A stretch of DNA of 64,000 nt from Candidatus Daviesbacteria bacterium RIFCSPHIGHO2_02_FULL_36_13 (GTDB taxonomy: Bacteria > Patescibacteriota > Microgenomatia > Daviesbacterales > UBA10151). Positions 1-64,000 of this stretch are shown here, piece after piece. Made by a program: the position numbers and the translations under genes. How positions within the stretch are numbered: position 1 is the first letter of the stretch; each line of letters opens with the position of its first letter. The notes beneath the pieces are model-generated. The model did not search any database and had not been told where the DNA came from. It worked only from the letters and a program-made list of their open reading frames with translations. The stretch is taken from the NCBI GenBank assembly GCA_001777015.1, contig MFCV01000044.1:16786-80785 (forward strand), given 5' to 3'.

Positions 1-221
1 TTCTGTAAAATTAACTGAGGCATTGGCATTCTCTTTTAGAACTTTTTCAATTCCGGCTTCAGCCGCAGAAAAAGCCCTACCTGATTGCTCTACCCTGGTG
101 GCAGTTGATAAATCTACCAAACTTTTTTGAACAACAGAAACTCCCATAGCCAGGGCAACAGACATTATTAAAATAAGAACAAGTACTGCTTGTCCGCTAT
201 TTTTTAAATCTTTTTTCATAA

Positions 222-881
222 TTAACGTAATCCAATTGATGTATTGAAAGTTTCAGAATCAATTGCACCAATTATTCCTGAGTAAGCTTGCGTGTTAGCT
301 CTTACTGTAAATTTTACCGTTACTATATCTTTATACCCGGGAGCAGAATCTATTGTAAAGGAGCCATTTATTACAGACACTCCTGTCGCCTGATTCACAT
401 CGACTAAAGTATTTGGAGACACTAGAGGATTGCCGTCTGTACATACTCTATTTTTAAAGTCTTTACTTGTCTCATCATCTCCTGTTTCCGGACTATCCTG
501 ATAAATTCTATTTGAGTCAAATCGATATCTGGTATAAACTCCACCCTTAACAACTATGAGTGTGGTGTTACTTCCACTGGTGCAAACTACATTATCTGAA
601 TTTCTAACAGTCTTATCTATTGTTTCTAAAACTGCCTGACCATTTTTTTTGATTTGCGAAAGAATTTGAGCTCTATTATTACCCCTCAAAGAACTGGTAA
701 GAATATACAGAACTAAAATGCCGGTCACAGACAAAACAGCTATTACTACCAAAAGCTCCATAAGGGTGAAACCCTTTGAAGCTCTGCTTATAAGGGTGAA
801 ACCATTTGAAGCTCTGCTTATAAGGGTGAAACCCTTTGAAGCTCTGCTTATAAGGGTGAAACCATTTTTTTTCATCATCAT
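222..881 (-). CDS. Type IV pilin/pseudopilin-like protein with an unusually long leader containing three tandem copies of a GFTLISRAS(K/N) unit before the GFTLMELLVVIAVL class III signal
   Basis: N-terminal KGFTLMELLVVIAVLS matches the prepilin peptidase cleavage/methylation motif (G|FTLxE). The preceding 30 codons are a 3x tandem repeat of the cleavage-site region lacking Glu5. First of four tandem pilin-like genes. Confidence 0.6.
   Translation of the reverse strand: MMMKKNGFTLISRASKGFTLISRASNGFTLISRASKGFTLMELLVVIAVLSVTGILVLYILTSSLRGNNRAQILSQIKKNGQAVLETIDKTVRNSDNVVCTSGSNTTLIVVKGGVYTRYRFDSNRIYQDSPETGDDETSKDFKNRVCTDGNPLVSPNTLVDVNQATGVSVINGSFTIDSAPGYKDIVTVKFTVRANTQAYSGIIGAIDSETFNTSIGLR
761..869. 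repeat. 30-bp tandem repeat x3.6 (TAAGGGTGAAACC[C/A]TTTGAAGCTCTGCT) inside the 5' end of the first pilin gene
   Basis: Read directly from the sequence. It encodes the repeated GFTLISRAS(K/N) leader units. Confidence 0.9.
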
Positions 882-1435
882 AATTTTCTAAGTATTGTTG
901 TTAGCTGAGATTGATGACAAAAAGGTATTGACCCGCAGGAAAAGTCTGTCCATTGCACAACTATTGTAATTTTCTTTTCATATAGGTAGAGAGATTGAGC
1001 ATCTGGGAAAGAATCTTCTATCCTAATTTGCCTTCTAAAGGGTTCTACATTATTTATTTCAAAAGTTGTGCTTGTTACTTTTACCAATTGGTTGTTTTCA
1101 AATCTAAAATAGCAGGGTCCATCACCGTCTGCATTATTACAATAGTTTCTTGATAAGAATACACTATAAAGTTCTGAAAAAATATTAACATTTCTAACAG
1201 GATCAGATCCAGGGTAGGGGACATCAGTTGTAATGACACTATCTCTATCTCTCATGCTTCTAACTTTTTCTATCGCCTCCTGAGCAAGTTTTGTGGCCTT
1301 AGATTGATTTTGTGCAAGCTCGGCATTTCTAATAGAAGAAATTGTTGCAAAGGAAAAAGCTCCTAAAATAAGTCCAACAACAGCAATCACTACTATCAGC
1401 TCCAGCAGACTTTGACCTTTTTGATTACTCAACAT
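878..1435 (-). CDS. Type IV pilin-like protein (N-terminal methylation motif)
   Basis: N-terminus MLSNQKGQSLLELIVVIAVVGLILG has a short basic leader, G|Q, Glu5 and a hydrophobic helix. Start overlaps stop of the upstream pilin gene by 4 bp. Confidence 0.6.
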   Translation of the reverse strand: MLSNQKGQSLLELIVVIAVVGLILGAFSFATISSIRNAELAQNQSKATKLAQEAIEKVRSMRDRDSVITTDVPYPGSDPVRNVNIFSELYSVFLSRNYCNNADGDGPCYFRFENNQLVKVTSTTFEINNVEPFRRQIRIEDSFPDAQSLYLYEKKITIVVQWTDFSCGSIPFCHQSQLTTILRKL

Positions 1436-2018
1436 TTATTTGACCCCCTGTGGATACTCTTATATTTTTTCTAATGCTTGTGGTACCTCTTTCATATTTT
1501 ATCTCCACAATGAATCTGGCAATAGGAATTGCAGCAGGAATTACATCAGGATCAGGACACTGTGCAAAGTCACCTTTTGCCAAAATAAGAGTGGGCTTAC
1601 CATAAAGGGTACTGTAGCTTGTGGTAGCAGTGTAGGCTGATTGGGCAGCAAAGTTTGTACTTGTACAAATTGATCCTCCTGAAGAATCAAAGGCTGTTAT
1701 AGTATTAATAGTGACACCCTCAGGCAGAGTCAGGGGAGGGGATTTTTCTACATCGCCTGATTGGGTCTCACAAAATAAGGACAGAGTTTTTTTATCAGTA
1801 TTAAATCTGACTGACCAATTGAAACAAGTACTGTTGTTGTGTATTACTGAGGCTGTGGCATTGGTTTGGGCAGCCCGCAAAAGACTTTGGATCTTATTGA
1901 CTCCATCAGTTAAAATTTGATTTGAGGAAAAAGAAACATAATTTGCATACCCGATAGTGCCTAGAATAGCCATGATTGCAATAACCACCAAAACTTCAAC
2001 GAGAGTGTAGCCTTTCAT
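1425..2018 (-). CDS. Type IV pilin/pseudopilin-like protein
   Basis: N-terminus MKGYTLVEVLVVIAIMAILGTIG has the class III signal peptide with Glu5 (G|YTLVE). Confidence 0.6.
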   Translation of the reverse strand: MKGYTLVEVLVVIAIMAILGTIGYANYVSFSSNQILTDGVNKIQSLLRAAQTNATASVIHNNSTCFNWSVRFNTDKKTLSLFCETQSGDVEKSPPLTLPEGVTINTITAFDSSGGSICTSTNFAAQSAYTATTSYSTLYGKPTLILAKGDFAQCPDPDVIPAAIPIARFIVEIKYERGTTSIRKNIRVSTGGQINVE

Positions 2019-2019
2019 T

Positions 2020-2553
2020 TTAGGGAACTGTTAATTCAAAATCATATGTTACTGAACCACTGGTTTGATCTGCACAAGCCGCAAGCAGAGATGTTTTATT
2101 TTCCATTTTGGCATATAGACAATAGGAGGTGCAGTTCGCAGGATTATTACAATCAGCTGGGGATGGCACATATTGATAGGGCGGATAATTTGAGGTAATG
2201 GGATCTGCTGGTAAAGATTGCGAGTAGGTTTTCGTCCCTCCTGAATTTCTCAATGCACAACCCATCCGAAACTTGCCATCATCAACTGACGGAGTTGCGG
2301 GACAGCTTCCTGTGCCTAAAACAGGATAATATAGCTGATCAGCGAAATATTGTTCTAAAGCAGGTTGAATGTGAGTAGCTAAATCTGCTTGTCTTTTTGA
2401 ATCTCTGCTATTTTTTAAAACAGTAGAGTAGATGGTCATACCTAAGGTTGCTAAAATGGCCACTATAGACATCACAACCAGAAGTTCAACAAGAGTAAAC
2501 CCGCGGACAGTTAATTTAGGCATTACAATCATTATATAATATCTTGGATGCAA
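2020..2553 (-). CDS. Type IV pilin-like protein; the true start is probably the internal Met giving MPKLTVRGFTLVELLVVMSIVAIL (about 2523)
   Basis: RGFTLVELLVVMSIVAILATLG is a prepilin motif. The longest-ORF extension MHPRYYIMIV is probably spurious. Confidence 0.6.
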   Translation of the reverse strand: MHPRYYIMIVMPKLTVRGFTLVELLVVMSIVAILATLGMTIYSTVLKNSRDSKRQADLATHIQPALEQYFADQLYYPVLGTGSCPATPSVDDGKFRMGCALRNSGGTKTYSQSLPADPITSNYPPYQYVPSPADCNNPANCTSYCLYAKMENKTSLLAACADQTSGSVTYDFELTVP

Positions 2554-4146
2554 AAAATATTCCTTTTAGGACTGCTACTTCTCTCTCTTCTACTTTTTAA
2601 GAATCCATTCTCCTCAAACAATATTATTTCCAATTTAGAACCATCTCCTGATTCTATTCACTACCTAAACCCTGTGAAAAGTTTCACTGAGGGCAAAGGA
2701 CTTAATATTTCATATCAGGATAGAATAATACCTGCTCATGTCCCACCTCTTTATAGTTTAATTATCACTCCCTTTTATCTACTAACTTCCGACATAAGAT
2801 CTTTCTATTTTACTAACATTATTCTTGCTCTTATTTCCGCCATTTTATTTTTTAAAATTGTAACAGGAATTTTTAAAAGCAGAACAATTTCAATTCTTCT
2901 TTACCTATCGTTTTGCGCAAATTTAATCGTTTTTCTTTATCCATCCTTTGCCATGGCAGAAAACTTACTCATGACCCTTTATCTTTTATCAATTTGGCTG
3001 CTGATTAGACCGCCAACCCAAAAAACTGTCATTGCTTTATCATTTTTGGCAGTGGCGTTTTTTGCTACCAAATACGTGGCCTGGATTTTAAGTTTATCTT
3101 TAATTTTTATCACTTCTTTTATTGTTATTAAAAAAGCAAAGCATTTAACCTTAATATTGTTTTCATCTTTGATATGTTTTTTCTTAACCTATGTATCCAT
3201 TGAATATCTAACAAAAGGGTTAAATATCTTTGAAAGAATTACTGGTTCAATACCTGATGTATTTAGAGTATTTCAATCATTTTTCCAAACAGTTCCTAGT
3301 AATTTACCTAGGGAATTCTTTTCAAAAAATTATTTTGAAAATAACTTTATCCGCTTTTTGGGTGGTATCACAGGCGGACCTGCTGTGGTTGCAGGGGCCC
3401 ATTTTGTTATTTTACCAATTACTGTTGGGATGGTGTCTATCTTTGCAATCTTTTTAAATTTATTAAGCCCCAAAAATAGAATTCTAAGTTTTTATTTTTT
3501 TATTTCAATTTTGGCAACCATATATTACATCAGCACCTTTTTTGTAGCCGACTCCAGATACTTACTAGAATTTATTCCCGGCTTTTTAATTATCTTTGGT
3601 CTTTTTTTAGAAAGAGTCTGCAATTTTTTATACAAAATAAAAAGAGAAGTATATGCATATATTCTTTTAATCTTTTGTTGGATTTCTATTTTTTTTAACA
3701 CAACACCTGCTGTAGTAAATCAAATTAAAATTAATTTTTTTGGAACAGGAAAATCTGGAAATTACGAGGCCATCGAAACTATGAATAAATTTACCAATAA
3801 ATTGGAAGGCTCCAATAAACCAATTATTATATCTGTTTTATCGCCATATCAGATTGACTTTTTTTCAAATAAAAAATACGATTTGTTGCCCATTTCCAAA
3901 CAGCAATATTTCATCCCCAGCAGTCAAAACGTCTGGGGAATTGATTTGCAAAATTACTCTCTTTCGGACATTTATAAAGGCTTTTTAGAAAAAGGGAGAA
4001 GGGTTTATGTTTCAAATTATTTAACAGGGGAAAAATATTGGTATAAATTTGACCTTTTAAAAATTAAAGAAAACTTTAATCTAATATCTGTTTTTGACGG
4101 ATGCAGTAATCAATGCTCTGTCTATGAACTTAAACTCAAAAATTAG
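2548..4146 (+). CDS. Polytopic integral membrane protein with a C-terminal soluble domain; possibly a GT-C-type (ArnT/PMT-like) glycosyltransferase or pilus-associated membrane protein
   Basis: 532 aa with more than 10 predicted hydrophobic helices followed by a ~150 aa soluble tail. It sits between the pilin genes and pilD. The family assignment is a guess from architecture only. Confidence 0.35.
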   Translation: MQKIFLLGLLLLSLLLFKNPFSSNNIISNLEPSPDSIHYLNPVKSFTEGKGLNISYQDRIIPAHVPPLYSLIITPFYLLTSDIRSFYFTNIILALISAILFFKIVTGIFKSRTISILLYLSFCANLIVFLYPSFAMAENLLMTLYLLSIWLLIRPPTQKTVIALSFLAVAFFATKYVAWILSLSLIFITSFIVIKKAKHLTLILFSSLICFFLTYVSIEYLTKGLNIFERITGSIPDVFRVFQSFFQTVPSNLPREFFSKNYFENNFIRFLGGITGGPAVVAGAHFVILPITVGMVSIFAIFLNLLSPKNRILSFYFFISILATIYYISTFFVADSRYLLEFIPGFLIIFGLFLERVCNFLYKIKREVYAYILLIFCWISIFFNTTPAVVNQIKINFFGTGKSGNYEAIETMNKFTNKLEGSNKPIIISVLSPYQIDFFSNKKYDLLPISKQQYFIPSSQNVWGIDLQNYSLSDIYKGFLEKGRRVYVSNYLTGEKYWYKFDLLKIKENFNLISVFDGCSNQCSVYELKLKN

Positions 4147-4888
4147 GAAAACGTAAATACCAGTTTAAAATATTAGTTCCCCAAAAAAGGGAGATTAAAC
4201 TAGCTAAAACTAAAAATGGACCAAATGGAATTACCTGACCAAACTTTTTCTTTTTTAAAATTATTAAGGCAACTGCAAAAATAGCTCCTGAAAAGAAAGA
4301 GAGCATAAGAGCCAGAATTCCATTTGGAAATCCCAGCCCAAGTCCTAAAAACATTCCCAACTTAACATCTCCGCCTCCCATGCCTTTGCCGCGGGTTATA
4401 ATTATTAAAATCAGAAAAAATCCTGCTATTACAAGTCCTGTTAGAAGAGAATCTAAAAAGTAATTATCAAAAATCATAAGATAAATAAGAGAAATTCCAA
4501 TTGATGGCAAGATTATAGAATCCGGAATAAGCATTTCTTTTAAATCTGTTAAGAAAATAATCCCTAAAATTGTTATGAAAAAGACATGAAAAATTAGACT
4601 TGGGGAAATTATTGGATTTAGGAAAAATAGCAGTCCTGTTAAAATTCCCATCCCAATTTCTACTAAAGGATACTCTATGCCAATTCTACTTTTGCAATAT
4701 CTACATTTCCCACCCAAAACAAAATAAGAAAGGATGGGTATAAGATCAAACCAAACCAGGGATTTTTTACACTTAGGACAATACGACCGCCCAGAAAAAG
4801 TTTCTTCTCTTAGGCTCCTATCAGCAAGAGCCTTAACAAGACTTCCTAAAATTGTACCTATCAAAAATCCAAAAAAGGCTGGAATCAT
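4136..4888 (-). CDS. pilD: Prepilin peptidase (A24 family, PilD)
   Basis: N-terminal CPKC...CRYC zinc-binding tetracysteine motif, polytopic membrane body, and the conserved GGGDVKL-like region. Lies next to pilC/pilT/pilB. Confidence 0.85.
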   Translation of the reverse strand: MIPAFFGFLIGTILGSLVKALADRSLREETFSGRSYCPKCKKSLVWFDLIPILSYFVLGGKCRYCKSRIGIEYPLVEIGMGILTGLLFFLNPIISPSLIFHVFFITILGIIFLTDLKEMLIPDSIILPSIGISLIYLMIFDNYFLDSLLTGLVIAGFFLILIIITRGKGMGGGDVKLGMFLGLGLGFPNGILALMLSFFSGAIFAVALIILKKKKFGQVIPFGPFLVLASLISLFWGTNILNWYLRFPNF

Positions 4889-6088
4889 TTATATTGATGT
4901 AGTGAGCTGATATATTGGCAATAGAATTGAGATTGCCAAAAATGCCACTCCCAGTCCTAAAACAACAAATATCAAAGGTTCTATAGCCACAGTTAAATTT
5001 TTAACCAGGTGATCTGATTCTGATTCAAAATATTGAGCCAGTTTAAAAAATATTTCATCAACTTTACCTGTTTCTTCTCCAACTTTAACCATTTGGCTAA
5101 CTATTTTTGGAAAATTTTCTTGAGTTAGAAGTAAAGATAAAGGCAGTCCTTTTTCAACTCCAGCATAAGCATCTTTTAAAGCACTTTTAAAAACTTTATT
5201 TTCAGTTAAAGAAGAGACTATGGCAATTGATTCCAAAAGGGGAATGCCAGCAGATATTAAAAGTCCAAAGGTTCTGGTGAAGTTTGTCAAAATTACAGAG
5301 GTGATTATTTTTCCAATAATAGGCAATTTTAAAAGCAGTTTTGAGACAAAATAACTTCCTTCTTCTGTTTTCATCCACTTATTTAAAGAAAGTCTTCCTG
5401 CAGTAATGATTATTAATCCTACCCACCAAAAGTTAATAAACAAGTTGGAAGAACCTATTAGAATTTTTGTTGGGAGAGGTAAGTCAATCGCTGATTCCTT
5501 ATATAAATCGGTTAATTTCGGGATAACAAATACCATCATAATAATAATGACCACTATCATAAGAGCGATAATAACCATAGGATAAATCATTGCTCCTTTT
5601 ATCCTGGCCTGAAATTCTCTTTCTTTTTCTAAATTATCCGCCATTTGAGTTAGCACCTGATCCAGCTTTCCTGATTCTTCACCGCTTTTAACTAAATTTA
5701 CATAAAGATTTGGGAAAATCTGAGGGTGCTTTCCTAAAGCTTGTGCCAGAGCCAATCCTCCTTTAACATCCTGGGAAATTTCAGATAAAGCCTTTTTTAA
5801 AACTTTATTTGTCTGTTGTTCTTCTAAGATATCTATAGCCTCTGATAAAACTAAACCACTGGAAATCATTGTAGCTAGTTGTCTTGTGATAACAACTAAG
5901 GTTGAAAAATTAATCCCGCTTGTAAATTTGGCTAGAAATCTGTTTATTGCTGGTTCTTTGTTATCAACTGAAATAACAATCAATCCTTTTTTTCTTAAGG
6001 TTGTTACAGCTGAGTGTGCATCATTGGCTTCAATAGTGCCTTTTTTTTCTTCACCATCAGGACTTTTAGCTAGGTATTTAAATTCCAT
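4889..6088 (-). CDS. pilC: Type IV pilus assembly platform protein PilC (GspF family)
   Basis: 399 aa with two repeated GspF-like domains and three TM segments (for example GKLDQVLTQMADNLEKE and GKVDEIFFKLAQYFESE repeats). Confidence 0.85.
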   Translation of the reverse strand: MEFKYLAKSPDGEEKKGTIEANDAHSAVTTLRKKGLIVISVDNKEPAINRFLAKFTSGINFSTLVVITRQLATMISSGLVLSEAIDILEEQQTNKVLKKALSEISQDVKGGLALAQALGKHPQIFPNLYVNLVKSGEESGKLDQVLTQMADNLEKEREFQARIKGAMIYPMVIIALMIVVIIIMMVFVIPKLTDLYKESAIDLPLPTKILIGSSNLFINFWWVGLIIITAGRLSLNKWMKTEEGSYFVSKLLLKLPIIGKIITSVILTNFTRTFGLLISAGIPLLESIAIVSSLTENKVFKSALKDAYAGVEKGLPLSLLLTQENFPKIVSQMVKVGEETGKVDEIFFKLAQYFESESDHLVKNLTVAIEPLIFVVLGLGVAFLAISILLPIYQLTTSI

Positions 6089-6089
6089 A

Positions 6090-7142
6090 TCATTCCACCA
6101 ATTTATTCAGAAGTTCGGGTCGGAGAGTATATTTTAGAGCCACTTCCTGAGAAATTTGTCCTGTTTTAATTAACTCAGCTAAAGACTTTTCTAAAAGCTG
6201 CATTCCAAAACCAGCTGAGGTTTCTATCATATTATCTAAAAGATAAGTTTTCTTTTCCCGGATGACATTTCTAACAGCAGGAGTTGCAAATAAAATTTCC
6301 GATGCTAAAATTCTGCCTGGTTGAATAGTTGGTATAAGTCTAAGAGATAAAATAGCTTCTAAAGTTGATGCTAACTGAAGCCTAATTTGAGGCTGCTGCT
6401 CCTCTGGAAATACATCAATAATACGGTCAATTGACTGAGCGGCAGAATTTGTATGAAGAGTAGCAAAAACTAGATGGCCAGTCTCTGCAATAGTCATGGC
6501 TGAAGAAATTGTTTCAAAATCACGCATTTCACCAACCAAAACAACATCCGGATCTTCCCTTAACACTGCCCTTAAAGCATTATTCCAGGACCTTGTATCC
6601 TTATACATTTCTCTTTGTTCAATCAAAGATTTTCCTTTGGGGTATACATACTCAATAGGATCCTCAACTGTCACAACATGTACAGCTCTTTCCTGATTAA
6701 TTTTATCAATAAATGAAGCTAAGACTGTAGATTTTCCATGACCTGTCGGACCTGTCACTAAAACAAATCCCTGCTTAATTTCTGTTAATTTAGTAACCAC
6801 TTCAGGAAGACCTAAACTTTTTAAAGGCGGGATGGCAAATGGAATTAATCTTAAAGAGGCTGCACTATGACCTTTTTGTCTGTAAATATTAGCTCTAAAT
6901 CTGGCCTTACCTTCATAATCAAAAGAAAAATCTACTTCATAATTTTGATTATAAATGTTTTTTTGAATTTCAGAGAGGAGGGGAAAGATTAAACTTTCTA
7001 CCTGTTCCTGAGTGGAGGGAACTTCCCCTGGGACAGGTATAAGATCTCCATGAATACGCAAAATTGGAGGAAATCCAACTGAAATATGTAAATCAGAAGC
7101 ATTTCTTTGGACTGTTAGTTCTAATAATTGTTGTATGTTCAT
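6090..7142 (-). CDS. pilT: Twitching motility retraction ATPase PilT
   Basis: Walker A GPTGHGKST, Asp box, and a PilT-type C-terminal region. Its 350 aa length is typical of PilT. Confidence 0.85.
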   Translation of the reverse strand: MNIQQLLELTVQRNASDLHISVGFPPILRIHGDLIPVPGEVPSTQEQVESLIFPLLSEIQKNIYNQNYEVDFSFDYEGKARFRANIYRQKGHSAASLRLIPFAIPPLKSLGLPEVVTKLTEIKQGFVLVTGPTGHGKSTVLASFIDKINQERAVHVVTVEDPIEYVYPKGKSLIEQREMYKDTRSWNNALRAVLREDPDVVLVGEMRDFETISSAMTIAETGHLVFATLHTNSAAQSIDRIIDVFPEEQQPQIRLQLASTLEAILSLRLIPTIQPGRILASEILFATPAVRNVIREKKTYLLDNMIETSAGFGMQLLEKSLAELIKTGQISQEVALKYTLRPELLNKLVE

Positions 7143-7197
7143 AATTTTGTTCCTTCAAAATTTCAAGGTCCTGTGATGAGCAGGTTCTTATATAATC

Positions 7198-8916
7198 TTA
7201 ATCCTGTGCCACCCTTAGAACTTCTTCCATTGTTGTAACCCCCTCTAGCACTTTTAAATATCCATCCTGCTTCATTGTAATCATGCCAGAAGCCACTGCT
7301 GAAGCTTCTATATCTCCGCTTGATGCATGCTCCATCACCAGTTTTGTAATAGCATCTGTCATAATTAAAACCTCAAAAATTCCAATTCTTCCTAGATAGC
7401 CTGTATTGGCGCAAAACTTACATCCCTGTCCTTTATATAGTTTAAGAATGGCACTCTGATTGGCGGGTATAAAGTTTTTCAATACAGCTTTTATATTTTC
7501 TGTAACTTCAGGAGAGGCATTAAATTCCACCCTGCAGTGAGCACAAATTTTTCTTACCACTCTTTGAGCTAGAGCAGCATATAAAGAAGATGCTAAAAGA
7601 AATGGTTCAACTCCCATATCCAAAAGCCTGGGTGGAGCACCTGCAGCAGAATTTGTATGGAGAGTAGAAAAAACCTGATGACCTGTAAGAGCTGCCTGTA
7701 TGGCTAAATCTGCAGTTTCTGTATCACGAATTTCTCCTACAAATATAATATTCGGATCCTGTCTTAAAAAGGATCTTAAAGCAGATGCAAAAGTTAGTCC
7801 AACAGCAGCATTAACTTGCACCTGGTTTACCCCTGGAATCTGATATTCAACAGGATCCTCAATTGTGACAACATTAACCTTAGTGGTAGAAATTTTGGAA
7901 AGAACAGAATAAAGAGTAGTTGTTTTACCAGATCCTGTGGGGCCGCATACTAAAATAATACCGTGTGTTCTAAGCATTTGAGACTCTAGGGATTTAAATT
8001 GGGCACCTCTTAATCCCAGTTCTAAAAGAGTTGGGGCAGATGTGGATTTAGGCAAAAGTCTCATAACTACTTTTTCTCCATGCACTGTAGGGATAGTGGA
8101 CACACGTAAATCTACAGATTCTGAACCGGAAGTAAATGTAAAACGCCCATCCTGAGGAAGTCTTTTTTCATCTATTTTTAGGGTAGATAAAATCTTAATT
8201 CTGGAAACTAAAGCATCATGAACCCCTTTTGGCAGCAAGATCTTTTCCTGCAAAATCCCATCTATTCTGTATCTGACCCTGGTTCTATTTTCCTGAGGCT
8301 CAATATGAATATCGGAAGCACGGACTTTGACAGCATATTCCAAAAGCTCATTTATAATATTAGATACAGGAGCTTCTCTTACAACCTCAGGTCCAGCAGC
8401 TACCGCTTCTTCCGGCTTAACTGCCTGAACCTCTCTTAATGCAGAGGTAACCTCTGAAGTTAAATTTTGTGAATACTGATCATTAATTGCTTTTATAATA
8501 TCTTCAGGCAAAGCCAAATACGGCCTTACCCTAAGCCCTGATCTTTTCTCAATAAATTGGATAATTTGAATATCTAAAGGATCTTCCATAGCCACCCAAA
8601 GCTCATCACCTGTTTTCTCAAAAGGGATAGTTTTATAGCGGCGGGCGGCTGGCTCAGGAACCAAACTTAAAATATCAGCAGCTATTGCCTTACCTTCCAG
8701 TTTTATAAAAGGAACATTTAAAATTTGAGCTTTGGCTTGAGTAATTTTATCCTGGGGGACTAAATTATGCTGCAGTATCAGTTGATCAATTGTTGTTCCT
8801 GAATTTAAGCTTTCCTGCTTTAAAGCTGAAATTTGATCCCCGGTTAAAAGACCTTGTTTAGAAAGAATCTCTTCAATTGTATCGCCACTTGGAGCAGAAG
8901 CCGTGGTTTTGGGCAT
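7198..8916 (-). CDS. pilB: Type IV pilus assembly ATPase PilB (GspE family)
   Basis: Walker A GPTGSGKTTTLY and a C-terminal tetracysteine CAHC...CKFC. 572 aa with N-terminal GspE_N-like domains. Confidence 0.85.
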   Translation of the reverse strand: MPKTTASAPSGDTIEEILSKQGLLTGDQISALKQESLNSGTTIDQLILQHNLVPQDKITQAKAQILNVPFIKLEGKAIAADILSLVPEPAARRYKTIPFEKTGDELWVAMEDPLDIQIIQFIEKRSGLRVRPYLALPEDIIKAINDQYSQNLTSEVTSALREVQAVKPEEAVAAGPEVVREAPVSNIINELLEYAVKVRASDIHIEPQENRTRVRYRIDGILQEKILLPKGVHDALVSRIKILSTLKIDEKRLPQDGRFTFTSGSESVDLRVSTIPTVHGEKVVMRLLPKSTSAPTLLELGLRGAQFKSLESQMLRTHGIILVCGPTGSGKTTTLYSVLSKISTTKVNVVTIEDPVEYQIPGVNQVQVNAAVGLTFASALRSFLRQDPNIIFVGEIRDTETADLAIQAALTGHQVFSTLHTNSAAGAPPRLLDMGVEPFLLASSLYAALAQRVVRKICAHCRVEFNASPEVTENIKAVLKNFIPANQSAILKLYKGQGCKFCANTGYLGRIGIFEVLIMTDAITKLVMEHASSGDIEASAVASGMITMKQDGYLKVLEGVTTMEEVLRVAQD

Positions 8917-8941
8917 ATATTCATTATGTTAGAATTGCCTT

Positions 8942-9571
8942 ATGATTGCAAGGCTTCTTATTTCAAACTCAAAAGATTATATAAAAAAAGAGATTGAGAC
9001 AATAATAAATCTTCCTAGAAATCATCCTGATATTCTTTATTTTGAATCCGGCTCTAAGCTGGGGATTGTGGATGCCAGAAAAATAAAAGATCATTTTTCC
9101 TTAAAGCCATACTCAGCCAAAGGCAGGACAGTGGTTTTGGAGGATGCCACAACTCTCACAGTTGATGCTCAAAATGCCCTTTTAAAAACTTTGGAAGAAT
9201 TACCAGAGGAGGGAATGATTGTTTTGGGTGCAACCTCAGATGCTAAGCTTTTACCAACCATTCTTTCAAGATGTCAGGTTATTCATCTTTCAAACCCCAC
9301 GTCGCAAGCTACTCCCACCTCCGAGGTAGGATATGAGGATGTGGAAAAGTTATTAACAGCCTCGATAGAGGAGAGATTTGAATATATTGAGAAACTTAAA
9401 CAAAGAGAGGAGTTTCTATATTCCATGACCAAATATTTTCACAAACAACTTCCTTTATATAATGATTTCTCAAAAGAACTTCTGCAGGCAGAGGAGTGGG
9501 CAAAGGCAAATGTAAACATAAGAGCTATTTTGGAATATTTAATGTTGATAATGCCAAAAAGGGGCTCATAA
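8942..9571 (+). CDS. holB: Short DNA polymerase III delta-prime-like protein (clamp-loader subunit, N-terminally minimal)
   Basis: Contains DAQNALLKTLEELPE and the SRCQ sensor motif typical of delta-prime/tau AAA+ lid regions. Only 209 aa and lacks a recognisable P-loop. Confidence 0.5.
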   Translation: MIARLLISNSKDYIKKEIETIINLPRNHPDILYFESGSKLGIVDARKIKDHFSLKPYSAKGRTVVLEDATTLTVDAQNALLKTLEELPEEGMIVLGATSDAKLLPTILSRCQVIHLSNPTSQATPTSEVGYEDVEKLLTASIEERFEYIEKLKQREEFLYSMTKYFHKQLPLYNDFSKELLQAEEWAKANVNIRAILEYLMLIMPKRGS

Positions 9572-9610
9572 TAAGTTGACTTTGAACTAAAAAAATTATA
9601 GCATTCAATT

Positions 9611-9925
9611 ATGGTAGAAGTATTTACCGAAGATAGAGCAATAGAAGGTTCTAATCATCCAGCAGAGGAACAAGAAGTTGTTTTAAAGAGTAGGTTTATT
9701 TCTCTACTTCCTCCAATGGTAACTGGTCAAATTGCTCTCTTAAGCTTAACTGGTCGCTCCAAAGTTATTGATGAGAGTGGGGATGAAATTGCAGTTACCA
9801 GAGAAGAGTTAAAAAATAAAGTTAAACAAATTCAACAACCAGAGGGATATACATTACCACTCTTCCAAACTGATATAGTCCGTTCTGCCCAAAGACCCAC
9901 CTTCAGAAGGAATAGACGTAGATAA
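9611..9925 (+). CDS. Hypothetical protein with a basic C-terminus (RRNRRR)
   Basis: ORF only; no recognisable motifs. Confidence 0.3.
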   Translation: MVEVFTEDRAIEGSNHPAEEQEVVLKSRFISLLPPMVTGQIALLSLTGRSKVIDESGDEIAVTREELKNKVKQIQQPEGYTLPLFQTDIVRSAQRPTFRRNRRR

Positions 9926-9945
9926 AAGAGTGATATAATAAGTTT

Positions 9946-10143
9946 ATGAGTGAGTCAAGCGGTGATAATAACAGTCAAATAGGCATAGTAAGTAGCGAGG
10001 GAAAGATATTAAGACCCGATGTCCCACCAGTTGTACGCAGTAAAACAGGACCTGGTGAGCCAAGGTTTAGCGATGAGGGAGTTTTAAGACAAAGAAAAGG
10101 TAAAGTCAGCAAACAACCATCCCTAGTAAGAGTCGGAAGATAA
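9946..10143 (+). CDS. Hypothetical small basic protein
   Basis: ORF begins 9 nt after a TGaTATAAT extended -10 element at 9929-9937, so it may be leaderless. No family recognised. Confidence 0.25.
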   Translation: MSESSGDNNSQIGIVSSEGKILRPDVPPVVRSKTGPGEPRFSDEGVLRQRKGKVSKQPSLVRVGR

Positions 10144-10188
10144 GCCCCTTTTCACCTAGATATCTTTCTTTTATTGTGCTAAACTTAA

Positions 10189-12138
<1,950 letters not shown>

Positions 12139-12152
12139 TTCTACCCCATAGT

Positions 12153-12181
12153 TTGATTTTAGCTTCAATTTCTGGTATAAT
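12153..12181 (+). promoter_or_regulatory. Sigma70-like promoter TTGATT-N17-TATAAT driving an apparently leaderless mRNA (ATG at 12190)
   Basis: Canonical hexamers with 17-nt spacer. A near-identical 35-bp element recurs at 24929-24964. Confidence 0.45.
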
Positions 12182-12183
12182 TA

Positions 12184-12735
12184 TTGTTTATGCCACTATT
12201 GACACCAGAAAGACCTATTACCCAAGTAGATTTGCTTGTACATCCCGATTACCATTTAATTGGAGAGGACGAACCTAACTCTGATCCTGCTCAAATGAAG
12301 CTTCGAAAAAGGTGGGATGAAAGAATTACCGAACTTGCAGAAAATAAACAAGCTCTACTTTTCTATTTTCCCGGTATTCCCTTATCAGGAAGGATGCCCG
12401 GGGATAGGGTAGAAGTTTCATTTGAATTGAGAATTGATGAAGCAGAAAGAAGAATAAAGTACGAGAGATTGTTAAAAGACAGATTTTTTATCTTTAATGA
12501 TTGGGAAAAACCTGTTGGTAAAACTTTATTTCCTGAATTTAAAGCAAGAGGTTTTACCTATAACCCCCAAACCACAAAACTTATAGCTTATGGTGAATAT
12601 TTACACCTTTGTGTAGGTACCTGGCAGGATGAAACTGGTTTAGTCCTTGATATTCCCACTCAAAACCATACAACACTTGCTGATTTGAGTGTAGCTTCCA
12701 CAATCTCTCTCTCAAGTTTTCTTTATGACATATAA
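12184..12735 (+). CDS. Hypothetical protein (probable start ATG 12190)
   Basis: ORF of 183 aa with no recognised motifs. Lies downstream of the conserved promoter. Confidence 0.4.
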   Translation: MFMPLLTPERPITQVDLLVHPDYHLIGEDEPNSDPAQMKLRKRWDERITELAENKQALLFYFPGIPLSGRMPGDRVEVSFELRIDEAERRIKYERLLKDRFFIFNDWEKPVGKTLFPEFKARGFTYNPQTTKLIAYGEYLHLCVGTWQDETGLVLDIPTQNHTTLADLSVASTISLSSFLYDI

Positions 12736-12744
12736 TAAACTCTC

Positions 12745-14049
12745 ATGATAAAAAAAGTTCATTTTTTAGGAATAGGCGGATCAGGAGCATCTGCGGCGGC
12801 GGCTATTGCACAACACACAGGGTTTGAAGTAACAGGATGTGATTTGGATATAAGCAATGAATTTACAACTCCATTTTCTCTAGATCAATTATTAAAGGGT
12901 CATTCAGCTTCCCACCTTAAAGGTGGGAACGTAAATATCTTGGCAGTAACACCTGCTATTTATTCACTTGACCCAACCAATGAAGAATTAATGGAGGCCA
13001 AAAGATTAGGAATTGAAGTGCTAACTTGGCAGGAGTTTATGGGCAAATACTTAATGGAGGGAAAATTTGTAATAGCAGTTTCCGGAACCCATGGCAAAAC
13101 CACCACCACTGCCATGATTGCAAAAATGCTGGAAGATGCAGGACTAGACCCTACAGTAGAACTTGGGTCTATAATGCCCAGCTGGAAAGCAAATTACAGA
13201 AATGGTAATTCCAAGTACTTTGTTGTTGAAGCAGATGAATACAATGACAATTATTTACCTATAACCCCTGACATTTCTGTTGTGACAAATATTGATATGG
13301 ATCACCCTGAATATTTTAAAGACTTTGAAGAATATAAAGAAAGTTTCAAAAAATTTATTTTAAAAACAAAAGGGGCAGTGGTTGCCAATCTATCTGATGC
13401 CTCAACTGCAGAGGTTATGAAAACAGTTTTAAAATCCATACCGGAAAATGATACCCGTCAGTTTCTGGATTATTCAAAACAACAGTTTAATTTATCCCTT
13501 AAAATCCCTGGAACTTTTAATATCTTAAATGCAACTGCAGCTTTCCAAGTTGGTTTATTATTAGGAATTAACCCAGAAACCATAAAATCCAGTTTACAAT
13601 CTTTCACTGGTGCAGGAAGAAGATTTGAATATATTGGAGATTATAATAGGGCCAAAATTTACAGTGATTTTGGACATCACCCCACAGAAATAAGAGAAAC
13701 TCTAAAAGCAGTTAGAGAAAAATTTCCTAATGAAAGAGTCCTGGTTATCTATCAACCTCATATGTTTACCAGAACAAAATATTTATTTGAAGACTTTGTA
13801 AAAGTATTTACAGTGGCACCTGTGGACAAAATATATATCATGGATATTTATCAGAGTAGGGAAAAAGATCTTGGTGAAGTTTCCAGTAAACAGTTGGCAG
13901 AAACTATCAATCTTCCATCAGTGTTACACATTCCAAGTGGAACAGAACTCCAAGTTTTAAAACCAGAAATTAAAAATGGAGATATAGTTTTCTTCATGAG
14001 TGCAGGAGATACAGATAAGATTGCAAAACAATTAGTAGAATTAAGGTAG
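12745..14049 (+). CDS. murC: UDP-N-acetylmuramate--L-alanine ligase (Mur ligase family)
   Basis: N-terminal HFLGIGGSGASAAA (MurC-type Rossmann) and P-loop GTHGKTTTTAMIA. The central and C-terminal Mur ligase domains are present. Confidence 0.75.
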   Translation: MIKKVHFLGIGGSGASAAAAIAQHTGFEVTGCDLDISNEFTTPFSLDQLLKGHSASHLKGGNVNILAVTPAIYSLDPTNEELMEAKRLGIEVLTWQEFMGKYLMEGKFVIAVSGTHGKTTTTAMIAKMLEDAGLDPTVELGSIMPSWKANYRNGNSKYFVVEADEYNDNYLPITPDISVVTNIDMDHPEYFKDFEEYKESFKKFILKTKGAVVANLSDASTAEVMKTVLKSIPENDTRQFLDYSKQQFNLSLKIPGTFNILNATAAFQVGLLLGINPETIKSSLQSFTGAGRRFEYIGDYNRAKIYSDFGHHPTEIRETLKAVREKFPNERVLVIYQPHMFTRTKYLFEDFVKVFTVAPVDKIYIMDIYQSREKDLGEVSSKQLAETINLPSVLHIPSGTELQVLKPEIKNGDIVFFMSAGDTDKIAKQLVELR

Positions 14050-14087
14050 CAATCATCCCTGTTTGACTTCGTCAAAAGGTAAATTAG

Positions 14088-14627
14088 CTAAAGATCTAAT
14101 TTCTGCTTAACTAACATAAAAGCCAAAAGTGTATAAGTTGTAGTTGAAACTTTCCCTGATAAAAACATTTCTAATGCTTCATCAAAAGGCATTTTTACAA
14201 CTTCCAAAAATTCATCAGGATCAGGATCTTTTTCTGAAGGATATAAATCTCTTGCCAGATAAATACTTATCCTGGCCTTTGTTCTTGCAGCCAGCATAGT
14301 AGTTGTTAAATGCTCAATATTTTTTGCATCCATGCTAATTTCCTCCCTTAATTCATTGTGTACTTGTTTTAATTTTCCCTCTTCATCAGTTGCATCAACT
14401 CCTCCTGCAGGAATTTGTAAGACAAAATCTCTCCAGGCAATTCTCCACTCGCGGACTAAATAGACATTGTTATCTGAATCCAAAGGAAGCATCACAACCA
14501 CATCAGAACCATGAGCATGATCCCATTCCACTATATTCCCATTTTCAAATTCAACTTTTGCCAAATAAACCTTAACAGAAGGACCTTCATATATAATTTT
14601 TTCAGAAATTAATTTTGGCTTTTTCAT
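14088..14627 (-). CDS. NUDIX hydrolase (ADP-ribose pyrophosphatase-like)
   Basis: Nudix box GGVDATDEEGKLKQVHNELREEISM. Start placed at the internal MKKPKL to avoid overlap with murI. Confidence 0.7.
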   Translation of the reverse strand: MKKPKLISEKIIYEGPSVKVYLAKVEFENGNIVEWDHAHGSDVVVMLPLDSDNNVYLVREWRIAWRDFVLQIPAGGVDATDEEGKLKQVHNELREEISMDAKNIEHLTTTMLAARTKARISIYLARDLYPSEKDPDPDEFLEVVKMPFDEALEMFLSGKVSTTTYTLLAFMLVKQKLDL

Positions 14628-14649
14628 AAACTTTGTTTTCAAGCTTCGC

Positions 14650-15444
14650 TTATAGATAGACTTTTTTAAGTTTTGCAGGCGTCTTGTTTTCAAAAAACAT
14701 GTCAATTGTTTTTTGCATAATAGGAGGTGTATCAGTCAATAATATTTCATATTCTGCTTTACCATCATCAAGTAATTTTTTTTCTGTCAATAATCTTTTT
14801 AACTCTCGAGCAGTTGGTTTTGCTGAATCAATTAGTTTGATTTTACTTCCTACAGTTTTTTGGATAATATCTTCTATTAAAGGATAGTGCGTACAGCCTA
14901 AAATTAAAGTGTCGCAATCTCCTTCAAATCCATGCTTTAAATATTCATCCACAGCAATTTTGGCAATTGGGTGATCAAGTAATCCCTCCTCAATTATTGG
15001 AACAAATAAAGGGCAAGCCTGTGTAAATACCTCTATTGATGACTTAATTTTCCTTAACTCTCTTGTGTAAGCTCCACTAGAAACAGTCGCTCTGGTTGCC
15101 AAAACTCCAACTTTGTTATTTTTTGTAAGAGCAGCAGCTAAGACAGCCGCAGGTTTTATAACTCCTAAAACAGGTACTGGAGAAATTTTTTCAATTTCCT
15201 CAAGACAAGTTGCTGAGATTGTATTACAGGCAACCACTAAAAATTTAACGCTTTTTTTAAGTAGAAATCGTGTAAGCTCTAATGCAAATTTAGTAATAGT
15301 CTCACGATCCTTGGTTCCATAAGGAACTCTTTCTGTATCACCTAAATAAATAATGCTTTCATTGGGGAGAACTTTTATAATTTCTTTTACAACTGTTAAG
15401 CCGCCAATTCCAGAATCAAATACACCAATTGGATTGTTATTCAT
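14650..15444 (-). CDS. murI: Glutamate racemase
   Basis: VFDSGIGGLTV near the N-terminus and the second catalytic Cys region LGCTHYPL. Confidence 0.9.
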   Translation of the reverse strand: MNNNPIGVFDSGIGGLTVVKEIIKVLPNESIIYLGDTERVPYGTKDRETITKFALELTRFLLKKSVKFLVVACNTISATCLEEIEKISPVPVLGVIKPAAVLAAALTKNNKVGVLATRATVSSGAYTRELRKIKSSIEVFTQACPLFVPIIEEGLLDHPIAKIAVDEYLKHGFEGDCDTLILGCTHYPLIEDIIQKTVGSKIKLIDSAKPTARELKRLLTEKKLLDDGKAEYEILLTDTPPIMQKTIDMFFENKTPAKLKKVYL

Positions 15445-15465
15445 CGGATAAGTATAATACTATGT

Positions 15466-16821
15466 ATGTATTCTTTCAAAGGGAAAAAGGTATTAGTTTT
15501 TGGCCTGGGATTAAATCAGGGAGGAGTGGGTTCAGCTAAATTTTTTGCTAATGCAGGAGCAGAGGTAAGGATTACTGATTTAAAATCCAAGTCTATCCTG
15601 CAACCTTCAATTGATCAGCTGAAAAGCTTCCCAAATATTTCCTACACCTTAGGAGAACATAAAAATGAAGATATTGATTGGGCAGATTTAATTATCAAAA
15701 ACCCAAGCGTAAAAAGGGATAATCCATATTTAGATCATGCTAGACGAAAAAATAAAGACATTGAAACTGATTTGGGAATCTTTTTTAAATTGGTTGATAA
15801 ATCAAAAATTATTGGAGTTACAGGAACCAAAGGTAAATCAACAACAGCATCCCTCATATATGCGGGGCTAAAAGAAAACAATCAAGACGTTGTATTGGCC
15901 GGAAATATTGGGAGAAGTGTTTTAGATTGTATACCTTTAGTTAAAGAAAATACTTTAGTTGTTTTGGAAATCTCTTCTTTTCAGCTGGAAGGATTAGCTC
16001 CCCTAAGAGTCTCTCCTAAATATGCAGTTGTTACAAATATTTTCCCTGACCACCTAAACGTTTATAAGGATATGTTTGAATATATCTCCGCAAAGAGATT
16101 AATTACCCAATTTCAATCTTCCAGTGATTTTTTATTCTTAAATAAAGATGATAAAACTTTAAATAACCCAAAATTTACTAGTGGCCTTTCAGCCAAAATT
16201 ATTTTTTACAGCAAACAGGATTTACCAAAAGATTTTAAACCAAACTTAATAGGGGAGCATAATTTGGAAAATATAGCAGCAGCTTTTGCTGTGAGCAAAG
16301 CTTTTAATATTGATGAAAATCAAATGCTTCAATCTCTTTCTAGTTTTAAAGGAGTGCCATTTAGGATGGAGTTAACTGGGCAGTGGAATGGCATCAAAAT
16401 TATAAATGATACAACTGCAACCGGTCCTGATGCCGGTATTCAAGCGCTAAATTCATATCCTAACTCTATAGTCATTGCCGGAGGAATGAATAAAAATATG
16501 CCTTATGAGGGTTATGTAAAAGTCTTGGAAGAAAATGCTAAAGAGGTATTTTTCCTAGAAGGTGATTCAGCAGATTTAATTATGTCGTCATTGCGAAAGC
16601 CGAAGGCGCGGCGAGTAGCGGAGCGAAGCAATCTCAAAACTCACGGGCCATATAGTGATTTAGAAAAATTATTAGAAGATATAAAGAAAATAGCCAAAGA
16701 AGGGGACACAATTCTTTTTTCCCCGGCAGCAACTTCATACAATTTATTTCAAAATGAATTTGATAGGGGAAGAAGATTTAATAAAGCAGTTGAAAAAGTT
16801 TTCGGGGAAGATATTTCTTAG
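15466..16821 (+). CDS. murD: UDP-N-acetylmuramoylalanine--D-glutamate ligase; carries an in-frame GC-rich ~55-bp insertion (LRKPKARRVAERSN)
   Basis: N-terminal KKVLVFGLGLNQGGVG (MurD-type) and P-loop GVTGTKGKSTTASLI. A TATAAT at 15453-15458 lies 7 nt before the ATG, suggesting a leaderless mRNA. Confidence 0.8.
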   Translation: MYSFKGKKVLVFGLGLNQGGVGSAKFFANAGAEVRITDLKSKSILQPSIDQLKSFPNISYTLGEHKNEDIDWADLIIKNPSVKRDNPYLDHARRKNKDIETDLGIFFKLVDKSKIIGVTGTKGKSTTASLIYAGLKENNQDVVLAGNIGRSVLDCIPLVKENTLVVLEISSFQLEGLAPLRVSPKYAVVTNIFPDHLNVYKDMFEYISAKRLITQFQSSSDFLFLNKDDKTLNNPKFTSGLSAKIIFYSKQDLPKDFKPNLIGEHNLENIAAAFAVSKAFNIDENQMLQSLSSFKGVPFRMELTGQWNGIKIINDTTATGPDAGIQALNSYPNSIVIAGGMNKNMPYEGYVKVLEENAKEVFFLEGDSADLIMSSLRKPKARRVAERSNLKTHGPYSDLEKLLEDIKKIAKEGDTILFSPAATSYNLFQNEFDRGRRFNKAVEKVFGEDIS

Positions 16822-17317
16822 ACAAATACTGTAAAAGTTCATAGCCTCCAAAAAGAACTATTGTATAGCCTAAATCAGAAAATAAAGTTGCTTTAAAAAA
16901 TGGAAGAGCTAGTAAGTAACTTTGCATTAAACCACTTATTGTGTGAGGATACCAGTTATTTGGATAGGCCCATACCCCAAAATTTGTTATAAGGAAAAAT
17001 AATCCAGAAGCATAGAGAGAACTTCCTAAAATATTGAGCGGCTTCTTATGATCTTTTAGCCAGAATCCTACTAAACCAATTAATAAATAACTGCCATAAA
17101 CATAAAACATATCTGTTCCATAAAAACCAATGAAATAATCAGAAATAAATAATGCCAAAAGCGGAAGCCAGAATATTTTTTTAGGTAAATAAGTTCCTCC
17201 AAAAAGCATTAAAGCCCCAATAGCTGCAGCATTTGGATTGTGTGGGATAAGTCTGCTTAATATCCCAAATACCACCAATATTATTGCTAAAAGTTTAATA
17301 TTCATAAGCATATACAA
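16778..17317 (-). CDS. Hypothetical polytopic membrane protein
   Basis: 179 aa with about 5 hydrophobic helices; family not recognised. Confidence 0.4.
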   Translation of the reverse strand: MYMLMNIKLLAIILVVFGILSRLIPHNPNAAAIGALMLFGGTYLPKKIFWLPLLALFISDYFIGFYGTDMFYVYGSYLLIGLVGFWLKDHKKPLNILGSSLYASGLFFLITNFGVWAYPNNWYPHTISGLMQSYLLALPFFKATLFSDLGYTIVLFGGYELLQYLSKKYLPRKLFQLLY

Positions 17318-17405
17318 TAAGCAAGATTGAAGAAACTGTCAATCCACAATATATTGGATAGAGGAAATGATGTCGTAGATCAGATATAATTAGATTCTGC
17401 CTAAA

Positions 17406-18629
17406 ATGATTCGCAAACTTAAACAATTATTGTATTTTCCTGTTGCCGGGTATTTTCGGTTTTTTGCAGGTATCCAATTAGCTTTGTGGAAACCGCAAAT
17501 TTTAGTTATAACCGGATCTAACAGCAAAACTACTCTGCTTCATTTAATTGAATCTCAATTAGGAAATAAGGCAAAATATTCTCATCAGGCGAATAGCTCC
17601 TTTGGCATTCCATTTGATATTTTAAATCTAAAAAGAAAAACTTTAGAAATTTGGGAGTGGCCCTTTCTTTTCTTACTTACACCTTTTTATGCTTTTAAAA
17701 ATCCTCCTTCAGAGAAAATATATGTTGTTGAGGCAGATTGTGATAGACCAGGGGAAGGGAAATTTTTAAGCAATCTTTTAAAACCAGAGGTGACACTTTG
17801 GGCAAATTCTTCCAACTCTCATGCACAAAATTTTCCCACTCCAATTGATGAAAATATAGCTTTTGAATTTGGTTACTTTGTTGAGAAGACAAAAAATCTT
17901 TGTATTGTTAATGGAGATTCAGCGTTAATAACATCTCAACTAACAAGAACAAGAGCTGATGTCATGAAAATTACCAAATCACATCTTAAAAATTATTCTT
18001 TACAGAAAAATGGAGCTAGCTATAAAATTGAAAACCTTGTTTATAGCTTTAAATATTTATTACCTGAGGATTCTTTTTATTCAGTTTCTATGACTCTTGC
18101 CCTTTTAGAATATTTAGGAATTCCTCCTGATGTAAAATTTAAAAACTTTATTATTCCTCCTGGAAGAAGTTCTACTTTCAAAGGAATTAAAAACACTACC
18201 ATTATTGATAGTAGTTATAATGCCACCCCATCATCTATGAAAGTAATTTTAGATATGTTCAAAAAATATTCTGCTGAAAACAAATGGCTAGTTTTAGGAG
18301 ATATGATTGAGTTAGGGCCTGATGAGAAAATAGAACATGAAAAATTAAGCAAGCTGATTGATGATGTTGGGGCAAAACAAGTTATATTGGTTGGACCCAG
18401 ACTAAATAAATATACCAATCCTAAATCAAAATTTATAAAATTTGATCAGCCAAAAGAAGCATTAGATTATATTAAAAATCATATAAAAGGCCATGAGGTT
18501 TTACTATTTAAAGGAGCTCGATTTTTGGAAGGGATCATTGAACACTTACTTCTCAACAAATCAGATATTAGTAGGCTTTGCAGAAGAGAGAAAGTTTGGG
18601 AGAATAGAAGAAGGAGGTGGGGATTATGA
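17406..18629 (+). CDS. Mur ligase family protein, MurF-like (UDP-MurNAc-peptide D-Ala-D-Ala adding enzyme-like)
   Basis: P-loop-like ILVITGSNSKTTLL and a C-terminal LVLGDMIELGPDEKIEHEKL segment resembling the MurF GDMxELG region. Confidence 0.6.
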   Translation: MIRKLKQLLYFPVAGYFRFFAGIQLALWKPQILVITGSNSKTTLLHLIESQLGNKAKYSHQANSSFGIPFDILNLKRKTLEIWEWPFLFLLTPFYAFKNPPSEKIYVVEADCDRPGEGKFLSNLLKPEVTLWANSSNSHAQNFPTPIDENIAFEFGYFVEKTKNLCIVNGDSALITSQLTRTRADVMKITKSHLKNYSLQKNGASYKIENLVYSFKYLLPEDSFYSVSMTLALLEYLGIPPDVKFKNFIIPPGRSSTFKGIKNTTIIDSSYNATPSSMKVILDMFKKYSAENKWLVLGDMIELGPDEKIEHEKLSKLIDDVGAKQVILVGPRLNKYTNPKSKFIKFDQPKEALDYIKNHIKGHEVLLFKGARFLEGIIEHLLLNKSDISRLCRREKVWENRRRRWGL

Positions 18630-19315
18630 AGATATTAGTTTTACACGGCTGGACATATTCTACAGAAAAATGGGATCCATTCATGGATATAATCAGTTCT
18701 AAAACAGATGTGGAGCTTTTAAAAATTCCTGGTCTAACTGAAAAATTAGAAGCTGTTTGGAATTTAGATAATTATGTTGAGTGGTTAAAAACAAAGATTG
18801 GAGATAGTAAGGTAATTTTAATTGGTCATTCTAATGGCGGCCGAATCTCTTTAGCATTTGCCAATAAATACCCAGAAAAAGTTTCTAAATTGATATTAAT
18901 TGATAGTGCAGGCATTTATCATAATGAATTACCCATTAGATTAAAAAGATTAGTTTTTAAAATTATTGCTAAGCTTGGTAAAAAAATTATTAACTCAGAA
19001 AAATTAAGAAAAATTTTATACAAACTAAGTAGGGAGGGGGATTACGAAAATGCTTCCCCAACTGTTAAAAAAACTATGTTAAATTTAATCACTACTGATA
19101 TAAGTTTTCTACTACCTGAAATAAAAATCCCAACACTAATTATTTGGGGAGAAAATGACAATACCACACCTCTTAAAGATGGGGCGTTAATGCATAAATT
19201 AATCAGGGGATCAAAGTTGAAAATAATCAGCGGCGCAAGACATAGTCCGCAATTTACCCATCCAAAGGAGGTAGCCAAAATTATTTATAAGAACCTGCTA
19301 ATCGCAGAACCTTGA
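18617..19315 (+). CDS. Alpha/beta-fold hydrolase
   Basis: Nucleophile elbow GHSNGG (GxSxG), a later Asp, and a His near the C-terminus (GARHSPQF). Confidence 0.7.
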   Translation: MGIMKILVLHGWTYSTEKWDPFMDIISSKTDVELLKIPGLTEKLEAVWNLDNYVEWLKTKIGDSKVILIGHSNGGRISLAFANKYPEKVSKLILIDSAGIYHNELPIRLKRLVFKIIAKLGKKIINSEKLRKILYKLSREGDYENASPTVKKTMLNLITTDISFLLPEIKIPTLIIWGENDNTTPLKDGALMHKLIRGSKLKIISGARHSPQFTHPKEVAKIIYKNLLIAEP

Positions 19316-19334
19316 AATTTTATAGAATAAAATT

Positions 19335-20519
19335 ATGAATATATTTAATTCCTTGGGTTCTAATTATGATTTTAAGTTTGTTTTAAAAGCACTCTTATCT
19401 TTCAGTGGAAATTCAAAAGATTTAGAAAACTTATTGGGAGAAAAATACGGGGGAAAGGCCATACTTCTTTATAAAGGAAGGGAGGCCATTGAACTGGCTC
19501 TAAAATCCCTCAATTTACCAGCAGGTACTTTTGTTGCCATAAATGGCTTTACCTGCTTTGCAATGTATGATGCAATTAAAAAAAGTGGATTAAATGTTGA
19601 ATATTTAGATATTGAAAAAGGAGAGTTAAATTTTTCTGCTGAAACTTTTAAAAAAGCTCTAGATAAAAATCCTAAGATTAAAGTTGTAATTATTCAAAAT
19701 ACCCTAGGGTTTCCTTGCGATATAAAAGGTATTTCCAAAATTTGTAAAGAGAAAGGAATTATTTTAATAGAAGATTTAGCTCACTCAATTGGAGCTAAAT
19801 ATGAAGGTGAGAAAGAGGCAGGAACTTTAGGAGACATGACTATTCTTTCATTTAGTCAGGATAAGATGATTGATGGAATATCAGGCGGAGCTCTTGTAGA
19901 TAAAGGACGAAAAATGCTCCAAGAGAAGTTGTATAACTTACCCCTTAAGCAACAAATAATTGACAGCCTATATCCTTCCCTTACCTTTAGAATTAGACTC
20001 ACTTATCCTTTTTTAATAGGAAAGGTTTTGCATGAAATTTTGAAAAGATTAAATCTCCTATCCAAACCAATGACGGGAGCAGAGACTGGAAAACTCCATA
20101 AACTCCCAGGCTGGTATAGCAATTTAATAATGGGACAATTTGATAAATTAAATTCAGATCTAAGTCACAGAAGAAAGATTGCCTCAATCTATGCGGAAAC
20201 TTTAAATCCAAACATTCTGTCTAAAAGAATTATCAAACAAATTGCTGATGCTTCTAATTTACGTTTCCCAATCTTTGTAAATAATAGAGGTGATCTTATT
20301 AAATATCTTGCTCAAAACGGAATATATGTTTCCGATATTTGGTACGATGCTCCCATTTCACCCAAAAAATATTTATCACAATCAGATTATAATCATCAAT
20401 GTCCAAACAGTGAATTGGCATCATCCGCTATATTAAATTTACCAACTCATAAAAACGTCGCAGGAAAGGATGCTGTCAAAATTTCAAATATCATTAACCA
20501 ATGGCTATCACAACAATAG
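19335..20519 (+). CDS. DegT/DnrJ/EryC1-like PLP-dependent aminotransferase (sugar aminotransferase family)
   Basis: Fold-type I layout with a candidate PLP lysine region LSFSQDKMIDGISGGAL. Weak similarity, so this is inference. Confidence 0.5.
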   Translation: MNIFNSLGSNYDFKFVLKALLSFSGNSKDLENLLGEKYGGKAILLYKGREAIELALKSLNLPAGTFVAINGFTCFAMYDAIKKSGLNVEYLDIEKGELNFSAETFKKALDKNPKIKVVIIQNTLGFPCDIKGISKICKEKGIILIEDLAHSIGAKYEGEKEAGTLGDMTILSFSQDKMIDGISGGALVDKGRKMLQEKLYNLPLKQQIIDSLYPSLTFRIRLTYPFLIGKVLHEILKRLNLLSKPMTGAETGKLHKLPGWYSNLIMGQFDKLNSDLSHRRKIASIYAETLNPNILSKRIIKQIADASNLRFPIFVNNRGDLIKYLAQNGIYVSDIWYDAPISPKKYLSQSDYNHQCPNSELASSAILNLPTHKNVAGKDAVKISNIINQWLSQQ

Positions 20520-21523
20520 AGGTTACAGACAAAGAAGAGTGGGAAAGATTTTTGGATTCTCAAAAGGACGCCAATTTTTTACAAAGCTTTAATTGGGGAG
20601 AGTTTCATAAGGCCTTAGGAAAAACTGTAAAAAGAATTGGAATATATGATGGGAAAAAATTAGCAGGAGTATTTCTTTGTATTGTAGAAAAAGCTAAAAG
20701 GGCCACTTATCTGACTGTACCAGGCGGGCCACTGATTGATTGGAAAAGCAAAGAATTAGTCCAAGCTTTTAGACAAATAATTATAGACATAGCAAAAAAA
20801 GAAAATTGTTCATTTGTCAGAGTAAGACCTCAAATTTTTGAAACAGAAGAAAATAGTAAGTTATTTGAAAGACTAGGATTCAGAAATGCTCCAATGCACC
20901 TTCATGCAGAATTAACTCACCAGTTGGATTTAACAAAATCAGAAGATCAATTATTAGCTTCTATGAGAAAAACAACCAGGTATGAAATAAAACAGGCTAT
21001 AAAACAGGATATAAAAATTACTGTTAGTAAAAATCTTGAAGATCTTGATGCGTTTTATGAACTCCAAAGTCAAACGGCCAAAAGGCAGCATTTTGTAGAA
21101 TTTGATAAGAAATTTTTAAAAGAGCAATTTTCTGTGTTTGTTAAAGATAACCAGGTTCTATTATTCACAGCTACTTTGGGAAAGAAAAAGTTGGCACAAG
21201 CATTCATAATTTTTTATGGGGAAGAGGCCGATTATCACTACGGAGCAAGCACTCTTGATGGAAGAGAATATCCAGGAGCATATTTAATTCAGTGGGAGGC
21301 TATAAAAGAAGCTAAAAAAAGAGGTTTAAAAAGATACAATCTTTGGGGAGTAGCACCTGAAGGGGAAACTAGTCATAGATTTTATGGAGTGTCAGTTTTT
21401 AAAAGAGGCTTCGGTGGAGAAGATATAAATTTTTTGCATGCCAGAGATTTAGTGATAAATTCTTTGTCTTATAAAGTTAACTGGCTAATAGAATCTGCCA
21501 GAAAAAAAGTCCGCAGGGTATGA
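20501..21523 (+). CDS. FemAB-family peptidoglycan interpeptide-bridge peptidyltransferase (aminoacyl-tRNA dependent)
   Basis: FemAB hallmark segments GGPLIDW and YGASTLDGREYPGAYLIQWEAIKEAKKRGLKRYNLWGV. Confidence 0.7.
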   Translation: MAITTIEVTDKEEWERFLDSQKDANFLQSFNWGEFHKALGKTVKRIGIYDGKKLAGVFLCIVEKAKRATYLTVPGGPLIDWKSKELVQAFRQIIIDIAKKENCSFVRVRPQIFETEENSKLFERLGFRNAPMHLHAELTHQLDLTKSEDQLLASMRKTTRYEIKQAIKQDIKITVSKNLEDLDAFYELQSQTAKRQHFVEFDKKFLKEQFSVFVKDNQVLLFTATLGKKKLAQAFIIFYGEEADYHYGASTLDGREYPGAYLIQWEAIKEAKKRGLKRYNLWGVAPEGETSHRFYGVSVFKRGFGGEDINFLHARDLVINSLSYKVNWLIESARKKVRRV

Positions 21524-22110
21524 AAAAAACTGCTCGACAAATTCCTGCAAAATCAATTGGCTCCAAAGAAATTCAATCGATTATTCATAGAATGCTAAAG
21601 ATTGCAGGAGTAGAACAGAAGGATAAAAATAAATCTGTAATGGTGGGGCTGGCTGCTCCTCAAATCAAAATTTTAAAAAGAATTATTTTAGTTGATGTTA
21701 AGGCAGACGGAAAAGGCAAGGTGGGAAAGGTGAAAGTTTATATAAACCCAGTGATTACCTGGGCCTCCAAACAAAAAGGGGAGTGGTATGAAGGATGTTA
21801 TTCAATACCTGAGGTTTGCGGAATAGTAAGTAGACCACTATCCATAAAAGTCCAGGGATTTACGATGCAACCCCCGAGGTTGCAATCGAAGTTTGTCACA
21901 GAAAAATATACAGGATATATTGCCAGAATCTTCCAGCATGAGATAGATCATTTGGATGGAAAATTATTTACTTCTCTCATCAAAAATCCACATCATTTAC
22001 ATAAGGTTTTGGCATCAGAATTTCCTCTTTATAGAGATAAGATGGCATGGAAAACTTGGCCCAAAAAACAGCCATTACCCCTTGCTTTGCGGCCTCAAAA
22101 ACAGATATAA
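21520..22110 (+). CDS. def: Peptide deformylase
   Basis: Motifs GLAAPQI, EGCYSIPE and HEIDHLDGKLF (the three conserved Def motifs). Confidence 0.85.
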   Translation: MKKTARQIPAKSIGSKEIQSIIHRMLKIAGVEQKDKNKSVMVGLAAPQIKILKRIILVDVKADGKGKVGKVKVYINPVITWASKQKGEWYEGCYSIPEVCGIVSRPLSIKVQGFTMQPPRLQSKFVTEKYTGYIARIFQHEIDHLDGKLFTSLIKNPHHLHKVLASEFPLYRDKMAWKTWPKKQPLPLALRPQKQI

Positions 22111-22125
22111 TTAAGCCTACATTTA

Positions 22126-24714
22126 ATGAGCAACATCGGTAAAATTCAACTAGCCCCAATCATAGAGGAGATGCAGGATTCATATGTAAATTATGCAATG
22201 TCTGTTATTGTATCCCGAGCCCTTCCAGACGTCCGAGATGGCCTAAAACCTGTTCAAAGAAGAATTATCTTTGCTATGCATGAGCAAGGATTACATCACA
22301 CAAGTAGATATCAAAAATCAGCTGCTGTTGTGGGAGAGGTTTTGAAAAATTTACATCCTCACGGTGATGCCCCTGTTTATGAAGCCATGGTTAGAATGGC
22401 TCAGAATTTTTCCTTAAGATATATGCTCATCGATGGTCAGGGTAACTTTGGATCAATAGATGGAGATTCTCCTGCCGCCATGAGGTATACCGAAGCCAGA
22501 CTCTCTGCTATTGCTGATGAATTGCTTAGGGATATTAATAAAAACACTGTTGATTTTATAGACAACTATTCGGGTACTACCAAAGAACCTGTTTTACTGC
22601 CATCTGTTATTCCAAATCTTTTACTTAATGGTGCTGCTGGTATTGCTGTTGGTATGGCCACCCAAATTCCTCCACACAATTTAGGAGAAGTTTGTGATGC
22701 CTTGATCTATATGATTGAAAATCCGGAGAAGAGTCTAAACGACTCTTCGAATGAGCGCAACTCCTCTTTGAGTAAAACAGACAAAACCTCCGAGGATGCA
22801 GAAGTTAGTGAGGTGTCAACCTCAGATGAAGGTAAATTTAAATCCACTGCCACCACAGAAGACTTATTAGGTTTTATAAAGGGGCCTGATTTTCCAACAG
22901 GGGCATCTATTTATGATCAAACAGAAATAACTGCTGCTTATGCCACAGGCAAAGGCAGAATTGTGATGAGAGCTAAAGCTGAAATTGATGAAACTCAAGC
23001 TGGTAAAATGCAGATTATTGTTTCAGAACTGCCATACCAGGTTAACAAGGCCACTTTGATTGCCAGGATTGCAGATTTGGTAAAGGATAAAAAATTAGAA
23101 GGCATAGCTGACCTTAGGGATGAATCAGATAGAAAACAAATGGTCAGAATTGTATTTGATTTAAAAAGAGATGCCAAACCTCAATCCCTTCTAAATAATT
23201 TATACAAACTTACAGCTATGCAGTCTGTTTTTAATGTTAATTTGGTAGCTTTGGTTGATGGAGTGCCGCATCTTCTAACCTTAAACCGAATTTTGGAAGA
23301 ATTTATTCATCACAGACAAGTAGTTGTCAGGAAAAGATCAGAGTTTGAACTGGCAGAAGCACAAGCCCGCGAGCATATTTTAGAGGGACTTAAAATTGCT
23401 GTTGATAATATTGATGAAGTTATAGAAACAATCAAGAAATCAAAAGACTCTGATGAGGCCAAATTAAACTTGATGAAAAAGTTTAAGTTAACCGAAATCC
23501 AATCTATTGCTATTTTGGATATGCAGCTTAGAAGACTTGCCGCTCTTGAGATTCAAAAAATTGAAGATGAACTTAAAATGGTTAGGGAGACAATTAAATA
23601 CTTGGAAGATTTATTGGCTCATCCTGAAAAAATATTGAAAGTTATCAAAGATGAACTTAGTAAGATTAAAGAAAGATACGCTGACGAGCGAAGAACCAGA
23701 GTTTATAAACAAAAAATAGGAGAATTTTCTGAAGAAGATTTAGTACAAAATGAGGTCACAATTGTAACTATTACTGGAGGCGGCTATATAAAAAGACAAT
23801 CTCCAATGTCTTTTAGAACTCAGGCCAGAGGAGGCAAGGGAGTTATGGGAATTTCAACCAAAGAAACAGATGCTGTCACTCACATTTTCTATACTCAAAC
23901 TCATGACAACTTACTTTTCTTTACAGATAAAGGAAGAGTGTTCCAAATAAAAGTTTGGGAAATTCCAGAAACTCAAAGGGCAGCTAAGGGTCAGGCTTTG
24001 GTTAATTTGATCAATATTGAGCAAGGAGAAAATGTTACAGCAGTACTGACCAGACGAGCTAAAGAAGTCTTTAAATATTTCTTAATGTGTACCAGAAAGG
24101 GCACTGTCAAAAAAACTTCTCTGGATGAATATATAAACATCAGGAAAAATGGCTTGGTTGCTATTAAATTAGATTCCGGAGATGAGCTTGGCTGGGTTAC
24201 TCCCACAACAGGTGAGGATGACATCATGATTATTTCCTACGAAGGTAAATCCATCAGATTTTCTGAAAAACAAGTGAAGGGAACTCACAGAGATACCTCT
24301 GGTGTAAGAGGAATAAAGCTAGGCAAGGATGATGCTGTAGTATCCTGCGCAATCCTTGGAAAAGAAGATGAAGAACTGCTTGTAGTTATGGAAAATGGTT
24401 TAGGTAAAAAGACTAAAACATCTGCTTGGAACAAACAGGGCAGGGGAGGACAGGGAGTAAAAGCTGCACAAGTAACAGCAAAAACTGGAAAAATAGTGAC
24501 AGCCCAAATTGTTGATAAAAAAATGGATATTCTGGTGCTAACCTCAGATAAAGGTCAGCTTATAAAGATGGATTTGAAAGAAGTTCCTACCTTACAAAGA
24601 CAAACTCAGGGTGTTATTCTAATGAGAGTTAGACCCGGAGAAAAGGTGGCAGCAGCCACTGTAGTCTCAAGTAAAGATAAAACAGAGGATGCCAAACAAA
24701 TCCAATCCCAATGA
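22126..24714 (+). CDS. gyrA: DNA gyrase subunit A with a ~45-aa Ser/Glu/Thr-rich insertion
   Basis: [10 protein letters not shown] near the N-terminus, the active-site Tyr region [10 protein letters not shown], and C-terminal beta-pinwheel repeats. The low-complexity insert [31 protein letters not shown] lies before PDFPTGA. Confidence 0.95.
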
Positions 24715-24920
24715 AAAAATCTTCATTGCTCTCTAACATTGGAATAGGCTATTTTATGATAGGGTTTATAATTGCCATCCTCTTTGCCTTTTATTACAGA
24801 TGGCCAATTTATTCATTTTTATCACCTGGGTTTTATTCTGTAATTTTTACCTGGCCCTATCAAATGATTGGATTTATCTCAGATCTCTTACTTTACGGCC
24901 TAGCCGGCAAACCTATTTAA
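24711..24920 (+). CDS. Small hydrophobic protein (2 TM), hypothetical
   Basis: ORF overlapping the gyrA stop by 4 bp. Confidence 0.3.
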
Positions 24921-24935
24921 CGATTACCCTATAGT

Positions 24936-24964
24936 TTGATTTTGTGCTTAATTTCTGTTAGAAT
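24936..24964 (+). promoter_or_regulatory. Sigma70-like promoter TTGATT-N17-TAGAAT with the ATG at +7 (leaderless)
   Basis: Paralogous to the element at 12146-12181, with a conserved spacer. Confidence 0.45.
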
Positions 24965-24970
24965 ACGCTA

Positions 24971-25423
24971 ATGGAACAACAACCAAAAATCTCTATTCTA
25001 TATGATGGAGCTTATTCCAGTCAGCTAAATTGGAGAACAGATAGGCTTGCTGAATTTGCTAATAAATCAGATTTAAGAACCAACGTTTATATTGTTACCG
25101 GAGACGAGATAGATCGCCCTCAAGTTAATATTTTAGGGGATACTCTTGCTTGGAGTAATATCCTTTCTGCTGCAAATCCTTTTGTTAAACCCTCTGGGTT
25201 GGGCAGACCTTCAAATGTAGTTCATGGCTACTCAGATGACAAAATGGATGCAACCATAGTAGTTAATCATCAAGTACTTTTGGAAAGAACTAAAACACAA
25301 AATGATGGGCGAGTGGATGCTCAAATCTATACCAGACTTATAAATAACGAGGTAGGAGCTGGACTTAGAAGAATTCTTTTAGCTGAAAAATTTGATCTTT
25401 TAAATACACTGGAGGTATTTTAG
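24971..25423 (+). CDS. Hypothetical protein
   Basis: 150 aa ORF; no motif recognised. Confidence 0.4.
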   Translation: MEQQPKISILYDGAYSSQLNWRTDRLAEFANKSDLRTNVYIVTGDEIDRPQVNILGDTLAWSNILSAANPFVKPSGLGRPSNVVHGYSDDKMDATIVVNHQVLLERTKTQNDGRVDAQIYTRLINNEVGAGLRRILLAEKFDLLNTLEVF

Positions 25424-25488
25424 GATTAGATATAGCATTTGTTACCCTTTCTAGACCAGCAGCTCAGCTTCAGACAGAGCTTGTTCAA

Positions 25489-25764
25489 ATGATTAATCCG
25501 GGTTCAGCAGAAGGCCCTCTTGTGCTGGCAGCATATAATTTTATGTATTGGACATCCAGGTTAGGGGAGATAACCCTACCTTTAATTTGCGCATACGGTG
25601 GATTTAACAGATATCGAGAATTTAATAGTGCTATTCAAAAAGATCCAAGTCAATATGTAGCCAGCCTCGAAGATATGAACCCAATTAAATATCCAGCAAA
25701 TGCTCTAAACGGTTTGCTCTATTTAAGAGGAGCCGGCAAACAACTGATTGAAATTGCAAGCTAA
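25489..25764 (+). CDS. Hypothetical protein
   Basis: 91 aa ORF. Confidence 0.3.
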   Translation: MINPGSAEGPLVLAAYNFMYWTSRLGEITLPLICAYGGFNRYREFNSAIQKDPSQYVASLEDMNPIKYPANALNGLLYLRGAGKQLIEIAS

Positions 25765-25812
25765 CTACTTTCCACCTAAAATCTTTTAGAAAAATATTAA
25801 TACTTGCTTTAC

Positions 25813-25834
25813 TATGATACTCTAGTCTATCATA
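25813..25834. promoter_or_regulatory. Palindromic operator-like motif TATGATACTCTAGTCTATCATA immediately upstream of the TrpR-like gene
   Basis: The arms TATGATAC / GTATCATA flank a CTAG core. A second copy is at 26317-26338. Confidence 0.4.
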
Positions 25835-25840
25835 CTATTG

Positions 25841-26311
25841 ATGCCAAGGTTTTCTGTTTATACTGACCCCAAAAAACTTTCTATATTTATCCATAGATTT
25901 TGGGATGTTATAACTCTACTAGAAGAAAGGGTCGAGGTAATTGCCTTCTTCACTGATCTTTTAACTCCTACAGAAGTAAGAATGCTTGCTAAAAGATTAC
26001 AAATTGCTGACATGTTAGCCAAAGGATATAAGTATGAAGACATTAAAAATTATACAAGAGTCACAGTTCAAACTATTTCCCATGTTAATAATAAACTTCA
26101 GTTTGGAGAAAATGGCTTAATTAAGATTTTACAAAAATTAGGAAAAATTGATAAAGCAAGACAAGATAAGATTGAGGGGAAAAGGAGTATTTTTTCTCAG
26201 CCTCCAGGCTTAGGAAGAATGGCAGGAGACTTAGTTACCCTTGGAGCAAGAGGGGTTGAAAAGGTTATCAGAAATCAAAAGAAAATAAGAAGTGTCAAAG
26301 GAGTAAAATAG
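25841..26311 (+). CDS. TrpR/YerC-like helix-turn-helix regulator
   Basis: LTPTEVRMLAKRLQIADMLAKGYKYEDIKNYTRVTVQTISHV resembles the Trp repressor/YerC HTH. The gene is bracketed by 22-bp CTAG-containing inverted-repeat motifs. Confidence 0.5.
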   Translation: MPRFSVYTDPKKLSIFIHRFWDVITLLEERVEVIAFFTDLLTPTEVRMLAKRLQIADMLAKGYKYEDIKNYTRVTVQTISHVNNKLQFGENGLIKILQKLGKIDKARQDKIEGKRSIFSQPPGLGRMAGDLVTLGARGVEKVIRNQKKIRSVKGVK

Positions 26312-26316
26312 TTAGT

Positions 26317-26338
26317 TATGATACTCTAGTGTATCATA
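26317..26338. promoter_or_regulatory. Second copy of the palindromic motif (TATGATACTCTAGTGTATCATA) just downstream of the TrpR-like gene
   Basis: 21 of 22 nt identical to the upstream copy. Confidence 0.4.
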
Positions 26339-26384
26339 GTTTATTGTAACTTTTTGGAAACTCTTAGCAGTTTTAGACTTAGAC

Positions 26385-28691
26385 TTATATTTTAAACAAT
26401 TTCTGTAGAGTTGGGACTGTCAGTATTAAAAGTTGGGTAATAAGAACAAATATAACAGCCCAAAGAAGTTTTTTATTGGAGGTAATAGAGTGATGCCTTC
26501 TCATTATAAAAGGGAGAAACATTTGCAGAAAAACCAATAAGCTAAAAGTTGCAGCTCTGGCAATGTCTACCCCAAAATATATATTTACAAAATAAAAGGT
26601 TAGCGTACAAACAATTCCTATACTTAATCCACCCAAAAGTATAAATTTAATAACAGGTCCATTTAAAAGATTCGAACTAGCCCTTGGGGGCTCTTTCATA
26701 ATATTTTCTGAGGGGCTATCAAAACCTAGGGCCAAAGCAGGCAATCCATCTGTCACAAAATTAATCCAAAGAATTTGAGTGGCAAGAAGGGGAGTAGGCA
26801 GCCCAAATACAACAGCCAAAGCAATTAAGATAACCTCTGATAAGTTTCCTGCCAGCAAAAACTTTACTACTTTTAGAATGTTATTATAAATTAATCTTCC
26901 TTGCTGTACTGCAGTTACAAGAGTTGCAAAATTATCATCAAGCAAAATAATATCAGAGGCTTCCTTAGCAACATCACTGCCAATTTTGCCCATAGAAACT
27001 CCAACTTCTGCCTGTTTTAAAGCAAGGGAATCATTAACCCCATCTCCTGTAACAGCAACTACCTCACCAAGTTTTTGATAAGTTTTAACAATCTTTAATT
27101 TTAATTCAGGAGTAATTCTGGCAAAAATTCTGACCTTACTAATTCTTTGTTCAAACTGCTCATCACTTAGATCAAGAATTTGAGCCCCTGTTAAAACTTC
27201 ATCTCCCATCTTTAGCAGTCCGATTTCTTCACCAATGGCTTTGGCAGTCAGCTCATTATCTCCTGTTACCATCACCACTCTTATGCCAGCCTGATTAGTC
27301 AATTTTATTGCCTCAGCCACCTCAGGCCGTACCTCATCAGCGATTCCAATAAGTCCTAAGAATTTACGATCTTTAGAAAACCCTAAAACCCGCAGTCCTT
27401 TTTTGGCAAGTTTTTGATACTCTGCATCCCATTTTTTTCTGTCTTCTTCAGAAAGATTAGATTCTAAAATCACAACTTCAGGAGCACCTTTGGTATATTC
27501 AACTTTCCCAGAATTTTCCCAAAAAACAGTCATCTTTCTGGTTTTTAAAGAAAAGGGGATTTCTTCAACCAATTTTCCCTCACTCCTCATCAAATCTATA
27601 TCTATTCCTTTATCCTTACCCCAAAGAAGCAAAGCCCCCTCGGTTGTATCACCCAAAATATCAAAGGATCCACCATCTTCCTTAACCACTAAATTGGCAC
27701 TGTTGCAAAGAACGGCACATTTAAGCAGTTCGTTTTCCAAATGGTCCACTACCTTAACTTCTTTAACCCTCATCTCATTTTTAGTTAAAGTACCTGTTTT
27801 ATCTGTGCAAATAATTGTGGCCGCTCCCAAACTCTCAACAGCAATCATCTTCCGTACTAGTGCTTTTTTCTGATACATTTTTCTAACCCCCAATGCCAAA
27901 ATTATGGTCACCACAGCTGGCAAACCCTCCGGTACAATAGCCACCATTAAGGCAATCGATGTTATAATCATTTCAGAAACCTCAAAGCCCTGTTGTATCC
28001 TTAAAACAAAAATAACTCCTGCAATTGCTACAGCCCCCAAACCTATGCCGCGGCTCAAAGTAGAAAGAGCTTTTTCAAGAGGAGTTTGATCATCCTCAAT
28101 TTCTGTTAGGTTTTGAGCTATTGAGCCAAATTTAGTTTTAATGCCTGTTTGTAAAACTTTATAGGTAACTCTTCCAGAAACAATAGTTGTCCCAAAAAAT
28201 AAAAGGTTTTCATTTTCTTTTTCGCCTTTTACAACAGGAAGAGATTCACCGGTTAAAATTGATTCATTAACCTGCAGGGCATAACTTTTAAGAATTTGTC
28301 CATCTGCAGGGACTTTATCTCCTGATTCTAAAACAACAACGTCGCCGGGTACAATTTCAGATGAGGGAAGTTCTACCTCTTTTCCATCCCGCATAACTCT
28401 TGAGAAATTAACTTCAAAACTTTTTAGAGCCTCTAATTCTTTGGAAGCTTTAAATTCCTGCCAAAATCCTAGAGCAGTATTTAAAACCAAAATCAAACTA
28501 ATTAATCCTGCATCTACGTTATCTCCAATCGCAGCTGAGATAACTACAGCTCCTATAAGAAGAACTGATAGGGGATTTTTAATTTGCCGTAAAAGAAGTC
28601 CAAAAAAAGAAGGTCCGCCTTTTTTAGGAAGCTGATTTAGACCAAATGTTGAAACGGCCTCTTTGGCCTCTGTTGTTGTTAATCCAATCAT
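26385..28691 (-). CDS. P-type cation-transporting ATPase (type II-like, Ca2+/Mg2+ family)
   Basis: Phosphorylation motif ICTDKTGTLT, TGDN, hinge GDGVNDSLALKQA, and about 8-10 TM helices. Confidence 0.9.
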   Translation of the reverse strand: MIGLTTTEAKEAVSTFGLNQLPKKGGPSFFGLLLRQIKNPLSVLLIGAVVISAAIGDNVDAGLISLILVLNTALGFWQEFKASKELEALKSFEVNFSRVMRDGKEVELPSSEIVPGDVVVLESGDKVPADGQILKSYALQVNESILTGESLPVVKGEKENENLLFFGTTIVSGRVTYKVLQTGIKTKFGSIAQNLTEIEDDQTPLEKALSTLSRGIGLGAVAIAGVIFVLRIQQGFEVSEMIITSIALMVAIVPEGLPAVVTIILALGVRKMYQKKALVRKMIAVESLGAATIICTDKTGTLTKNEMRVKEVKVVDHLENELLKCAVLCNSANLVVKEDGGSFDILGDTTEGALLLWGKDKGIDIDLMRSEGKLVEEIPFSLKTRKMTVFWENSGKVEYTKGAPEVVILESNLSEEDRKKWDAEYQKLAKKGLRVLGFSKDRKFLGLIGIADEVRPEVAEAIKLTNQAGIRVVMVTGDNELTAKAIGEEIGLLKMGDEVLTGAQILDLSDEQFEQRISKVRIFARITPELKLKIVKTYQKLGEVVAVTGDGVNDSLALKQAEVGVSMGKIGSDVAKEASDIILLDDNFATLVTAVQQGRLIYNNILKVVKFLLAGNLSEVILIALAVVFGLPTPLLATQILWINFVTDGLPALALGFDSPSENIMKEPPRASSNLLNGPVIKFILLGGLSIGIVCTLTFYFVNIYFGVDIARAATFSLLVFLQMFLPFIMRRHHSITSNKKLLWAVIFVLITQLLILTVPTLQKLFKI

Positions 28692-29263
28692 GTTAATAAA
28701 TTAATTGGTGTAACTATCAAAAGAATACCTGCGGTATTTAAAACATAAGAAATTAGGGCAATTTGTTTATAACTTAATTTAGAAGCTCCAAGCATCATAA
28801 GACCTAATTCATCAGGCAGGGGAGAGGCTACAATGATGGCTCCCAAAAGCGGGGTAATAAAATCTAATTTAAGTTTTCTTAAAATTTTATTAACTATATC
28901 AATATGAAGCTGATGAGTTGCTAAATTTATGTCCTTTGATAATTCTTTTCTAAATATTTTTATTATTATAAGATCACCTGCTACTGATCCAGCTCCTGCC
29001 AAAAGGGCTAATGTTATTGGATTACTGTCAGTTGCTAAAACTATTAGCATAGCTACAGCAATAGGGGAGGTAATAAATGATGTATAAAAAAGCCCTGCCA
29101 CAAATTCAGCTAAAAATCTAACAGGCAAAAGGCTATGTACTAAAGTATCCAAAGTACCGCTTTTTATTAGGTACCAGGCAAAAGATAAGCTTAGGATAAA
29201 AATAAAGGTTTTCAAAACCAGTTTTTTTAGCTTTTTACCATCTGGCAAGCTTTGCTTATCCAT
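28688..29263 (-). CDS. Hypothetical polytopic membrane protein (co-transcribed with the P-type ATPase)
   Basis: 191 aa with 5-6 hydrophobic helices; stop overlaps the ATPase start. Confidence 0.4.
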   Translation of the reverse strand: MDKQSLPDGKKLKKLVLKTFIFILSLSFAWYLIKSGTLDTLVHSLLPVRFLAEFVAGLFYTSFITSPIAVAMLIVLATDSNPITLALLAGAGSVAGDLIIIKIFRKELSKDINLATHQLHIDIVNKILRKLKLDFITPLLGAIIVASPLPDELGLMMLGASKLSYKQIALISYVLNTAGILLIVTPINLLT

Positions 29264-29345
29264 ATATTTAGTTTACCAGATTGACAACTAAATTCATTTA
29301 TCCCAATAATGGATATATACAAGCGAAAGGAGGTGATTAAATATC

Positions 29346-29702
29346 ATGCAAATTTTAGTAGCTTTAGTTTTAAACGCATTGGCACTTATTGTAACTTCTA
29401 AAATTGTTCCAGGATTTGAAGTATCTGACTTTACCCAGGCAGTTTTAGCAGCAGTTGTTTTGGGTGTGGTTAACACATTCATAAAACCAATCTTAAGCTT
29501 TATAACAGCTCCACTTTCTATTGTAACTTTGGGGCTTTTTGCTTTTGTTGTAAACGCTGTGGTCTTATTTATAGTTTCAGCAGTGGTACCTGGGTTCCAG
29601 GTTAATGGCTGGACACCGGCAATTTTAGGTGCAGTTGTTTTGTCTGTTGTAGCAACAGTCCTATCAGCAGTCTTAAAAGATGTTGGTGGAAAGTTAAAGT
29701 AA
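29346..29702 (+). CDS. Small 4-TM membrane protein, putative holin-family-4 (PF04020)-like
   Basis: Two VPGFxV segments and four hydrophobic helices. A strong SD AAGGAGGTGA lies 8 nt upstream. The PF04020 assignment is from memory. Confidence 0.45.
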   Translation: MQILVALVLNALALIVTSKIVPGFEVSDFTQAVLAAVVLGVVNTFIKPILSFITAPLSIVTLGLFAFVVNAVVLFIVSAVVPGFQVNGWTPAILGAVVLSVVATVLSAVLKDVGGKLK

Positions 29703-29709
29703 CGAGGAT

Positions 29710-30630
29710 TTAATCCTTGTTGCCGCTATGAAATGCCTTGTGAACATCTTTTAGATGAGTATTGGTAACGTGGGTATAGATTTGAGTGGTTGAGATGTTT
29801 GAATGTCCAAGCATTTCCTGTACTGAGCGAATGTCTGCTCCATTCATCAGTAAATCTGTAGCAAAAGAGTGTCTTAGCGTATGAGGGGTTGCCTTAACCG
29901 GCAACCCCAAATTTTTGACATATTTTTCAACAATTCTTTCAATAGACCGGGTCGAAAGCCTCATAGCCTCACCATTGTTACTAGGATCAACTTTGCCCTG
30001 AAACCTTATAAAAAGAGGTTTAAAGCTATCTTTTCTGACGTCTAAAGATTTTTGAAGCCAATCTGCCGCACTGTCAGATATAAATACCACTCTCATCTTT
30101 CCGCCTTTTCCGATAATCCCAAACTCACGCCTGGTTAAATTAATGGTATTTGTATTTAAGGAAGCAAGCTCAGAAACCCTAAGCCCTGTTGAAAAAAGGG
30201 TTTCCAATATACTTCTATCTCTGATCCCATCCTTTTTAGTAGTATCCGGAGCCTCAAGCAGAGACTTTAATTGATCATCGCCCAAAACCTTAAGAGGTCT
30301 TGGATCAGAATCACCCAGCTCAACTTTTTCAGGGGAGAGGGTGTCAACATCAATTCTAGCCAAATACCGGAGGAATGCCCTTAAGGCTATCATAAAATAA
30401 TTTTGAGTGATTCTTTTTAAGCCCTTTTTTGTTTTGGGATCAGTAAACCTGGAAAGATAAAGCCTATATTTTCTAATCATGTTTAAATCAATTGCTTTTG
30501 CCTCAATATCACCTGCAAAGGTAAGGAATCTTTTTAAATAATGATCGTAATTTTTAATAGTCAACTGTGAGCAATTACGCTCAAGCTCCAGATATTCCAG
30601 AAAGTCTGTAATAAATGCTGAAAGAGTCAT
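29710..30630 (-). CDS. Tyrosine site-specific recombinase XerC/XerD family
   Basis: C-terminal catalytic region HTLRHSFATDLLMNGADIRSVQEMLGHSNISTTQIYTHV (R...HxxR...Y). Confidence 0.85.
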   Translation of the reverse strand: MTLSAFITDFLEYLELERNCSQLTIKNYDHYLKRFLTFAGDIEAKAIDLNMIRKYRLYLSRFTDPKTKKGLKRITQNYFMIALRAFLRYLARIDVDTLSPEKVELGDSDPRPLKVLGDDQLKSLLEAPDTTKKDGIRDRSILETLFSTGLRVSELASLNTNTINLTRREFGIIGKGGKMRVVFISDSAADWLQKSLDVRKDSFKPLFIRFQGKVDPSNNGEAMRLSTRSIERIVEKYVKNLGLPVKATPHTLRHSFATDLLMNGADIRSVQEMLGHSNISTTQIYTHVTNTHLKDVHKAFHSGNKD

Positions 30631-30697
30631 AGTTTAATGGTATGTTCTCGACTACGCTCGAACAATAAATTTTCTTCGACCGAAGTGGAGAAGTACT

Positions 30698-31411
30698 TTA
30701 CAAAAGTGCTAGTCCCAATATCCCAAGTATTGTTAAGATTGATCCAATAATTGCCAAAGTAAATGTAAGTTCTGTTGCTCCTGTATCTTCTCCCTTTCCA
30801 ACAATATCATCAATGGTTGGAGCAGTTACTGCTCCTGAAGCAGTTGATGTGTTTACACCCGGCTTTGGAGTAGTGGATGTAGTAGCTGCAGCACAAGTTG
30901 TACCTGAACCAATTGTATAATTACCATTCACAACAGAGCTTAAGACATCAGCAACCGTACCTCTTTCTACAACATTAGAATCAGTAGTATTAGTTTTATC
31001 ATTCGCATTAAAATCAAACTTCATTTGAGATACACCCGGTCCTGCATTTTCTTTAACAGTAAAATTAACTGTAGCCAAAGTACCCTTACCGGTAAAAGGA
31101 GAGGAAACAGAAGCCAACCCGGAAACTGTTAATTTTCCTGTAGTATCATCTATATTATTTCCAGGGTAATCAGGATATATTGAACCTGAAGAAATAGAAG
31201 TGGCTGAAAATTTGCTTTGGTCATAGGTCACAATGGCATCTGTTCCATCAGTTTGAGCACTGCCCGTATCAAGCACAATCTGTAAAGAAAAATTACATCC
31301 CTTATTAAAAGTACCTGAGGCAGGGGACAGAGAAAGGGAAGCAGCTAAGACAGCAGCTGGGCTAACTAACAACCAATAACTAACAACCAATAACTGAATT
31401 ATTCTTTTCAT
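30698..31411 (-). CDS. Secreted surface protein with a signal peptide and a C-terminal hydrophobic anchor (cohesin/Ig-like beta domain?)
   Basis: N-terminal signal MKRIIQLLVVSYWLLVSPAAVLA and a C-terminal ILTILGILGLALL helix. The signal-peptide region carries a 14-bp tandem duplication. Confidence 0.5.
   Translation of the reverse strand: MKRIIQLLVVSYWLLVSPAAVLAASLSLSPASGTFNKGCNFSLQIVLDTGSAQTDGTDAIVTYDQSKFSATSISSGSIYPDYPGNNIDDTTGKLTVSGLASVSSPFTGKGTLATVNFTVKENAGPGVSQMKFDFNANDKTNTTDSNVVERGTVADVLSSVVNGNYTIGSGTTCAAATTSTTPKPGVNTSTASGAVTAPTIDDIVGKGEDTGATELTFTLAIIGSILTILGILGLALL
31366..31393. repeat. 14-bp tandem duplication (CTAACAACCAATAA x2) within the signal-peptide codons of the 30698-31411 surface protein gene
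   Basis: Read directly from the sequence. The unit length is not a multiple of 3. Confidence 0.85.
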
Positions 31412-32064
31412 GGTGTTATTTCAATATTTACATCTTTAGTTTTCTTAAGAATATCAACCCCTTCAGATGACACAAGATTTGAATCCCTGCTGTCACCCTC
31501 CTTATATTCTATGGTAACACTTTCTACTCCTACTGCTTTGGCAGTGAATGATATAGTTGCCATATTGGAATCTCCCTTAAAATTTTGTCCCTCAGCTACA
31601 CCTGAAATCCGAATTATTCCCTCCTTTGAATCTACTTCTACTAAAGGATAGGCTGAAAAAGCCAAACCTGTTTGAATATCAGTGTTAGTCAATGATAATA
31701 ATTTAGGATTGTATTTTAATATGACATCTCCTCCCAAAACTTCATGTCCGCCTGTTGAAATATTTACAGAAACTGTAACTTTTTGCCCTATTTTTATAGA
31801 AGTTGAGGAGGCTGAAAGACTAATAGATCCATCTGTCAAGGACTCCCCAACAATTGCCTGTTCTGGAGTAACCTGGGTAGGGGAGGAGTCTTTCATCAGT
31901 GTACTTATTCCAAAAACTATCTCAATTAAAATGATTGCTCCCAATACTCCAAATATTACTTTAGGATTTAAATATTTAGTAATATTAGGATTACTTTTTT
32001 GTTCTACTCTTTCTGTAACAATTGTCTTTAAATTTGGATCCATAATTTCATAGTAACATATCAA
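31408..32064 (-). CDS. Hypothetical N-terminally anchored exported protein
   Basis: One N-terminal TM (VIFGVLGAIILIEIVFGI) followed by a beta-rich Ser/Thr-rich domain. Confidence 0.45.
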   Translation of the reverse strand: MICYYEIMDPNLKTIVTERVEQKSNPNITKYLNPKVIFGVLGAIILIEIVFGISTLMKDSSPTQVTPEQAIVGESLTDGSISLSASSTSIKIGQKVTVSVNISTGGHEVLGGDVILKYNPKLLSLTNTDIQTGLAFSAYPLVEVDSKEGIIRISGVAEGQNFKGDSNMATISFTAKAVGVESVTIEYKEGDSRDSNLVSSEGVDILKKTKDVNIEITP

Positions 32065-33752
32065 ATACTGCTAACTGAAGCAGATGGGACGGCTGTAGCA
32101 GATGGAGCAACAGAAGTTTGAACTGGTTTGGAGATAGGGCCAGCAGTTGGTTCAGCATCATCTGAAGCTCCAAAATCAAATCTCATACAAGCCCAGTCAA
32201 AAGAGTTAACCAACCCATCATCATTGAAATCTCCTGGCTTATCACCTCCTGATCCAACAATTCTCCACTCACGGAGTAATTCTGATGCATCAGCTGAATT
32301 AATTTTGCCGTCCCCGCCATCCAAAGGAAAGATGTCCCCAACAGGCAATTTTACATTTGAAAGAATAGTTGTTCCGCGACCTGCATTAAACTCAATGACT
32401 TTTCTAACACTCTTAGGAGCCTCTAAACTTACTTTATAGCCTTGTCCTTCTACCAGCTTGGTATTAGTCATACCTTGCACTAAGCCCTTCTTATCTATAG
32501 AAACTGTAGATCTTACAATCTGACCCTTATCTTTTCCTTCAGCCAATATTAAGCTGACAGCATTGACTACAGAAGTTTGAGGTGCACGGCAGAAAAGTTT
32601 AGTTCCCAAAGATAGCTGAGATAGGGAAGAGCAGCTTCCTTCAACAGATAGTCCTTTTTTATCAGTTATTTTGATCTGGAATACCTGATCAGTAGGCTGA
32701 CCGGAAAGTACAGCTATAATACGTCCATCATCCCATCTTTCTAATTTTAAGGTTTGTAAATTAACATCTCCCATTTCAACTTTTCCGGTTTCTGCTCCAA
32801 ATCCATTTCCAACTCCAGCTTTGGGTAGAATCTCAAAAGTAACTCTGTCTGCTTTTGAGGTATCAACACTACATGAAGCAATGGATGGAACTGAGATAAG
32901 TTCAATGGTGGCACTGCAAGCCTGGGTTTGGTTGGTGCCGCATCCGCCCCACTTACCAGCGATATCCTTAAACATGACAAACACAAAATTAGCCCCAATC
33001 TTTGGATTTTGGAAAGTATAAGAGGTTATAAGATTGCCGCTTGCATCAACTGTATATGGCAATTCAGGAGCCAAATTTAATCCTTCAACTGTCTCAGAAA
33101 TTTTATAGGAAACAGTACTTAGCCCAGGTGGTGTAGATTGTCTGGTAACTGTGACTCTGGCAATTACTGTCTGATGCGAGGTTCCCTGATATAGCTTAAA
33201 CTCATAACTACTTCCTGGTTCAATCCAGGGAGCAACTTCGGAACCACTTGGATTTTGCCAAACCGGTCCAATGTCCGAAGCTCCGTCAATTGATACATAT
33301 ACTTGTCCTGCTGAACCATCACCGGTATTCCAGGTAATAGTGGTTGAACTATTAGTTGTAGGGTTAGGAGCTGCAGAAATTTTGTTGGTAGTGGAACCTC
33401 CTGTAACAGTTACACTTACTGAGTGAAGTTTGCTGGAACCTGAACATAAATCAAAAATATAACCCTGGGCATCTATCCAATTGGCTGTATATGTGCCGGT
33501 TGGTACACTAGCAGGATTTACTCCTGTACAATCAGCTTCTCCAGACCTATGGGCACGTACTGATACATTAGAGGCATTAGAGGTAGACCAGGTAATTATT
33601 GTTCCACAGTGAGTGGCACCAGCTCCACCAATTCCTAAGATACAGGGATTAGGGGAGGCAGTAATTGTACCCGTTGCAGCAGCATATACAGGAGTTACAA
33701 GTGTTATTAAAAAACTTATATAAACAAACAAACTTAAAAATATTTTTTTCAT
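32061..33752 (-). CDS. Large secreted multi-domain surface protein with a C-terminal dockerin-like Ca-binding module
   Basis: Signal peptide MKKIFLSLFVYISFLITLVTPVYA, repeated Cys-containing beta domains, and C-terminal DGGDGKINSADASELL...DFNDDGLVNSFDW resembling the dockerin duplicated F-hand. The N-terminal domain is paralogous to the upstream gene. Confidence 0.55.
   Translation of the reverse strand: MKKIFLSLFVYISFLITLVTPVYAAATGTITASPNPCILGIGGAGATHCGTIITWSTSNASNVSVRAHRSGEADCTGVNPASVPTGTYTANWIDAQGYIFDLCSGSSKLHSVSVTVTGGSTTNKISAAPNPTTNSSTTITWNTGDGSAGQVYVSIDGASDIGPVWQNPSGSEVAPWIEPGSSYEFKLYQGTSHQTVIARVTVTRQSTPPGLSTVSYKISETVEGLNLAPELPYTVDASGNLITSYTFQNPKIGANFVFVMFKDIAGKWGGCGTNQTQACSATIELISVPSIASCSVDTSKADRVTFEILPKAGVGNGFGAETGKVEMGDVNLQTLKLERWDDGRIIAVLSGQPTDQVFQIKITDKKGLSVEGSCSSLSQLSLGTKLFCRAPQTSVVNAVSLILAEGKDKGQIVRSTVSIDKKGLVQGMTNTKLVEGQGYKVSLEAPKSVRKVIEFNAGRGTTILSNVKLPVGDIFPLDGGDGKINSADASELLREWRIVGSGGDKPGDFNDDGLVNSFDWACMRFDFGASDDAEPTAGPISKPVQTSVAPSATAVPSASVSSI
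33138..33220. repeat. 83-bp segment identical to 33757-33839 (direct repeat shared by the two adjacent paralogous surface-protein genes)
   Basis: TTGTCTGGTAACTGTGACTCTGGCAATTACTGTCTGATGCGAGGTTCCCTGATATAGCTTAAACTCATAACTACTTCCTGG occurs at both sites. The flanking sequence is only about 75% identical. Confidence 0.85.
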
Positions 33753-33753
33753 A

Positions 33754-34644
33754 TTATTGTCTGGTAACTGTGACTCTGGCAATTACTGTCTGATGCGAGG
33801 TTCCCTGATATAGCTTAAACTCATAACTACTTCCTGGATTAATCCAAGGTGCAACCTCAGTACCAGTTTTATTTTGCCAAACCAGGAAATCTGTAGCTCC
33901 ATCAATAGATACATATACTTGTCCATCACCTTTAGCATCCCAAGTAATAGTGGTTGAACCATTAGTTGTTGGGTTAGGGGAGGCAGAAATAGTACCAGTA
34001 GTACTACCAGAACCACCACCAGAAGCTACGCCTTGAACAAATACCTTTGCAAGATGTGTATTACCTACACAAAGATGAAACCAGTAGCCGATAGCATCTA
34101 TCCAATTGGCTGATTGCGGACCATTAGTAGCGTTCCAAACTAAACCTCCAGTACAAACATCGGCATCATTTCTGTCATACTTTACATCAGCAGTTCCAGT
34201 ATTTGTAGTAGACCAGTTAATAGTGGCTTTGCAGTGAGTTTCATCAGCCCCACCTCCAACAGTTCCTAAGGTACAAGTAGAGGCAGTAATGGTACCAGTA
34301 GCAGTTCCAGGAGCTGTTGTTGGAGCAGTGGTTGGTGCAGTTGTTGGAGCAGTAGTGGGAGCTGGAATAAGTCCAAAAGGGGAGACAAGTTGTAATCCTA
34401 CTTTAGGATTGCCGTCTTTATCTAAAGTAAAGTACTTTGTTCCATCTGTTTTATCCTTAACATTTTCTCCTGTAAATGTAATTGGAGGAGCAGCAGCTCT
34501 GGATCTAAAAATTTGCTGTTTTTGAACAAGGGAAATTATTAAAGGTAGAGCGGTAATTATTATGCCCATCCCCAGCAGGGAAATTATGTTCCTTTTATTG
34601 CTAAAAAAACTACGTAGTTCGTCCATGGATGGATATATATCCAT
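33754..34644 (-). CDS. Secreted surface protein paralog with an (APTT)n Pro/Thr linker
   Basis: N-terminal TM/signal, linker APTTAPTTAPTTAPTTAPG, and two domains homologous to the N-terminal domains of the 32061-33752 protein. Confidence 0.55.
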   Translation of the reverse strand: MDIYPSMDELRSFFSNKRNIISLLGMGIIITALPLIISLVQKQQIFRSRAAAPPITFTGENVKDKTDGTKYFTLDKDGNPKVGLQLVSPFGLIPAPTTAPTTAPTTAPTTAPGTATGTITASTCTLGTVGGGADETHCKATINWSTTNTGTADVKYDRNDADVCTGGLVWNATNGPQSANWIDAIGYWFHLCVGNTHLAKVFVQGVASGGGSGSTTGTISASPNPTTNGSTTITWDAKGDGQVYVSIDGATDFLVWQNKTGTEVAPWINPGSSYEFKLYQGTSHQTVIARVTVTRQ

Positions 34645-34717
34645 AGTGAACTATAATAGGTAGCTTTGTCAACTCCGATTGAATCGGAGTCAACTATTTT
34701 CCGACATCCTATAATAT

Positions 34718-35257
34718 TTGCTTGATTCTTTTAGACTTGATATAATCAATCCTATGGCAGAACAATTAACTCAACTTGCTCAAGTATTTCTTAAAACTAA
34801 ACCCTCAGAGATTAAACCTCTTTATGAAAGTCCTACATGCACTGAATTGGAAAGAAATTTTAAAAGATTGCTTCTGGGCGGATTTCCTAATTTCAGGAAG
34901 TATCTACTTTGGCTGGAAACAAAATCTGGTCATAAACCTCTGGAGTTTTACCAAGGACCGGTTTGGGGTCTTCCAAAATGGACTTGTGGATCACCTCCTG
35001 ATGTTTACCAAACCGGACTTGTAAAAAACCCTTCTAATACAATAGTGGGTCACTCTGCAATAGGTCCCAGAAACGCAATTGTGGAAGTAAATGGCATCCT
35101 TTTTGCGGCTCTGGCTGATTTTGGAGGATTTGAGGTTACCAGACCTATCAGGGTTCCTTATAATGAAGAACTAAAACAGCCATTCCATGCATTACTTGCA
35201 GAAGTCACCCAACCTCTTCCCTTAGTAGAAAGCTTAAAGCCATATTTCCCATATTAG
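34718..35257 (+). CDS. Hypothetical protein
   Basis: 179 aa ORF; no family recognised. Confidence 0.4.
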   Translation: MLDSFRLDIINPMAEQLTQLAQVFLKTKPSEIKPLYESPTCTELERNFKRLLLGGFPNFRKYLLWLETKSGHKPLEFYQGPVWGLPKWTCGSPPDVYQTGLVKNPSNTIVGHSAIGPRNAIVEVNGILFAALADFGGFEVTRPIRVPYNEELKQPFHALLAEVTQPLPLVESLKPYFPY

Positions 35258-35499
35258 AGGATTAATATTGTACGACGTCGGAAACATATCTTAAAAATCC
35301 CTAAAAAATCTTCCTTATATATATAAACAAACTCCTGGCAAATTATAAAATAAAATTCTTTTAAAGGAAAAATAAAACTTCTAAGGGATGGCAGAATCAC
35401 AAGTAAATTAAAAACACCGCAGTCCAATGCAATCAAAGCAATTAAGAAGATTTTTGTGTAGATATTAATCAAAAATCTTCTCATAATGAGGCTTGAGAA

Positions 35500-36330
35500 T
35501 ATCTCTATGATTCAGTAATACTAGCCGAATGGTGCTTTGTGCATGGACAAGGTGTCTAATAAGACCATTTGTGCCTAGCCAGGCACGAGCCTCTACAATG
35601 CCCTAAAAACGGCTTGCCAGGGGACATAAGCACTAACTGGTCATCCAGAGTTTAGGGCTCTAGGAAGCCCTGAACTAGATGCTAGATATTAGAAACTAGA
35701 CGCTAGAAAAACAAACAAAAAATCAGTTGGGAATACAAAGAAATAGGCACAAATAAATGCAGTATAAAATCTGCTGGTTTAGCCATTAATTTAGCTCTAA
35801 GTTAGCCTTAGGTGCACTCCTCCAGTAACCACTTCCAGATCGTCGCATAAGATACATTGTGCGACATTAGGCGTATAGGGAAGTTCACCCTAGTAGAGAA
35901 TATACCGATGACTTAATAAATGTACAAGAGAACATAAAACACCTTTGTCTTCTGAATGATTCCTATTAAGATGCTTGTTCGGGAGGCACTCTCCTCCAAG
36001 AAGGGCTTCGTTAGGTTTCGGGAAACCTACGTCCTGTATTTTTCACGCTATTTAGCAATTATATACATCCCTTGCCAGAAGTGAGCGTGATAGATCTTAT
36101 GGTGATCAAGTTATTGATCACCTCAAGGCTTGCAGTGCACGAGCGTCAGCGAGAGCACGAAAGACTTATAGTTTTCCACATTCATGCCTGCCAACTACAT
36201 CATTCTATATCATTTCCCGCATGAGTACAGTATAACCCCATAGTTTTCACGGTTTCCTACTACTCTTTTCACACTCCTCCACTCTTGTCGTAGTTTGGAT
36301 TATTAAATCAAGCTAAACTCTCTCTTTTAG
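35500..36330. ncRNA. ORF-free, GC-richer, hairpin-dense ~830-bp region; candidate structured non-coding RNA(s) of unknown class
   Basis: No ORF of 60 aa or more on any frame in a genome that is otherwise more than 90% coding. Visibly higher GC than the flanks. Multiple perfect hairpins, for example GGTGATCAAGTTATTGATCACC and AGGTTTCGGGAAACCT. The class (RNase P, tmRNA or other) could not be assigned by eye. Confidence 0.25.
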
Positions 36331-37109
36331 CCTGTCCAGGAGGTTGTTATCAGGCTAATAAGCAATACTACTGCCCCTATTCCTAAATACTCCCATACTA
36401 CCCTTTTTGTGGCTTTACCCCTTAAAACCTGTGTTGTTAAGCCTAAAAGTACATACATTGATGAAGAAAGAGATAAGGGCCAAATAGTTGTCAGCATAGG
36501 CCAGAAGGAAAAGGCTAACCCTAACTCCCCTAATATTAAACTTATGATAAAACTTTGAATTATGGTGGCTTGAGAAATTTTATCCTCCATTTCTAGGCTC
36601 CAAAGAACCTGCAGTGTTAGAGGAAAACTGACTAAGAAGACCAATACCCCATTCCATATAAATAAAAGATTAAAGGCATAAATAACATTATATAGAAAAA
36701 AGGCTGAAAGAAGAGTAAAAAGAAAGCTGGCAGTTGAGGCAGCCCTGTATAGAGGAATTGTTCTTATTGAGGCTACATTAAATACATTTTGAGCAAGTAA
36801 AAGAAGGTAAAAAGTCAGCCCAAATATAAAAGCCACAGGCAGTCTTGTTAGCCACCTAACTGGCAATAAAAAGTAAAAGCTGGAAACAGCCACTGTGAAA
36901 AAAGCAGGCAGAATCATTAAGACCAGAGCTTTGGTTTTGCTTAATCCCTCCCAGAGAGACCAAAGAGATAAAAGATAGGCTAAAACCCCCAAACCTCCAA
37001 TAAACCTAAACCTTAAATTAAAATCCACCATTTGGGTTGATAAAAGCCCCATGGTAAGAATTAAGGAGGTAATAATAATTTTTTGACGTTTGTTTAAGTT
37101 TAAATTCAT
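36327..37109 (-). CDS. Hypothetical polytopic membrane protein
   Basis: 260 aa with about 7 hydrophobic helices. Confidence 0.45.
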   Translation of the reverse strand: MNLNLNKRQKIIITSLILTMGLLSTQMVDFNLRFRFIGGLGVLAYLLSLWSLWEGLSKTKALVLMILPAFFTVAVSSFYFLLPVRWLTRLPVAFIFGLTFYLLLLAQNVFNVASIRTIPLYRAASTASFLFTLLSAFFLYNVIYAFNLLFIWNGVLVFLVSFPLTLQVLWSLEMEDKISQATIIQSFIISLILGELGLAFSFWPMLTTIWPLSLSSSMYVLLGLTTQVLRGKATKRVVWEYLGIGAVVLLISLITTSWTG

Positions 37110-37110
37110 A

Positions 37111-37644
37111 TCACTTCGAAACCATTTTTAAGACATGACAAATAGCTATTGCTAAAGCATCTGTGGCATCATCTAAATGTCCGCCCTTCCAGGTTGCTTT
37201 AAGCTTATTTCTGCGTCGAAGAGATGTCCCTAAAAACTTCCTGACCCCATCATGAACCTGATTTTTATCAGCTCTGCCGGATCCTGCCACCATTAATTTT
37301 ACAGAAGGGCCTGTATATTCAAAAATAGGTATAGATCTTCTGCCTGCAGAAAGCATTATTACTCCCCTAGCCTGTCCTACAGAAATAGCAGTCCTGGTAT
37401 TGGCCCCAAAAAAAAGCATTTCTATAACAATCATATCAGGCTTATATTTATTAACTACAGCCTCCATGCCGTCATGCAGAACCACCAGCCTTTTGGTCAT
37501 TAAATCATCTTTTGAGGTAGATATATTTCCATAACCAATCAGCTCAATATCATACTTAAACTCCTTACCCAATATATCATCAGGTACTTTTATTACTCCA
37601 TATCCAGTTGTAGCAGTTCCAGGATCAATTCCTAAAATAATCAT
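37111..37644 (-). CDS. ruvC: Holliday junction resolvase RuvC
   Basis: N-terminal MIILGIDPGTATTGYGVI (RuvC catalytic Asp motif); 177 aa. Confidence 0.85.
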   Translation of the reverse strand: MIILGIDPGTATTGYGVIKVPDDILGKEFKYDIELIGYGNISTSKDDLMTKRLVVLHDGMEAVVNKYKPDMIVIEMLFFGANTRTAISVGQARGVIMLSAGRRSIPIFEYTGPSVKLMVAGSGRADKNQVHDGVRKFLGTSLRRRNKLKATWKGGHLDDATDALAIAICHVLKMVSK

Positions 37645-37681
37645 ATTAGCCCATCTTTAATATAAGAACCATTCGCTTCGC

Positions 37682-38473
37682 TCATGAACCTTCCCTTTCC
37701 TCTGATAAATTGTCGGAAAGGTTAAAATTGGCAAAGACTTTTTGGATATCATCCCTCTCTTCAAGTCTTTCTGTAAATGCTATTACCTTATCTAGCGTTT
37801 CTTTATCTTTAATTTCTACTAAAATAGTAGGCTTTCTAACCAACTCACTGCTTTCTATAGTATATCCAGCCTGAGTAATTTTTGTACCCACTTCGGTAAT
37901 TTTAGTTGCCTCAGTGTAAACTAAATAGTATTGTATTTTATTATAACTCGGAGAGTCATTTAGACTCTCCTCCTCCTCTACATCTTCAGCCCCCAAGTCT
38001 ATCAACTCCAGCATTTCTTCATCAACATTTCCATTTTTACTCTTTATTTTTATCTCTCCTAAACTTTTAAACATATACGACACAGCCCCTGTCCCTGCCA
38101 AAGCCCCTCCTGATTTATCAAATAAATTTTTTACTTCTGCAAGAGTTCTCAATCTATTATCTGTTACTGCTTCTATCATATATGCTACTTTGCCAGGTCC
38201 AAATCCTTCAAATAAAAGCTCCTCAATAGTTTGACCTGGGAGCTTTCCTAAGCCTCTGTCTATTGCCCTTTGTATATTTTCTTTGGGCATATTAACAGTT
38301 TTTGCTTCTTCCATGACCATCCGTAGTCTTGGATTATCATCAGGGTTGCCTGAACCACCTAATTTGGCAGCCAAGGTGATATTATTAGCCACCTTAGTAA
38401 AGGTAAGTCCCCTTTTGATATCTGCAACCCCTTTAGCTCGCTTAATAGTACTCCACTTACTGTGTCCGCTCAT
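37682..38473 (-). CDS. yebC: YebC/PmpR family DNA-binding regulatory protein
   Basis: N-terminal MSGHSKWSTIKRAKGVADIKRG is the YebC-family signature. Confidence 0.9.
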   Translation of the reverse strand: MSGHSKWSTIKRAKGVADIKRGLTFTKVANNITLAAKLGGSGNPDDNPRLRMVMEEAKTVNMPKENIQRAIDRGLGKLPGQTIEELLFEGFGPGKVAYMIEAVTDNRLRTLAEVKNLFDKSGGALAGTGAVSYMFKSLGEIKIKSKNGNVDEEMLELIDLGAEDVEEEESLNDSPSYNKIQYYLVYTEATKITEVGTKITQAGYTIESSELVRKPTILVEIKDKETLDKVIAFTERLEERDDIQKVFANFNLSDNLSEEREGS

Positions 38474-38560
38474 GGCAGATATTTTAGCACATATTATTCC
38501 CCTAATATTGTACGAAACATTGACAAAGCATCCCTCTTCTCACTATACTTTGACACTTAG

Positions 38561-39292
38561 ATGGACAACAACCCCGCCTCTTCCAACCTTTCCCAGCTAG
38601 CTATTGATGCAGCTTTAGATTCCAGATGGGGAGAAGCTCTTAAATATAATAAACAGATAATAAAGCTTGATCCTCAAAATGTTGATGCCTTAAACCGCCA
38701 GGCTAGAGTTTATATGGAAATGGGAAAATTTAATCTTTCAAAAAAGTATTATGGAGAAGTTATCAGAATTGATCCATATAACCCAATTGCCCAAAAAAAC
38801 TTAAAAATAATCAAATCTTTTAAACCCAATGGTCAAAATGGATTGGCTCACAATGTTTTCTCAAAACTTTCCCCTACTCTTTTTCTACAGGAACCTGGCA
38901 AAACAAAAATTGTTAATCTTTTAAAAGTTTGTGAGCCTCAAAAACTATCTAAAGCTTTTTGTGGAATGAAAGTAAATATGATTATTAAAAACCGGAGGAT
39001 TACAATTGTTGATGAAGGAGGCAGTTATTTGGGAGTCTTACCGGATGATGTCAATTATTCCCTTTTAAGACTAATCAAAGGGGGGAATAAGTTTGACTTG
39101 TTTGTCAAATCTATCAGAGTAAATTCTTTGGCTGTTTTAATAAAAGAAACATACAGGTCAAAAAGATTTAAAAACCAGCCTTCATTTTTGGAAAATTCCA
39201 ATGCTACCTTAACTACAGATATTTTAACTTCTCTTGATCAGGATGATAGTGATGGTGAACCTGAAGATGGTGAAGAAGAACAAACTGTTTAA
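38561..39292 (+). CDS. TPR-repeat-containing protein with an acidic C-terminal tail
   Basis: TPR-like helices (ALKYNKQIIKLDPQNVDALNRQARVYMEMGKFNLSKKYYGEVIRIDPYN) and a C-terminus DDSDGEPEDGEEEQTV. Confidence 0.5.
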   Translation: MDNNPASSNLSQLAIDAALDSRWGEALKYNKQIIKLDPQNVDALNRQARVYMEMGKFNLSKKYYGEVIRIDPYNPIAQKNLKIIKSFKPNGQNGLAHNVFSKLSPTLFLQEPGKTKIVNLLKVCEPQKLSKAFCGMKVNMIIKNRRITIVDEGGSYLGVLPDDVNYSLLRLIKGGNKFDLFVKSIRVNSLAVLIKETYRSKRFKNQPSFLENSNATLTTDILTSLDQDDSDGEPEDGEEEQTV

Positions 39293-39296
39293 AAAA

Positions 39297-39953
39297 TTAG
39301 ATAGTTAAAAGATGCAAAATATCTTTTGAGGCTAAAAGACTGCTGGTATCTTTAGTAAAACTCCTTTTTTGATAAGCTCCTACAGTTTGAGTATTAGATG
39401 CTTTCGGAAGTTTATTCAACTGATCCCTCTCTTCTAAAACTTCTGTTAATTTTCTTCTTCTTAAAGGATCCTGAGAGATTAAAACAGCTCTTATTTGAAC
39501 CTGGAACATATTTTCTTTCCTGCCTAAAAGTATTAATTGCCACCAAAATTGCTCCAATTCATCCAACTTTGGAAATTTTTTGAAATAATTTTTCCCTTTT
39601 CCCAAAGCTTCCCATGAAGAAACTAAATTCATATCACAATTTGTATATTCCTCAATTTCCACCAATCCCAAAACTTCCTGATATTTGGGTGCTAAAATAG
39701 CTGGGGCATAAAAAACCAAAGCTCCCTTTTCCCCTTTAATAAGTCTCTCAAAACTAAAAGCCAAACCTGAAGACAAAGAGTCTTCATAGATTGAATCCAA
39801 AAGTTTTTTGTTTACTTGTTGAGGCAATCTCACTAAATATGAGTTATATTTTTCAATTTCTTCAGGAATTTCTTCAAAATCCCTCATGGATTTGGCTGCC
39901 AGTACAAAAGATAAAGCTACAACCAGCAAAAAAAGTATTATCCATATAATCAT
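39297..39953 (-). CDS. Hypothetical protein with an N-terminal TM anchor
   Basis: 218 aa; start overlaps the stop of the LCP gene. Confidence 0.4.
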   Translation of the reverse strand: MIIWIILFLLVVALSFVLAAKSMRDFEEIPEEIEKYNSYLVRLPQQVNKKLLDSIYEDSLSSGLAFSFERLIKGEKGALVFYAPAILAPKYQEVLGLVEIEEYTNCDMNLVSSWEALGKGKNYFKKFPKLDELEQFWWQLILLGRKENMFQVQIRAVLISQDPLRRRKLTEVLEERDQLNKLPKASNTQTVGAYQKRSFTKDTSSLLASKDILHLLTI

Positions 39954-40885
39954 AATGAATTAAAATAATCTTCACCCAGGAATAAATTAATCTGGGCACG
40001 AGGTGAGGCTAAATCCTCCAATTGAGGATCAATTGTACCACTGCTACTAAAGATTTGCTTTAAATTGTCCAAAGTTTTGGATGCCTCGCCTAAAATAGCA
40101 GTTTTTTCAATTTTAATTTCACTATTTGAGATAATAATCACATCCCCACCTATGTTAGCAATCAGTCTGGCAGCTTTTTGTGCTATACCGGAATGGGAGG
40201 TGGCATTAAAAACAGCAATTGTTTTTCTTTCTGTTTTAATTTCAGGATCAGCAAATCTTTCAGAAAGAGAATCCAACCTGACAGGATCAGAGGTCAAAAC
40301 TTCTGTTCCATCAGCCAGTTTAGAACCATCCAAAAGCCCCATTTCTTCCAGATTAAGAGTAGTTATTTTATCAAACCTGACAGCTGAAATTCCCATTTTA
40401 AGCCTTAATACTTCAAAAGGAGTCAGGTTAGTTTTAAACTGGGATAGAATACTGAAATTTGAAAGAGGATTTTTATCTGTCAGAGATGCTAAGGTCGCAT
40501 TATCCAAAAATCCAGCTAAAGGTATGCCAAAAAAAGAAGAAATAGACTCTGACAGCAGTTCCCCTCCTCCCAAAGCAAAAACAGACCCGACTCTCCAACT
40601 GCCATAACCCCCTGGAACCTCCAAATATAACTTCTCTGGAATCTCCACCACAGTTACTTTTTCATCTTTAGGATTATATGAAAGCAGTTTTAAAGAATCA
40701 GACTTTAAAACTACATTAATATTAGAATCCCCATTCCAGTTAGATTGTTTGCCAAAAAGCATTTGAGTAAATTTAAGAGCCTGGGCAAAAAGAAGAAGAA
40801 CTATCACCAAACCTAAAACTGCAACAGCTAATTTAATTTTTTTAGCAGTATTTTTATTTGATTGAGCAATTTTCCAGGTGGGCAT
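39950..40885 (-). CDS. LytR/CpsA/Psr (LCP)-family-like envelope protein with a LytR_C-like C-terminal domain
   Basis: N-terminal TM and a C-terminal segment TIAVFNATSHSGIAQKAARLIANIGGDVIIISNSE resembling LytR_C. Assignment by similarity from memory. Confidence 0.45.
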   Translation of the reverse strand: MPTWKIAQSNKNTAKKIKLAVAVLGLVIVLLLFAQALKFTQMLFGKQSNWNGDSNINVVLKSDSLKLLSYNPKDEKVTVVEIPEKLYLEVPGGYGSWRVGSVFALGGGELLSESISSFFGIPLAGFLDNATLASLTDKNPLSNFSILSQFKTNLTPFEVLRLKMGISAVRFDKITTLNLEEMGLLDGSKLADGTEVLTSDPVRLDSLSERFADPEIKTERKTIAVFNATSHSGIAQKAARLIANIGGDVIIISNSEIKIEKTAILGEASKTLDNLKQIFSSSGTIDPQLEDLASPRAQINLFLGEDYFNSL

Positions 40886-40977
40886 AAAAATTCTGCTCTA
40901 TATATAGTTTAACTAATACCTACTTGACCATGCAATAGCTCTCAGGCTAAACTTGTATAAAGGAGGTGATTTATATT

Positions 40978-41202
40978 ATGGACGATTCTCAACAAGGAGG
41001 AACAGGCGGTGGTGCTCCAACAGATGCACCGGCTACAGATCAACCAGTTGTTGATCCTAACGCTACACCAGTAGCAGAAGAAACTCCTGCTCCAGAAGCT
41101 ACACCAGAAGCTAACCCAGAAGCTACACCTGATACAGGTAGCGGCGATGCTGGAAATGGTGGAATGGGTGGCGGCGACCAAGGTGGTCAACCTACTGTTT
41201 AA
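40978..41202 (+). CDS. Small acidic Pro/Thr/Glu/Gly-rich low-complexity protein
   Basis: A strong SD AAGGAGGTGA lies 8 nt before ATG 40978. Composition (ATPE repeats, GGMGGGDQGG) suggests a disordered peptide. Confidence 0.4.
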   Translation: MDDSQQGGTGGGAPTDAPATDQPVVDPNATPVAEETPAPEATPEANPEATPDTGSGDAGNGGMGGGDQGGQPTV

Positions 41203-41204
41203 AA

Positions 41205-42350
41205 CTATAGTTTTAGGTTAGGAAGGTTATTAGAAATAATAGCCTTCCTGATTTTTTTGACTAAATTGGTTACAAAATAAATGTTGTGATAAGTGGCAAG
41301 TTCGTGGTATAAAATCTCCCCTGATAAATATAAATGTCTAAGATAGGCTCTGGAAAAGTTTTGACAAGTGTAACAGCTACATTGAGGATCAATTGGTTTC
41401 TTATCTGCCTTATATTTAGATTGTCCAATGCTGAGTGTTTGGTTATTAGAAACATACAATGATCCAAATCTAGCTCTTCTGGTAGGAGCCACACAATCAA
41501 ACATATCAACTCCCCTTTTTATGCCTTCTATTAAATCTTCTATCTCCCCTATCCCCAAAAGATGCCTTATTTTATTCTCACTAACCTGCGGCAAAGTATA
41601 ATCAATCATCTGGTACATTTGTTTTTTAGTTCCATAAATTCCCCCCAAAGCAATGGCTTCAAAATTTTGATCTGTAAACTTGGCAGATCTAATCCTAAGT
41701 TTCTTATTAGTACCACCATGGACAACCCCATACATTAATTGTTTGGAATCCAATTTTTTAAAAGCAGCTAAAGACCTTTTAGCCCATCCTTCTGTCCTTT
41801 CAATAGATTCCAAAAGATGTTTTGCGTCATCTCTATATTCATGGTCATCAAAAGCCACTGTTAAATCTGCACCCAAATGCAATTGTAACTCCATAGATTT
41901 TTCTGGAGTTAAGATATGAGTTGATCCATCTAAGTGGGATTGAAAAGTGACTCCCTCCTCAGTAATTTTGTTTAACTTAGGTCTTGGTGATTCTTTAACT
42001 TTTCCATTTTTTGAGCTCACAACTTTACTGGATCCTTCTTCCATCCCCCCACCTAATGAGAATACCTGGAAGCCCCCTGAATCAGTCATAATCGGCCTGT
42101 CCCACCCCATAAACTTATGTAGGCCACCAAAGCTCTTTATCACCTTAACCCCTGGTCTGAGCATTAGATGATAAGTATTAGCCAAAACCATCTGAACACC
42201 TATTTCGTTCAAGTCTTTTGGAGACATAGCTTTAACTGTAGCTTGAGTACCAACTGGGTTAAAATTAGGAGTCTCAATAACTCCATGAGGAGTTTCCAAA
42301 AGCCCTACCCTTGCTTTCCCATCTTTATGTAAAATTTTGAAATTACTCAT
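41205..42350 (-). CDS. tgt: Queuine tRNA-ribosyltransferase
   Basis: N-terminal HKDGKARVGLLETPHGVIETPNFNPVGTQATVKAM (Tgt signature) and a C-terminal Zn site CxCxxC...H (CSCYTCQNFSRAYLRH). Confidence 0.85.
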   Translation of the reverse strand: MSNFKILHKDGKARVGLLETPHGVIETPNFNPVGTQATVKAMSPKDLNEIGVQMVLANTYHLMLRPGVKVIKSFGGLHKFMGWDRPIMTDSGGFQVFSLGGGMEEGSSKVVSSKNGKVKESPRPKLNKITEEGVTFQSHLDGSTHILTPEKSMELQLHLGADLTVAFDDHEYRDDAKHLLESIERTEGWAKRSLAAFKKLDSKQLMYGVVHGGTNKKLRIRSAKFTDQNFEAIALGGIYGTKKQMYQMIDYTLPQVSENKIRHLLGIGEIEDLIEGIKRGVDMFDCVAPTRRARFGSLYVSNNQTLSIGQSKYKADKKPIDPQCSCYTCQNFSRAYLRHLYLSGEILYHELATYHNIYFVTNLVKKIRKAIISNNLPNLKL

Positions 42351-42368
42351 CTTGTTAATTATAGATAT

Positions 42369-43424
42369 CTAGCTTCCGTCCTTCCACAACCAAACTTGAT
42401 TTTTAAGTTGTTGAGTTAATTTAAAGCTATTAGCATGACCTAAAAAGCCTAAGTATGACTGTAGAGATTGATTAAAAGTATCTGAGTTTATTTTTGTTTG
42501 TAGTTTCTTAAACATTCTCTTTCTTGTCCTGGTTCTGGGTAAAATATAATGAGGCAATATGACATACCCTAAAAAATCAATTCCTTGAGTATATTTTCTT
42601 ATCTTAATTTTGTTAGGATGCAAGGATAGTTCAAGACCATTTTTTAGAAATTCTTCTATCCTAGGTATTAAGTTCTCCAAATAATCCTTATCCCTTGATA
42701 AAACTACAAAATCATCTGCATAACGCACGTAGTATTTAACCCTTAACTTATGCTTCATAAACTGGTCAAGTTCATTCATGTAAATATTGGCAAAAATTTG
42801 GCTAGTCAGATTGCCAATTGGGATACTTTTTTCTTCAGAAAAGCTTTTTAGAATATTTTCTAAAAGCCAAATTAAGTCCTTATCGTATATCTTTTTTCTA
42901 ATAAGACTTAACAAAATATTGTGGTCAACACTTGCAAAAAACTTCCTTATATCAAGCTTTAAACAATAACATTCCCCCTTATAATTGTTACTAACTTTTC
43001 TAATAAAAACGTTTAATCTTTTAACTGCTCTATGAGTTCCTTTATTTACCCTACAGGAATATGAATCATAAATAAAACTTTTATCAAAAAGCGGTTCAAT
43101 TGCAGACACTATGGCGTGATGAACTATCCTATCTTCAACTGTAGCCTTATGAATATTGCGGAATTTAGGATCATAAATGTTAAATGCCATATAATAAGCA
43201 TGCATATAAGTTTTTGTTTTTAAGTTCTCAAATAAATTAAAAAGATTATCTTCTAAGTTCTTTTCGAAAATTTGTACATCTTTCCTTCGCCTCTTACCCA
43301 CTTTAAATCCATTCCAGGCTTGAAATAGGCTCTCAATTGATATAAGATTCGAATAATCGAATCTTGCGACTTTGTCTAAAGATCCCATTTCCTCTGCCTT
43401 TTCAAATATTTTAGAATTTTCCAT
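42369..43424 (-). CDS. Diversity-generating retroelement (DGR) reverse transcriptase
   Basis: RT motifs 1-7 including YVRYADDFVV and the DGR-specific motif-4 signature IGNLTSQ (PIGNLTSQIFANIYMNELD). About 350 aa with no maturase/endonuclease domain. Lies next to a TR/VR pair. The longer ORF start (MGISKLYAVCVCVCV) is an artefact of the (CA)11 repeat; the real start is taken as MENSKIF. Confidence 0.8.
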   Translation of the reverse strand: MENSKIFEKAEEMGSLDKVARFDYSNLISIESLFQAWNGFKVGKRRRKDVQIFEKNLEDNLFNLFENLKTKTYMHAYYMAFNIYDPKFRNIHKATVEDRIVHHAIVSAIEPLFDKSFIYDSYSCRVNKGTHRAVKRLNVFIRKVSNNYKGECYCLKLDIRKFFASVDHNILLSLIRKKIYDKDLIWLLENILKSFSEEKSIPIGNLTSQIFANIYMNELDQFMKHKLRVKYYVRYADDFVVLSRDKDYLENLIPRIEEFLKNGLELSLHPNKIKIRKYTQGIDFLGYVILPHYILPRTRTRKRMFKKLQTKINSDTFNQSLQSYLGFLGHANSFKLTQQLKNQVWLWKDGS

Positions 43425-43472
43425 ATGGATACAAATAAACAAAGTTTGCCAGATAAATCTAGTAAAGATATT

Positions 43473-43494
43473 CACACACACACACACACACACA
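43473..43494. repeat. (CA)11 dinucleotide microsatellite in the divergent region between the DGR RT and avd
   Basis: cacacacacacacacacacaca read directly from the sequence. Confidence 0.9.
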
Positions 43495-43500
43495 GCATAT

Positions 43501-43839
43501 AGTTTTGATATTCCCATTTTTCAAAAACTATATGATTTCTATTTGCTCTTATACCAAAGCTTAAAACTTTTTCCCAAAAAGGATCGTTTTACTCTTGGAC
43601 AGAAGATAGACAATCTTGCTTTAATAATTTTTGAGCAGGTTTTTGCAGCAGGAACAACTACACCAGATAGGAAATTACCTATACTAGAAAAATCTATTGC
43701 CTCTTTAGATCTTCTTAAGATACTAGTAAGGCTAGCCAAAGATATACAAGCTCTAGATAATAAAAAATATCTCCAGCTAGAGCAAGCCCTGCAAGAAATA
43801 GGCAGAATGCTTGGTGGCTGGAGAAAATCTTTAAAATGA
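43501..43839 (+). CDS. avd: DGR accessory variability determinant (Avd)-like four-helix-bundle protein; start codon unresolved
   Basis: LYDFYLLLYQSLKLFPKKDRFTLGQKIDNLALIIFEQV and the following helices match the Avd/23S-IVS four-helix-bundle pattern (FPKxERFxLxxQ). There is no in-frame ATG: candidates are ATT 43510, TTG 43543, or the long TTG ORF from 43372. It is on the strand opposite the RT and target. Confidence 0.5.
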   Translation, partial: SFDIPIFQKLYDFYLLLYQSLKLFPKKDRFTLGQKIDNLALIIFEQVFAAGTTTPDRKLPILEKSIASLDLLKILVRLAKDIQALDNKKYLQLEQALQEIGRMLGGWRKSLK

Positions 43840-43870
43840 GCAAGCTCTCTTTCAGATAACAAGACCCTAC

Positions 43871-43995
43871 CACGGAAGAACGCCCACCCAAGTTCGGATT
43901 GTGATTGTCAGACTTCAGATTCCAATTGACGTTCAAGTTGCCATTCGAATTGAAGTTCGCATTAACGACCTTACCATCGTTCCGAGACTCAAGCA
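43871..43995 (-). repeat. DGR template repeat (TR), 125 bp, adenine-rich on the minus strand (Asn AAC codons)
   Basis: 125-bp near-copy of 44388-44512. All 16 differences are at TR positions that are A on the minus strand (T on the plus strand). In the target frame the TR encodes NANFNSNGNLNVNWN. Confidence 0.8.
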
Positions 43996-44296
43996 TTATG
44001 TTGCTTTATGCCATCTTTCATCACTGTAGCTAGAACTATTTCTTACTACTGTATTTCATTTGGGAGTACCTGCAAAACAGGATCTCCGCCAGCATAAAAC
44101 AAGGAGTGTCTTGTTTTTCTTATTGTACGCTTCCAAAATCCTTAGATTTTAGAATTCTGACAAGTTGTTTGAAAAACAACAATTTCAGTATCCTGACAAC
44201 AATATTGTTAGGAGTATTAACCTACTTTCAAAGTAAATATAAGCATCTGCTTCGCATTTCGCAAGAGGGTATTTTAGCTCGTACTAGCAGAGCTTG

Positions 44297-44318
44297 CCTT
44301 TTTCCTTCGGAAAAACGT
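44297..44318 (-). promoter_or_regulatory. Hairpin CCTTTTTCCTTCGGAAAAACG (7-bp stem, 4-nt loop) about 50 nt downstream of the target stop; DGR-associated hairpin or terminator candidate
   Basis: Inverted repeat read from the sequence. A second perfect palindrome AAAAGCTTAAGCTTTT at 44364-44379 lies 9 nt beyond the VR end. Confidence 0.3.
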
Positions 44319-44369
44319 AAAAAAATTCGGAAAGTTCAAAGGGGCAAAAAAGAACAAAGAATCAAAAGC

Positions 44370-45170
44370 TTAAGCTTTTTTCACTCCCACGGAAGAACGC
44401 CCACCCAAGCTCGGATGGTGATCGTCAGACTTCAGATACCAATGGACGCCCAAGTAGCCATCCGAATAGAAGTCCGCATCAACGACCTCACCACCGAGCC
44501 GAGACTCAAGCAAACGAGACCAAGTAGAACCTTGATCAAAGTATTCACCTGTTAAAAGTTTGTGATCCTGTGAAGCAATAATATATTCTGTAGCTGTTAA
44601 ACCTTCTCTATTCGCTTTTTTAAGTTGATCCTTTAGTTGCTTCTCAGTCGTATCAAGATATGGGGCATTAGTAGTGGCTTCTGTGTATCTCCAACCAGAA
44701 TGATCTACTTCATTAGTTACGCTAGTATTTTCTGCAACAGAATGGCTTTGCATAGCAGGCCATATTTTACCTAAAAGATGTCTTGTAGCTTGTGTGGATA
44801 ATTCAGTAGGAACAAATATAGGTCTGTCTCCTCTTAAGATGTGTTCATTTAAATCTGCTTGGCTACCTTCAAAAGCAGGAACTGCGATATTAAGACCAAC
44901 TTGCTCTCCCCGAACTCTCCATTCTAACTGCCAACTTGAAGTTACAGCCTCAGGAGTATTTAATCTTCCAGCTCTAAATTCAGCCACAACTGAAGCCAAA
45001 GGATCTTGTTCAACCAATATTTGACCATTTTCAGTAAACCAACCTCTTGCATTACCTCTACCAGCTCGTTTCATCAGGTCTTTTAAACCCTCTGCTCTTT
45101 TAACATCACCAGCATTAACTGCTGCTCGTCTTTCTGCACCAAGAGCGTTTTGAATCACTTCGTGTGTCAT
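44370..45170 (-). CDS. DGR target (variable) protein; the C-terminal VR-encoded region is presumably a ligand-binding C-type-lectin/FGE-like fold
   Basis: The VR occupies codons about 219-260 with a short invariant tail GVKKA after it. No obvious signal peptide. The fold is inferred from the DGR paradigm and not seen directly. Confidence 0.7.
   Translation of the reverse strand: MTHEVIQNALGAERRAAVNAGDVKRAEGLKDLMKRAGRGNARGWFTENGQILVEQDPLASVVAEFRAGRLNTPEAVTSSWQLEWRVRGEQVGLNIAVPAFEGSQADLNEHILRGDRPIFVPTELSTQATRHLLGKIWPAMQSHSVAENTSVTNEVDHSGWRYTEATTNAPYLDTTEKQLKDQLKKANREGLTATEYIIASQDHKLLTGEYFDQGSTWSRLLESRLGGEVVDADFYSDGYLGVHWYLKSDDHHPSLGGRSSVGVKKA
44388..44512 (-). repeat. DGR variable repeat (VR) at the 3' end of the target gene
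   Basis: Encodes the C-terminal ~40 aa of the 266-aa target (SRLLESRLGGEVVDADFYSDGYLGVHWYLKSDDHHPSLGGRSSV). The 3' 22 nt, CTTGGGTGGGCGTTCTTCCGTG on the minus strand, are identical to the TR and GC-rich (IMH-like). Confidence 0.8.
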
Positions 45171-45213
45171 ATAGTTTGATATATTACTATTCTATAGGGT
45201 GTTTGTCAAATAT

Positions 45214-45510
45214 CTAGGCAGCTTCAGTCAGTGGTTCAAGTCTAAGCTCAGGTGGAACATTTACACCGCTATCTTCTTCCAAAGTCTCTACTCTTTCTTC
45301 CACTTTACGAATATTTGAATCATTTATCTTGTACATATCTCCATAGGCATTAATCTTTTGTTCAATTGTTGCTACTCCTGCAGAAGCAGCATCAAGCTGG
45401 CTTTTAATCGCAGCCAAACCGTTATCAGGATCATCAAGTCTCTGATTTATTGGCTCTATAGCTTTATTAACCACTTCTTCAACTATTGCTTTTAATCTAT
45501 TTTCATCCAT
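45214..45510 (-). CDS. Hypothetical coiled-coil protein immediately upstream of the DGR target
   Basis: 98 aa, helical heptad-like composition. Confidence 0.4.
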   Translation of the reverse strand: MDENRLKAIVEEVVNKAIEPINQRLDDPDNGLAAIKSQLDAASAGVATIEQKINAYGDMYKINDSNIRKVEERVETLEEDSGVNVPPELRLEPLTEAA

Positions 45511-45560
45511 GTTTTTATCCTAAGTTAACTCCCTATAAAAATCAAGGCAGATTATCTATA

Positions 45561-47270
45561 TCATTCCCAGGCAAGGGTCTTTTTGGATAATCTTTCCAGT
45601 TCTATTCTTGGCCTATCTTTAAAGAAATTTCCCCCAGCAATTTGATCTTTTAGCTTTTCTACCAAAAAGTCCCCTGCTAAAATTTCTGGGATGATAACAA
45701 AGTCTGCTCCAGCTTTATAGAAATCTTTAGCATCATCTGCAGATTCTGCTCTAACAATTACAGGAATATCAATTTTTCTTGTTTTTAGTTCCTCCAAAAG
45801 CAGCATATTATCCTCCAGGCTTGAGGAAGTTGAAATAATCATCCTGGCATTTTGTAAGTTTAATCCATCCAAAACCTCAGGATCTCCCATATCCCCATAC
45901 AAAACCGGTATTTTTTCCTTTAACAAAGCCTCTACCTGAGAAGGGTTAAAATCTAAAACAATTTGTGGAATATTTTCCCTTTTAAGTAATTTAACTAACT
46001 CCCCTCCAATTTTTCTTCCTCCAATTAAAACCACATGCCCTCTCAAATTATTATCAGAACTCCCCTCTTCTAAAAAGTGTTTAAAGTTTTTCCTTTCAAA
46101 AAAACCCAAAATCCTGCTTAATTTTTTATAAAGCTTATTGGAGTGAGTAATCATAATGGAGGCAATAATCATAGACAGTACTGCTGATAAAGCAATGGTA
46201 GTTAAAGCAGATTGGGATACAACTTTAAGCTGAAATCCCACCAGCAGTAAAATCAAAGAAAACTCACTGATGTGAGTTAAATTTAAAGATGTTTGAAAAA
46301 TAGTGTGTTTCCTGAATCCAAAAATTCCTAAAATCAGAAGAAATATAATGGGTTTAAAAAGTAAGGTATAGCCAGTAAAAAGAAGAGTCAAGGGATAGAT
46401 TTTGGAAAAATCTAGAAATTGAACCTGCGTTCCTAAATATACAAAAAATAAAGTAACAAAAAATTCTCTTAAAGGCTTTACTTTTCCCTGAATCTGATAA
46501 TGCAAAGGAGAATTGGCAAGGGCAATGCCTGCCAAAAATGCTCCTATAACAACGGAAAATCCGAGGAATATAGACAAAGATATATAGATAAAACACCAAG
46601 CCAAAGCTGTTATAAACAACAGCTCGCTTTGCCTGGATACAGCCCTAAAAATGGTAGGCAAGATGAACTTACTTAAACTTATGGCCAGTCCAAAAAGCAG
46701 TAAAGCTTTTAAAATCAAAGCTACTATTGGAAAAGCCTGTTGTAAACCCAATCCAAAAATAGAAGTAGAAGCTGTCAGGAAAACCAGCAGTAAAACTGCC
46801 AGCAAATCTTCTAATAACAAAATGCCCACAGCTAACTTGCCATAAAGGGCTCCTATATCTCTTTTATCTATAAGCAGCTTTATAACCAAAATTGTTGAGG
46901 AAAAAGATAAACCAACCCCTAAATACCAGGACTCCATTATCCCAAATCCTAAAACCCTGGCCAGAGAGGAACCTGCAATTGTAGTAATAATAATCTGCAA
47001 AGTCCCTGCCAGTATTATTGGCCTGCCTAAATTCCTGATTTCTCTTAAATCAAGCTCCATTCCCACTAAAAATAAAACAAAAGCAATTCCAATTTCAGGC
47101 AAAAAATGTAAAACCTCAGAGGCTCTTGGGTCAAAAATAGCAGTAGTGGCAATAAGCAACCCTCCAACTAAATAGGCAATCAAAAGAGGCAGTTTAAATT
47201 TCACCACTATATAGCCTAAAGTTGAAGCCAATCCTAATATTATTGCTAACTGAATAAAGATATTGTCCAT
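45561..47270 (-). CDS. Monovalent cation:proton antiporter (CPA2/Kef-type) with a C-terminal RCK/TrkA-N domain
   Basis: About 12 TM helices, then Rossmann GHVVLIGGRKIGGELVKLLK (TrkA-N). Confidence 0.8.
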   Translation of the reverse strand: MDNIFIQLAIILGLASTLGYIVVKFKLPLLIAYLVGGLLIATTAIFDPRASEVLHFLPEIGIAFVLFLVGMELDLREIRNLGRPIILAGTLQIIITTIAGSSLARVLGFGIMESWYLGVGLSFSSTILVIKLLIDKRDIGALYGKLAVGILLLEDLLAVLLLVFLTASTSIFGLGLQQAFPIVALILKALLLFGLAISLSKFILPTIFRAVSRQSELLFITALAWCFIYISLSIFLGFSVVIGAFLAGIALANSPLHYQIQGKVKPLREFFVTLFFVYLGTQVQFLDFSKIYPLTLLFTGYTLLFKPIIFLLILGIFGFRKHTIFQTSLNLTHISEFSLILLLVGFQLKVVSQSALTTIALSAVLSMIIASIMITHSNKLYKKLSRILGFFERKNFKHFLEEGSSDNNLRGHVVLIGGRKIGGELVKLLKRENIPQIVLDFNPSQVEALLKEKIPVLYGDMGDPEVLDGLNLQNARMIISTSSSLEDNMLLLEELKTRKIDIPVIVRAESADDAKDFYKAGADFVIIPEILAGDFLVEKLKDQIAGGNFFKDRPRIELERLSKKTLAWE

Positions 47271-48028
47271 TTAAGATCCTCCGGCAGCTCACTTTCTACT
47301 TCCATCCAGCCATCCTTCGGATGGTAAAACCCAAGTTTTCTGGCATGCAGGAAAAGTCTTGGACAAAACCTTTTGTCCAACCTATACATCTTCCGCCCCA
47401 CATACTTTTCATCAGACACTATTGGTTTTTGGATGTGTTTTAAATGTACCCTAATTTGGTGAGTCCGTCCAGTTTTTGGAAAACATCTGAGGAGTGTGAA
47501 TTGACCATACCCCATGTTTTGAAGCTTTCGCATTTGAATTTTGTTGTAGTCAGAAAAAATTTCTTTTAATTTATCTTCTGTAAATTTATAACTTTGAATG
47601 GGTTCATACTCCGTACTGGCTTCTTTGCCACCCTCATCCAAAACTATAAATTTTTCTCTATTACCAGGATTGCGTCCTATATCCCCTTCCACAACTCCAG
47701 GAGCCTCCACCAACCCGTGAACCAATGCCAAATATTCTTTTTTGGTTTTCCTATCTTTGAATTGGGCTTGTAAATTCTCTAGAACCTCATCTGTTTTAGC
47801 CACCAATAATACTCCTGAAGTTTCCTTATCTAACCTGTGAACTATTCCTCCGCGTTTTACTTTGTTTCCACGAGCAATCAACCAATCTTCAAGAGTCTCA
47901 GATTTATTATCGCTTGCGATATCAAGGAGTCGACTTTCATTAGTCGACGAGTTATCCACCACCATCCCAGAGGGTTTATCAATCACCATTAGATAATCAT
48001 CTTCAAAGAGGATATTAACTTTTGGCAT
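47246..48028 (-). CDS. RluA-family pseudouridine synthase
   Basis: Catalytic Asp motif HRLDKETSGVLLVAKT; 260 aa. Confidence 0.85.
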   Translation of the reverse strand: MPKVNILFEDDYLMVIDKPSGMVVDNSSTNESRLLDIASDNKSETLEDWLIARGNKVKRGGIVHRLDKETSGVLLVAKTDEVLENLQAQFKDRKTKKEYLALVHGLVEAPGVVEGDIGRNPGNREKFIVLDEGGKEASTEYEPIQSYKFTEDKLKEIFSDYNKIQMRKLQNMGYGQFTLLRCFPKTGRTHQIRVHLKHIQKPIVSDEKYVGRKMYRLDKRFCPRLFLHARKLGFYHPKDGWMEVESELPEDLKWTISLFS

Positions 48029-48419
48029 TAGGAGAAGACTTCTGCAGGTAGGATTTTATCTCTACTAATACTTCGTCAGGATTTAGGGCTGATTTTATTA
48101 AATATCCTTCCGCTCCAAGCTCAAAACATTGTTTTATAACAGTATCCTGACCTAAATTTGTTAAACAAACAACAGGACCATTTGGAGTTTTGGCAGGAGA
48201 TGTTTTTAAAGTTTTTAAAATATTAATTCCATCCATTTTAGGAAGCATAATATCTAAAAGTACCAAGGAAAACCCACCCTCAGTAATTTTTTTAAGTGCT
48301 ATTTCCCCATCAGCAGCCACATCCACTATATAGCCTTCTTCCTGCAGGAGTTCCTGATAAAACTCCCTTAAAAACTGATCATCCTCAACAATTAAAATTT
48401 TCTTTCCTGCATTATCCAT
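48015..48419 (-). CDS. Single-domain response regulator (CheY-like receiver)
   Basis: KILIVEDDQFLREF, the phospho-Asp region LVLLDIMLPKMDG, and a conserved Lys near the C-terminus. Confidence 0.8.
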   Translation of the reverse strand: MDNAGKKILIVEDDQFLREFYQELLQEEGYIVDVAADGEIALKKITEGGFSLVLLDIMLPKMDGINILKTLKTSPAKTPNGPVVCLTNLGQDTVIKQCFELGAEGYLIKSALNPDEVLVEIKSYLQKSSPNAKS

Positions 48420-48431
48420 ACTTAAATCATA

Positions 48432-50708
48432 TCATATTGCCACAGGCTCAAGTCCCTTAACTTCACCCCTTGGCTTTATTGTAAATTGGTCTGCATGAGA
48501 CAGGGTATCAGAATTGGCAACTGGAAGAGTTATAGTCACAGTTGTTCCATGCCCCACTCCTTCTGAGGAAGCCTTTATTGTTCCATGCATAAGCTCTATT
48601 AAATTTTTGGAAATATATAACCCTAAACCAGTACCTCCGGAAACAGACAAAGCTGTATAAGAATTATCAAGCCTTGAGAATTTATGGAAGAGTTTAGATA
48701 AATCTTCTTTTGAAATTCCTACACCTGTATCTTTTATTGAAATTTCTACAGTTTTACCATCTGTAAAAAAGTCAAAAGTAATTTTTCCTTCCTGTGGGGT
48801 AAATTTTATGGAATTACCCACCAAATTAAGTAATACCTGACGCAGTTTATCCGGATCAGCAAAAACTTTGGGAACAGGTTTCTCCATTACCTCAAACTGA
48901 AATTTTTTATCTGTAGATTTTGAATAATAAACCTCATCAATAATATCACGAACTAAAGATAAAACATCAACAGGTTCAGGTTTAATCTCTATTTTACCTG
49001 ATTCAATCCTACTGATGTTGAGCATATCATTAACTAAATTTATCAGTCTTTGAGTAGAAATAAATACTCTGATTAGATATCTTTTTAGTTTATCTGACAA
49101 CGGCACATCAGACCTATTTAGAGCCATCCAGGCATAAGATCTTATAGCTGTCATAGGAGTACGCAATTCATGAGAGGCAATTGAGACAAAATCATCTTTT
49201 AGTTTATCTAAAACCTTCAGCTTTTCATTAGCATGTTTTAACTCTCTTGTTGCATCCTCTACCTCTTTAGTTAAAGTTATATTAAACTTTTGGATTTCTT
49301 CATATGATTTGGCATTTTGAAAAGCAATTGATGTTTCAAAAGCCATAGTGTTTAAAAAATTTATATCCTGAACGGTGTATGGATCTAGGGAGGTTTTTTC
49401 CCCAATAACTATAATCCCTATTATCTTATTATTTGTAACAAGTGGGATTATTAAAGACAATTCATTTTGATCCATAATAGTAGCCAATTGCCTAAGGCTA
49501 TTTTCCTTAAATCCAAAAACAGGTCCACTAGAAAGTTTCCTAATTTCTTCTAAATCTATAATTTTAGGGCTTTCAGGAAAATAAACAGATGTGAAGCTGT
49601 TAAAAATTTCCTCTATCTGATCTAGAGTTTTATTAAATCCCACAACTTTTTGCAAAAGATATTTATTTTTCCCATGGTCATATAAAAGTATTGCCATTTT
49701 TTTCAATTTAAAGACTTCAACTAATTGATCTATTAGGGTATCTATGAGCCTTTGCAAATCCAAACTTGTTGATAAACGTAAACCTAATTCTCTAACAACT
49801 TTCTGATAATCATACACAGACTGACCTAAAAAGTTTCTCGCTATAATTTTTGAAACTGAAGTAACTTTTTCAAAAATAAGGGTAAGTAGTGAGGATAAAA
49901 TTACAATTATTAACAAAACCCCCATTTTGAACTCCTGGCCTGTAAAAGTCCAATAAGAAATGGCTCCAATTAAAAACATTCCTGAGATAAGAAAGGTTGT
50001 TAGAGAAAATACTAAAACTTCCTGCAAAGCCACCCTTATATCCAAAAGCCTGTGTCTTGCTATAGAATAAGCTGTCATTCCAACAAAAGCTAAAGTAAAA
50101 ACAGCACTTAAGGAAAAGTACCTTGAAGTATGGAAAATAATCGGAATGAGTCCATCTAAAATAGCTGCAGCAATTCCAAAAATAGAAAGACCCAAGAACA
50201 TATACAGAAGCTGAAATTTAGCTTTTCCTGTGGCTTTTTTAAATTTTTTTACCAGATGATATATAGCAATCCCGAGCCCTGACACCGACCAAACCAAGCT
50301 TCCATACCAATAATATGGGCCAACAACAGTTTCAGGGCCTGTTGGAGTTTGATGTACGCTTGCAACAAAAAGATTTGTAAAAAGAATCATATATATTATT
50401 GGTATATTGAGGACTGAATAAATGAGGATCGCCCAACGGTTAGGTTTATCTCCATATGGAAATGCATATCCAAAAAAGAGCATTGCTCCAACCATTACAC
50501 AAACCAAAATATAAATAGCTTTTATCCAAAAAAGGCTATCAAATAAAAAGGGGTAATTATAGGGAATAAAAAGCATAGCCCAAATGCCCATCACAAAAGA
50601 GAGCCAGGCAAAAGAAAGGTTACTTAATGATTTACCATTTTTTCGGATAGGAACTACAGCTAAAATTAAACTGAGAATAGAAGCTGTAGCAATGAACAGA
50701 TTAGTCAC
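48432..50708 (-). CDS. Membrane sensor histidine kinase (multi-TM sensor + GAF-like + HisKA + HATPase_c)
   Basis: H-box SHELRTPMTAI, N-box LVGNSIKFT, and G-boxes DTGVGI and GTGLGLYISKNLIELMHG. N-terminal region has about 7 TM helices. Confidence 0.85.
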   Translation of the reverse strand: MTNLFIATASILSLILAVVPIRKNGKSLSNLSFAWLSFVMGIWAMLFIPYNYPFLFDSLFWIKAIYILVCVMVGAMLFFGYAFPYGDKPNRWAILIYSVLNIPIIYMILFTNLFVASVHQTPTGPETVVGPYYWYGSLVWSVSGLGIAIYHLVKKFKKATGKAKFQLLYMFLGLSIFGIAAAILDGLIPIIFHTSRYFSLSAVFTLAFVGMTAYSIARHRLLDIRVALQEVLVFSLTTFLISGMFLIGAISYWTFTGQEFKMGVLLIIVILSSLLTLIFEKVTSVSKIIARNFLGQSVYDYQKVVRELGLRLSTSLDLQRLIDTLIDQLVEVFKLKKMAILLYDHGKNKYLLQKVVGFNKTLDQIEEIFNSFTSVYFPESPKIIDLEEIRKLSSGPVFGFKENSLRQLATIMDQNELSLIIPLVTNNKIIGIIVIGEKTSLDPYTVQDINFLNTMAFETSIAFQNAKSYEEIQKFNITLTKEVEDATRELKHANEKLKVLDKLKDDFVSIASHELRTPMTAIRSYAWMALNRSDVPLSDKLKRYLIRVFISTQRLINLVNDMLNISRIESGKIEIKPEPVDVLSLVRDIIDEVYYSKSTDKKFQFEVMEKPVPKVFADPDKLRQVLLNLVGNSIKFTPQEGKITFDFFTDGKTVEISIKDTGVGISKEDLSKLFHKFSRLDNSYTALSVSGGTGLGLYISKNLIELMHGTIKASSEGVGHGTTVTITLPVANSDTLSHADQFTIKPRGEVKGLEPVAI

Positions 50709-50737
50709 TCTTTTAATGTACTACAGTTAGGGAGATT

Positions 50738-51580
50738 TTAAAACTTCTTGCCTCGCGTAATTACACCATAAGTACCTTTTGGCCAAACCTTAAATTCATC
50801 CACTACTTCAAAAGTTAAACCGGCTTTTGTATGCATCATATCTAACTCATCAAGTGTGGAATTATGTCCTAAACCAGCTTCAGCAAATTGATCAAATCTC
50901 TTAGTAACAGGAATATTCCTAATAGTATCAGCAATGCCCTTAAATCTACTTGGATGTCTTAGGGCTCTTACAGCATCCCCCATCATTATAAAAGGAACTA
51001 CTTTTTTAAAAGGCACACCAGTGAAAGTACTTAAAAGTAGCTCACCTCCAATGTTTAAAGCTTGGGCAGCCCTATTAATAACATATTCCTGCTCGCCCCT
51101 ACTTAAGTACTGAATAACAAAATTGGCTGTAGCCATTGAAAAGGAATCGCCTGGCAGCTGCCAGGGATCTTGAGTTAAATCCATTTGGCAAAGGGCAACT
51201 CTAGAACGCACATCTCTATGTTCACTTAATCTTTCTTGTGCTCGATCTAAAAAAGCCCTAGTTCCATCAACAGCTACAATGTGGGCTTTAGTTCCCGCCA
51301 GCAACGCCTCTGTTATTCTGCCATCCCCACAGCCCATATCCAAAGCATAAGATGGCTGTCCATCACTAACCCTTGGAATTGACCTTACTGCAACATCCTG
51401 AAATCTTCTCCAAAGATCTTGTGTGGTTGTAGTTCCTAATGTGCGGTGATATGTAGGAACATAGCTAGTCCAAAAAAGAGCACGTTCATCCTTTGGGATA
51501 CCTTCTAGTGTAAGATCATGTATAACAGGCTTCCCTATTCCCCTAGCCTCAAATAAACCTTCAACATTCCCAATAACCAT
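50738..51580 (-). CDS. Class I SAM-dependent methyltransferase
   Basis: Motif I LDMGCGDGRIT followed by an acidic residue. Confidence 0.6.
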   Translation of the reverse strand: MVIGNVEGLFEARGIGKPVIHDLTLEGIPKDERALFWTSYVPTYHRTLGTTTTQDLWRRFQDVAVRSIPRVSDGQPSYALDMGCGDGRITEALLAGTKAHIVAVDGTRAFLDRAQERLSEHRDVRSRVALCQMDLTQDPWQLPGDSFSMATANFVIQYLSRGEQEYVINRAAQALNIGGELLLSTFTGVPFKKVVPFIMMGDAVRALRHPSRFKGIADTIRNIPVTKRFDQFAEAGLGHNSTLDELDMMHTKAGLTFEVVDEFKVWPKGTYGVITRGKKF

Positions 51581-51619
51581 AAAACTGATATTAAGACTTT
51601 ATTTAATGAAATGCAAGTA

Positions 51620-51740
51620 TCACCTGGAGATTTTTTTGGAGTCAGACAGACAAAGGCTTGCTGTTGGCATAGCCAGAAGTCTACCTATTTCTATTTGTTT
51701 TTTGCACTTCTCACACTTTCCATAAGTGCCTTTGCAAATC
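51620..51740 (-). pseudogene. Fragment duplicating the 3' end (C4 zinc-finger) of the dksA/traR-like gene at 52515-52871
   Basis: The minus-strand translation KICKGTYGKCEKCKKQIEIGRLLAMPTASLCL parallels GKCENCGKQIEVGRLMAMPTASLCLSC of the intact gene and includes an identical 26-mer CTCACACTTTCCATAAGTGCCTTTGC. The fragment has an in-frame stop immediately upstream and no start codon. Confidence 0.4.
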
Positions 51741-51857
51741 TTCTAATTGCTCTTTTTCTGTTTGGTTTAGCCTCAGGCAATGGAGGATTAAAATATACTA
51801 TTGAGATCATTTCGGTTTCTTGACATATTGTCATATATATGCTATAATCAATTTACT

Positions 51858-52097
51858 ATGTTGATAAGAACTACTCTTAGAATAAAGGAAGACTTAAAAA
51901 AGAGTGCAGAGCAGAAAGCTTTGCAGGATGATGTGACCTTACAGGAAGTATTTAACCGCGCTCTTGAAGATTATCTTGAAAAAGATGCTAAAAAACAAGC
52001 TAAAAGAATAGTTTTTAAAACTCACGACTTAGGTGTCCCCCTTGATAACTTAACCAGAAAAGATTTTTATCCGGAACCTAAATTGGATGATTATTGA
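51858..52097 (+). CDS. vapB: Ribbon-helix-helix/CopG-like antitoxin (VapB-like)
   Basis: MLIRTTLRIKEDLKKSAEQKALQDDVTLQEVFNRALEDYL has the typical RHH antitoxin N-terminus. Overlaps the PIN gene by 11 bp. A TATAAT lies 8 nt upstream of the ATG. Confidence 0.55.
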   Translation: MLIRTTLRIKEDLKKSAEQKALQDDVTLQEVFNRALEDYLEKDAKKQAKRIVFKTHDLGVPLDNLTRKDFYPEPKLDDY

Positions 52098-52497
52098 TTC
52101 AAATATTTTAGTTTTTTCAATAAATAAACGCTCCCCTAAACACAAAAAAGCTCAAAAATTCTTACAAGAAAATTTGGGTAAATTGCAGGTTGCTCATCAG
52201 AATATTTTTGAAACACTGAGAGTTCTTACTTATCCCAAGTTCCCAAATCCCTTAAAAATAAAGGATGCAATAGAGGCAGTAGAACGTATTTTGAGAGTAT
52301 GCAGCATAGTTTCTCCAAACTGGAAAACAGAAAGCATTGCTCTAGAATTAATTAAAAAATACTCTCTTTCGTCTGATATGGTCTTTGATGCATACCTGGC
52401 GGCTACAGCCCTAAGTAATGATATAGACACTATTGCCACGGATAATGTAAAAGACTTCTCTAAATTTAAAGAAGTCACAATTATCAATCCTTTTTAA
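52087..52497 (+). CDS. vapC: PIN-domain ribonuclease toxin (VapC)
   Basis: MIIDSNILVF (first acidic residue), central acidic residues, and C-terminal ATDNVKDFSKF (PIN TxDxDF-like). Confidence 0.7.
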   Translation: MIIDSNILVFSINKRSPKHKKAQKFLQENLGKLQVAHQNIFETLRVLTYPKFPNPLKIKDAIEAVERILRVCSIVSPNWKTESIALELIKKYSLSSDMVFDAYLAATALSNDIDTIATDNVKDFSKFKEVTIINPF

Positions 52498-52514
52498 AAC
52501 GTTTAATCTAAATA

Positions 52515-52871
52515 TTATTTTTGGGCTTTGGAGCAGGATAAACAGAGACTGGCTGTAGGCATAGCCATCAATCTGCCAACTTCAATTTGCTTGCCGCAAT
52601 TCTCACACTTTCCATAAGTGCCTTTGCCAATTTTTGATAAAGCCAATTGAATATTTTTATTGGCCTTATTTAATTGTTCTCCTAGAGCCATAACCCTGGT
52701 GTGAGCATCAGCAATGTATGAATCAGTGCCTGGTTCTGAGGATTCTGCCAAAACTTCCTCTTTAGCAGGATCTTCTTTTTGTATTTCTTTTATTTCTTTT
52801 TCTACTTCTTTTTTTTGCTTGAGAAGCAAATCTTTAATAGATTTAATTGTTTTTGAAGGAAAATCTAACAT
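52515..52871 (-). CDS. DksA/TraR-family C4-type zinc-finger protein
   Basis: C-terminal CENCGKQIEVGRLMAMPTASLCLSC (CxxC-N17-CxxC) preceded by a coiled-coil region. Confidence 0.6.
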   Translation of the reverse strand: MLDFPSKTIKSIKDLLLKQKKEVEKEIKEIQKEDPAKEEVLAESSEPGTDSYIADAHTRVMALGEQLNKANKNIQLALSKIGKGTYGKCENCGKQIEVGRLMAMPTASLCLSCSKAQK

Positions 52872-53769
52872 TAAGCTTTTTTAACCCTTTCTTCATATTC
52901 CTTAATGTCCAGGAAAATGAGGTTTTCTGATTATACCAATATTTCGAAAACTTAGAAAGGGCATCTTTTCTGACTTCTGAACTGAAAATTAGGCTTTTAA
53001 TATAGTAAAGAGAAGATTTTATATCTGCTTCCAGCCTTCTTTTGGAAATTTTATAAAAAACAAATATTCCAATAATGGTTAGAGCTGTTGAGAATAGGAG
53101 CCCATCATAAGAATCTTTAAAAGGAGCAGTTAAGATATTTATCACTCCAATGTAAATTAAGGAAAAACTTAGTATTTTTCCCCTTTGATGAAAATGGATA
53201 GAGGCAGACCAAAGTTTTAAAAGAGTAAGAGTTAGCAAAAAAGCCTCCAAAAGTTGAATAGGCAATCTCCTACCAACTTCTCCAACCATATCAACAGCAA
53301 AGAATAAATCAGATGGAGCTCCAACATTACACCCTCCTAAAAAACACCCTAGACTAACAAAAATTAAACCAGTAATCAGCCCTATTGAGGCAATATCAGC
53401 ACTCATCCAAAAATCCATCTTCTTTTTTTTGGAAAAGAAGTAGAGACTGGCAAAACCCCCTATTAATGCTCCTACAAAGTTAAATCCTGGAATTTTATTA
53501 AAAAAGAAAATATCCAAAATATTTTCCGAAAATAAATCTAAATTGCTAAAGGCAAAATAAAACCTGGCACCAATTAACCCTCCTAAAAAGGTTAAAATTG
53601 TGAGATCCAAAACCTTTTCTTCATCCAAATCCCAGGCACGGGTGAGCCTCCAAATTAAAAAAACAGAAACAAAAAAACCTAAAGCCATTAAAACTCCAAA
53701 AGAAGAAATTGGAATCTTGCCAATAGTAAAAAGTACAGGAAACATAAACGTAAAGGAAAAGGGTAACAT
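52843..53769 (-). CDS. lgt: Prolipoprotein diacylglyceryl transferase
   Basis: N-terminal SSFGVLMALGFFVSVFL...GGLIGARFYF (Lgt signature G-x-x-x-GAR-x-x-Y) and a polytopic membrane body. Confidence 0.75.
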   Translation of the reverse strand: MLPFSFTFMFPVLFTIGKIPISSFGVLMALGFFVSVFLIWRLTRAWDLDEEKVLDLTILTFLGGLIGARFYFAFSNLDLFSENILDIFFFNKIPGFNFVGALIGGFASLYFFSKKKKMDFWMSADIASIGLITGLIFVSLGCFLGGCNVGAPSDLFFAVDMVGEVGRRLPIQLLEAFLLTLTLLKLWSASIHFHQRGKILSFSLIYIGVINILTAPFKDSYDGLLFSTALTIIGIFVFYKISKRRLEADIKSSLYYIKSLIFSSEVRKDALSKFSKYWYNQKTSFSWTLRNMKKGLKKLNVRFSFKNN

Positions 53770-53812
53770 ATTAGGAAGTTTGAATCAAATTGACAGGGTC
53801 TGTTATACTGGT

Positions 53813-54268
53813 ATGTACATGACAGCAACAGCTCACGCACTGGTTGGTGGAACTATAGCAGCAGCCCTGCCTGGAAATCCCTCTTTAGCAATTACCCTTT
53901 GTGCCATTTCTCACCCAATATTAGACATGATCCCTCACTGGGATTTTGGCATTGGCTGGAAAAAGAAAAACAAGATTCTCTTATTTTTGCAAGCTTTTGG
54001 TGATTTAGCTTTTGGAGTAATTGTGACCTTTCTAATATTTGGAAGAATGGTTGATCCTTTTTATCTTTTTCTTTGTATCCTGATCTCAGAATCCTGGGAT
54101 ATTCTACAAATGCCATACCTTCTTTGGGGCTGGAAGTATCCATTTTCCTTCTTTTATGAGTTTGGACACAATACTAACAGCAGAGCCTCTTTGCCTTGGG
54201 GAATTATTACACAAGTAGCCTCAGTTGGAGGAATAGCCCTAGCCCTCCGAACCCTCCCAGTTCACTAA
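53813..54268 (+). CDS. Hypothetical membrane protein (start taken at the internal ATG 53813, beyond the lgt overlap)
   Basis: Four hydrophobic helices. The longer ORF from 53600 would be antisense to lgt. Confidence 0.4.
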   Translation: MYMTATAHALVGGTIAAALPGNPSLAITLCAISHPILDMIPHWDFGIGWKKKNKILLFLQAFGDLAFGVIVTFLIFGRMVDPFYLFLCILISESWDILQMPYLLWGWKYPFSFFYEFGHNTNSRASLPWGIITQVASVGGIALALRTLPVH

Positions 54269-55149
54269 TCAGAAGATGTTTCTTTTAAGTATTTTTTAAA
54301 TTCTTCTCCTATTTCAGGATGAACTTTGGCTAAATCTACCACTGTTTTCATGTATTCTAATTTATTTCCTGTGTCATAATATTTGCCATTTTCTATAACT
54401 ACTGTATATAAAGGTACTCCTTCTTCCTGCAGCATATTTATAGCATCAACCAGCCAAACTTCATCCCCATCTTTTGGAGCTAATTTTCTTAAAGCTCCAA
54501 AAATCTCAGGAGGTAAAATATAGGCCCCATGAGTAGCTATATCAGAAGGAGCATTGTCAGGATCCGGCTTTTCCACAATCCTTTTTATTTTAAATACATT
54601 CCCTTCCACAGGCTCCAATTCTGCTATACCATATCTTTTTAAATCTTCCTTTTTTTCAATTTTAACTCCAGAAATAACCATTCCCCCATATTTTTCATAA
54701 ACATCTATCATTTGTTTAAGTCTTGGGGGTTCTGCCAAAATAAACTCATCTCCCCAAATTACAGCAAAAGGTTCATCCTCTATGACAGCCTCTCCAGCTA
54801 AAACAGGAGTACCATTACCATAAGGACCTTTTTGTCTGACATAAATAAAATTTGCCATATTGGAGATATGTTCAATTTGTTCTAAGGCTTTGGCTTTATT
54901 GCCATTTTTAAGATTTTGAACTAAATCCTCATTTGGCTCATCAAAATGATCTTCAATTGCCCTTTTGGTACTACCTGTAACTATAATAATATTTTCTATT
55001 CCAGAATTAACTATTTCCTCTACCACATATTGAATAACAGGCTTATCAACAATGGGAAGCATTTCCTTAGGCATGGCCTTGGTTTGTGGTAAAAATCTTG
55101 TTCCAAATCCAGCAGCAGGTATTAAAGCTTTTGTTATTTTCTTAGACAT
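54265..55149 (-). CDS. galU: UTP--glucose-1-phosphate uridylyltransferase (sugar nucleotidyltransferase)
   Basis: N-terminal KALIPAAGFGTRFLPQTKAMPKEMLPIVDKPVIQY is the GalU/nucleotidyltransferase signature. Confidence 0.85.
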   Translation of the reverse strand: MSKKITKALIPAAGFGTRFLPQTKAMPKEMLPIVDKPVIQYVVEEIVNSGIENIIIVTGSTKRAIEDHFDEPNEDLVQNLKNGNKAKALEQIEHISNMANFIYVRQKGPYGNGTPVLAGEAVIEDEPFAVIWGDEFILAEPPRLKQMIDVYEKYGGMVISGVKIEKKEDLKRYGIAELEPVEGNVFKIKRIVEKPDPDNAPSDIATHGAYILPPEIFGALRKLAPKDGDEVWLVDAINMLQEEGVPLYTVVIENGKYYDTGNKLEYMKTVVDLAKVHPEIGEEFKKYLKETSSD

Positions 55150-55179
55150 AATTCTACTTATATTATCACATTCTAAAAT

Positions 55180-55275
55180 GTCATTCTGAGGCGAAGCCGA
55201 AGAATCTCTCGCGAATGCGAGTATTAAGGTATCTAGAATACATCTAGAGATCCTTCGCTAATCACTCAGGATGAC
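55180..55275. promoter_or_regulatory. ~95-nt extended imperfect inverted repeat between the efp stop and the galU start; candidate terminator/attenuator or structured RNA
   Basis: The outer arms GTCATTCTGAGG / CACTCAGGATGAC pair. The inner arms CGAAGAATCTC / GAGATCCTTCG pair. The central palindrome is CTAGAATACATCTAG. Confidence 0.35.
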
Positions 55276-55283
55276 ACTTTGTG

Positions 55284-55847
55284 TCACTTAACCCTCTCCA
55301 CATATTCCCCTGATCTTGTATCAACCTTAATTTTTTCTCCATTTTTCATAAACATAGGCACCTTTACAACTAAACCATTATCTAAAGTAGCTTCCTTAAA
55401 AACATTAGATACAGTATTTCCTCTCTCCCCAGGTCCTGTATCCACTATTTCATAATTTAAGCTTAAAGGAAGCTCCAATCCTAATACTTCCTCATCAGAA
55501 ACAATTAATATTAAGTCCAATCCATCCTTTAAAAATTTTACCTGCTCACCTAAAACAGAACCCTGGACGCTGAATTGTTCAAAGGAAACTGGGTCCATAA
55601 AAGAATAAGTATCGGAATCTTTGTATAAAAATTGGGCCTTTTTCTTTTCAACATCAGCCTCTTCAACTCTGGCTCCAGTGATATAAGATTTTTCGAGAAC
55701 TGCACCAGTCCTTAGATTCCTGCACTTCAGCTTAATATTACCGGAACCTCTTCCGGTCTTCATATGTTCATATGTCACAACTGAAAAAATATCTTTGCCC
55801 TCTTTTATAAAAGCACCATTTCTAAGTTCATTTACATTTCCTGCCAT
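55284..55847 (-). CDS. efp: Elongation factor P
   Basis: 187 aa with the KOW-like N-terminus MAGNVNELRNGAFIKEGKDIFSVVTYEHMKTGRGSGNIKLKCRNL and OB domains. Confidence 0.9.
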   Translation of the reverse strand: MAGNVNELRNGAFIKEGKDIFSVVTYEHMKTGRGSGNIKLKCRNLRTGAVLEKSYITGARVEEADVEKKKAQFLYKDSDTYSFMDPVSFEQFSVQGSVLGEQVKFLKDGLDLILIVSDEEVLGLELPLSLNYEIVDTGPGERGNTVSNVFKEATLDNGLVVKVPMFMKNGEKIKVDTRSGEYVERVK

Positions 55848-55929
55848 AATCTTTGGATTTTACGTTTTTTGTAAAAAAAAGGCAAGCTATGCTTACCATA
55901 AAAGTGCCTAAAAGTGATATAATTTAGCT

Positions 55930-56379
55930 ATGAATGAAGATGAAAGATTGGCAAAATTGAGAGAGGCTTATGAAACAGCTCTGCTAAAACCTGCTCAAGC
56001 CAGATTAGATCAGGCAAATGAGGAATATGCCCTAACCCCAAAACTTAATGATTCTGTTACAGATATGGCCTTTGATGCAAATGGTAGACCCAATCCAAAA
56101 GATGCTGTAAGGATTCAAAAAATGGAAGATGAAAGAGGAAATGTAATTTATTTATCTTACCCAATAGGTCAACCTACAAGAACCTCACTTGAAGATTTGA
56201 GGGCATTATCATTGAGGATTTTGGATCAAAGAACTGCTTTTGAACAATTAGATCCTAAAGTTAGCTCTACATTATCTGAAGCTGATAAAGAGCCATTCAA
56301 AGATCACTTGCAAAATAGAGCTCTTGGAGAAAGATTTGCAGAATTAAAAACCAACTCTCCCCACCCCTCCTCCAAATAA
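55930..56379 (+). CDS. Hypothetical protein
   Basis: 149 aa ORF. A TGaTATAAT promoter-like element lies about 10 nt upstream. Confidence 0.4.
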   Translation: MNEDERLAKLREAYETALLKPAQARLDQANEEYALTPKLNDSVTDMAFDANGRPNPKDAVRIQKMEDERGNVIYLSYPIGQPTRTSLEDLRALSLRILDQRTAFEQLDPKVSSTLSEADKEPFKDHLQNRALGERFAELKTNSPHPSSK

Positions 56380-56428
56380 CTAGGAGGCTAATTGACTTCC
56401 ATCTATTCTGAACCTATAATATCTTTCT

Positions 56429-56917
56429 ATGAGAGACGAAGTTTTAAAAATCTATCAATATATGCCAGCAGCTGTACTCCAACCAGTGGTTGGAAGAAGA
56501 CTGATAATCGCTCGTGGTCAAAACGAGATGGGTCTAAGAGTTGTTGATAATCGGGTTATGAAGTTGCTAGCTGAAGAAGGAAGAGATCAAGATCCTCTAG
56601 CCATATTAAGAGGCCATGGTAATTCTGTGGAACAATTTTTAGGCTTGCATCAACAAACCCGAAGAAGAATAAGAGCTTTTATCCAAAATACTAATTTTTC
56701 TCTTTTGGAAGAAGAACCTACAATAAATAATATTTGGGTCGGAGAAGATGTTGAGCTTTTAAAGCCTGAGGATGTGGGGGAGAAAATTGTTGCCAGAGGA
56801 GTAACTGATAGAGAAATAAGTGGTGGAAGAAGATTTCCAGAAATGATAGTTAGGGCTGCTAATGGACGTCTCTACCCTGCTACAAAAAATGACATTGTCA
56901 TAAACGAACCTGTTTAA
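56429..56917 (+). CDS. Hypothetical protein
   Basis: 162 aa ORF. Confidence 0.4.
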   Translation: MRDEVLKIYQYMPAAVLQPVVGRRLIIARGQNEMGLRVVDNRVMKLLAEEGRDQDPLAILRGHGNSVEQFLGLHQQTRRRIRAFIQNTNFSLLEEEPTINNIWVGEDVELLKPEDVGEKIVARGVTDREISGGRRFPEMIVRAANGRLYPATKNDIVINEPV

Positions 56918-56922
56918 AGAAA

Positions 56923-57468
56923 CTAAACAGCTTTAATTATTTCAACATGAAAGGCTGTCCCAACTGGAGTTACTTTTATATCTAAAGACGGATTATCCAT
57001 TTTATTTTGTTCAAATCCTTCCACTACCTTTGCTTTCAAAACTGCTGTCCCTTCTAGATTTGGGACTGGATTACGCATGTGTTTGCTATCTTTATTTGAA
57101 TCAAAATCTGTTTGTATTGTCCTATTGTATGGCTCTTCAAAATCATATTCAGCAATGACTATCCCATTTTCATCCTGCGAAAACGGTATTCCGAATAAAG
57201 CAGCTACTACTAATCGTTTAGCCTGTTCTTTATTGGGAATCCTGCTCATATTAGCCAGAGGCGCCTCTGGCATACCCCGACTCAATTTATCTATAAAATC
57301 CAGAGAAACTCCTTCGGAAAACGTAAAACCTTCAAGAGGCTGATCCAGCAATACTCTAATTTTTTCCAATTCACCCTGATAACCTAAAGCTATAATTTGA
57401 TTTGTAGCTACTCTGGAAATTAATCCTCTTATGGGATCCTCACTCGCAGCCTCACTCTCATAGTACAT
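56923..57468 (-). CDS. Hypothetical protein
   Basis: 181 aa ORF. Confidence 0.4.
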   Translation of the reverse strand: MYYESEAASEDPIRGLISRVATNQIIALGYQGELEKIRVLLDQPLEGFTFSEGVSLDFIDKLSRGMPEAPLANMSRIPNKEQAKRLVVAALFGIPFSQDENGIVIAEYDFEEPYNRTIQTDFDSNKDSKHMRNPVPNLEGTAVLKAKVVEGFEQNKMDNPSLDIKVTPVGTAFHVEIIKAV

Positions 57469-57477
57469 ATCTTTAAA

Positions 57478-59955
57478 TTATACCCCACCCAGAAATCTTT
57501 TAATTCCTTCTGCGTCTCTTTTTAACCACTCAGCATTAGAATAAATTTGCTCTAAGGCTTGAGCTATAGTTCTTTCTGCCTCAGGGGTAGGATTTTTCTT
57601 AACAAAGGATTCTATATCTTTGGCATCTGATACTTTTGTGAATTCGGATGCCGGCCCAAAAACTCTGGTAAAGTAGTGTCCTCCTGCATATCTTTCTTTA
57701 AGCATTTTCCAATTTTTCTTTACAAACTCCCAGGCTAAATATCTACCCTCTGGATTTCCCCAAACTGAGGCTATAATTCCTAAAGTATTTTGGAATCTAA
57801 CATCTTTAGATATGGCAAAATCCAGGGACTTCTGGAGAATAGTTTTTTGTTTAAATAATCCAAGTGATCTTCCTAATCTATCTTTCTCCTGCTGATTCTC
57901 CTCGGATTTATACATCTTAACCAGCTCATCCCATTCCTTTTGGGATCCATTGGCTGCCACTAAATTATAAACTACTCCTCTTAGATCTGGTTCCACTTTC
58001 CCACCAAATAATTCTTGAGCCTTCCCAATCACCTCTTTATCACCAAAACTGCCTAATTTATATAAAACCATGGACCTAAGCAAAGAATCTGTGTGTTTTT
58101 CTCCTTTTTTCTTTTCCCATCCCATTTTTTTAGCTATGAGAGAATATATTTCTCTTCCATATTTTTGAAATTCAGGATAAAAACTCTCTAAAGCTAATAA
58201 ATTAGCCACCTTGGATATTTGTCCTGTAAGCTCACCCCAAACCGTATAGTCCGTCTCTCCAGTATAACTTTGAGCCAATTCTAAAGCCAAAGTTGTAGGA
58301 GAATTTCCAGCTTGAGCCAAATCAAAACTATCTCTTATTAGTCCTAGCCTATCGGGAGCAGATAATCTTCCAGATTTTACATCTTCCTCTAAACTTTTAA
58401 GATATTTTTGTGGATAATCTACTCTTACTAAAGAAACTTCTCCTTCATTTAGTTTTCCAGACCCTTTCCAATCCATAGTCTTCTTATCCATTAATTTCCC
58501 ATTAATAGGAATACTCCAAATTGTTGAATCTTTTGATTTATTTTTGGAAATTGGACTGATAAAAAATCTGGATTGGATCAGTTTTCCATCAGTCACCGTT
58601 ACCAATGGATGTCCAGGTTTTGATGTCCAATTAGCCATAATCTTACCTACTGGTTTACCGCTAACTTCTTCCAAGGCTTTCCAAAGATCCTCAGTTGAAG
58701 CATTGGCATAAGCATGCCTTTTTAAGTAGTGCCTAAGTCCATCTCTGAAATCTTTCTCACCTAAATATTTCCAAAGCATTCTTAAAACAGAAGCTCCTTT
58801 GGAATATGAAATCCTGTCAAATATCTCAGAAATTTCTGCTGGATCCCCTACTTCTACCTCTATTGGATGAGTATTGGCTAAAGCATCTAAAGAAAAAGCA
58901 TCTGCCAGTTCTGTTCCTGCAAATTGTGTCCAGATATCATACTCTGGGAATATCTCATCAATTGCTAAATATTCAATAAAGCTTGCAAACCCCTCATTTA
59001 ACCAAAGATGAGTCCACCACTCCATGGTTACTAAATTCCCAAACCACTGGTGAGCCAATTCGTGTGCTATAACCATAGCCACCCACTGCTTATTAGCAGA
59101 AGATGACTTTTCCTCATCAATAAGTAGGGTTGATTCCCTATAAGTGACTGCACCCCAATTTTCCATGGCTCCTGCAGCAAAATCAGGAATAGCTATCATG
59201 TCTAAAACTGGCAAAGGATAATCAATATCAAAATACTCCTCATAGAACTTCATACATTTCACTGCCACATCAAGAGCAAATTTAGCTTGATCTTTCTTGC
59301 CTGGGGTTGTAAACACCCGAACCATAGTATTGGAACGAAGTGGGGCCTCAATAGATTCAAACTCCCCTACAATAAAAGCCAAAAGATATGTAGACATCTT
59401 TGGAGTTGGGGCAAACTTAACTATTTTGAGACCAGATTCATGCTCTTTTACACTAGATTCAATCGTATTAGAAATAGCAGTAGTGTGACCTGGAATCATT
59501 AAAGTGACATCAAAAATAGCTTTTTGAGAGGGCTCATCAAAACTTGGAAAAGCGCGTCTTGCATCTGTTGATTCAAATTGAGTTGTAGCTAAATGTTTCT
59601 CATCTCCATATTTACTCCTATAAAAACCTCTCATTTTGTCATTTAGGATTCCTTTAAAGGTAATCTTTAGTTCCCCTTTCCCTGATTTCAAACTTTTAGG
59701 GAAAGCTAGGGTGGCTGTTTCTGCTTTTTTGTTATATGAGATCTTACCTGCCCAATTCTCTTGTCCAGAATGCACCCATTCAGCAGATTGAATATCAATT
59801 TCAGCAGAATGAAGGGTAATTTCCTTGGTGGGTTTGGATAAAACCAACTCTATTGTCTCTTCCCCTTCAAAAGAAAATCCAATCAGATCTGGTTTAAGAA
59901 AAATTTCATATCTTTCAGGCTTAACATGAGCAGGAAGTCTGACATTTTTCTTCAT
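57478..59955 (-). CDS. pepN: Aminopeptidase N (M1 family zinc metallopeptidase)
   Basis: GAMEN exopeptidase motif (AAGAMENWGAV), HELAHQWFGNLVTMEWWTHLWLNEGFA (HExxH-x18-E), and a C-terminal ERAP1-like helical domain. Confidence 0.9.
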   Translation of the reverse strand: MKKNVRLPAHVKPERYEIFLKPDLIGFSFEGEETIELVLSKPTKEITLHSAEIDIQSAEWVHSGQENWAGKISYNKKAETATLAFPKSLKSGKGELKITFKGILNDKMRGFYRSKYGDEKHLATTQFESTDARRAFPSFDEPSQKAIFDVTLMIPGHTTAISNTIESSVKEHESGLKIVKFAPTPKMSTYLLAFIVGEFESIEAPLRSNTMVRVFTTPGKKDQAKFALDVAVKCMKFYEEYFDIDYPLPVLDMIAIPDFAAGAMENWGAVTYRESTLLIDEEKSSSANKQWVAMVIAHELAHQWFGNLVTMEWWTHLWLNEGFASFIEYLAIDEIFPEYDIWTQFAGTELADAFSLDALANTHPIEVEVGDPAEISEIFDRISYSKGASVLRMLWKYLGEKDFRDGLRHYLKRHAYANASTEDLWKALEEVSGKPVGKIMANWTSKPGHPLVTVTDGKLIQSRFFISPISKNKSKDSTIWSIPINGKLMDKKTMDWKGSGKLNEGEVSLVRVDYPQKYLKSLEEDVKSGRLSAPDRLGLIRDSFDLAQAGNSPTTLALELAQSYTGETDYTVWGELTGQISKVANLLALESFYPEFQKYGREIYSLIAKKMGWEKKKGEKHTDSLLRSMVLYKLGSFGDKEVIGKAQELFGGKVEPDLRGVVYNLVAANGSQKEWDELVKMYKSEENQQEKDRLGRSLGLFKQKTILQKSLDFAISKDVRFQNTLGIIASVWGNPEGRYLAWEFVKKNWKMLKERYAGGHYFTRVFGPASEFTKVSDAKDIESFVKKNPTPEAERTIAQALEQIYSNAEWLKRDAEGIKRFLGGV

Positions 59956-59976
59956 GGGCTGAGTTTATATTAAAAA

Positions 59977-60636
59977 CTATTTTGGAGCAAGCATAAAAAA
60001 AGGATCATCAGGAACTTCTTCAAGTACCTTTAACCATGAAGGTATTTCATGTGTGTACCAAGTCCAATGGGAAAGTATACGAATGGATTTTTTTGTTGAA
60101 AGATCCTGCAACACCCCGAGTACTTCTTCAAGTGTCTCAGAAGATAAAGAATTGTATATGTAAAATACTGTACCATCAGTTAAATCTTGCTCTGCGACAT
60201 TCCCCTGTATAAATTCTGCATTTGGTAATTCAAGGCGTCTTTGTGCACTTTGTGCAACTTCCACACGGGGTTGTACTATCTCAATCCCTTTCCATCTTGC
60301 ATCTGTTGTAAGAGCACCATATAAACAAAATCTACCATAACCACTTCCTAAATCATAAACGACATCTGAAGAATCCGGATTTATCCACCTAACACCCTGA
60401 CGGATAAGATTATAATCTGTACCCTGATATAGTACATACTCATTTCTCCCTTCGGGTGTAAGAATATACGACTTCCCTGCAAAGGATTCTTGATCATCAC
60501 CTAAAGGAGGTAAACCTAGTACTTCATCAATAGAGTGAACATCTAGGAGTTCTTCATCACCATGCATTGTTGCAAACATTCTACGAATTGGAGAATCTGG
60601 AATGCTTCTTTGAATTTCTGGCTTTCTATCAATCAT
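59977..60636 (-). CDS. Putative SAM-dependent methyltransferase-like protein
   Basis: VVYDLGSGYGRFCLYGAL resembles methyltransferase motif I. Weak. Confidence 0.4.
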   Translation of the reverse strand: MIDRKPEIQRSIPDSPIRRMFATMHGDEELLDVHSIDEVLGLPPLGDDQESFAGKSYILTPEGRNEYVLYQGTDYNLIRQGVRWINPDSSDVVYDLGSGYGRFCLYGALTTDARWKGIEIVQPRVEVAQSAQRRLELPNAEFIQGNVAEQDLTDGTVFYIYNSLSSETLEEVLGVLQDLSTKKSIRILSHWTWYTHEIPSWLKVLEEVPDDPFFMLAPK

Positions 60637-60716
60637 ATTAATAGAGCATTATAGAAAATAAGCTTATAGAAAGCAAAAGATACTTTATTTGTCCCACGGC
60701 CGTGGGCTGTTTGTGA

Positions 60717-61211
60717 TTATCCAACATTCTCTGATTCCACCACCATTACCCAATCCTCTATTCCAGTTTTCCTTATAAAATCTCTTAGAAGTTTTGTACA
60801 ATTTACCTTTGAAGCCCAAACACTTTGCTGCCATTGTTTAAATCCTAACTGTTTCAGTTTATACCTTAATAAATCTCTGGCAGCTCTTCTTTTCTCTGGG
60901 ATATCCCAGATTACTAATCTCCACTTTCCATCCCACTTTTCCTCCCCCAACCCCATTTTCTTCCATAAAGCTCTATCTCTCCCAGAATCTGTTAATCTAA
61001 ATATTAACTCTTTATCACTTATAAGTTCCACTAAACCATTTTCTCTGAGTCTCTTAACCGCTTGAGAAAGTTCAGATTTTTTGAGATCTCTGCCAACCAT
61101 CATGGGGTGGTATGCAAAATCCTCAAATCTTATGTACCCATCAATAGATTTTTCTAAAACAAGAAGAGTAAAATCAGTTAAGAACCTTTTCTTACTAGGA
61201 GGTCTCGACAT
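60717..61211 (-). CDS. PaaX-like regulator: winged-helix N-domain plus Cas2/VapD-like C-domain
   Basis: The C-terminal GKWRLVIWDIPEKRRAARDLLRYKLKQLGFKQWQQSVWAS follows the Cas2/PaaX_C pattern (hydrophobic strand, D/E, RR...L...G...Q.SV). The N-terminal half looks like a wHTH. Confidence 0.45.
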   Translation of the reverse strand: MSRPPSKKRFLTDFTLLVLEKSIDGYIRFEDFAYHPMMVGRDLKKSELSQAVKRLRENGLVELISDKELIFRLTDSGRDRALWKKMGLGEEKWDGKWRLVIWDIPEKRRAARDLLRYKLKQLGFKQWQQSVWASKVNCTKLLRDFIRKTGIEDWVMVVESENVG

Positions 61212-61406
61212 GTTATAACAAATGTACCACGGCCGGAGGACATTTGTACAGATAATATCAACTTCCCTTTCCCCCTGAACTTAAAGTTGATATAATGCTT
61301 TAGTTCGCCGAGGTGATGGAATGGGTTTAAATGTCTAAACGATATTTAAACGGGTTGCAACCATAAAAAAGTAACCATAAAATAATGAAGCAACCCCGGA
61401 AGACAT

Positions 61407-61489
61407 GCTCAGGTGGCGGAATGGTATACGCGATAGTCTCAAAAACTATTGGTCGCAAGGCCTTGAGAGTTCGACTCTCTCCCTGAGCA
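61407..61489 (+). tRNA. tRNA-Leu (anticodon CAA), class II with a long variable arm; no encoded CCA
   Basis: Acceptor stem GCTCAGG/CCTGAGC, D-arm GCGG..CGC, anticodon stem ATAGT/ACTAT with loop CTCAAAA, variable hairpin GGTCGCAAGGCC, T-arm GAGAG-TTCGACT-CTCTC, discriminator A. A TTGATATAAT promoter-like element lies about 120 nt upstream. Confidence 0.8.
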
Positions 61490-61514
61490 CATTTTCCCAT
61501 GTTATACTTATTTC

Positions 61515-62063
61515 ATGGCTAATTTTAGACTGGAAGATGATACTAAAGAAAGATTATCCCTTTTAATTAAAGAAAGATTTCCCTGGCTTTTAATTGGCCT
61601 TATTGGTGGGATCTTAGCCACTCTTTTAATGAGTAATTTTGAGGAAACTTTATCCAAAAATTTATCCCTGGCCTTTTTCTTACCTGTAATTATTTATATG
61701 TCAGATGCCATAGGAACTCAAACAGAAAATATATATGTCAGAAATTTAAGTAAGTTCAAAGACAATTTTTGGAAATATTTAGGAAAAGAGATATTTATTG
61801 GTTTAAGCTTTGGAATTATTTTTGGCCTTTTACTAAGCCTTTTTGCCAACTTTTGGCTTGGAGATATAAATGTTGCCAAAACTGTAGGTTTGGCTATGCT
61901 TATAAATGGCACCATAGCTCCAGTTGTAGCTCTAATTGTGCCTGAAATTATCTTTAAAGAACATTCTGACCCGGCTTTAGGTGCAGGACCATTTACCACA
62001 GTAATTCAGGATTTAATATCTCTCTCAATCTACCTTCTGGTAGCCTCTATAATAATCTTCTAG
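61515..62063 (+). CDS. MgtE-like divalent cation transporter membrane domain protein
   Basis: Five TM helices. The conserved segment HSDPALGAGPFTTVIQDLISLSIYL resembles the MgtE/SLC41 pore helix (D-P-A...G-P...D). Confidence 0.5.
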   Translation: MANFRLEDDTKERLSLLIKERFPWLLIGLIGGILATLLMSNFEETLSKNLSLAFFLPVIIYMSDAIGTQTENIYVRNLSKFKDNFWKYLGKEIFIGLSFGIIFGLLLSLFANFWLGDINVAKTVGLAMLINGTIAPVVALIVPEIIFKEHSDPALGAGPFTTVIQDLISLSIYLLVASIIIF

Positions 62064-63391
62064 GCTGCTGCAGGAGCTTTTCTGGCTTTTTCCATTCCAT
62101 AAAACTTTGTCCTGTCAGCTCTAAAGACTAAATTAATTTCTCCCACTGGTCCATTTCTGTGTTTTTGAATATCTAGAGTAACTTCTTCCATTTTTTCTGG
62201 GTCTTCCCTATAAATAAACATAACCACATCAGCATCCTGCTCAATGGCTCCTGATTCTCTTAAATCAGCCAGCTGAGGCTTTCTGGTTCCTCTGGCCTCA
62301 ACAGATCTATTAAGCTGAGAGAGGGCCAAAACTGGAATTTTTAATTCCCTAGCTAAATTTTTAAGCTGTTGGGAAATTTCTGAAACTTCCTGCACCCTGT
62401 TTTCTAAATTTCTTCCCTTAATAAGCTGAAGATAGTCCACAATTAAAAACTTCAATCCATGCTCAACCTGCAGTCTTCTGGCTTTGGTCCTCATCTCAGA
62501 AATAGTAATTCCTGGAGTATCATCAATAAAAATAGGAGCTTCAGCCAACTCTCCCATAGCAAGCGATAATTTATCAAAATCCCTTTCATCTAATCTTCCG
62601 GTCTTTAACTTCCAGGCATCAATATCAGCCTGCCCAACTAAAAGCCTATCCACCAACTCCTCCTGACTCATTTCCAAAGAAAAAATCCCTACAGGCAGTC
62701 CAGCTGAAACAGCTACATATTGAGCTATGTTTAAAGCCATGGAAGTCTTACCTTGTCCAGGTCTAGATGCAAGAATAATTAAATTGGAATTTTGCATTCC
62801 TGCTAACTTAGAATCCAAATCCCGAAAGCCTGTTGGCACTCCTCTGAGTTTACCTGATGATTTCTGAAGCTCATCAAGACGGTCAAAACTTTGAGTTAAG
62901 GCATCTTTAATTGGTAAAAAATCTCTGGATACATTATCTTGAGAAAGAGAAAATATACCTGCTTCAGCAGATTCTAAAAGCTCCTCAACAGTTTCTCCTT
63001 CATCATAAGCTTTTTCAATCAGTCGAGTAGCTTGGGTAATCAGGCTTCGCCTGACTGCATGACCTTTGATAATTTTGGCATAATGTTCAATGTGAGCTGA
63101 AGTTGGCACAACATTTACTAGTGTTGTTAAATAAGCAGATCCCCCGACTTTATCATAAAAACCTTTTCTTTTTAGCTCTTCTGTCACAGTCACTAAATCA
63201 ATCGGCTCTCTTTTTTCAAATAAAGACTGAACAGCTTCAAATATAGGTCCGTGCTGTTCTGTTCTGTAAAAATTAGAAGGGTGTAGAATTTCTGAAATTC
63301 TGACTATTGAATCTTTATCAATTAAAAGCGCCCCTAAAAGGGACTGCTCTGCCTCTATGTTTTGTGGAGGAAGTTTTGTTGGACTAACCAT
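62060..63391 (-). CDS. dnaB: Replicative DNA helicase DnaB
   Basis: N-terminal PPQNIEAEQSLLGALL, Walker A LIILASRPGQGKTSMALN, and the Walker B/RecA-like core IDYLQL. Confidence 0.9.
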   Translation of the reverse strand: MVSPTKLPPQNIEAEQSLLGALLIDKDSIVRISEILHPSNFYRTEQHGPIFEAVQSLFEKREPIDLVTVTEELKRKGFYDKVGGSAYLTTLVNVVPTSAHIEHYAKIIKGHAVRRSLITQATRLIEKAYDEGETVEELLESAEAGIFSLSQDNVSRDFLPIKDALTQSFDRLDELQKSSGKLRGVPTGFRDLDSKLAGMQNSNLIILASRPGQGKTSMALNIAQYVAVSAGLPVGIFSLEMSQEELVDRLLVGQADIDAWKLKTGRLDERDFDKLSLAMGELAEAPIFIDDTPGITISEMRTKARRLQVEHGLKFLIVDYLQLIKGRNLENRVQEVSEISQQLKNLARELKIPVLALSQLNRSVEARGTRKPQLADLRESGAIEQDADVVMFIYREDPEKMEEVTLDIQKHRNGPVGEINLVFRADRTKFYGMEKARKAPAAA

Positions 63392-63398
63392 AATGTAA

Positions 63399-63428
63399 AT
63401 TTCTAATTTCTAATTTCTAATTTCTAAT
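63399..63428. repeat. (ATTTCTA)4 heptanucleotide tandem repeat 8 nt upstream of the dnaB start codon, followed by TTAATTAG-type repeats
   Basis: aatttctaatttctaatttctaatttctaat read directly from the sequence. Confidence 0.85.
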
Positions 63429-63464
63429 ATTTAGAGCACTTAGAAATTAGGTTAATTAGATTAA

Positions 63465-63998
63465 TTAGGTTTTATTTAAAACCACCACTAGTGGTTCCTC
63501 GGGCAGTTTATCTCTAGTAATTGACAGCTTTGGAACTGGAGTCACTCCCTCTGCTCCCATTTCTTTCAAAAAAGCTTCAACGCCTTCCAGTTCAAATTTA
63601 AGCCCTTCTATTTTGAAATGCATTGGAATTATAATTCTTGGTTCAAGCTGAGCCACAATCCCAGCAGCAGCTTTTCCATCTATTGTAAAAATGGAACCTA
63701 CAGGAATAAGCAAAATATCTACCTCACCAATTTTTGCCAGCTGGTCTTCTGTTAATTCACTCTGACCTAAATCACCTAAATGCACAATATTTAAAGAATC
63801 CATCATTATATGAAAGATAATATTTGTTCCTCTTTCAGATCCTTGGGAATTATCATGAAAGGAATCTATTCCTGTAACCACTGCTCCAGCAACTTCATAC
63901 TCTCCTGGCTCTTTAAATACCATAGGAGCTGCCCCACTAACTGATTCAGTTACCGCTGATCCATTGCTATGATCTTCATGTTCATGAGAAATAAGCAC
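63465..63998 (-). CDS. MBL-fold metallo-hydrolase (N-terminally truncated by the window edge)
   Basis: HxHxDH motif SHEHEDHS near the window end and a later metal-binding His (IPMHF). The ORF probably continues beyond position 64000. Confidence 0.6.
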   Translation of the reverse strand: MLISHEHEDHSNGSAVTESVSGAAPMVFKEPGEYEVAGAVVTGIDSFHDNSQGSERGTNIIFHIMMDSLNIVHLGDLGQSELTEDQLAKIGEVDILLIPVGSIFTIDGKAAAGIVAQLEPRIIIPMHFKIEGLKFELEGVEAFLKEMGAEGVTPVPKLSITRDKLPEEPLVVVLNKT

Positions 63999-64000
63999 CA

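Follow-up and report, generated by a model that had tools for sequence, protein, structure and literature searches.

The diversity-generating retroelements (DGRs) of CPR bacteria are largely of one kind: the B3 architecture, TR-(avd)-RT, is reported to account for 90% of them (Wu et al. 2018, PMC5758913). The DGR of Bordetella phage BPP-1 consists of mtd with its variable region (VR), avd, the template region (TR), the Sp RNA, and brt. There, avd precedes TR and is encoded on the same strand, and the primer comes from a 140-nt spacer RNA that follows TR (10.1101/2023.10.23.563531). The RNA motif RT-16 belongs to a set, RT-1 to RT-19, of which only RT-10 has been assigned to a DGR, the others having been left unassigned (Weinberg et al. 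2017, PMC5737381).

Here, we describe a DGR found in a 64 kb stretch of DNA, referred to below as the window. The locus has the parts of the CPR B3 DGRs in matching order and orientation: a target gene with a 3′ VR, a TR, a reverse-strand avd, and a reverse transcriptase (RT) gene. It also shares with them the host group, the Microgenomates/CPR groundwater genomes, and a target without a recognizable Pfam domain. The initial annotation had suggested that such a system may be undescribed for this lineage. That suggestion is not supported: the protein is a public Candidatus Daviesbacteria (CPR) sequence, the B3 layout is known (PMC5758913), and the DGR is an ordinary CPR type from ultra-small groundwater bacteria, not a new lineage feature. 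What sets our proposal apart is a simple-sequence repeat in avd. We think it likely that we have here a chromosomal DGR with the B3 layout typical of CPR, in which this repeat tract acts as a slipped-strand phase switch on Avd.

The TR/VR Pair and the Target Gene

The TR occupies 125 nt at 43871-43995 on the minus strand. Its repeat partner, the VR (44388-44512, minus strand), forms the last ~41 codons of the target gene, whose stop codon lies 15 nt downstream of the VR. In a machine alignment read on the minus strand, TR and VR have 16 mismatches in 125 nt, and all of them are at TR adenines. Sixteen of the 32 TR adenines are substituted, nine to G, four to T, and three to C, and there are no differences at non-A positions. 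The machine alignment thus reproduces exactly the count made by hand in the initial annotation, and the hypergeometric probability that all 16 mismatches fall on the 32 A residues among 125 positions is 9.6e-12. In the frame of the target, the TR reads LESRNDGKVVNANFNSNGNLNVNWNLKSDNHNPNLGGRSSV. It contains 12 Asn codons (AAY), 7 AAT and 5 AAC, and none of its third codon positions is an A.

The 3′-terminal 22 nt of both TR and VR are free of A and have 64% G+C, compared with 36% for the window. The sequence of this segment, CTTGGGTGGGCGTTCTTCCGTG, is the same in the two repeats, and the region is a plausible candidate for the IMH. TR/VR identity runs one base further (43870/44387), after which the TR has T and the VR has G (43869/44386). 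This T/G difference, the first to fall at a position other than an adenine, recurs in the related loci L001 and L002, not in L003. Beyond this one difference, which falls just outside the repeat, TR and VR show no IMH/IMH* pair with multiple differences. A palindrome, AAAAGCTTAAGCTTTT, follows the VR; it overlaps the KKA-stop codons and is poorly conserved. Any candidate for a hairpin downstream of the TR is weak and is not conserved across related loci. The 64 kb window contains no second VR. An ORF that spans the TR (43715-43996) has no Pfam match, and we take it to be a by-product of the TR/VR homology.

In L001, L002, and L003, a TR/VR pair is found at the same place. By machine tally, 14 of the 15 TR/VR differences in L001 are at TR adenines; the pairs of L002 and L003 were inspected in the alignment only.

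The target, or variable-protein, gene (44370-45170, minus strand) encodes 266 amino acid residues, with an N-terminal helical region followed by a C-terminal C-type-lectin/FGE-like domain that contains the VR. The C-type-lectin/FGE fold, with the VR at the C-terminus, is what the protein models as. No signal peptide is obvious by eye. Among 40 homologues of the target, the scaffold is kept, and variation is found at the Asn-templated columns.

The variability expected of the VR in a population is absent from assembled consensus sequences. All ten assemblies compared that carry this target have the same VR, two SNP-level strain variants among them; the exact target is present on at least 24 contigs. 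In two of the ten assemblies, the RT/avd region departs from that of the window, by 6 substitutions in one and 20 in the other. Nine independent assemblies agree in VR, TR, and leader alike; the tenth, L099, stops within the cassette and has the VR only.

The Leader RNA and the TR-avd Gap

Directly 5′ of the TR is a conserved segment predicted to form a structured leader RNA (43996-44160, minus strand), which shows covariation and resembles RT-16. Its predicted elements are an upstream hairpin at ~44155-44128, a long-range helix in which 44102-44091 pairs with 44012-44001, and a 5-bp stem formed by 44049-44045 and 44030-44026. The 5-bp stem is flanked by invariant AUGAAAUACA and AGUGA sequences. 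RNAalifold predicts this stem, with compensatory changes in 5 of the 5 pairs. It is fully paired in 40 of 54 unique loci, with 19 distinct arms (shuffle maximum, 17).

The Rfam RT-16 model (RF03019) gives a full-length match at 43995-44146, with a score of 24.8 bits, under the gathering score of 50. A match at the same place, scoring 27.8-32.2 bits, is found in 5 of 20 related loci; at the gathering score, neither the window nor any of the 20 loci has a match. Given scores of 24.8-32.2 bits against a gathering score of 50, the leader is best described as a divergent relative of RT-16 rather than a certified member. The element is probably homologous to RT-16 and probably works like it.

On the other side of the TR, a 31-nt gap (43840-43870, minus strand) extends from the TR end to the avd stop codon and contains a motif, G-GTAG-GGTCTTG, conserved across the clade. 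In alignments, either GGTAG..TCTTG or GATAGTTTCT is found directly 3′ of the TR in most loci. The distance from the TR to the avd stop codon is often 10-40 nt in related loci.

The Reverse Transcriptase

The RT gene (42369-43424, minus strand) encodes 351 residues, counted from an ATG that matches the starts of its homologues, and has a Pfam RVT_1 match of 3.7e-28. The ORF contains IPIGNLTSQIFANIY, and the IGNLTSQ and YADD motifs are present, as had been noted initially. The best PDB match is 8ub7_A (328 aa, deposited as “Reverse transcriptase”), at 148.7 bits, which we take to be the Bordetella phage DGR enzyme, bRT. The next PDB match, to a retron-type/group II RT, has about half that score, 75.9 bits. 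Reverse transcriptases in 181 phage records, which include 5 Bordetella phages, ANMV-1, and crAss-like phages, share 36-44% identity with the RT of the window. The NCBIfam group II, retron, and Drt models all score far under their cut-offs against it. Judged by motifs and similarity scores, the enzyme appears to be an RT of the DGR clade, nearer to DGR RTs than to those of group II introns or retrons.

Avd

The conserved body of avd (43510-43839, plus strand) encodes 109 residues, IPIFQKLYDF...GGWRKSLK, of the bAvd/DivGenRetAVD family. It matches Pfam bAvd (PF22296) at 66.1 bits, with a cut-off of 40, and NCBIfam DivGenRetAVD (NF033474) at 81.6 bits, with a cut-off of 80; both matches start at residue 48 of a 155-aa ORF. 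The Avd-like ORF reported between TR and RT in the initial annotation therefore passes the family cut-offs, and the strand, which was lacking there, can now be added: avd is opposite to the target, TR, and RT. It is inverted in every related locus with enough sequence.

The proposed 5′ end of avd (43425-43472, plus strand) consists of an ATG at 43425-43427 and 15 codons, MDTNKQSLPDKSSKDI, leading into the repeat. On the other strand, the RT start codon lies immediately next to this ATG (CAT/ATG, 43422-43427), and back-to-back or overlapping avd and RT ATGs are found in most related loci. Because the two start codons abut, the promoter of each gene must sit inside the other gene. Near the Avd body, there is no ATG, GTG, or TTG. 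The body and the ATG at 43425-43427 lie in different frames, with (CA)11 between them, and the sole in-frame start for the 11-unit Avd is a TTG at 43372, which falls within the opposite-strand RT gene. The description of the DGR as complete is thus correct as far as RT, Avd, TR, and a cognate VR are all present, and it is doubtful for this allele, in which the Avd body is out of frame with the ATG.

A Simple-Sequence Repeat within avd

The (CA)11 repeat (43473-43494, plus strand), proposed here to be the slipped-strand switch, separates the avd ATG from the Avd body. The window has no other dinucleotide repeat. The frame depends on the number of units, as follows. Tracts of 9 or 12 units put the ATG in frame with the body; with 8 or 11 units, only the distant TTG is in frame; and with 10 units, there is no start. 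Assemblies of this strain have 8, 9, 10, or 11 CA units. Among same-strain assemblies, the avd-RT region varies only in copy number, several having zero substitutions over 2.95 kb; L091 and L094 are SNP variants, and the 8-unit assembly is a SNP variant. In the 9-unit allele (L092), avd is called as a 136-aa gene ending exactly at the RT start codon, and translation from the ATG gives an in-frame product. Since the ATG is out of frame in the 11-unit allele, the element in the window is most likely OFF or weakly expressed. The frame of this allele is open back to the TTG at 43372, and so it may not be fully OFF.

We sampled related loci as those with RTs at least 51% identical to that of the window. 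A repeat is present at the avd site in 63 of 75 such loci, a lenient automatic scan having given 64, of which one spurious A6 (L038) was dropped. The repeat is 13-66 nt upstream of the conserved IPIF codons, and the tract is from ~7 to 76 nt long. Units are 1, 2, 4, or 5 nt long and never a multiple of 3; a hand tally gives about 40 CA, 11 poly-C, 6 AGGAC-type, 2 ACAG-type, 1 AATC, and 3 AG repeats. In six further loci, where the sequence ends before avd, a repeat is found just upstream of RT. Other di-, tetra-, and pentanucleotide repeats of that size are absent from the related loci (491 kb) and from the window (64 kb), ~555 kb in all. Twelve viral RT loci, five with an Avd match and two of these with a same-strand avd, contain no such repeat.

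Every repeat locus has an ATG upstream of the repeat, with the frame open into the repeat. By reading of the listing, the nearest upstream ATG shares the Avd frame in 14 loci and does not in 47; in the two remaining repeat loci, this window and L001, the only in-frame start is a TTG. The repeat-free relatives, 12 of 12, have an in-frame ATG 4-16 codons before IPIF. The peptide between the repeat and IPIF (e.g., LPEFGLD) is common to repeat-bearing and repeat-free loci, which indicates that this stretch is coding. Direct inspection of the common CA-type flank shows that both off-frames have stop codons within a few codons.

Copy-number polymorphism extends to four other strains. In each of them, copy number differs with zero substitutions over 1.4 kb, and in-frame and out-of-frame alleles coexist. 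One of the four, a Levybacteria strain, has 7, 8, or 10 units among ten assemblies, with a one-base difference in one of them. Out-of-frame alleles make up about 75% of those assembled, a proportion that fits a neutral scramble and would also fit a tract irrelevant to Avd production.

Proposed Role of the Repeat

By analogy with the Bordetella phage DGR, the locus would work as follows. A minus-strand transcript would carry the RT-16-related structured leader and then the 125-nt TR. RT and Avd would copy the TR into cDNA, misincorporating opposite adenines. The cDNA would then take the place of the 3′-terminal VR of the 266-aa target gene, with homology supplied by the 3′ ends of TR and VR, which are A-free and G+C-rich. 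As many as 12 Asn-templated positions of a C-type-lectin-fold binding surface could be rewritten in this way. To this, the clade would add a layer of its own: an avd divergent from RT, with abutting starts and a simple-sequence repeat between the avd ATG and the body. Since the repeat unit is not a multiple of three, replication slippage would shift Avd in and out of frame, and since cDNA synthesis in the model DGR requires Avd, the tract would be an ON/OFF switch for mutagenesis. We suggest that Avd starts at the upstream ATG, that loss of frame stops retrohoming, and that switching is frequent. If so, the tract would be a heritable, reversible, and stochastic ON/OFF switch for mutagenesis.

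A different reading, which we consider unlikely, is that the locus is a DGR whose tract does not switch anything. The tract would be a leftover, prone to mutation, in the short N-terminal extension or the 5′ leader of avd, and Avd would be made regardless, whether from a non-canonical start codon beyond the tract, by transcriptional slippage, or by ribosomal frameshifting. The 47 out-of-frame and 14 in-frame alleles, near the neutral-drift expectation, are consistent with such a leftover. So are the ATT/ATA codons with which the Avd body opens, and at least one earlier annotation, that of L114, has a 109-aa Avd that starts at the conserved body. Further, (AGGAC)n and (AG)n resemble Shine-Dalgarno sequences, and CA repeats are translation enhancers in E. 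coli. Against this, the position of the tract is kept in 63 of 75 loci while the sequence of the repeat changes by lineage, always without a 3n unit, and no comparable repeat is found elsewhere in the ~555 kb. The normal in-frame upstream ATG of all 12 repeat-free relatives also counts against this reading, and the homology of the tract-IPIF peptide to coding sequence places the tract inside the ORF, not in a leader. The stops that both off-frames meet soon after the common CA-type tract likewise speak against Avd being made regardless of frame.

Two other readings seem to us less probable still. In one, which we hold to be improbable, the tract would adjust the divergent RT gene, or both genes, through transcription or the 5′ UTR, as do the Haemophilus repeats that separate the divergent fimbrial promoters of hifA and hifB. 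The abutting starts (43422-43427) and promoters inside the opposite genes would suit this arrangement; on the RT strand, the tract precedes the RT start by 48 nt, and gene callers give RT ORFs of 339-382 aa by allele, the lengths of 375-382 aa arising by extension through the repeat. Since the repeat is also upstream of the RT start, an effect of the repeat on RT is inseparable from an effect on Avd. However, the range of tract lengths, ~7-76 nt, is too wide for a promoter spacer, the RT has its own ATG downstream of the tract, conserved in all loci, and the absence of 3n units is expected of a frame switch, not of a spacer. A promoter scan of the region gave matches no more numerous than in shuffled sequence. 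The other reading, that the DGR is decaying, we regard as very improbable. The A-only differences would then be a fossil of past activity and the avd frameshift the first step of pseudogenization, as might be read from the out-of-frame avd ATG in the window, from the identity of the VR in all assemblies, strain variants included, and from the related locus L002, which has lost avd and the RT N-terminus. Yet RT, Avd body, TR, leader RNA, and target are all intact and free of internal stops, and one same-strain assembly carries the in-frame 9-unit allele. Moreover, the same “defect” occurs at the same site, with differing units, in dozens of otherwise intact cassettes, which is unlike random decay.

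Comparison with Known Systems

The locus shares with the BPP-1 DGR the adenine-specific differences, the Avd family, and a C-type-lectin-fold target with a C-terminal VR, and its RT has 8ub7_A as best match. Unlike in BPP-1, only 31 nt separate the TR from an inverted avd, and the structured RNA is upstream of the TR. The leader has in common with RT-16 the AUAAAAUACA-stem-...-stem-GGUGA core, the enclosing long-range helix, and an adjacent RT gene. It differs in scoring below the gathering score and in lying directly 5′ of a TR. A repeat inside avd, abutting RT and avd starts, and an RT-16-like leader 5′ of the TR are not described in the papers that the search covered, and the repeat may have been mentioned elsewhere.

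The tract is like those of the simple-sequence repeat contingency loci of Neisseria, Haemophilus, Campylobacter, and Mycoplasma, which also have a non-3n unit near the 5′ end of an ORF. In both cases, copy number varies among otherwise identical genomes, and in-frame and out-of-frame alleles coexist. Here, the non-3n tract is inside the ORF, between start and body, and the copy-number differences change the frame. Classic contingency loci gate surface structures or restriction-modification enzymes. In contrast, the gene gated here would encode a cofactor for targeted mutagenesis, and the hosts are CPR bacteria, free-living or episymbiotic.

The Template and Variable Regions

Judged from its sequence, the locus is almost certainly a diversity-generating retroelement (DGR). 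Machine alignment of the template region (TR, 43871–43995) with the variable region (VR, 44388–44512), both on the minus strand, covers 125 nt and gives 16 mismatches. All 16 are at TR adenines: 16 of the 32 adenines are changed (nine to G, four to T, and three to C), and no non-A position differs. This is exactly the pattern that the initial annotation had reported from a manual alignment. The probability that 16 of 16 mismatches fall on 32 A among 125 positions is 9.6e-12. Beyond the 125 nt there is one further identical base, and the next position is T in the TR versus G in the VR. Read in frame with the target gene (44370–45170, minus strand), the TR encodes LESRNDGKVVNANFNSNGNLNVNWNLKSDNHNPNLGGRSSV, with 12 Asn codons, seven AAT and five AAC. 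Because its third codon positions are without A, adenine mutagenesis of the TR is unable to make a stop codon. The 3′-terminal 22 nt of TR and VR alike are A-free, with 64% G+C versus 36% for the window. A scan of the 64 kb window with A-masked TR 40-mers recovered only the known pair and no additional VR. For the 266-residue target protein, sequence searches of Pfam, NCBIfam, and PDB gave nothing, and fold comparison alone was informative.

A GGTAG(N2-3)TCTTG or GATAGTTTCT motif lies immediately 3′ of the TR (43861–43870), with equivalents in the fetched loci L001–L089 across TR families. In three of the four TR/VR pairs examined, the T of GGTAG on the TR side is replaced by G on the VR side. 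The motif may be what tells TR and VR apart (IMH*/IMH), or where cDNA synthesis starts; its pairing with upstream sequence, sought by eye, was not convincing. Two short palindromes, at 44299–44315 (minus strand TTTTTCCGAAGGAAAAA) and 44370–44385 (AAAAGCTTAAGCTTTT), lie in the 210-nt interval from the target stop codon, which the latter overlaps, to the leader RNA. Both lack a following T run and clear conservation among relatives. A conserved hairpin after the VR was considered and rejected, as the palindrome there is mostly accounted for by KKA-stop codons and is poorly kept in relatives.

The Reverse Transcriptase

The reverse transcriptase (RT) ORF, 42369–43424 on the minus strand, matches Pfam RVT_1. 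Its best match among solved structures is 8ub7_A, a 328-residue reverse transcriptase, at 148.7 bits, with IPIGNLTSQIFANIY facing IPIGSLTSQLFANVY in the alignment; the next are retron-type and group II intron RTs, at most 75.9 bits. From its length and motif, 8ub7 is probably the Bordetella phage bRT described by cryo-EM (10.1101/2023.10.23.563531), the entry code being absent from the preprint text. The RT is also 36–44% identical to the reverse transcriptases of 181 phage-collection records, including five Bordetella phages, ANMV-1, and crAss-like phages, and several of the matched phages are known DGR carriers. The NCBIfam group II intron, retron, and Drt models all scored far under their cut-offs on this protein. 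A group II intron or a retron is rejected given the best matches of the RT, the Avd neighbor, and the TR/VR pair, and the DGR-type RT of the initial annotation is borne out.

The avd Gene and Its Start

The ORF of avd, the gene for the DGR accessory protein, extends from 43372 to 43839 on the plus strand and scores 66.1 bits against Pfam bAvd (cut-off 40) and 81.6 bits against NCBIfam DivGenRetAVD (cut-off 80). In either case the match starts only at residue 48 of the ORF. The conserved Avd body, which begins with the residues IPIF, has no adjoining ATG, GTG, or TTG. An ATG at 43425–43427 abuts the RT start codon of the opposite strand (CAT at 43422, the junction reading CATATG to 43427) and is followed by 15 codons, a (CA)11 tract at 43473–43494 (plus strand), 15 nt, and the IPIF codons. 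With 11 units, as in the window, this ATG is out of frame, and the sole in-frame start is a TTG within the RT gene, at 43372. Alleles of 9 or 12 units bring the ATG into frame, and with 10 units there is no avd start whatsoever. The complete DGR that had been annotated stands as a DGR, Avd family match included, with the annotation of avd amended: the gene lies on the opposite strand, and the ATG of its 11-unit allele is out of frame.

Related loci also mostly have RT and avd starts that are back-to-back or overlapping (CATATG, CATG, ATGCAT). At 43422–43427 the divergent pair has zero intergenic room for promoters; therefore, each promoter must be inside the opposite gene, or the mRNAs must be leaderless. 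A promoter and terminator scan of 42300–45300 did not exceed the number of matches in shuffled sequence; one promoter-like match alone stands out, TTGACA-17-TAATAT upstream of the target gene.

The tract also bears on how the RT gene is called. A minus-strand ATG at 43517, antisense of the Avd IPIF codons, enters the RT frame via the (TG)n tract in the 11-unit allele (43425–43517). Because of this reading, RT lengths of 339, 351, 375, 380, and 382 residues have been called for one strain. The differences are probably an annotation artefact; allele-dependent upstream ORFs on the RT mRNA are possible.

A Repeat Tract in avd across Related Loci

We fetched 80 metagenome loci with RTs 51–81% identical to that of the window, 75 of which hold both RT and avd. 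A lenient automatic scan found a simple-sequence repeat at the avd site in 64 of the 75, or 63 after removal of a spurious A6 in one locus (L038), located 13–66 nt upstream of the IPIF codons. In a hand tally of the scan listing, the unit is CA in 40 loci (4–17 copies), poly-C in 11 (7–13), AGGAC-type in six (7–12), AG in three (13–27), ACAG-type in two (4–9), and AATC in one (19 copies). The unit varies by lineage, and no unit length is divisible by three. Six more loci, cut before avd, have a tract directly upstream of the RT gene. Elsewhere in the 64 kb window and in the loci (491 kb), repeats are limited to A/T homopolymers, a small number of C/G runs, and short trinucleotide repeats.

Every repeat locus has an ATG upstream of the tract, with the frame open into the tract. 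On a manual reading, 14 loci have their nearest such ATG in frame with Avd and 47 have it out of frame, while the window and L001 have an in-frame TTG only. The repeat-free relatives have an ordinary in-frame ATG, 4–16 codons ahead of IPIF, in 12 of 12 cases. Since the peptide between tract and IPIF (e.g., LPEFGLD) is common to repeat-bearing and repeat-free loci, the stretch after the tract is coding, and the tract is inside the avd ORF. As a small control, 12 viral RT loci (five with an Avd match, two of these with avd on the same strand as the RT) contain no such tract.

Some further repeats were seen. C/G homopolymers of 8–9 nt, at L010:2732-2740, L026:838-845, L029:2198-2205, L089:4916-4923, L008:9192-9199, and L046:5997-6004, all on AT-rich CPR contigs of the fetched set, may likewise be contingency loci. 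A small ORF just past tgt, 40966–41202 on the plus strand, is rich in Pro, Glu, Ala, and Thr and has 12-nt tandem repeats at 41056–41132 (CCAGAAGCTACA..., encoding PEATPEANPEATP); their unit, unlike that of the avd tract, is a multiple of three.

Copy Number and VR Constancy within Strains

Eight other assemblies of the locus, from different samples, reach the tract and are 99.3–100% identical to the window over 2.95 kb, several of them with zero substitutions. Compared with 11 units in the window, three have 11, three have 10, one has 9, and one has 8. In L092, the 9-unit assembly, gene calling gives a 136-residue Avd whose gene ends exactly at the RT gene start; translated from the ATG, it begins MDTNKQSLPDKSSKDIHTHTHTAYSFDIPIF. 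In four other strains, copy number differs with zero substitutions over 1.4 kb: (AGGAC)7 versus 8, (CA)9 versus 7, (CA)10 versus 11, and (AG)20, 13, and 27. In-frame and out-of-frame alleles coexist in each of the four. The (AGGAC) strain is a Levybacteria genome with 7, 8, or 10 units over ten assemblies, one of which has a single-base difference.

The VR, the TR, and the leader are identical across all assemblies of the strain, including two variants with 6 and 20 substitutions in the RT/avd region. The population hypervariability of the VR anticipated in the initial annotation is therefore not found at the level of assembled consensus, and current DGR activity in the strain is unproven. This constancy fits a mostly OFF state. 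Four residues set a read-derived 266-residue target variant (P0042, SRR3989344) apart from the window protein. Of these, one lies in the VR, a D to A change at a GAC codon (A-to-C at a TR adenine); as the remaining three fall outside the VR, read errors are possible. Another same-strain assembly has an IS-type transposase gene with an rve integrase domain (L099:1113-2234) between the antiporter and target genes, and its contig stops shortly past the VR.

A Proposed Frame Switch on Avd

The avd tract has the hallmarks of a simple-sequence-repeat contingency locus. Its position is kept while its sequence changes by lineage, its units are all of non-3n length, and it is located between a start codon and a conserved body. 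In addition, copy number varies among otherwise identical genomes, and in-frame and out-of-frame alleles are mixed. The RT of the Bordetella phage acts in complex with Avd, retrohoming needs the RT–Avd association (PMC5758913), and cDNA synthesis in that phage is done by bRT together with Avd (10.1101/2023.10.23.563531). It follows that loss of the Avd frame should stop mutagenesis. We propose that slipped-strand mispairing at a hypermutable tract, be it CA, poly-C, AGGAC, ACAG, AATC, or AG, would toggle the whole retroelement, the tract being a stochastic, heritable, and reversible ON/OFF switch. Hypermutation of the ligand-binding protein would then occur in stochastic, heritable bursts.

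Other explanations of the tract are to be weighed. Avd may be made from a non-canonical start despite the tract; most nearest upstream ATGs are out of frame. Slippage may instead rescue the Avd frame, or the tract may act on the divergent RT transcript, whose start codon adjoins the avd ATG. Set beside these are the non-3n units and the in-frame ATGs of the repeat-free relatives. We judge a functional frame switch on Avd to be the rather likelier account of the tract. The broader proposal, that avd serves as a contingency locus across a large clade of CPR DGRs, with the repeat between start and body turning the whole retroelement ON and OFF, we hold to be somewhat more probable than its contrary.

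The repeat tract in avd appears to be new. A literature search linking DGRs or Avd with repeat-based switching or frameshifting found nothing relevant, and an earlier mention in the principal survey of CPR DGRs (Paul et al. 2017, PMC5436926) is possible. How DGR mutagenesis is restrained in cells is an acknowledged open question, and in the words of a recent study the mechanisms that control retrohoming await discovery. A repeat-gated avd is of interest since it offers a concrete, testable answer. If true, it would be a mutational switch governing a mutator, and no concrete natural means of controlling DGR activity would have been described before it. Such a switch would work without a regulator protein, which suits CPR bacteria, with their tiny genomes and unusual abundance of DGRs. 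Should the switch idea prove wrong, the locus would still be a well-formed CPR DGR of the ordinary sort.

Genomic Context and Relatives

The cassette is flanked by tgt (41205–42350) on one side and by a small coiled-coil ORF and a cation antiporter gene on the other. This 98-residue coiled-coil ORF, 45214–45510, upstream of the target gene, was rejected as a DGR part, having no counterpart in related cassettes. Elsewhere, related cassettes lie between guaA and an ITPase gene (L003) and beside groES/groEL (L112). Wherever a related locus has enough sequence, avd and the RT gene run in opposite directions; this covers three genome loci and over 70 metagenome loci. With avd inverted and the published B3 architecture, TR-(avd)-RT, the locus is a regular member of a known, abundant kind of DGR; it falls in the CPR B3 group and is ordinary by itself. 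A hypothetical protein of Candidatus Daviesbacteria bacterium RIFCSPHIGHO2_02_FULL_36_13, a groundwater CPR/Microgenomates organism, has exactly the sequence of the target protein. Given this public protein and the B3 architecture, the suggestion that the system may be undescribed for the lineage is withdrawn.

A degenerate relative occurs in Candidatus Curtissbacteria RIFCSPLOWO2_12_FULL_41_16 (L002:6900-7950), where target, VR, and TR are present and avd is absent. The RT match there begins at residue 84, directly past the TR, and it looks like a deletion took avd and the 5′ end of the RT gene. Target homologues 33–47% identical were found in six more loci (L004–L009), several in MAGs labelled Gammaproteobacteria and one (L007) in the actinomycete chromosome of Dactylosporangium sp. 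CA-092794, 8096697–8109302. No RT or avd was detectable in their flanks (up to 6 kb per side, several contigs being shorter). Either the target scaffold family is wider than the CPR DGR cassettes, or these are remote targets or mis-binned contigs.

The Leader RNA and Comparison with Known Systems

A conserved structured RNA, 43996–44160 on the minus strand, is located directly 5′ of the TR. Its core has the order AUAAAAUACA, an arm of a 5-bp stem, a variable loop, the second arm, and RGUGA. The stem is fully paired in 40 of 54 unique loci, with 19 arm sequences, versus a shuffle maximum of 17; RNAalifold recovers the same stem, with compensatory changes at five of five pairs. A long-range helix (44102–44091 with 44012–44001, minus strand) encloses this core and ends just ahead of the TR. 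Single-sequence folding of the TR and its flanks was not significant (z = −1.9), and it revealed no stem-loop downstream of the TR that could serve as primer or bind Avd.

At gathering thresholds, Rfam finds only tRNAs. Below them, RT-16 (RF03019) matches 43995–44146 over the full model length at 24.8 bits, against a gathering score of 50, and it matches the equivalent place in 5 of 20 further loci at 27.8–32.2 bits, none reaching the gathering score. Weinberg et al. found motifs RT-1 to RT-19 beside RT genes; RT-10 alone was tied to a DGR, as a phage spacer RNA, and the others were speculated to serve other DGRs (PMC5737381). The RNA described here is a sub-gathering relative of RT-16, not a certified member, and it is placed at a TR. 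Its place 5′ of the TR suggests a possible function for an orphan Rfam motif and hints at a different arrangement of the RNA scaffold in B3 DGRs from that in the Bordetella phage model.

On sequence, the locus has the defining features of the DGR family and most likely works like the Bordetella phage DGR. The phage model has a 140-nt spacer downstream of the TR, without an obvious counterpart here: the distance from the TR to the end of the inverted avd is 31 nt (10–40 nt in many relatives), with the conserved GGTAG..TCTTG motif inside. The role of that spacer would then fall to the upstream leader or to antisense avd RNA.

Follow-up and report, generated by a model that had tools for sequence, protein, structure and literature searches.

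The DGR of Bordetella phage BPP-1 consists of mtd, avd, TR and brt in that order. In the Bordetella phage system, cDNA synthesis requires Avd together with the RT. The avd gene of BPP-1 is not known to carry a repeat tract. The locus described here, from a genome of Candidatus Daviesbacteria (CPR), shares with BPP-1 the Avd fold, the SQ and YADD motifs of the RT, and a TR/VR pair with a GC-rich 3' boundary. However, avd in BPP-1 is co-directional with and upstream of TR, whereas here it is divergent from the RT gene and antisense to the putative TR-RT transcript.

Repeat tracts are well known from the contingency loci and phasevarions of Neisseria, Haemophilus, Campylobacter and Helicobacter, where they are found, for example, in the 5' part of the coding sequence of mod methyltransferase genes or of genes for surface proteins. 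The present locus resembles these in having a repeat unit that is no multiple of 3 nt just after the probable start, a frame-toggling length polymorphism among near-identical genomes, and an intact downstream ORF. Contingency-locus genes specify a surface structure or a methyltransferase, while the gene concerned here specifies a component of targeted hypermutation in an uncultivated groundwater CPR host. Another partial parallel is mutL of Salmonella, in which reversible switching of a 6-bp tandem repeat has reportedly been observed; in both cases a slippage-prone repeat would reversibly modulate the mutability of the cell. However, mutL is a general mutator and gains or loses its repeat in frame, whereas the switch proposed here would act by frameshift and on the variable region of a single target.

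Among CPR genomes the arrangement TR-(avd)-RT with a reverse-strand avd is designated architecture B3, and it makes up 90% of the CPR DGR set of Wu et al. 2018 (NAR 46:11, PMC5758913). Gene order and strands, a CPR host, adenine-specific differences between TR and VR, and Avd are all common to those cassettes and the present one, and the architecture is no different. Neither Wu et al. 2018 nor the survey of Roux et al. 2021 (PMC8144416) mentions repeats or frame polymorphism in avd or RT. No published report of phase variation in DGR core genes was found, and the papers retrieved by literature searches treat DGRs and phase variation separately; the main CPR DGR paper, Paul et al. 2017 (Nat Microbiol), lay outside this search.

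Architecture of the DGR cassette

The window, by which is meant the whole 64-kb stretch of DNA analysed, contains a target gene with its VR, a TR, a reverse-strand avd and an RT gene, as placed by coordinates and profile matches (Table 1). The locus is a standard CPR-type DGR. The original prediction regarded the architecture as non-canonical, but the core order TR-(avd)-RT with avd reversed is that of the published B3 definition, which covers ~90% of CPR DGRs (PMC5758913). It was correct in that avd and the TR and RT occupy opposite strands (avd plus; TR, VR and RT minus). This inversion is conserved, as the B3 arrangement is present in all 22 loci where avd was found by tblastn, out of 28 retrieved by RT. 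The divergent orientation of avd is textbook for CPR DGRs and of no importance in itself.

Table 1. Features of the DGR locus, in window coordinates
Feature	Position	Strand	Basis or remark
DGR RT	42369..43424	-	RVT_1; start ATG 43424 or 43388
TAGAAT, -10-like hexamer of leaderless-type start context	43412..43417	+	7 nt before avd ATG
Proposed avd start ATG	43425..43427	+	abuts RT ATG (CAT and ATG, as CATATG)
(CA)11 simple sequence repeat in the likely avd 5' coding region; in-frame product (HT)n	43473..43494	+	sequence
Inverted repeat CATATAGTTTT/AAAACTATATG enclosing Avd domain start; window species only	43496..43534		repeat search
Avd four-helix-bundle domain to stop codon	43510..43839	+	Pfam bAvd, NCBIfam, model/Foldseek
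TR	43869..43995	-	repeat comparison
VR-TR spacer, with promoter-like sites and TA indel polymorphism	43996..44385	-	consensus matches, assembly comparison
DGR target gene, 266 aa	44370..45170	-	ORF; variable region at C-terminus
VR	44386..44512	-	direct repeat of TR; 3' end of target ORF

The RT matches RVT_1 (E=4.6e-28), its translation carries IGNLTSQ and YADD, and it is most closely related to RTs of CPR DGRs that have an avd gene next to them. In relatives the RT starts mostly 2–8 codons before the conserved N-terminal motif, and by this comparison ATG 43388 would be more like its relatives as a start than ATG 43424. A 382-aa RT ORF beginning at 43517 and reading across the tract was rejected as an artefact of an open frame, on the same grounds and because the called RT length changes with (CA)n.

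The TR and VR form a 127-nt direct repeat with 87% identity. All internal mismatches of the VR fall at TR adenines (A>G 9, A>T 5, A>C 3), and the VR lies at the 3' end of the target ORF. The protein encoded by this ORF has no Pfam or NCBIfam family match. The 3' end of the VR is GC-rich (GGGTGGGCGTTCTTCCGTGG) and resembles an IMH (initiation of mutagenic homing) element. The TR shows no variation among assemblies of the window species, and the VR, in which variants were sought as a sign of activity, is identical at the consensus level in all six assemblies that span it. In the spacer between VR and TR, three minus-strand sigma-70-like sites (44264-44236, 44231-44204 and 44175-44146; consensus matches only) could drive transcription of the TR RNA, and an extra TA occurs at 44171 in the assemblies L031 and L033. 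An Rfam scan of 41–46 kb of the window returned nothing relevant.

The avd gene and its product

The plus-strand ORF 43372-43839 matches Pfam bAvd (PF22296, E=4.5e-18, 66.1 bits against a cut-off of 40), confirming the strand on which Avd had been placed. The match begins at residue 49 of the ORF, at ATT codon 43516. The form of the protein encoded with (CA)9 also matches the NCBIfam equivalog NF033474, 'DGR protein Avd' (82 bits against a cut-off of 80). A phmmer search against PDB sequences gave zero matches and a profile search gave weak ones to 4DWL and 8UB7 (E 0.13–0.9), and a fold search was therefore needed. The AlphaFold model (pLDDT 93.8) aligns in Foldseek with the Bordetella phage Avd structures 4DWL and 8UB7 (TM 0.83–0.88, rmsd ~1.4 Å, 21% identity) and with 2GSC (TM 0.9). 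The profile matches make the product a member of the Avd family, and the model gives it a four-helix-bundle fold like that of 4DWL.

The Avd ORF 3' of the tract is intact in the window allele. As originally noted, this (CA)11 allele has no in-frame ATG 5' of the Avd domain. A 155-aa ORF opening with TTG, which had been put forward as a candidate avd, is instead an artefact of the open frame antisense to RT; an exact look-up of its sequence found no record.

The (CA)n tract and the start of avd

The (CA)11 repeat is perfect, as had been described, and is the sole dinucleotide run of more than 5 units in the window, where 3e-10 such runs are expected under a first-order Markov model. It is situated 48 nt 3' of ATG 43425 and 15 nt 5' of the Avd domain. 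The frame opened by this ATG ends in the (CA)11 allele at a stop codon, TAG 43500-43502, and misses the Avd frame by 1 nt, solely through the length of the tract. With (CA)9, as in assembly L029, the same ATG is in frame and the gene caller reports a 136-aa bAvd abutting the RT start. Called avd products differ with tract length (98, 105, 136 or 155 aa), and so do called RT lengths (382, 375 and 339 aa).

Shine-Dalgarno (SD) motifs are rare in this genome (3/39 genes), and start choice based on them is therefore inapplicable. A -10-like hexamer 5–9 nt before the ATG is found at 19 of 59 long ORFs in the window, versus 4.9% of all ATGs (P=3e-11). Leaderless initiation has a strong preference for AUG. 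ATG 43425, judged by its sequence context, is the likely start of avd, and the tract would thus be inside the 5' coding region. The evidence favours this normal ATG upstream of the tract over the ATT or TTG start originally suggested. The microsatellite, which had been assigned to a shared control region, lies 3' of the probable start and is hence probably translated. The missing in-frame ATG of the window allele would then reflect a frame-shifted (OFF) state and not an unusual start codon. The hairpin formed by the inverted repeat just 3' of the tract has a fold energy of -10.4 kcal/mol in the window; it was rejected as a conserved regulatory element, there being no conservation in relatives.

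Tract length within species

Nine assemblies of the window species contain (CA)9 (L029), (CA)10 (L031, L032 and L033) or (CA)11 (the window, L030, L034, L035 and L036) between identical flanks. Elsewhere these assemblies differ by a few SNPs at most and one other 2-nt indel. The window and L032, an NCBI MAG contig, show 0 mismatches in 4.7 kb and differ by one CA unit, while L029 and the window differ by 4 SNPs in 13 kb and two CA units. The length of the tract is thus not invariant, and because (CA)n is polymorphic among assemblies the phase-variability of the DGR put forward in the original prediction is plausible.

Length polymorphism placing alleles in different frames is present in three species. 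A Shapirobacteria-like species has (CA)6, 7, 8 and 9 in 11 metagenomes, with only (CA)8 in frame, and in a Levybacteria species four contigs carry (AGGAC)7 (OFF) while one carries (AGGAC)8 (ON). The OFF frame is heavily predominant: ON contigs number ~2/26 in the window species, 2/56 in the Shapirobacteria-like species and 1/5 in the Levybacteria species. The same tract lengths recur in independent assemblies from ENA, JGI and NCBI. Samples assembled from the same aquifer communities may be non-independent. The 11 assemblies of the Shapirobacteria-like species include seven VR haplotypes despite 10 of them being OFF. This observation requires either bursts of diversification followed by lock-in, or expression of Avd independently of the tract.

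Repeats in avd and RT of related loci

For comparison, 53 related loci were collected by way of their RT or Avd domain, so that the tract played no part in their retrieval. A long repeat is present within 110 nt 5' of the Avd domain in 24 of these, versus nine long repeats in the other 277 kb, corresponding to a 127-fold enrichment (Poisson P~6e-42). The few long repeats in the 277 kb of flanks are mostly in or adjoining RT or avd genes. Repeat units at the avd site are 1, 2, 4 or 5 nt in length (C, CA, TC, CAGA/ACAG, AATC, ACAGA and AGGAC), and none of them is 3 or 6 nt. The peptides encoded by the tracts (HT, GQDRT, QNRTE, RQTD, NQSI, SL and PPP) are unrelated and of low complexity. Together with the absence of 3- and 6-nt units, this points to selection on a property of the DNA and not on the peptide. 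One subclade has its tract where avd and RT overlap in antisense.

The presence of a repeat is associated with a change at the start of avd. An in-frame ATG is found in 25/25 repeat-less avd genes, always 2–16 codons before the domain, versus 11/25 repeat-bearing ones (Fisher P=9.5e-6). Repeat-bearing genes have lost the domain-proximal ATG and keep one only 5' of the tract; in the 14 OFF alleles, the stretch from tract to domain contains no in-frame ATG. ATGs 5' of tracts have a -10-like context in 11/27 cases, as do 11/25 undisputed avd starts, against a background of 8.2% (P=4e-6). About half of the repeat-bearing avd loci are out of frame. In OFF alleles the 109-codon Avd domain is nevertheless recovered as a single uninterrupted tblastn match. 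Of the top 120 Avd clusters, 25 are gene calls truncated at the 5' end that start within helix 1, a pattern to be expected if OFF alleles are frequent.

Sister lineages that lack the avd tract have (GA)20, G12, (AG)12 or (AC)13 inside the RT gene, just 5' of the GxPxGNxTSQ motif. All four of these alleles, examined at the DNA level, are frame-shifted. A correction of 1–2 nt yields an intact RT ORF of 338–372 aa in each allele (three of the four reconstructed). In the protein database, 10 of 120 RT homologues have an in-frame (RE)n, (TH)n, (LS)n or GGGG at this RT loop. The position of these tracts in the middle of the gene means that an alternative start codon cannot explain them.

Probable phase variation and alternative explanations

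The preferred reading is slipped-strand phase variation of DGR core genes, with the avd tract serving as a coding-frame switch, to which we assign a probability of roughly 0.7. As in contingency loci, a repeat whose unit is no multiple of 3 nt and which is long enough to slip lies between the inferred start, ATG 43425, and the conserved domain. Under this model, a leaderless-type promoter and start module that includes ATG 43425, back-to-back with the RT start, would initiate avd, and the (CA)n tract would follow after ~16 codons, ahead of the four-helix-bundle Avd domain. Slipped-strand mispairing during replication would change the reading frame through the 2-nt unit. With (CA)9 or (CA)12 the product would be a full-length Avd (136 or 138 aa) carrying an (HT)n tail (ON), while (CA)10 or (CA)11 would give a ~25-aa peptide and no Avd (OFF), the state predicted for the window allele. 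Given the requirement for Avd in the Bordetella phage system, the tract may act as a stochastic, heritable and reversible switch of mutagenic retrohoming, such that the majority of cells would hold the current VR and a minority would re-open diversification. The model presumes that ATG 43425 is used as a start in vivo, that OFF alleles yield no functional Avd, that, by analogy, Avd is essential for the DGR of the window, and that switching is frequent and reversible within the population.

A different role for the tract, and the one favoured in the original prediction, is as part of a non-coding leader or bidirectional control region. The transcription of avd and/or RT would then be tuned by tract length, acting via promoter spacing or the structure of the leader, and Avd would be translated from a downstream non-ATG codon (ATT 43510, or TTG in some relatives). 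The location of the tract 49–106 nt 5' of the RT start candidates and a TATAGT hexamer 6 nt before ATT 43510 (TATAGT-N6-ATT, 43498-43510) are compatible with such a role. So are the strong predominance of the OFF frame within species and the situation in the Shapirobacteria-like species, whose Avd domain begins precisely at a TTG and whose VRs are diverse even though its alleles are mostly out of frame with the ATG. This role is nonetheless unlikely. It conflicts with the universal use of ATG by repeat-less relatives, the retention of an ATG only 5' of the tract in repeat-bearing genes, the leaderless-type -10 context, typical of the genome, at that ATG, and the preference of leaderless initiation for AUG. 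No repeat unit has a length divisible by 3, the RT-internal tracts of sister lineages are unambiguously coding-frame switches, and the search for promoter-like sites on the minus strand found none between avd and RT. The repeat could also act in RNA, either as (UG)n in a TR-to-RT transcript just 5' of the RT start, serving as a protein-binding or structural element, or through restoration of the frame by transcriptional or ribosomal slippage. Promoter-like sites occur on the minus strand 5' of TR and not between avd and RT, so that the RT may come from a long avd-antisense transcript that includes (UG)n, and the poly-C tracts of relatives could support slippage by RNA polymerase. However, the motifs differ widely by lineage (CA, TC, C, AATC, AGGAC and others) and vary in length, there is no match to an Rfam family, the neighbouring hairpin is unconserved, and the length differences are seen directly in DNA. 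Dinucleotide repeats are also not known to be places where productive transcriptional slippage occurs. Action in RNA is therefore considered very improbable.

The tracts might also be a neutral by-product of slippage-prone expansion in an unconstrained N-terminal tail under weak mismatch repair, with out-of-frame alleles representing transient deleterious variants, decaying copies or assembly noise. The in-frame share across species (11/25) is statistically no different from the 1/3 of neutral slippage, and unrelated, low-complexity peptides would be compatible with a tolerant tail. Repeat units of 3 or 6 nt would be harmless in such a tail but are absent, and the enrichment is concentrated at a single site, with most other long repeats in or adjoining RT or avd. 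Repeat lengths in metagenome assemblies can contain errors, although the recurrence of the same lengths across the ENA, JGI and NCBI assemblies speaks against this. No OFF allele has a disrupted avd domain ORF, and the RT ORFs are likewise intact once repaired. This integrity argues for continuing purifying selection and therefore for intermittent expression, and a neutral origin seems quite improbable.

Phase variation of avd may be one instance of a wider pattern. In a large clade of CPR bacteria, DGR hypermutation may itself be a contingency trait. Each lineage would alternate stochastically between 'diversify' and 'freeze the current variant' by means of hypermutable repeats, with units that are no multiple of 3 nt, which would have entered the 5' end of avd or a loop of the RT on repeated occasions, a generalisation that we hold at slightly better than even odds.

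Implications

The lengths of called avd and RT genes depend on the tract, and DGR surveys that require an intact avd or RT will therefore misclassify such loci. If the clade-wide reading is correct, it would account for the many avd and RT annotations that are truncated or seem to be absent, and for the 'inactive' DGRs seen in metagenomes. Unchecked mutagenesis should carry a cost where a receptor or binding protein is already well adapted. A slippage switch on avd or RT would offer a simple solution at the level of the population. Such a switch, if real, would be a second-order switch of evolvability, and DGR activity would for the first time have a described genetic regulator.

DGR components and layout

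A complete diversity-generating retroelement (DGR) spans 42.3-45.2 kb of the window, with a template repeat (TR), a variable repeat (VR), a reverse transcriptase (RT) and the accessory gene avd. TR and VR are 87% identical, and the internal mismatches all fall at TR adenines (A>G 9, A>T 5, A>C 3). In its (CA)9 form the Avd protein passes the NCBIfam equivalog 'DGR protein Avd' (82 bits, cut-off 80). Its AlphaFold model (pLDDT 93.8) superposes on the Bordetella phage Avd structures 4DWL and 8UB7 with TM scores of 0.83-0.88. The original prediction described the locus accurately: the (CA)11 tract, TR, VR and RT are all present, and a profile match places Avd on the plus strand. An identical contig with identical proteins occurs in GCA_001776855.1, from a groundwater bacterium.

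The layout had been called non-canonical. However, it is exactly the architecture already defined as B3, 'TR-(avd)-RT' with parentheses for the reverse strand, which makes up 90% of the CPR DGRs of Wu et al. 2018 (PMC5758913). With the RT as probe against one genome per species, 28 related loci were retrieved, and all 22 in which avd was found have it immediately upstream of RT on the other strand. The (CA)11 tract is the sole dinucleotide run of more than 5 units in the 64 kb (Markov model expectation 3e-10).

Features of the DGR, avd alleles and repeats in the window and in related loci
Feature	Position or locus	Strand	Remarks
VR	44512-44386	-	final ~127 nt of target ORF
TR	43995-43869	-	
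RT	3' end at 42369	-	RVT_1 match, E=4.6e-28; IGNLTSQ and YADD motifs
avd	between TR and RT, stop at 43839	+	Pfam bAvd, 66 bits (cut-off 40), E=4.5e-18, aligned from codon 43516
avd candidate start ATG	43425-43427	+	abuts RT ATG (43424-43422, - strand) as CAT/ATG
(CA)11	43473-43494		perfect
(CA)9 allele	L029		same species
(CA)10 allele	L031, L032, L033		same species
(CA)11 allele	window, L030, L034, L035, L036		same species
(GA)20	L020 1318-1357		inside RT; avd of locus without repeat
G12	L021 4552-4563		inside RT; avd of locus without repeat
(AG)12	L023 4538-4561		inside RT; avd of locus without repeat
(AC)13	L062 1934-1959		inside RT; avd of locus without repeat
Poly-C	L016 1545-1554; 3959-3967		one before each of two avd copies
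G9	L028 3624-3632		directly after avd stop
(ATGG)9	L007 5019-5054		directly after RT stop
30-nt tandem repeat	760-867		3.6 copies, 96% identical, within minus-strand ORF
(AATTTCT)4.4	63398-63428		close to window end

The avd start codon

The original prediction held that avd has no ATG start. This is correct for the window allele, which lacks one in frame, but probably not for the gene. The frame from ATG 43425 crosses the CA tract and ends at TAG 43500, 1 nt off the Avd-domain register. In L029, a 60-kb ENA contig of the same organism found by exact-protein look-up of RT (4 SNPs in 13 kb), the shorter tract leads the gene caller to a 136-aa bAvd that starts at the equivalent ATG, with the N-terminus MDTNKQSLPDKSSKDIHTHTHTAYSFDIPIF. 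The 'missing ATG' of the window is therefore probably an out-of-frame state, with the start codon upstream of the repeat.

Shine-Dalgarno motifs are rare in the window (3/39 genes). A TAnnnT -10-like hexamer lies 5-9 nt before the ATG in 19 of 59 long ORFs, compared with 4.9% of all ATGs (P=3e-11), which suggests that leaderless or near-leaderless mRNAs are mostly used in this CPR genome. Starts with this context include those at 2548, 12745, 15466, 19335 and 42350. ATG 43425 is preceded by TAGAAT and 7 nt, and this context, together with the rare Shine-Dalgarno use, supports its assignment as the probable genuine start of avd.

The avd TAGAAT (plus strand, 43412-43417) overlaps a minus-strand TAAAAT (43413-43408) 19 nt upstream of an RT ATG at 43388, itself preceded by GGCAGAGGAA. 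Positions 43408-43417 could thus hold a compact bidirectional promoter between the avd and RT start codons. A perfect 11-bp inverted repeat, CATATAGTTTT/AAAACTATATG (43496-43534), flanks the first Avd-domain codons and yields TATAGT hexamers on both strands (fold energy -10.4 kcal/mol); it is not conserved in the relatives searched.

Variation in tract length

The tract is hypervariable within species. Length was to be compared across strains according to the original prediction, and it does vary, with (CA)9, (CA)10 and (CA)11 between identical flanks in nine assemblies of the window's species. One CA unit is the sole difference across 4.7 kb between the window and L032, an NCBI MAG contig. 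A 2-nt TA insertion at 44171 in the VR-TR spacer (within 44146-44190) occurs in L031 and L033, two of the three (CA)10 assemblies. It lies in the loop of a small hairpin (GTTGTTT/AAACAAC) and within the spacer of a promoter predicted on the minus strand, upstream of TR.

In a second, Shapirobacteria-like species (L078-L088, from 11 JGI aquifer metagenomes) the tract is (CA)6 in two assemblies, (CA)7 in four, (CA)8 in one and (CA)9 in four; of these, (CA)8 alone matches the frame of its ATG and gives MHTNKDIHTHTHTAYSSLDLPIF. A third species (Levybacteria, GCA_001782165.1) has an out-of-frame (AGGAC)7 in four contigs and an in-frame (AGGAC)8 in one.

For the window's species, the 136-aa Avd appears on 2 contigs of the protein collection. 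About 21 contigs carry 98-aa calls, which begin at an internal TTG (43546) because there is no upstream in-frame start. Gene calls in the window (42369-43517) and in L030-L033 give an RT of 382, 375 or 339 aa and an avd product of 98, 105, 136 or 155 aa. These lengths differ solely with (CA)n and with open frames running antisense to the adjacent gene, and they give rise to annotation artefacts in DGR surveys.

Recurrence across the clade

The RT-retrieved genome loci and 41 metagenome loci found with the Avd domain, both tract-independent probes, comprise 53 distinct loci. A long repeat whose unit is not a multiple of 3 lies no more than 110 nt before the Avd domain in 24 of them. The remaining 277 kb contain just 9 repeats of this kind, a 127-fold enrichment at the avd site (Poisson P~6e-42). 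The units are C, CA, TC, CAGA/ACAG, AATC (19 copies in the related locus L044), ACAGA and AGGAC/ACAGG. Avd homologues bear odd N-termini, (HT)n, (GQDRT)n, (QNRTE)n, (RQTD)n, (NQSI)n and PPP, which are otherwise unrelated and are explained by being read from repeats of 1, 2, 4 or 5 nt. Calls truncated at the 5' end, starting inside helix 1, make up 25 of the top 120 Avd clusters in the protein database, and several more clusters show alternative-frame N-termini.

All repeat-bearing avd genes have an ATG with an open frame up to the tract, and a change of one or two units restores the frame of the out-of-frame alleles. In each of the latter the 109-codon Avd domain is a single unbroken tblastn match, so these genes appear to be maintained and not decaying.

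Proposed switch

Slipped-strand mispairing would alter (CA)n length. (CA)9 or (CA)12 would give Avd with an (HT)n tail (ON), and (CA)10 or (CA)11 a peptide of about 25 aa (OFF). In the Bordetella phage system, cDNA synthesis needs Avd together with RT; if this extends to the window's DGR, the VR would stay unchanged in OFF cells and be diversified in ON cells.

In the second species, 7 distinct VR haplotypes with identical flanks occur in the 11 assemblies (VR about 415 nt upstream of TR, as TR and the target gene are read), so that its DGR is or was recently active. The same haplotype is found with differing (CA)n (6/7, 7/9, 7/9), and the lone ON assembly carries a unique VR. The window's species, mostly OFF, has one VR, identical in all 6 assemblies that include it. 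This pattern of VR and tract length is consistent with frequent switching.

Two other readings are live: avd may start independently of the repeat, leaving the tract in a leader, or slippage may be neutral in a tolerated N-terminal tail. The former gains from the predominance of OFF states within species and from the VR diversity of the second species, where 10/11 assemblies are OFF; a TTG at the Avd-domain start of that species, and a TATAGT-N6-ATT context at 43498-43510 of the window, also favour it. The latter gains from an in-frame fraction across species compatible with the 1/3 predicted by neutral slippage. Both are nevertheless weighted lower than a frame switch, since no avd-site repeat in the loci examined has period 3 or 6 and the proximal ATG is lost in precisely the repeat-bearing genes. 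All 25 repeat-less avd genes have an in-frame ATG, 2-16 codons before the domain; one is present in only 11/25 repeat-bearing genes (Fisher P=9.5e-6), and between tract and domain in 0/14 OFF alleles. The distal ATG, in turn, has promoter context: 11/27 ATGs upstream of tracts are preceded by a -10-like sequence, as are 11/25 starts of repeat-less avd (background 8.2%).

Tracts inside RT also count against both. The few long repeats beyond the avd 5' region mostly lie in or beside DGR core genes; four of the nine are within RT, and of the remaining five, one sits at a second avd copy. All four RT tracts fall at the same place, in the loop immediately ahead of the GxPxGNxTSQ motif, where the window's RT has SEEKS, and the reading frame shifts across the tract in 4/4. 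In the three reconstructed (L021, L023, L062), inserting or deleting 1-2 nt restores an intact ORF, 338-372 aa long. When the repaired RTs are used in a profile search, 10/120 homologues show (RE)n, (TH)n, (LS)n or GGGG in frame at the same loop; these are ON alleles. A mid-RT tract is beyond the reach of an alternative start or a promoter effect, so a frame switch offers the simplest account of the avd tracts also.

In a poly-C/(TC)n subclade (L009, L015, L073, also L011), the tract lies between the RT and avd starts and the sole RT ATG is beyond it. The coding sequences of avd and RT therefore overlap antisense at their 5' ends, with one repeat common to both, and a single slip would shift the two genes together. 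In L009, L015 and L073 both are in frame.

Each of the three elements, DGRs, the B3 layout and repeat-based phase variation, is well known singly. Their combination was not found by a full-text literature search that included Wu et al. 2018 and Roux et al. 2021, with Paul et al. 2017, the main CPR DGR paper, outside its scope. The tract is a concrete, testable candidate regulator of DGR activity, and as such of considerable interest.

Follow-up and report, generated by a model that had tools for sequence, protein, structure and literature searches.

The vapBC toxin-antitoxin cassette in the window analyzed here (the whole stretch of 64,000 nucleotides of Candidatus Daviesbacteria DNA) probably lies in a gene-end displacement scar left by recombination, in which DNA from another Daviesbacterium integrated at a DksA/TraR-family gene through a 28-nt homologous crossover and one illegitimate joint. 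This type of scar is already known; here it is unusually clear and is found more than once. It represents a rarely legible case of a small accessory module entering a reduced genome of the Candidate Phyla Radiation (CPR, the group that includes Daviesbacteria), with both junctions readable at the level of single bases. A conserved regulator gene can thus turn into a chimera of two lineages with its reading frame kept, and the mosaic history of such a live dksA-family gene would mislead single-gene phylogenies.

The intact gene (52515..52871, minus strand) encodes a zinc-finger protein of 118 aa that belongs to the DksA/TraR family, as the original prediction had it: the protein matches Pfam zf-dskA_traR (PF01258) with 46.8 bits (cutoff 24.9) and carries four Cys ligands (CxxC-x17-CxxC, reading CENC...CLSC). 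The NCBIfam DksA equivalog thresholds are missed (50.5 vs. 115.5 bits for TIGR02420 and 58.8 vs. 105 bits for NF033459), and the product should therefore be named a DksA/TraR-family protein and not DksA; its best partial NCBIfam match is to the yteA subfamily (72.2 bits, cutoff 134.4). The protein has 657 database homologs, most of them 119 aa long, and its end, SKAQK-stop, is atypical, the usual family ending being SKKxSK-stop. A terminator-like hairpin, with a 10-pair stem followed by UUUUACAUUA and a fold z-score of -2.4, sits inside the antisense 3′ end of vapC (52453..52476, minus strand) and is predicted to terminate transcription of the gene, which is referred to below as dksA.

The vapBC cassette is located between direct repeats of the dksA 3′ end (51635-51742 and 52527-52634), as predicted; these are 108 nt long, 79% identical and spaced by 892 bp. 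One of them terminates the intact gene, and the other is a start-less fragment of 40 codons. Aligned by codon, the copies agree at 85/111 positions (76.6%), in line with the ~75% over ~110 bp first estimated, whereas the identical run, given as a 26-mer, measures 28 nt (51708-51735 and 52600-52627). Only these two matches to the 28-nt block are found in the window at up to 3 mismatches, where shuffled sequences are expected to give 0, and a run of at least 28 nt has p = 0.004 when 26 mismatches are randomly placed in 111 nt. The block in the intact gene (52600..52627, minus strand, codons for GKGTYGKCE) is the proposed site of a homologous crossover, and the attached 3′ tail beyond it ("B1", 52515..52599, minus strand) is proposed to have come in with vapBC. 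The intact gene would accordingly be a chimera of a resident 5′ part and an imported 3′ tail.

The second copy is a displaced dksA 3′ end (51620..51742, minus strand), hereafter the remnant, which consists of 40 codons and a stop and reads KICKGTYGKCEKCKKQIEIGRLLAMPTASLCLSDSKKISR; it comprises the 28-nt block (51708-51735, minus strand) and then the old tail ("B2"). It lacks the entire N-terminal coiled-coil portion of the protein. An in-frame TAG is present at 51743-51745, and no ATG, GTG or TTG occurs between this codon and the finger, so that the upstream copy is startless and preceded by an in-frame stop, as had been proposed, and is not the expressed paralog with a valid start that had been named as the alternative. 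The finger was expected to be of the same CxxC...CxxC type, but it reads CEKC...CLSD, and its fourth ligand is Asp; this Cys-to-Asp variant occurs naturally in ~10% of homologs. The remnant peptide alone scores 39.7 bits against Pfam zf-dskA_traR (cutoff 24.9), and on a position-specific scoring matrix (PSSM) of the family alignment it reaches 130.7, compared with 131.1 for the live end, a score attained in 0/20,000 simulations of neutral decay. The zinc-finger fragment is a pseudogene. An assembly artefact was considered and rejected, as the same arrangement recurs in 10/10 of the places shown among 23 contigs assembled independently in ENA, JGI and Logan; the other contigs are classed as similar places.

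The divergence between the two tails is unevenly distributed. Outside the block, the copies share 72% of nucleotides and 48% of third positions (pS 0.59), which is the level of divergence found between different genera. Within nt 0-33, i.e., across the codons that the block touches, 10/11 third positions are identical, compared with 48% in the rest, and the synonymous sites of this region do vary among relatives. Substitutions between the two gene ends are mostly synonymous (dN/dS ~0.13, dS ~1.2). This low ratio, together with a remnant PSSM score near that of the live end and the outcome of the decay simulations, indicates that the difference between the tails arose under purifying selection. 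Read from these alignments, the two ends are diverged alleles that meet at an identical 28-nt putative crossover block and not duplicates of one host sequence, contrary to the duplicated ends of a single host gene that had been envisaged. The original prediction had left the choice between insertion into the dksA-like gene and recombination at it; recombination with a pseudogene remnant is the alternative supported, and target duplication with subsequent decay is contradicted by the dN/dS of 0.13.

Comparison with relatives bears on the origin of the attached tail, which looks foreign in that it matches the dksA 3′ end of L016 with 90% identity over 102 nt, whereas the 5′ parts are only 70-72% identical. 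This mosaic signal is suggestive only (permutation p = 0.011); the finger region is generally better conserved, and L011 shows a similar 5′/3′ contrast, both of which count against it. When nucleotide and third-position identities to L012, L015, L016, L011, L033 and L034 are compared, the remnant is nearest to L015 and the attached tail to L016, which is the direction expected, but the differences are not significant at lengths of 75-110 nt.

Part of a third gene is likewise present in the inserted segment, which refines the original prediction. Residues ~48-70 of a family of 110-aa membrane proteins were found by tblastn at 51727..51795 (plus strand), where AFANLLIALFLFGLASGNGGL aligns with AFINYVVALYLLGLASGKGGL of L027 at 14/21 positions and with L015 at 15/23, and the nucleotide alignment agrees with this match. 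L015 has a complete 110-aa membrane-protein gene immediately after dksA and convergent to it. The homology to dksA and the homology to the 110-aa family overlap only within 51727..51745, which defines an illegitimate junction between the antisense edge of the dksA block and the membrane-gene fragment, with a microhomology of ~13 nt (GCCTTTGCAAAT). The 24 nt between this fragment and the vapBC promoter (51796..51819) have no homology in any fetched locus. Two candidate matches for the spacer were rejected. Its apparent similarity to the tail of a 92-aa gene is due to the palindromic TTTGCAAA and has no counterpart at the protein level. The second match, to a 169-aa cupredoxin-like gene of L016 (47 nt, 79%), is weaker than that to the 110-aa family, has the wrong relative orientation and probably arose by chance. 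The tail of the 92-aa gene is the usual left neighbor of the cassette.

The cassette itself has the appearance of a functional type II toxin-antitoxin module: the PIN toxin retains all four acidic residues, the antitoxin gene overlaps the toxin gene, and a likely palindromic operator accompanies the consensus promoter. The pair is predicted to be active. The toxin gene, vapC (52087..52497, plus strand), is convergent with dksA, with stop codons 17 nt apart, and encodes a PIN-domain protein of 136 aa (Pfam PIN PF01850, 52.2 bits vs. a cutoff of 23.6) in which D4, E42, D101 and D119 each show a conservation of at least 98% across 120 homologs. Its score against TIGR00028, the curated VapC family of NCBIfam, is 67.8 bits, under the cutoff of 73.6, and distant plasmid homologs (28-34% identity) carry the VapC annotation; the predicted toxin is VapC-like by domain, just below the curated cutoff. 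The putative antitoxin gene "vapB" (51858..52097, plus strand, 79 aa) overlaps vapC by 11 nt and accompanies it in every related locus examined. Searches of Pfam, NCBIfam, PADLOC and PDB (sequence or profile) gave no assignment for its product; the best PDB profile match, to a CopG RHH protein, is weak (E = 0.86), the single-sequence AF2 model is poor (pLDDT 66), and the N-terminus appears RHH-like as judged by eye only. The vapBC promoter (51820..51848, plus strand) combines TTGACA, 17 nt and TATAAT, a 12/12 match to the sigma-70 consensus, and overlaps a palindrome, TGACATATTGTCA (51821-51833), that is likely the operator. Promoter and palindrome are conserved in 7 loci, among which homology begins exactly at the -35 element and stops at the vapC stop codon, so that the promoter forms the left edge of the cassette.

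A comparison with relatives lacking vapBC had been suggested originally, in the expectation of a single uninterrupted dksA-like gene at this site, and one uninterrupted dksA indeed follows lgt in L012, L011, L015, L033 and L034, all without vapBC. The gene order is lgt-dksA-MTase-HK758-RR-RluA in L012 and lgt-dksA-HK, with a 13-nt gap, in L033. The nearest dksA among the sampled genomes is 77% identical, and the cluster that holds the intact protein has a single member; no exact empty site was found among the sampled genomes, none of which comes closer than this 77% DksA identity. Downstream of the remnant lies a class I SAM methyltransferase gene (50738..51580, minus strand, 280 aa; Pfam Methyltransf_25/12/11), the start of which is 39 nt away, compared with a dksA-MTase gap of 43 nt in L012. 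A search for its homologs at E < 1e-20 among 5.8 billion proteins returned only itself, and in the absence of such a homolog it led to no closer relative. It is 24% identical to the MTase in the same position in L012, whereas the flanking genes are 53-84% identical. As the adjoining methyltransferase is an orphan, no orthologs support the remnant as the resident end, which counts against the preferred explanation.

In other members of the Daviesbacteria, vapBC is usually found upstream of the same HK-RR-RluA genes. The cassette is thus not new to the dksA-to-HK neighborhood, and, since it is a long-standing resident of this interval in related genomes, a local rearrangement rather than an import from afar is possible. 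The interval from dksA to HK-RR-RluA behaves as an integration hotspot. The layout expected of a donor, with dksA convergent to vapBC and no remnant, was absent from a metagenome scan and from the contigs of the VapC homologs P0122, P0123, P0126, P0136, P0137 and P0138; the contexts met instead were 92aa-vapBC-HK450, polyprenyl synthase/108aa-vapBC, 399aa-vapBC-folA and, in L020 of the metagenome scan, groEL.

The analysis shows the anatomy of the locus, how divergence is distributed along the repeat, the empty sites of relatives and the fusion to a gene fragment; the sequence of events, the foreign side and the circular or linear form of the intermediate are inferred. The ancestor would have carried lgt-dksA directly before the methyltransferase and HK-RR-RluA genes, and the donor would have been another Daviesbacterium, in which a small membrane-protein gene ran convergent to dksA and contained the vapBC cassette. 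One joint would be a homologous crossover in the 28-nt dksA stretch that was identical in both genomes, and the other a microhomology-mediated, illegitimate connection of the membrane-gene fragment to the antisense edge of the same stretch. The imported segment would comprise the new dksA tail, vapBC and the membrane-gene fragment. It could have entered as a small circle of ~0.9 kb by single-crossover integration or, equally, as a linear fragment via homology-facilitated illegitimate recombination (HFIR), which gives the same product. Either route would leave dksA intact with the donor tail, followed by vapBC and the membrane-gene fragment, and the resident tail, headed by the second copy of the block, would remain silent in front of the methyltransferase gene. 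A crossover within 28 nt is at the lower limit for RecA-type recombination, which counts against this scheme, and we know of no experimental demonstration of HFIR in the CPR.

The polarity of the event may also be reversed, such that dksA, vapBC and the membrane-gene fragment are the residents and the methyltransferase came with a donor dksA tail, in an adjacency of the L012 type, by HFIR anchored in the kinase gene with an illegitimate joint in the membrane-protein gene. The orphan state of the methyltransferase and its low identity to the gene in the L012 slot fit such an origin, as does the spacing between remnant and methyltransferase, which mimics that of L012. L015, the closest relative on the lgt side, has a membrane-protein gene convergent to dksA, as the resident in this model would, and the microhomology joint is equally accounted for. 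What such a reversal leaves unexplained is the identity of the first 28 nt of the imported fragment to the resident dksA, with 10/11 synonymous positions in nt 0-33, compared with 72% elsewhere (p ~0.004-0.006); it would require a later short conversion tract exactly at the edge of the fragment. Furthermore, the atypical end and the 90% match to a foreign contig belong to the attached tail and not to the remnant. Taken together, this makes the reversed polarity an unlikely possibility, and the entry of vapBC with a new dksA tail remains the preferred reading.

Other origins of the repeat are less probable still. The locus might be what is left of an element that integrated site-specifically, comparable to e14 in icd or to a cis-mobilizable element, whose integrase acted at a 28-bp att core in the dksA 3′ end and which gave a substitute tail and later lost all but vapBC. 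Identical core repeats do flank the insert, and an intact target with a substitute tail, with the displaced pseudogene tail at the far end, is the icd/icdC layout at e14, as far as the available part of the source goes (PMC13626634). This origin is nevertheless very unlikely: no integrase is found in or beside the 892-bp unit, nor in L020, L027 or L017; the loci share no att site, the repeats elsewhere being a groEL end, the end of the 92-aa gene and a kinase 5′ end; at the far junction, a truncated unrelated gene is joined through microhomology, as is typical of illegitimate recombination; and relatives of VapC are absent from the viral contigs and phage records searched. An in-situ duplication, in which vapBC inserted with a target duplication of ~110 bp and the unused copy decayed, would accord with direct repeats of >30 bp around a small addiction-type module with no mobility gene, the published signature of such insertions (PMC2853133), and the perfect 20-nt repeat in L020 could be one. 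Decay, however, predicts a dN/dS of at least 0.5 with stops or frameshifts, whereas 0.13 is seen and no stop occurs in 40 codons, the family score of the remnant equals that of the live copy and was matched in 0/20,000 simulations, and synonymous divergence is near saturation outside the block and approximately zero inside it (0 mismatches/28 nt). As published repeats of this kind are nearly identical (PMC2853133), the duplication model is highly improbable. It is hardly credible that the remnant is an expressed small paralog or regulatory element, such as a mini zinc-finger peptide, or a template or variable repeat of a nearby diversity-generating retroelement. The 40-codon frame is open and scores above the Pfam cutoff, and automated gene calls place a 47-aa ORF over the junction, but this ORF is in another frame, has no family match and is a spurious annotation, and the remnant has neither a start codon before its finger nor the N-terminal coiled-coil part. 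A retroelement with its own repeats does lie 7 kb off, but the reverse-transcriptase ORF, 8 kb off, has its own repeat pair, and the mismatches are not adenine-specific (A in the remnant at 13/26, in the intact copy at 3/26).

The same vapBC family is flanked by duplicated gene ends elsewhere. In L020, the groEL end is repeated perfectly over 20 nt around vapBC; L027 has three copies of the end of the 92-aa gene, of which copies 2 and 3 share 21 identical nt; and L017 has a 76-nt repeat of the 5′ end of a histidine kinase gene, fused to a remnant of the 92-aa gene. These repeats are unrelated in sequence. Similar scars at three other loci suggest that the process is common enough for systematic study. 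CPR bacteria have few classical mobile elements. One could speculate, although this is decidedly doubtful, that this vapBC family is a minimal mobile cassette, extending from promoter to stop codon, that spreads among the CPR, guided by homology at the ends of conserved genes and bringing a replacement end each time. If true, it would be the toxin-antitoxin counterpart of Rhs tip displacement, and a single recurring process, not a set of independent accidents, would have left the four scars at dksA, groEL, the 92-aa gene and the kinase gene. On the same doubtful reading, the operator palindrome, which read from the other strand contains a hexamer resembling a -35 element (51834-51806), might bring the downstream methyltransferase-kinase operon under VapB control upon insertion.

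Several known systems resemble the present locus in part. Nobusato et al. reportedly described in 2000 the insertion of restriction-modification (RM) genes with long target duplication. As in RM insertions, direct repeats of >30 bp that align with a single sequence of the empty genome surround a small module here, which is of a selfish or addiction type and has no mobility genes. The RM repeats are near-identical, e.g., 44/46 or 417/423, with published cases at 94-100%, and bacteria with natural competence show an enrichment of this pattern (Furuta et al. 2010, PMC2853133). The repeats of the present locus, in contrast, are diverged alleles (72% outside the 28-nt block) and not a true duplication.

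Hill et al. are said to have described, in 1989, prophage e14 in icd of E. coli K-12, with the icdC pseudogene. According to the available part of a further source, the e14 insertion supplies a substitute 3′ end that keeps icd intact (PMC13626634), and the inserted DNA likewise gives dksA a substitute 3′ end with the target gene left intact. Unlike the 0.9-kb segment studied here, which has no recombinase, prophage e14 measures 15 kb, encodes a site-specific integrase and occupies a fixed att site, whereas the related inserts of the vapBC family are found at unrelated sites, and at one junction of the present locus a third gene is joined through microhomology. In Vibrio cholerae, HFIR has been linked to the displacement of T6SS effector-immunity modules in the available parts of two reports (PMC3240628, PMC5361080), and, to the extent these parts cover it, one homologous anchor is combined with one illegitimate microhomology joint and remnants of displaced genes are left, as in the present case. 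Unlike in V. cholerae, both joints lie within a single 28-nt stretch, for which a circular intermediate is the simpler explanation.

The C-terminal displacement of Rhs proteins, and also of CdiA and MafB, is a further close parallel. In the proposed model, a circle of a core fragment, a tip and intervening genes integrates by homology (Jackson et al. 2009, PMC2935791). The differences are that the gene targeted here encodes a small regulator of the housekeeping type (at the other loci, groEL, a 92-aa gene or a kinase gene is the target) and not a polymorphic toxin, that the tails are homologous alleles of the same function rather than alternative toxin domains, that the cargo is a type II toxin-antitoxin pair and not an immunity gene, and that the shared core is only 28 nt long. 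As in Rhs, however, an intact gene is followed by cargo and then by a dissociated fragment in the same orientation, made up of a short conserved piece and an alternative tail; attached and dissociated copies have the conserved piece in identical form, whereas the tails differ and are evolutionarily old; and L027 even has a string of three tips. The published Rhs displacement model (PMC2935791) predicts the layout seen at this locus, which counts in favor of gene-end displacement.

The vapBC cassette of the window lies in a real scar, at which the end of a dksA-family gene was probably displaced by recombination between diverged genomes, with the toxin-antitoxin pair as cargo. The intact gene, a zf-dskA_traR gene of 118 aa on the minus strand (52515-52871), is flanked by lgt (52843-53769, minus) and is convergent with a PIN-domain gene, vapC (52087-52497, plus), 17 nt away. 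vapC overlaps by 11 nt a 79-aa ORF that is the putative vapB (51858-52097, plus), and the gene for a class I methyltransferase (50738-51580, minus) lies on the far side. As originally predicted, the pair sits between direct repeats, one of which is the 3′ end of the intact gene; the copies (51635-51742 and 52527-52634) span 108 nt, are 79% identical and are spaced by 892 bp. An identical run was also predicted and exists, at a length of 28 nt instead of 26 nt (51708-51735 and 52600-52627), and no third match to this block with up to 3 mismatches occurs in the 64 kb, nor is one expected by chance. Read on the minus strand, the upstream copy gives KICKGTYGKCEKCKKQIEIGRLLAMPTASLCLSDSKKISR and then a stop, and the prediction of an in-frame stop and a missing start codon is confirmed by a TAG just ahead with no start. 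In this displaced end (51620-51742, minus) the 28-nt block is followed by what is here called tail B2; the end now attached to the intact gene, past its own copy of the block, is tail B1. The claim that the displaced copy encodes the same CxxC...CxxC finger fails at the fourth zinc ligand, which is Asp and not Cys; CLSDS is a natural variant found in about one tenth of the dksA family. The same arrangement is seen in all 10 of the places displayed, from 23 contigs read from independent assemblies, and an assembly artefact is therefore ruled out.

The two copies differ in a mosaic pattern. After the first 33 nt the identity between them is 72%, and 48% at third codon positions, which is the level of divergence seen between the window and the dksA genes of other genera (third-position identity 32-68%). 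Over the first 33 nt identity is 94%, with 10 of 11 third positions matching. At the synonymous sites of this stretch four relatives (L011, L012, L015, L016) differ from both copies and among themselves, and a run of at least 28 identical bases is improbable given the mismatch density (p = 0.004). Protein conservation thus does not account for the block, which bears the signature of a homologous crossover.

Across 37 aligned codons, the copies show 26 nucleotide differences, 15 at third and 3 at second positions, and 7 amino-acid changes (pS = 0.59, pN = 0.14, dN/dS about 0.13), where drift of one copy since duplication would be expected to yield a dN/dS of at least 0.5 plus stop codons. On a position-specific scoring matrix built from 119 homologues, the fragment scores 130.7 against 131.1 for the live end, a score reached by none of 20,000 decay simulations using 13 or 26 random substitutions, and its 40-residue peptide by itself exceeds the Pfam gathering threshold (39.7 bits). 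The fragment is rejected as a decayed duplicate. Its identity reaches 88% with other members of the family but is just 75% with the neighbouring intact gene; at the differing sites the fragment usually carries the common residue of the family (CEKC, RLLAMP, SKKxS) and the live gene a rarer one (CENC, RLMAMP, SKAQK). Both tails were therefore shaped as parts of working genes in separate lineages, and the fragment, most likely inert now, was severed only recently.

The homology to dksA ends within about 10 nt of the 5′ edge of the block. On the opposite strand, positions 51727-51795 encode AFANLLIALFLFGLASGNGGL, a peptide that aligns with residues 48-70 of a family of membrane proteins of 110 aa (14/21 to L027, 15/23 to L015), a match backed by nucleotide alignment. 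The two homologies overlap by about 13 nt, GCCTTTGCAAAT (compare GGGCTTTTGTAAAT in L029), and this overlap forms a microhomology joint. A 47-aa ORF placed here by gene callers crosses the junction in a third frame, has no family match and is best treated as a spurious call. On the lgt side the nearest of the sampled relatives is L015 (NTP-transferase 90%, Lgt 62%, DksA 77%), in which the complete gene of this membrane-protein family, of 112 aa, is convergent to dksA and overlaps its stop codon.

The cassette itself is sharply delimited, as homology among seven loci starts exactly at the -35 hexamer and stops at the vapC stop codon, and the unit therefore consists of promoter/operator, vapB and vapC. 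The PIN domain of VapC scores above threshold with D4, E42, D101 and D119 conserved, the promoter matches the sigma-70 consensus perfectly and the palindrome TGACATATTGTCA is kept across loci; together with the overlap of the antitoxin and toxin genes, these features make vapBC look functional. Searches of Pfam, NCBIfam and PDB assigned no fold to the 79-aa antitoxin. Homologues of VapC at 60-85% identity number more than 600, the nearest of which (82-85%) are in L023 and L026, loci whose kinase and RluA share just 50-59% with those of the window. The usual context is 269aa-92aa-vapB-vapC-HK450-RR-RluA (HK, histidine kinase; RR, response regulator), although other contexts also occur, and L011 is an empty version of the 92aa-vapB-vapC-HK450 site. 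A minus-strand hairpin with a U-tract inside the vapC end may serve as the dksA terminator. At 51834-51806 a weak promoter-like site on the minus strand overlaps the predicted operator; speculatively, transcripts from it could run across the fragment and on into the methyltransferase-kinase genes.

The expectation that relatives without vapBC carry a single complete dksA after lgt is borne out in L011, L012, L015, L033 and L034. The genes that follow lgt-dksA are a methyltransferase (MTase286), HK758, RR, RluA and NhaP in L012; a kinase gene just 13 nt away in L033, which comes from the same aquifer and has a kinase domain 83% identical; ThiF, a 327-aa gene and a kinase in L034; EamA and, further on, 92aa, HK450, RR and RluA in L011; and the 112-aa gene (minus), MTase239 and Sua5 in L015. 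The interval from dksA to HK-RR-RluA is therefore hypervariable, and behaves as an integration hotspot. Compared with positions 48432-52871 of the window, each of the five relatives has a different gene set there, with a content ranging from nothing (the 13 nt of L033) to four genes. For the methyltransferase of the window (280 aa, class I), 5.8 billion proteins yielded no homologue below E = 1e-20, and its identity to the L012 gene at the corresponding place is 24%, where flanking genes share 53-84%. The gene starts 39 nt from the fragment, as compared with 43 nt between dksA and the methyltransferase in L012, and the bases right before its ATG are common to both. In the defence library it matches a single entry, at the methyltransferase portion of the MADS component mad2 (E = 5.6e-15).

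Some further features were observed in these sequences. At 401-910 of L016, dksA is cut to 114 aa, ending in CLSCKV, and overlaps a convergent gene whose 169-aa product is a secreted cupredoxin-like protein, another differing occupant just after dksA. L002 (1-6357, contig k141_2023229) carries dksA, lgt, NTP-transferase and EF-P followed by their mirror image about position 3108, probably a palindromic artefact of the public assembly. The window holds a probable diversity-generating retroelement (42369-45170), with a reverse-transcriptase-like ORF bearing a YADD motif (42369-43517, minus), an Avd-like ORF on the plus strand and a pair of 129-nt repeats, 87% identical; the copy at 43867-43995 is Asn-rich (NDGKVVNANFNSNGNLNVNWNL) and template-like, that at 44384-44512 is the variable-repeat-like 3′ end of a 266-aa gene, and at most of the differing positions the former has Asn where the latter has another residue. 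At 760-897 a 30-nt unit (ATAAGGGTGAAACCCTTTGAAGCTCTGCTT) occurs four times in tandem, overlapping the start of an ORF (222-881, minus). Collinear repeat blocks (33137-33487 and 33756-34112; 72-92% identical, about 619 bp apart) link a 573-aa and an adjacent 296-aa ORF and probably represent either paralogues in tandem or a domain repeated internally.

Similar scars surround other members of this cassette family, the scar of the window being one of several. L020 shows the architecture of the window at another housekeeping gene, where a perfect direct repeat of 20 nt (3002-3021 and 4240-4259), the last six codons and stop of groEL (GGMPEY), flanks a vapBC homologue and a 118-aa ORF, one copy lying 9 nt ahead of the -35 element and the other, past vapC and the 118-aa ORF, being the true groEL end. 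L027 has three copies of the 3′ end of the conserved 92-aa gene (3806-3834, 4711-4739, 5972-6000) in a region with two PIN-type toxin-antitoxin pairs, a Ham1-like fragment and a CYTH gene. The true gene end precedes another RHH/PIN pair, the second copy abuts the vapB promoter and the third, sharing 21 identical nt with the second, follows vapC and the Ham1-like fragment, which looks like serial displacement of gene ends. L017 has a 76-nt repeat of 72% identity (2229-2304 and 3052-3127) that spans the histidine kinase promoter and first 14 codons, and an in-frame fusion joins its upstream copy to the final 28 codons of the 92-aa gene, giving a 41-aa chimeric ORF just before vapB. The repeats of these three loci are mutually unrelated, and no integrase is found near the cassette at any of them.

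A single event with two joints would account for all of the features of the window. A donor segment from another Daviesbacterium would have comprised tail B1, 17 nt, vapC, vapB, the promoter, 24 nt and membrane-gene residues 70-48; one joint would be a homologous crossover in the 28-nt block of the resident dksA, and the other a microhomology joint of the membrane-gene end to the antisense edge of the block. The segment might close at the microhomology as an 892-bp circle and enter by a single crossover in the block, producing exactly the present order of methyltransferase, B2, block, membrane-gene fragment, vapBC, B1, block and dksA 5′ part; a linear route by homology-facilitated illegitimate recombination would give the same product. 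The hypothetical donor layout is that of an L015-type genome in which a vapBC cassette had landed in the 3′ part of the 112-aa gene, so that a truncated membrane-protein gene and then vapBC would lie convergent with dksA.

We consider this general two-joint model likely, and, should it hold, the polarity described for it moderately probable. The attached tail is closest to the dksA tail of L016, with 90% identity over 102 nt, where the 5′ part of the L016 gene is at only about 70% (permutation p = 0.011); L011 shows a similar 5′/3′ contrast. The match to L016 and the atypical C-terminal end of the attached tail hint that it is the imported one. In the main rival the polarity is reversed, and the methyltransferase and tail B2 were brought in by a kinase-anchored event, which accounts for the orphan methyltransferase but leaves the identical block unexplained. 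The original prediction of recombination at the dksA-like gene, with a pseudogene remnant left behind, was essentially right.

None of the papers searched ties vapBC to such flanking repeats; likenesses come from other systems. The “insertion with long target duplication” of restriction-modification genes is like the window in its repeat length and its lack of mobility genes, but its repeats are near-identical duplicates (PMC2853133), and those of the window, when tested, are not. The icd/icdC pair around prophage e14 has the same layout (PMC13626634), although that case needs an integrase together with a fixed att site, and here neither is found. The closest match in layout and proposed mechanism is Rhs C-terminal displacement, in which a new tip arrives on an episomal circle, along with a core fragment and intervening genes; recombination of the circle with the chromosomal core moves the old tip downstream and leaves it silent (PMC2935791). 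The scar is a clean, well-resolved instance of an already known type of displacement.
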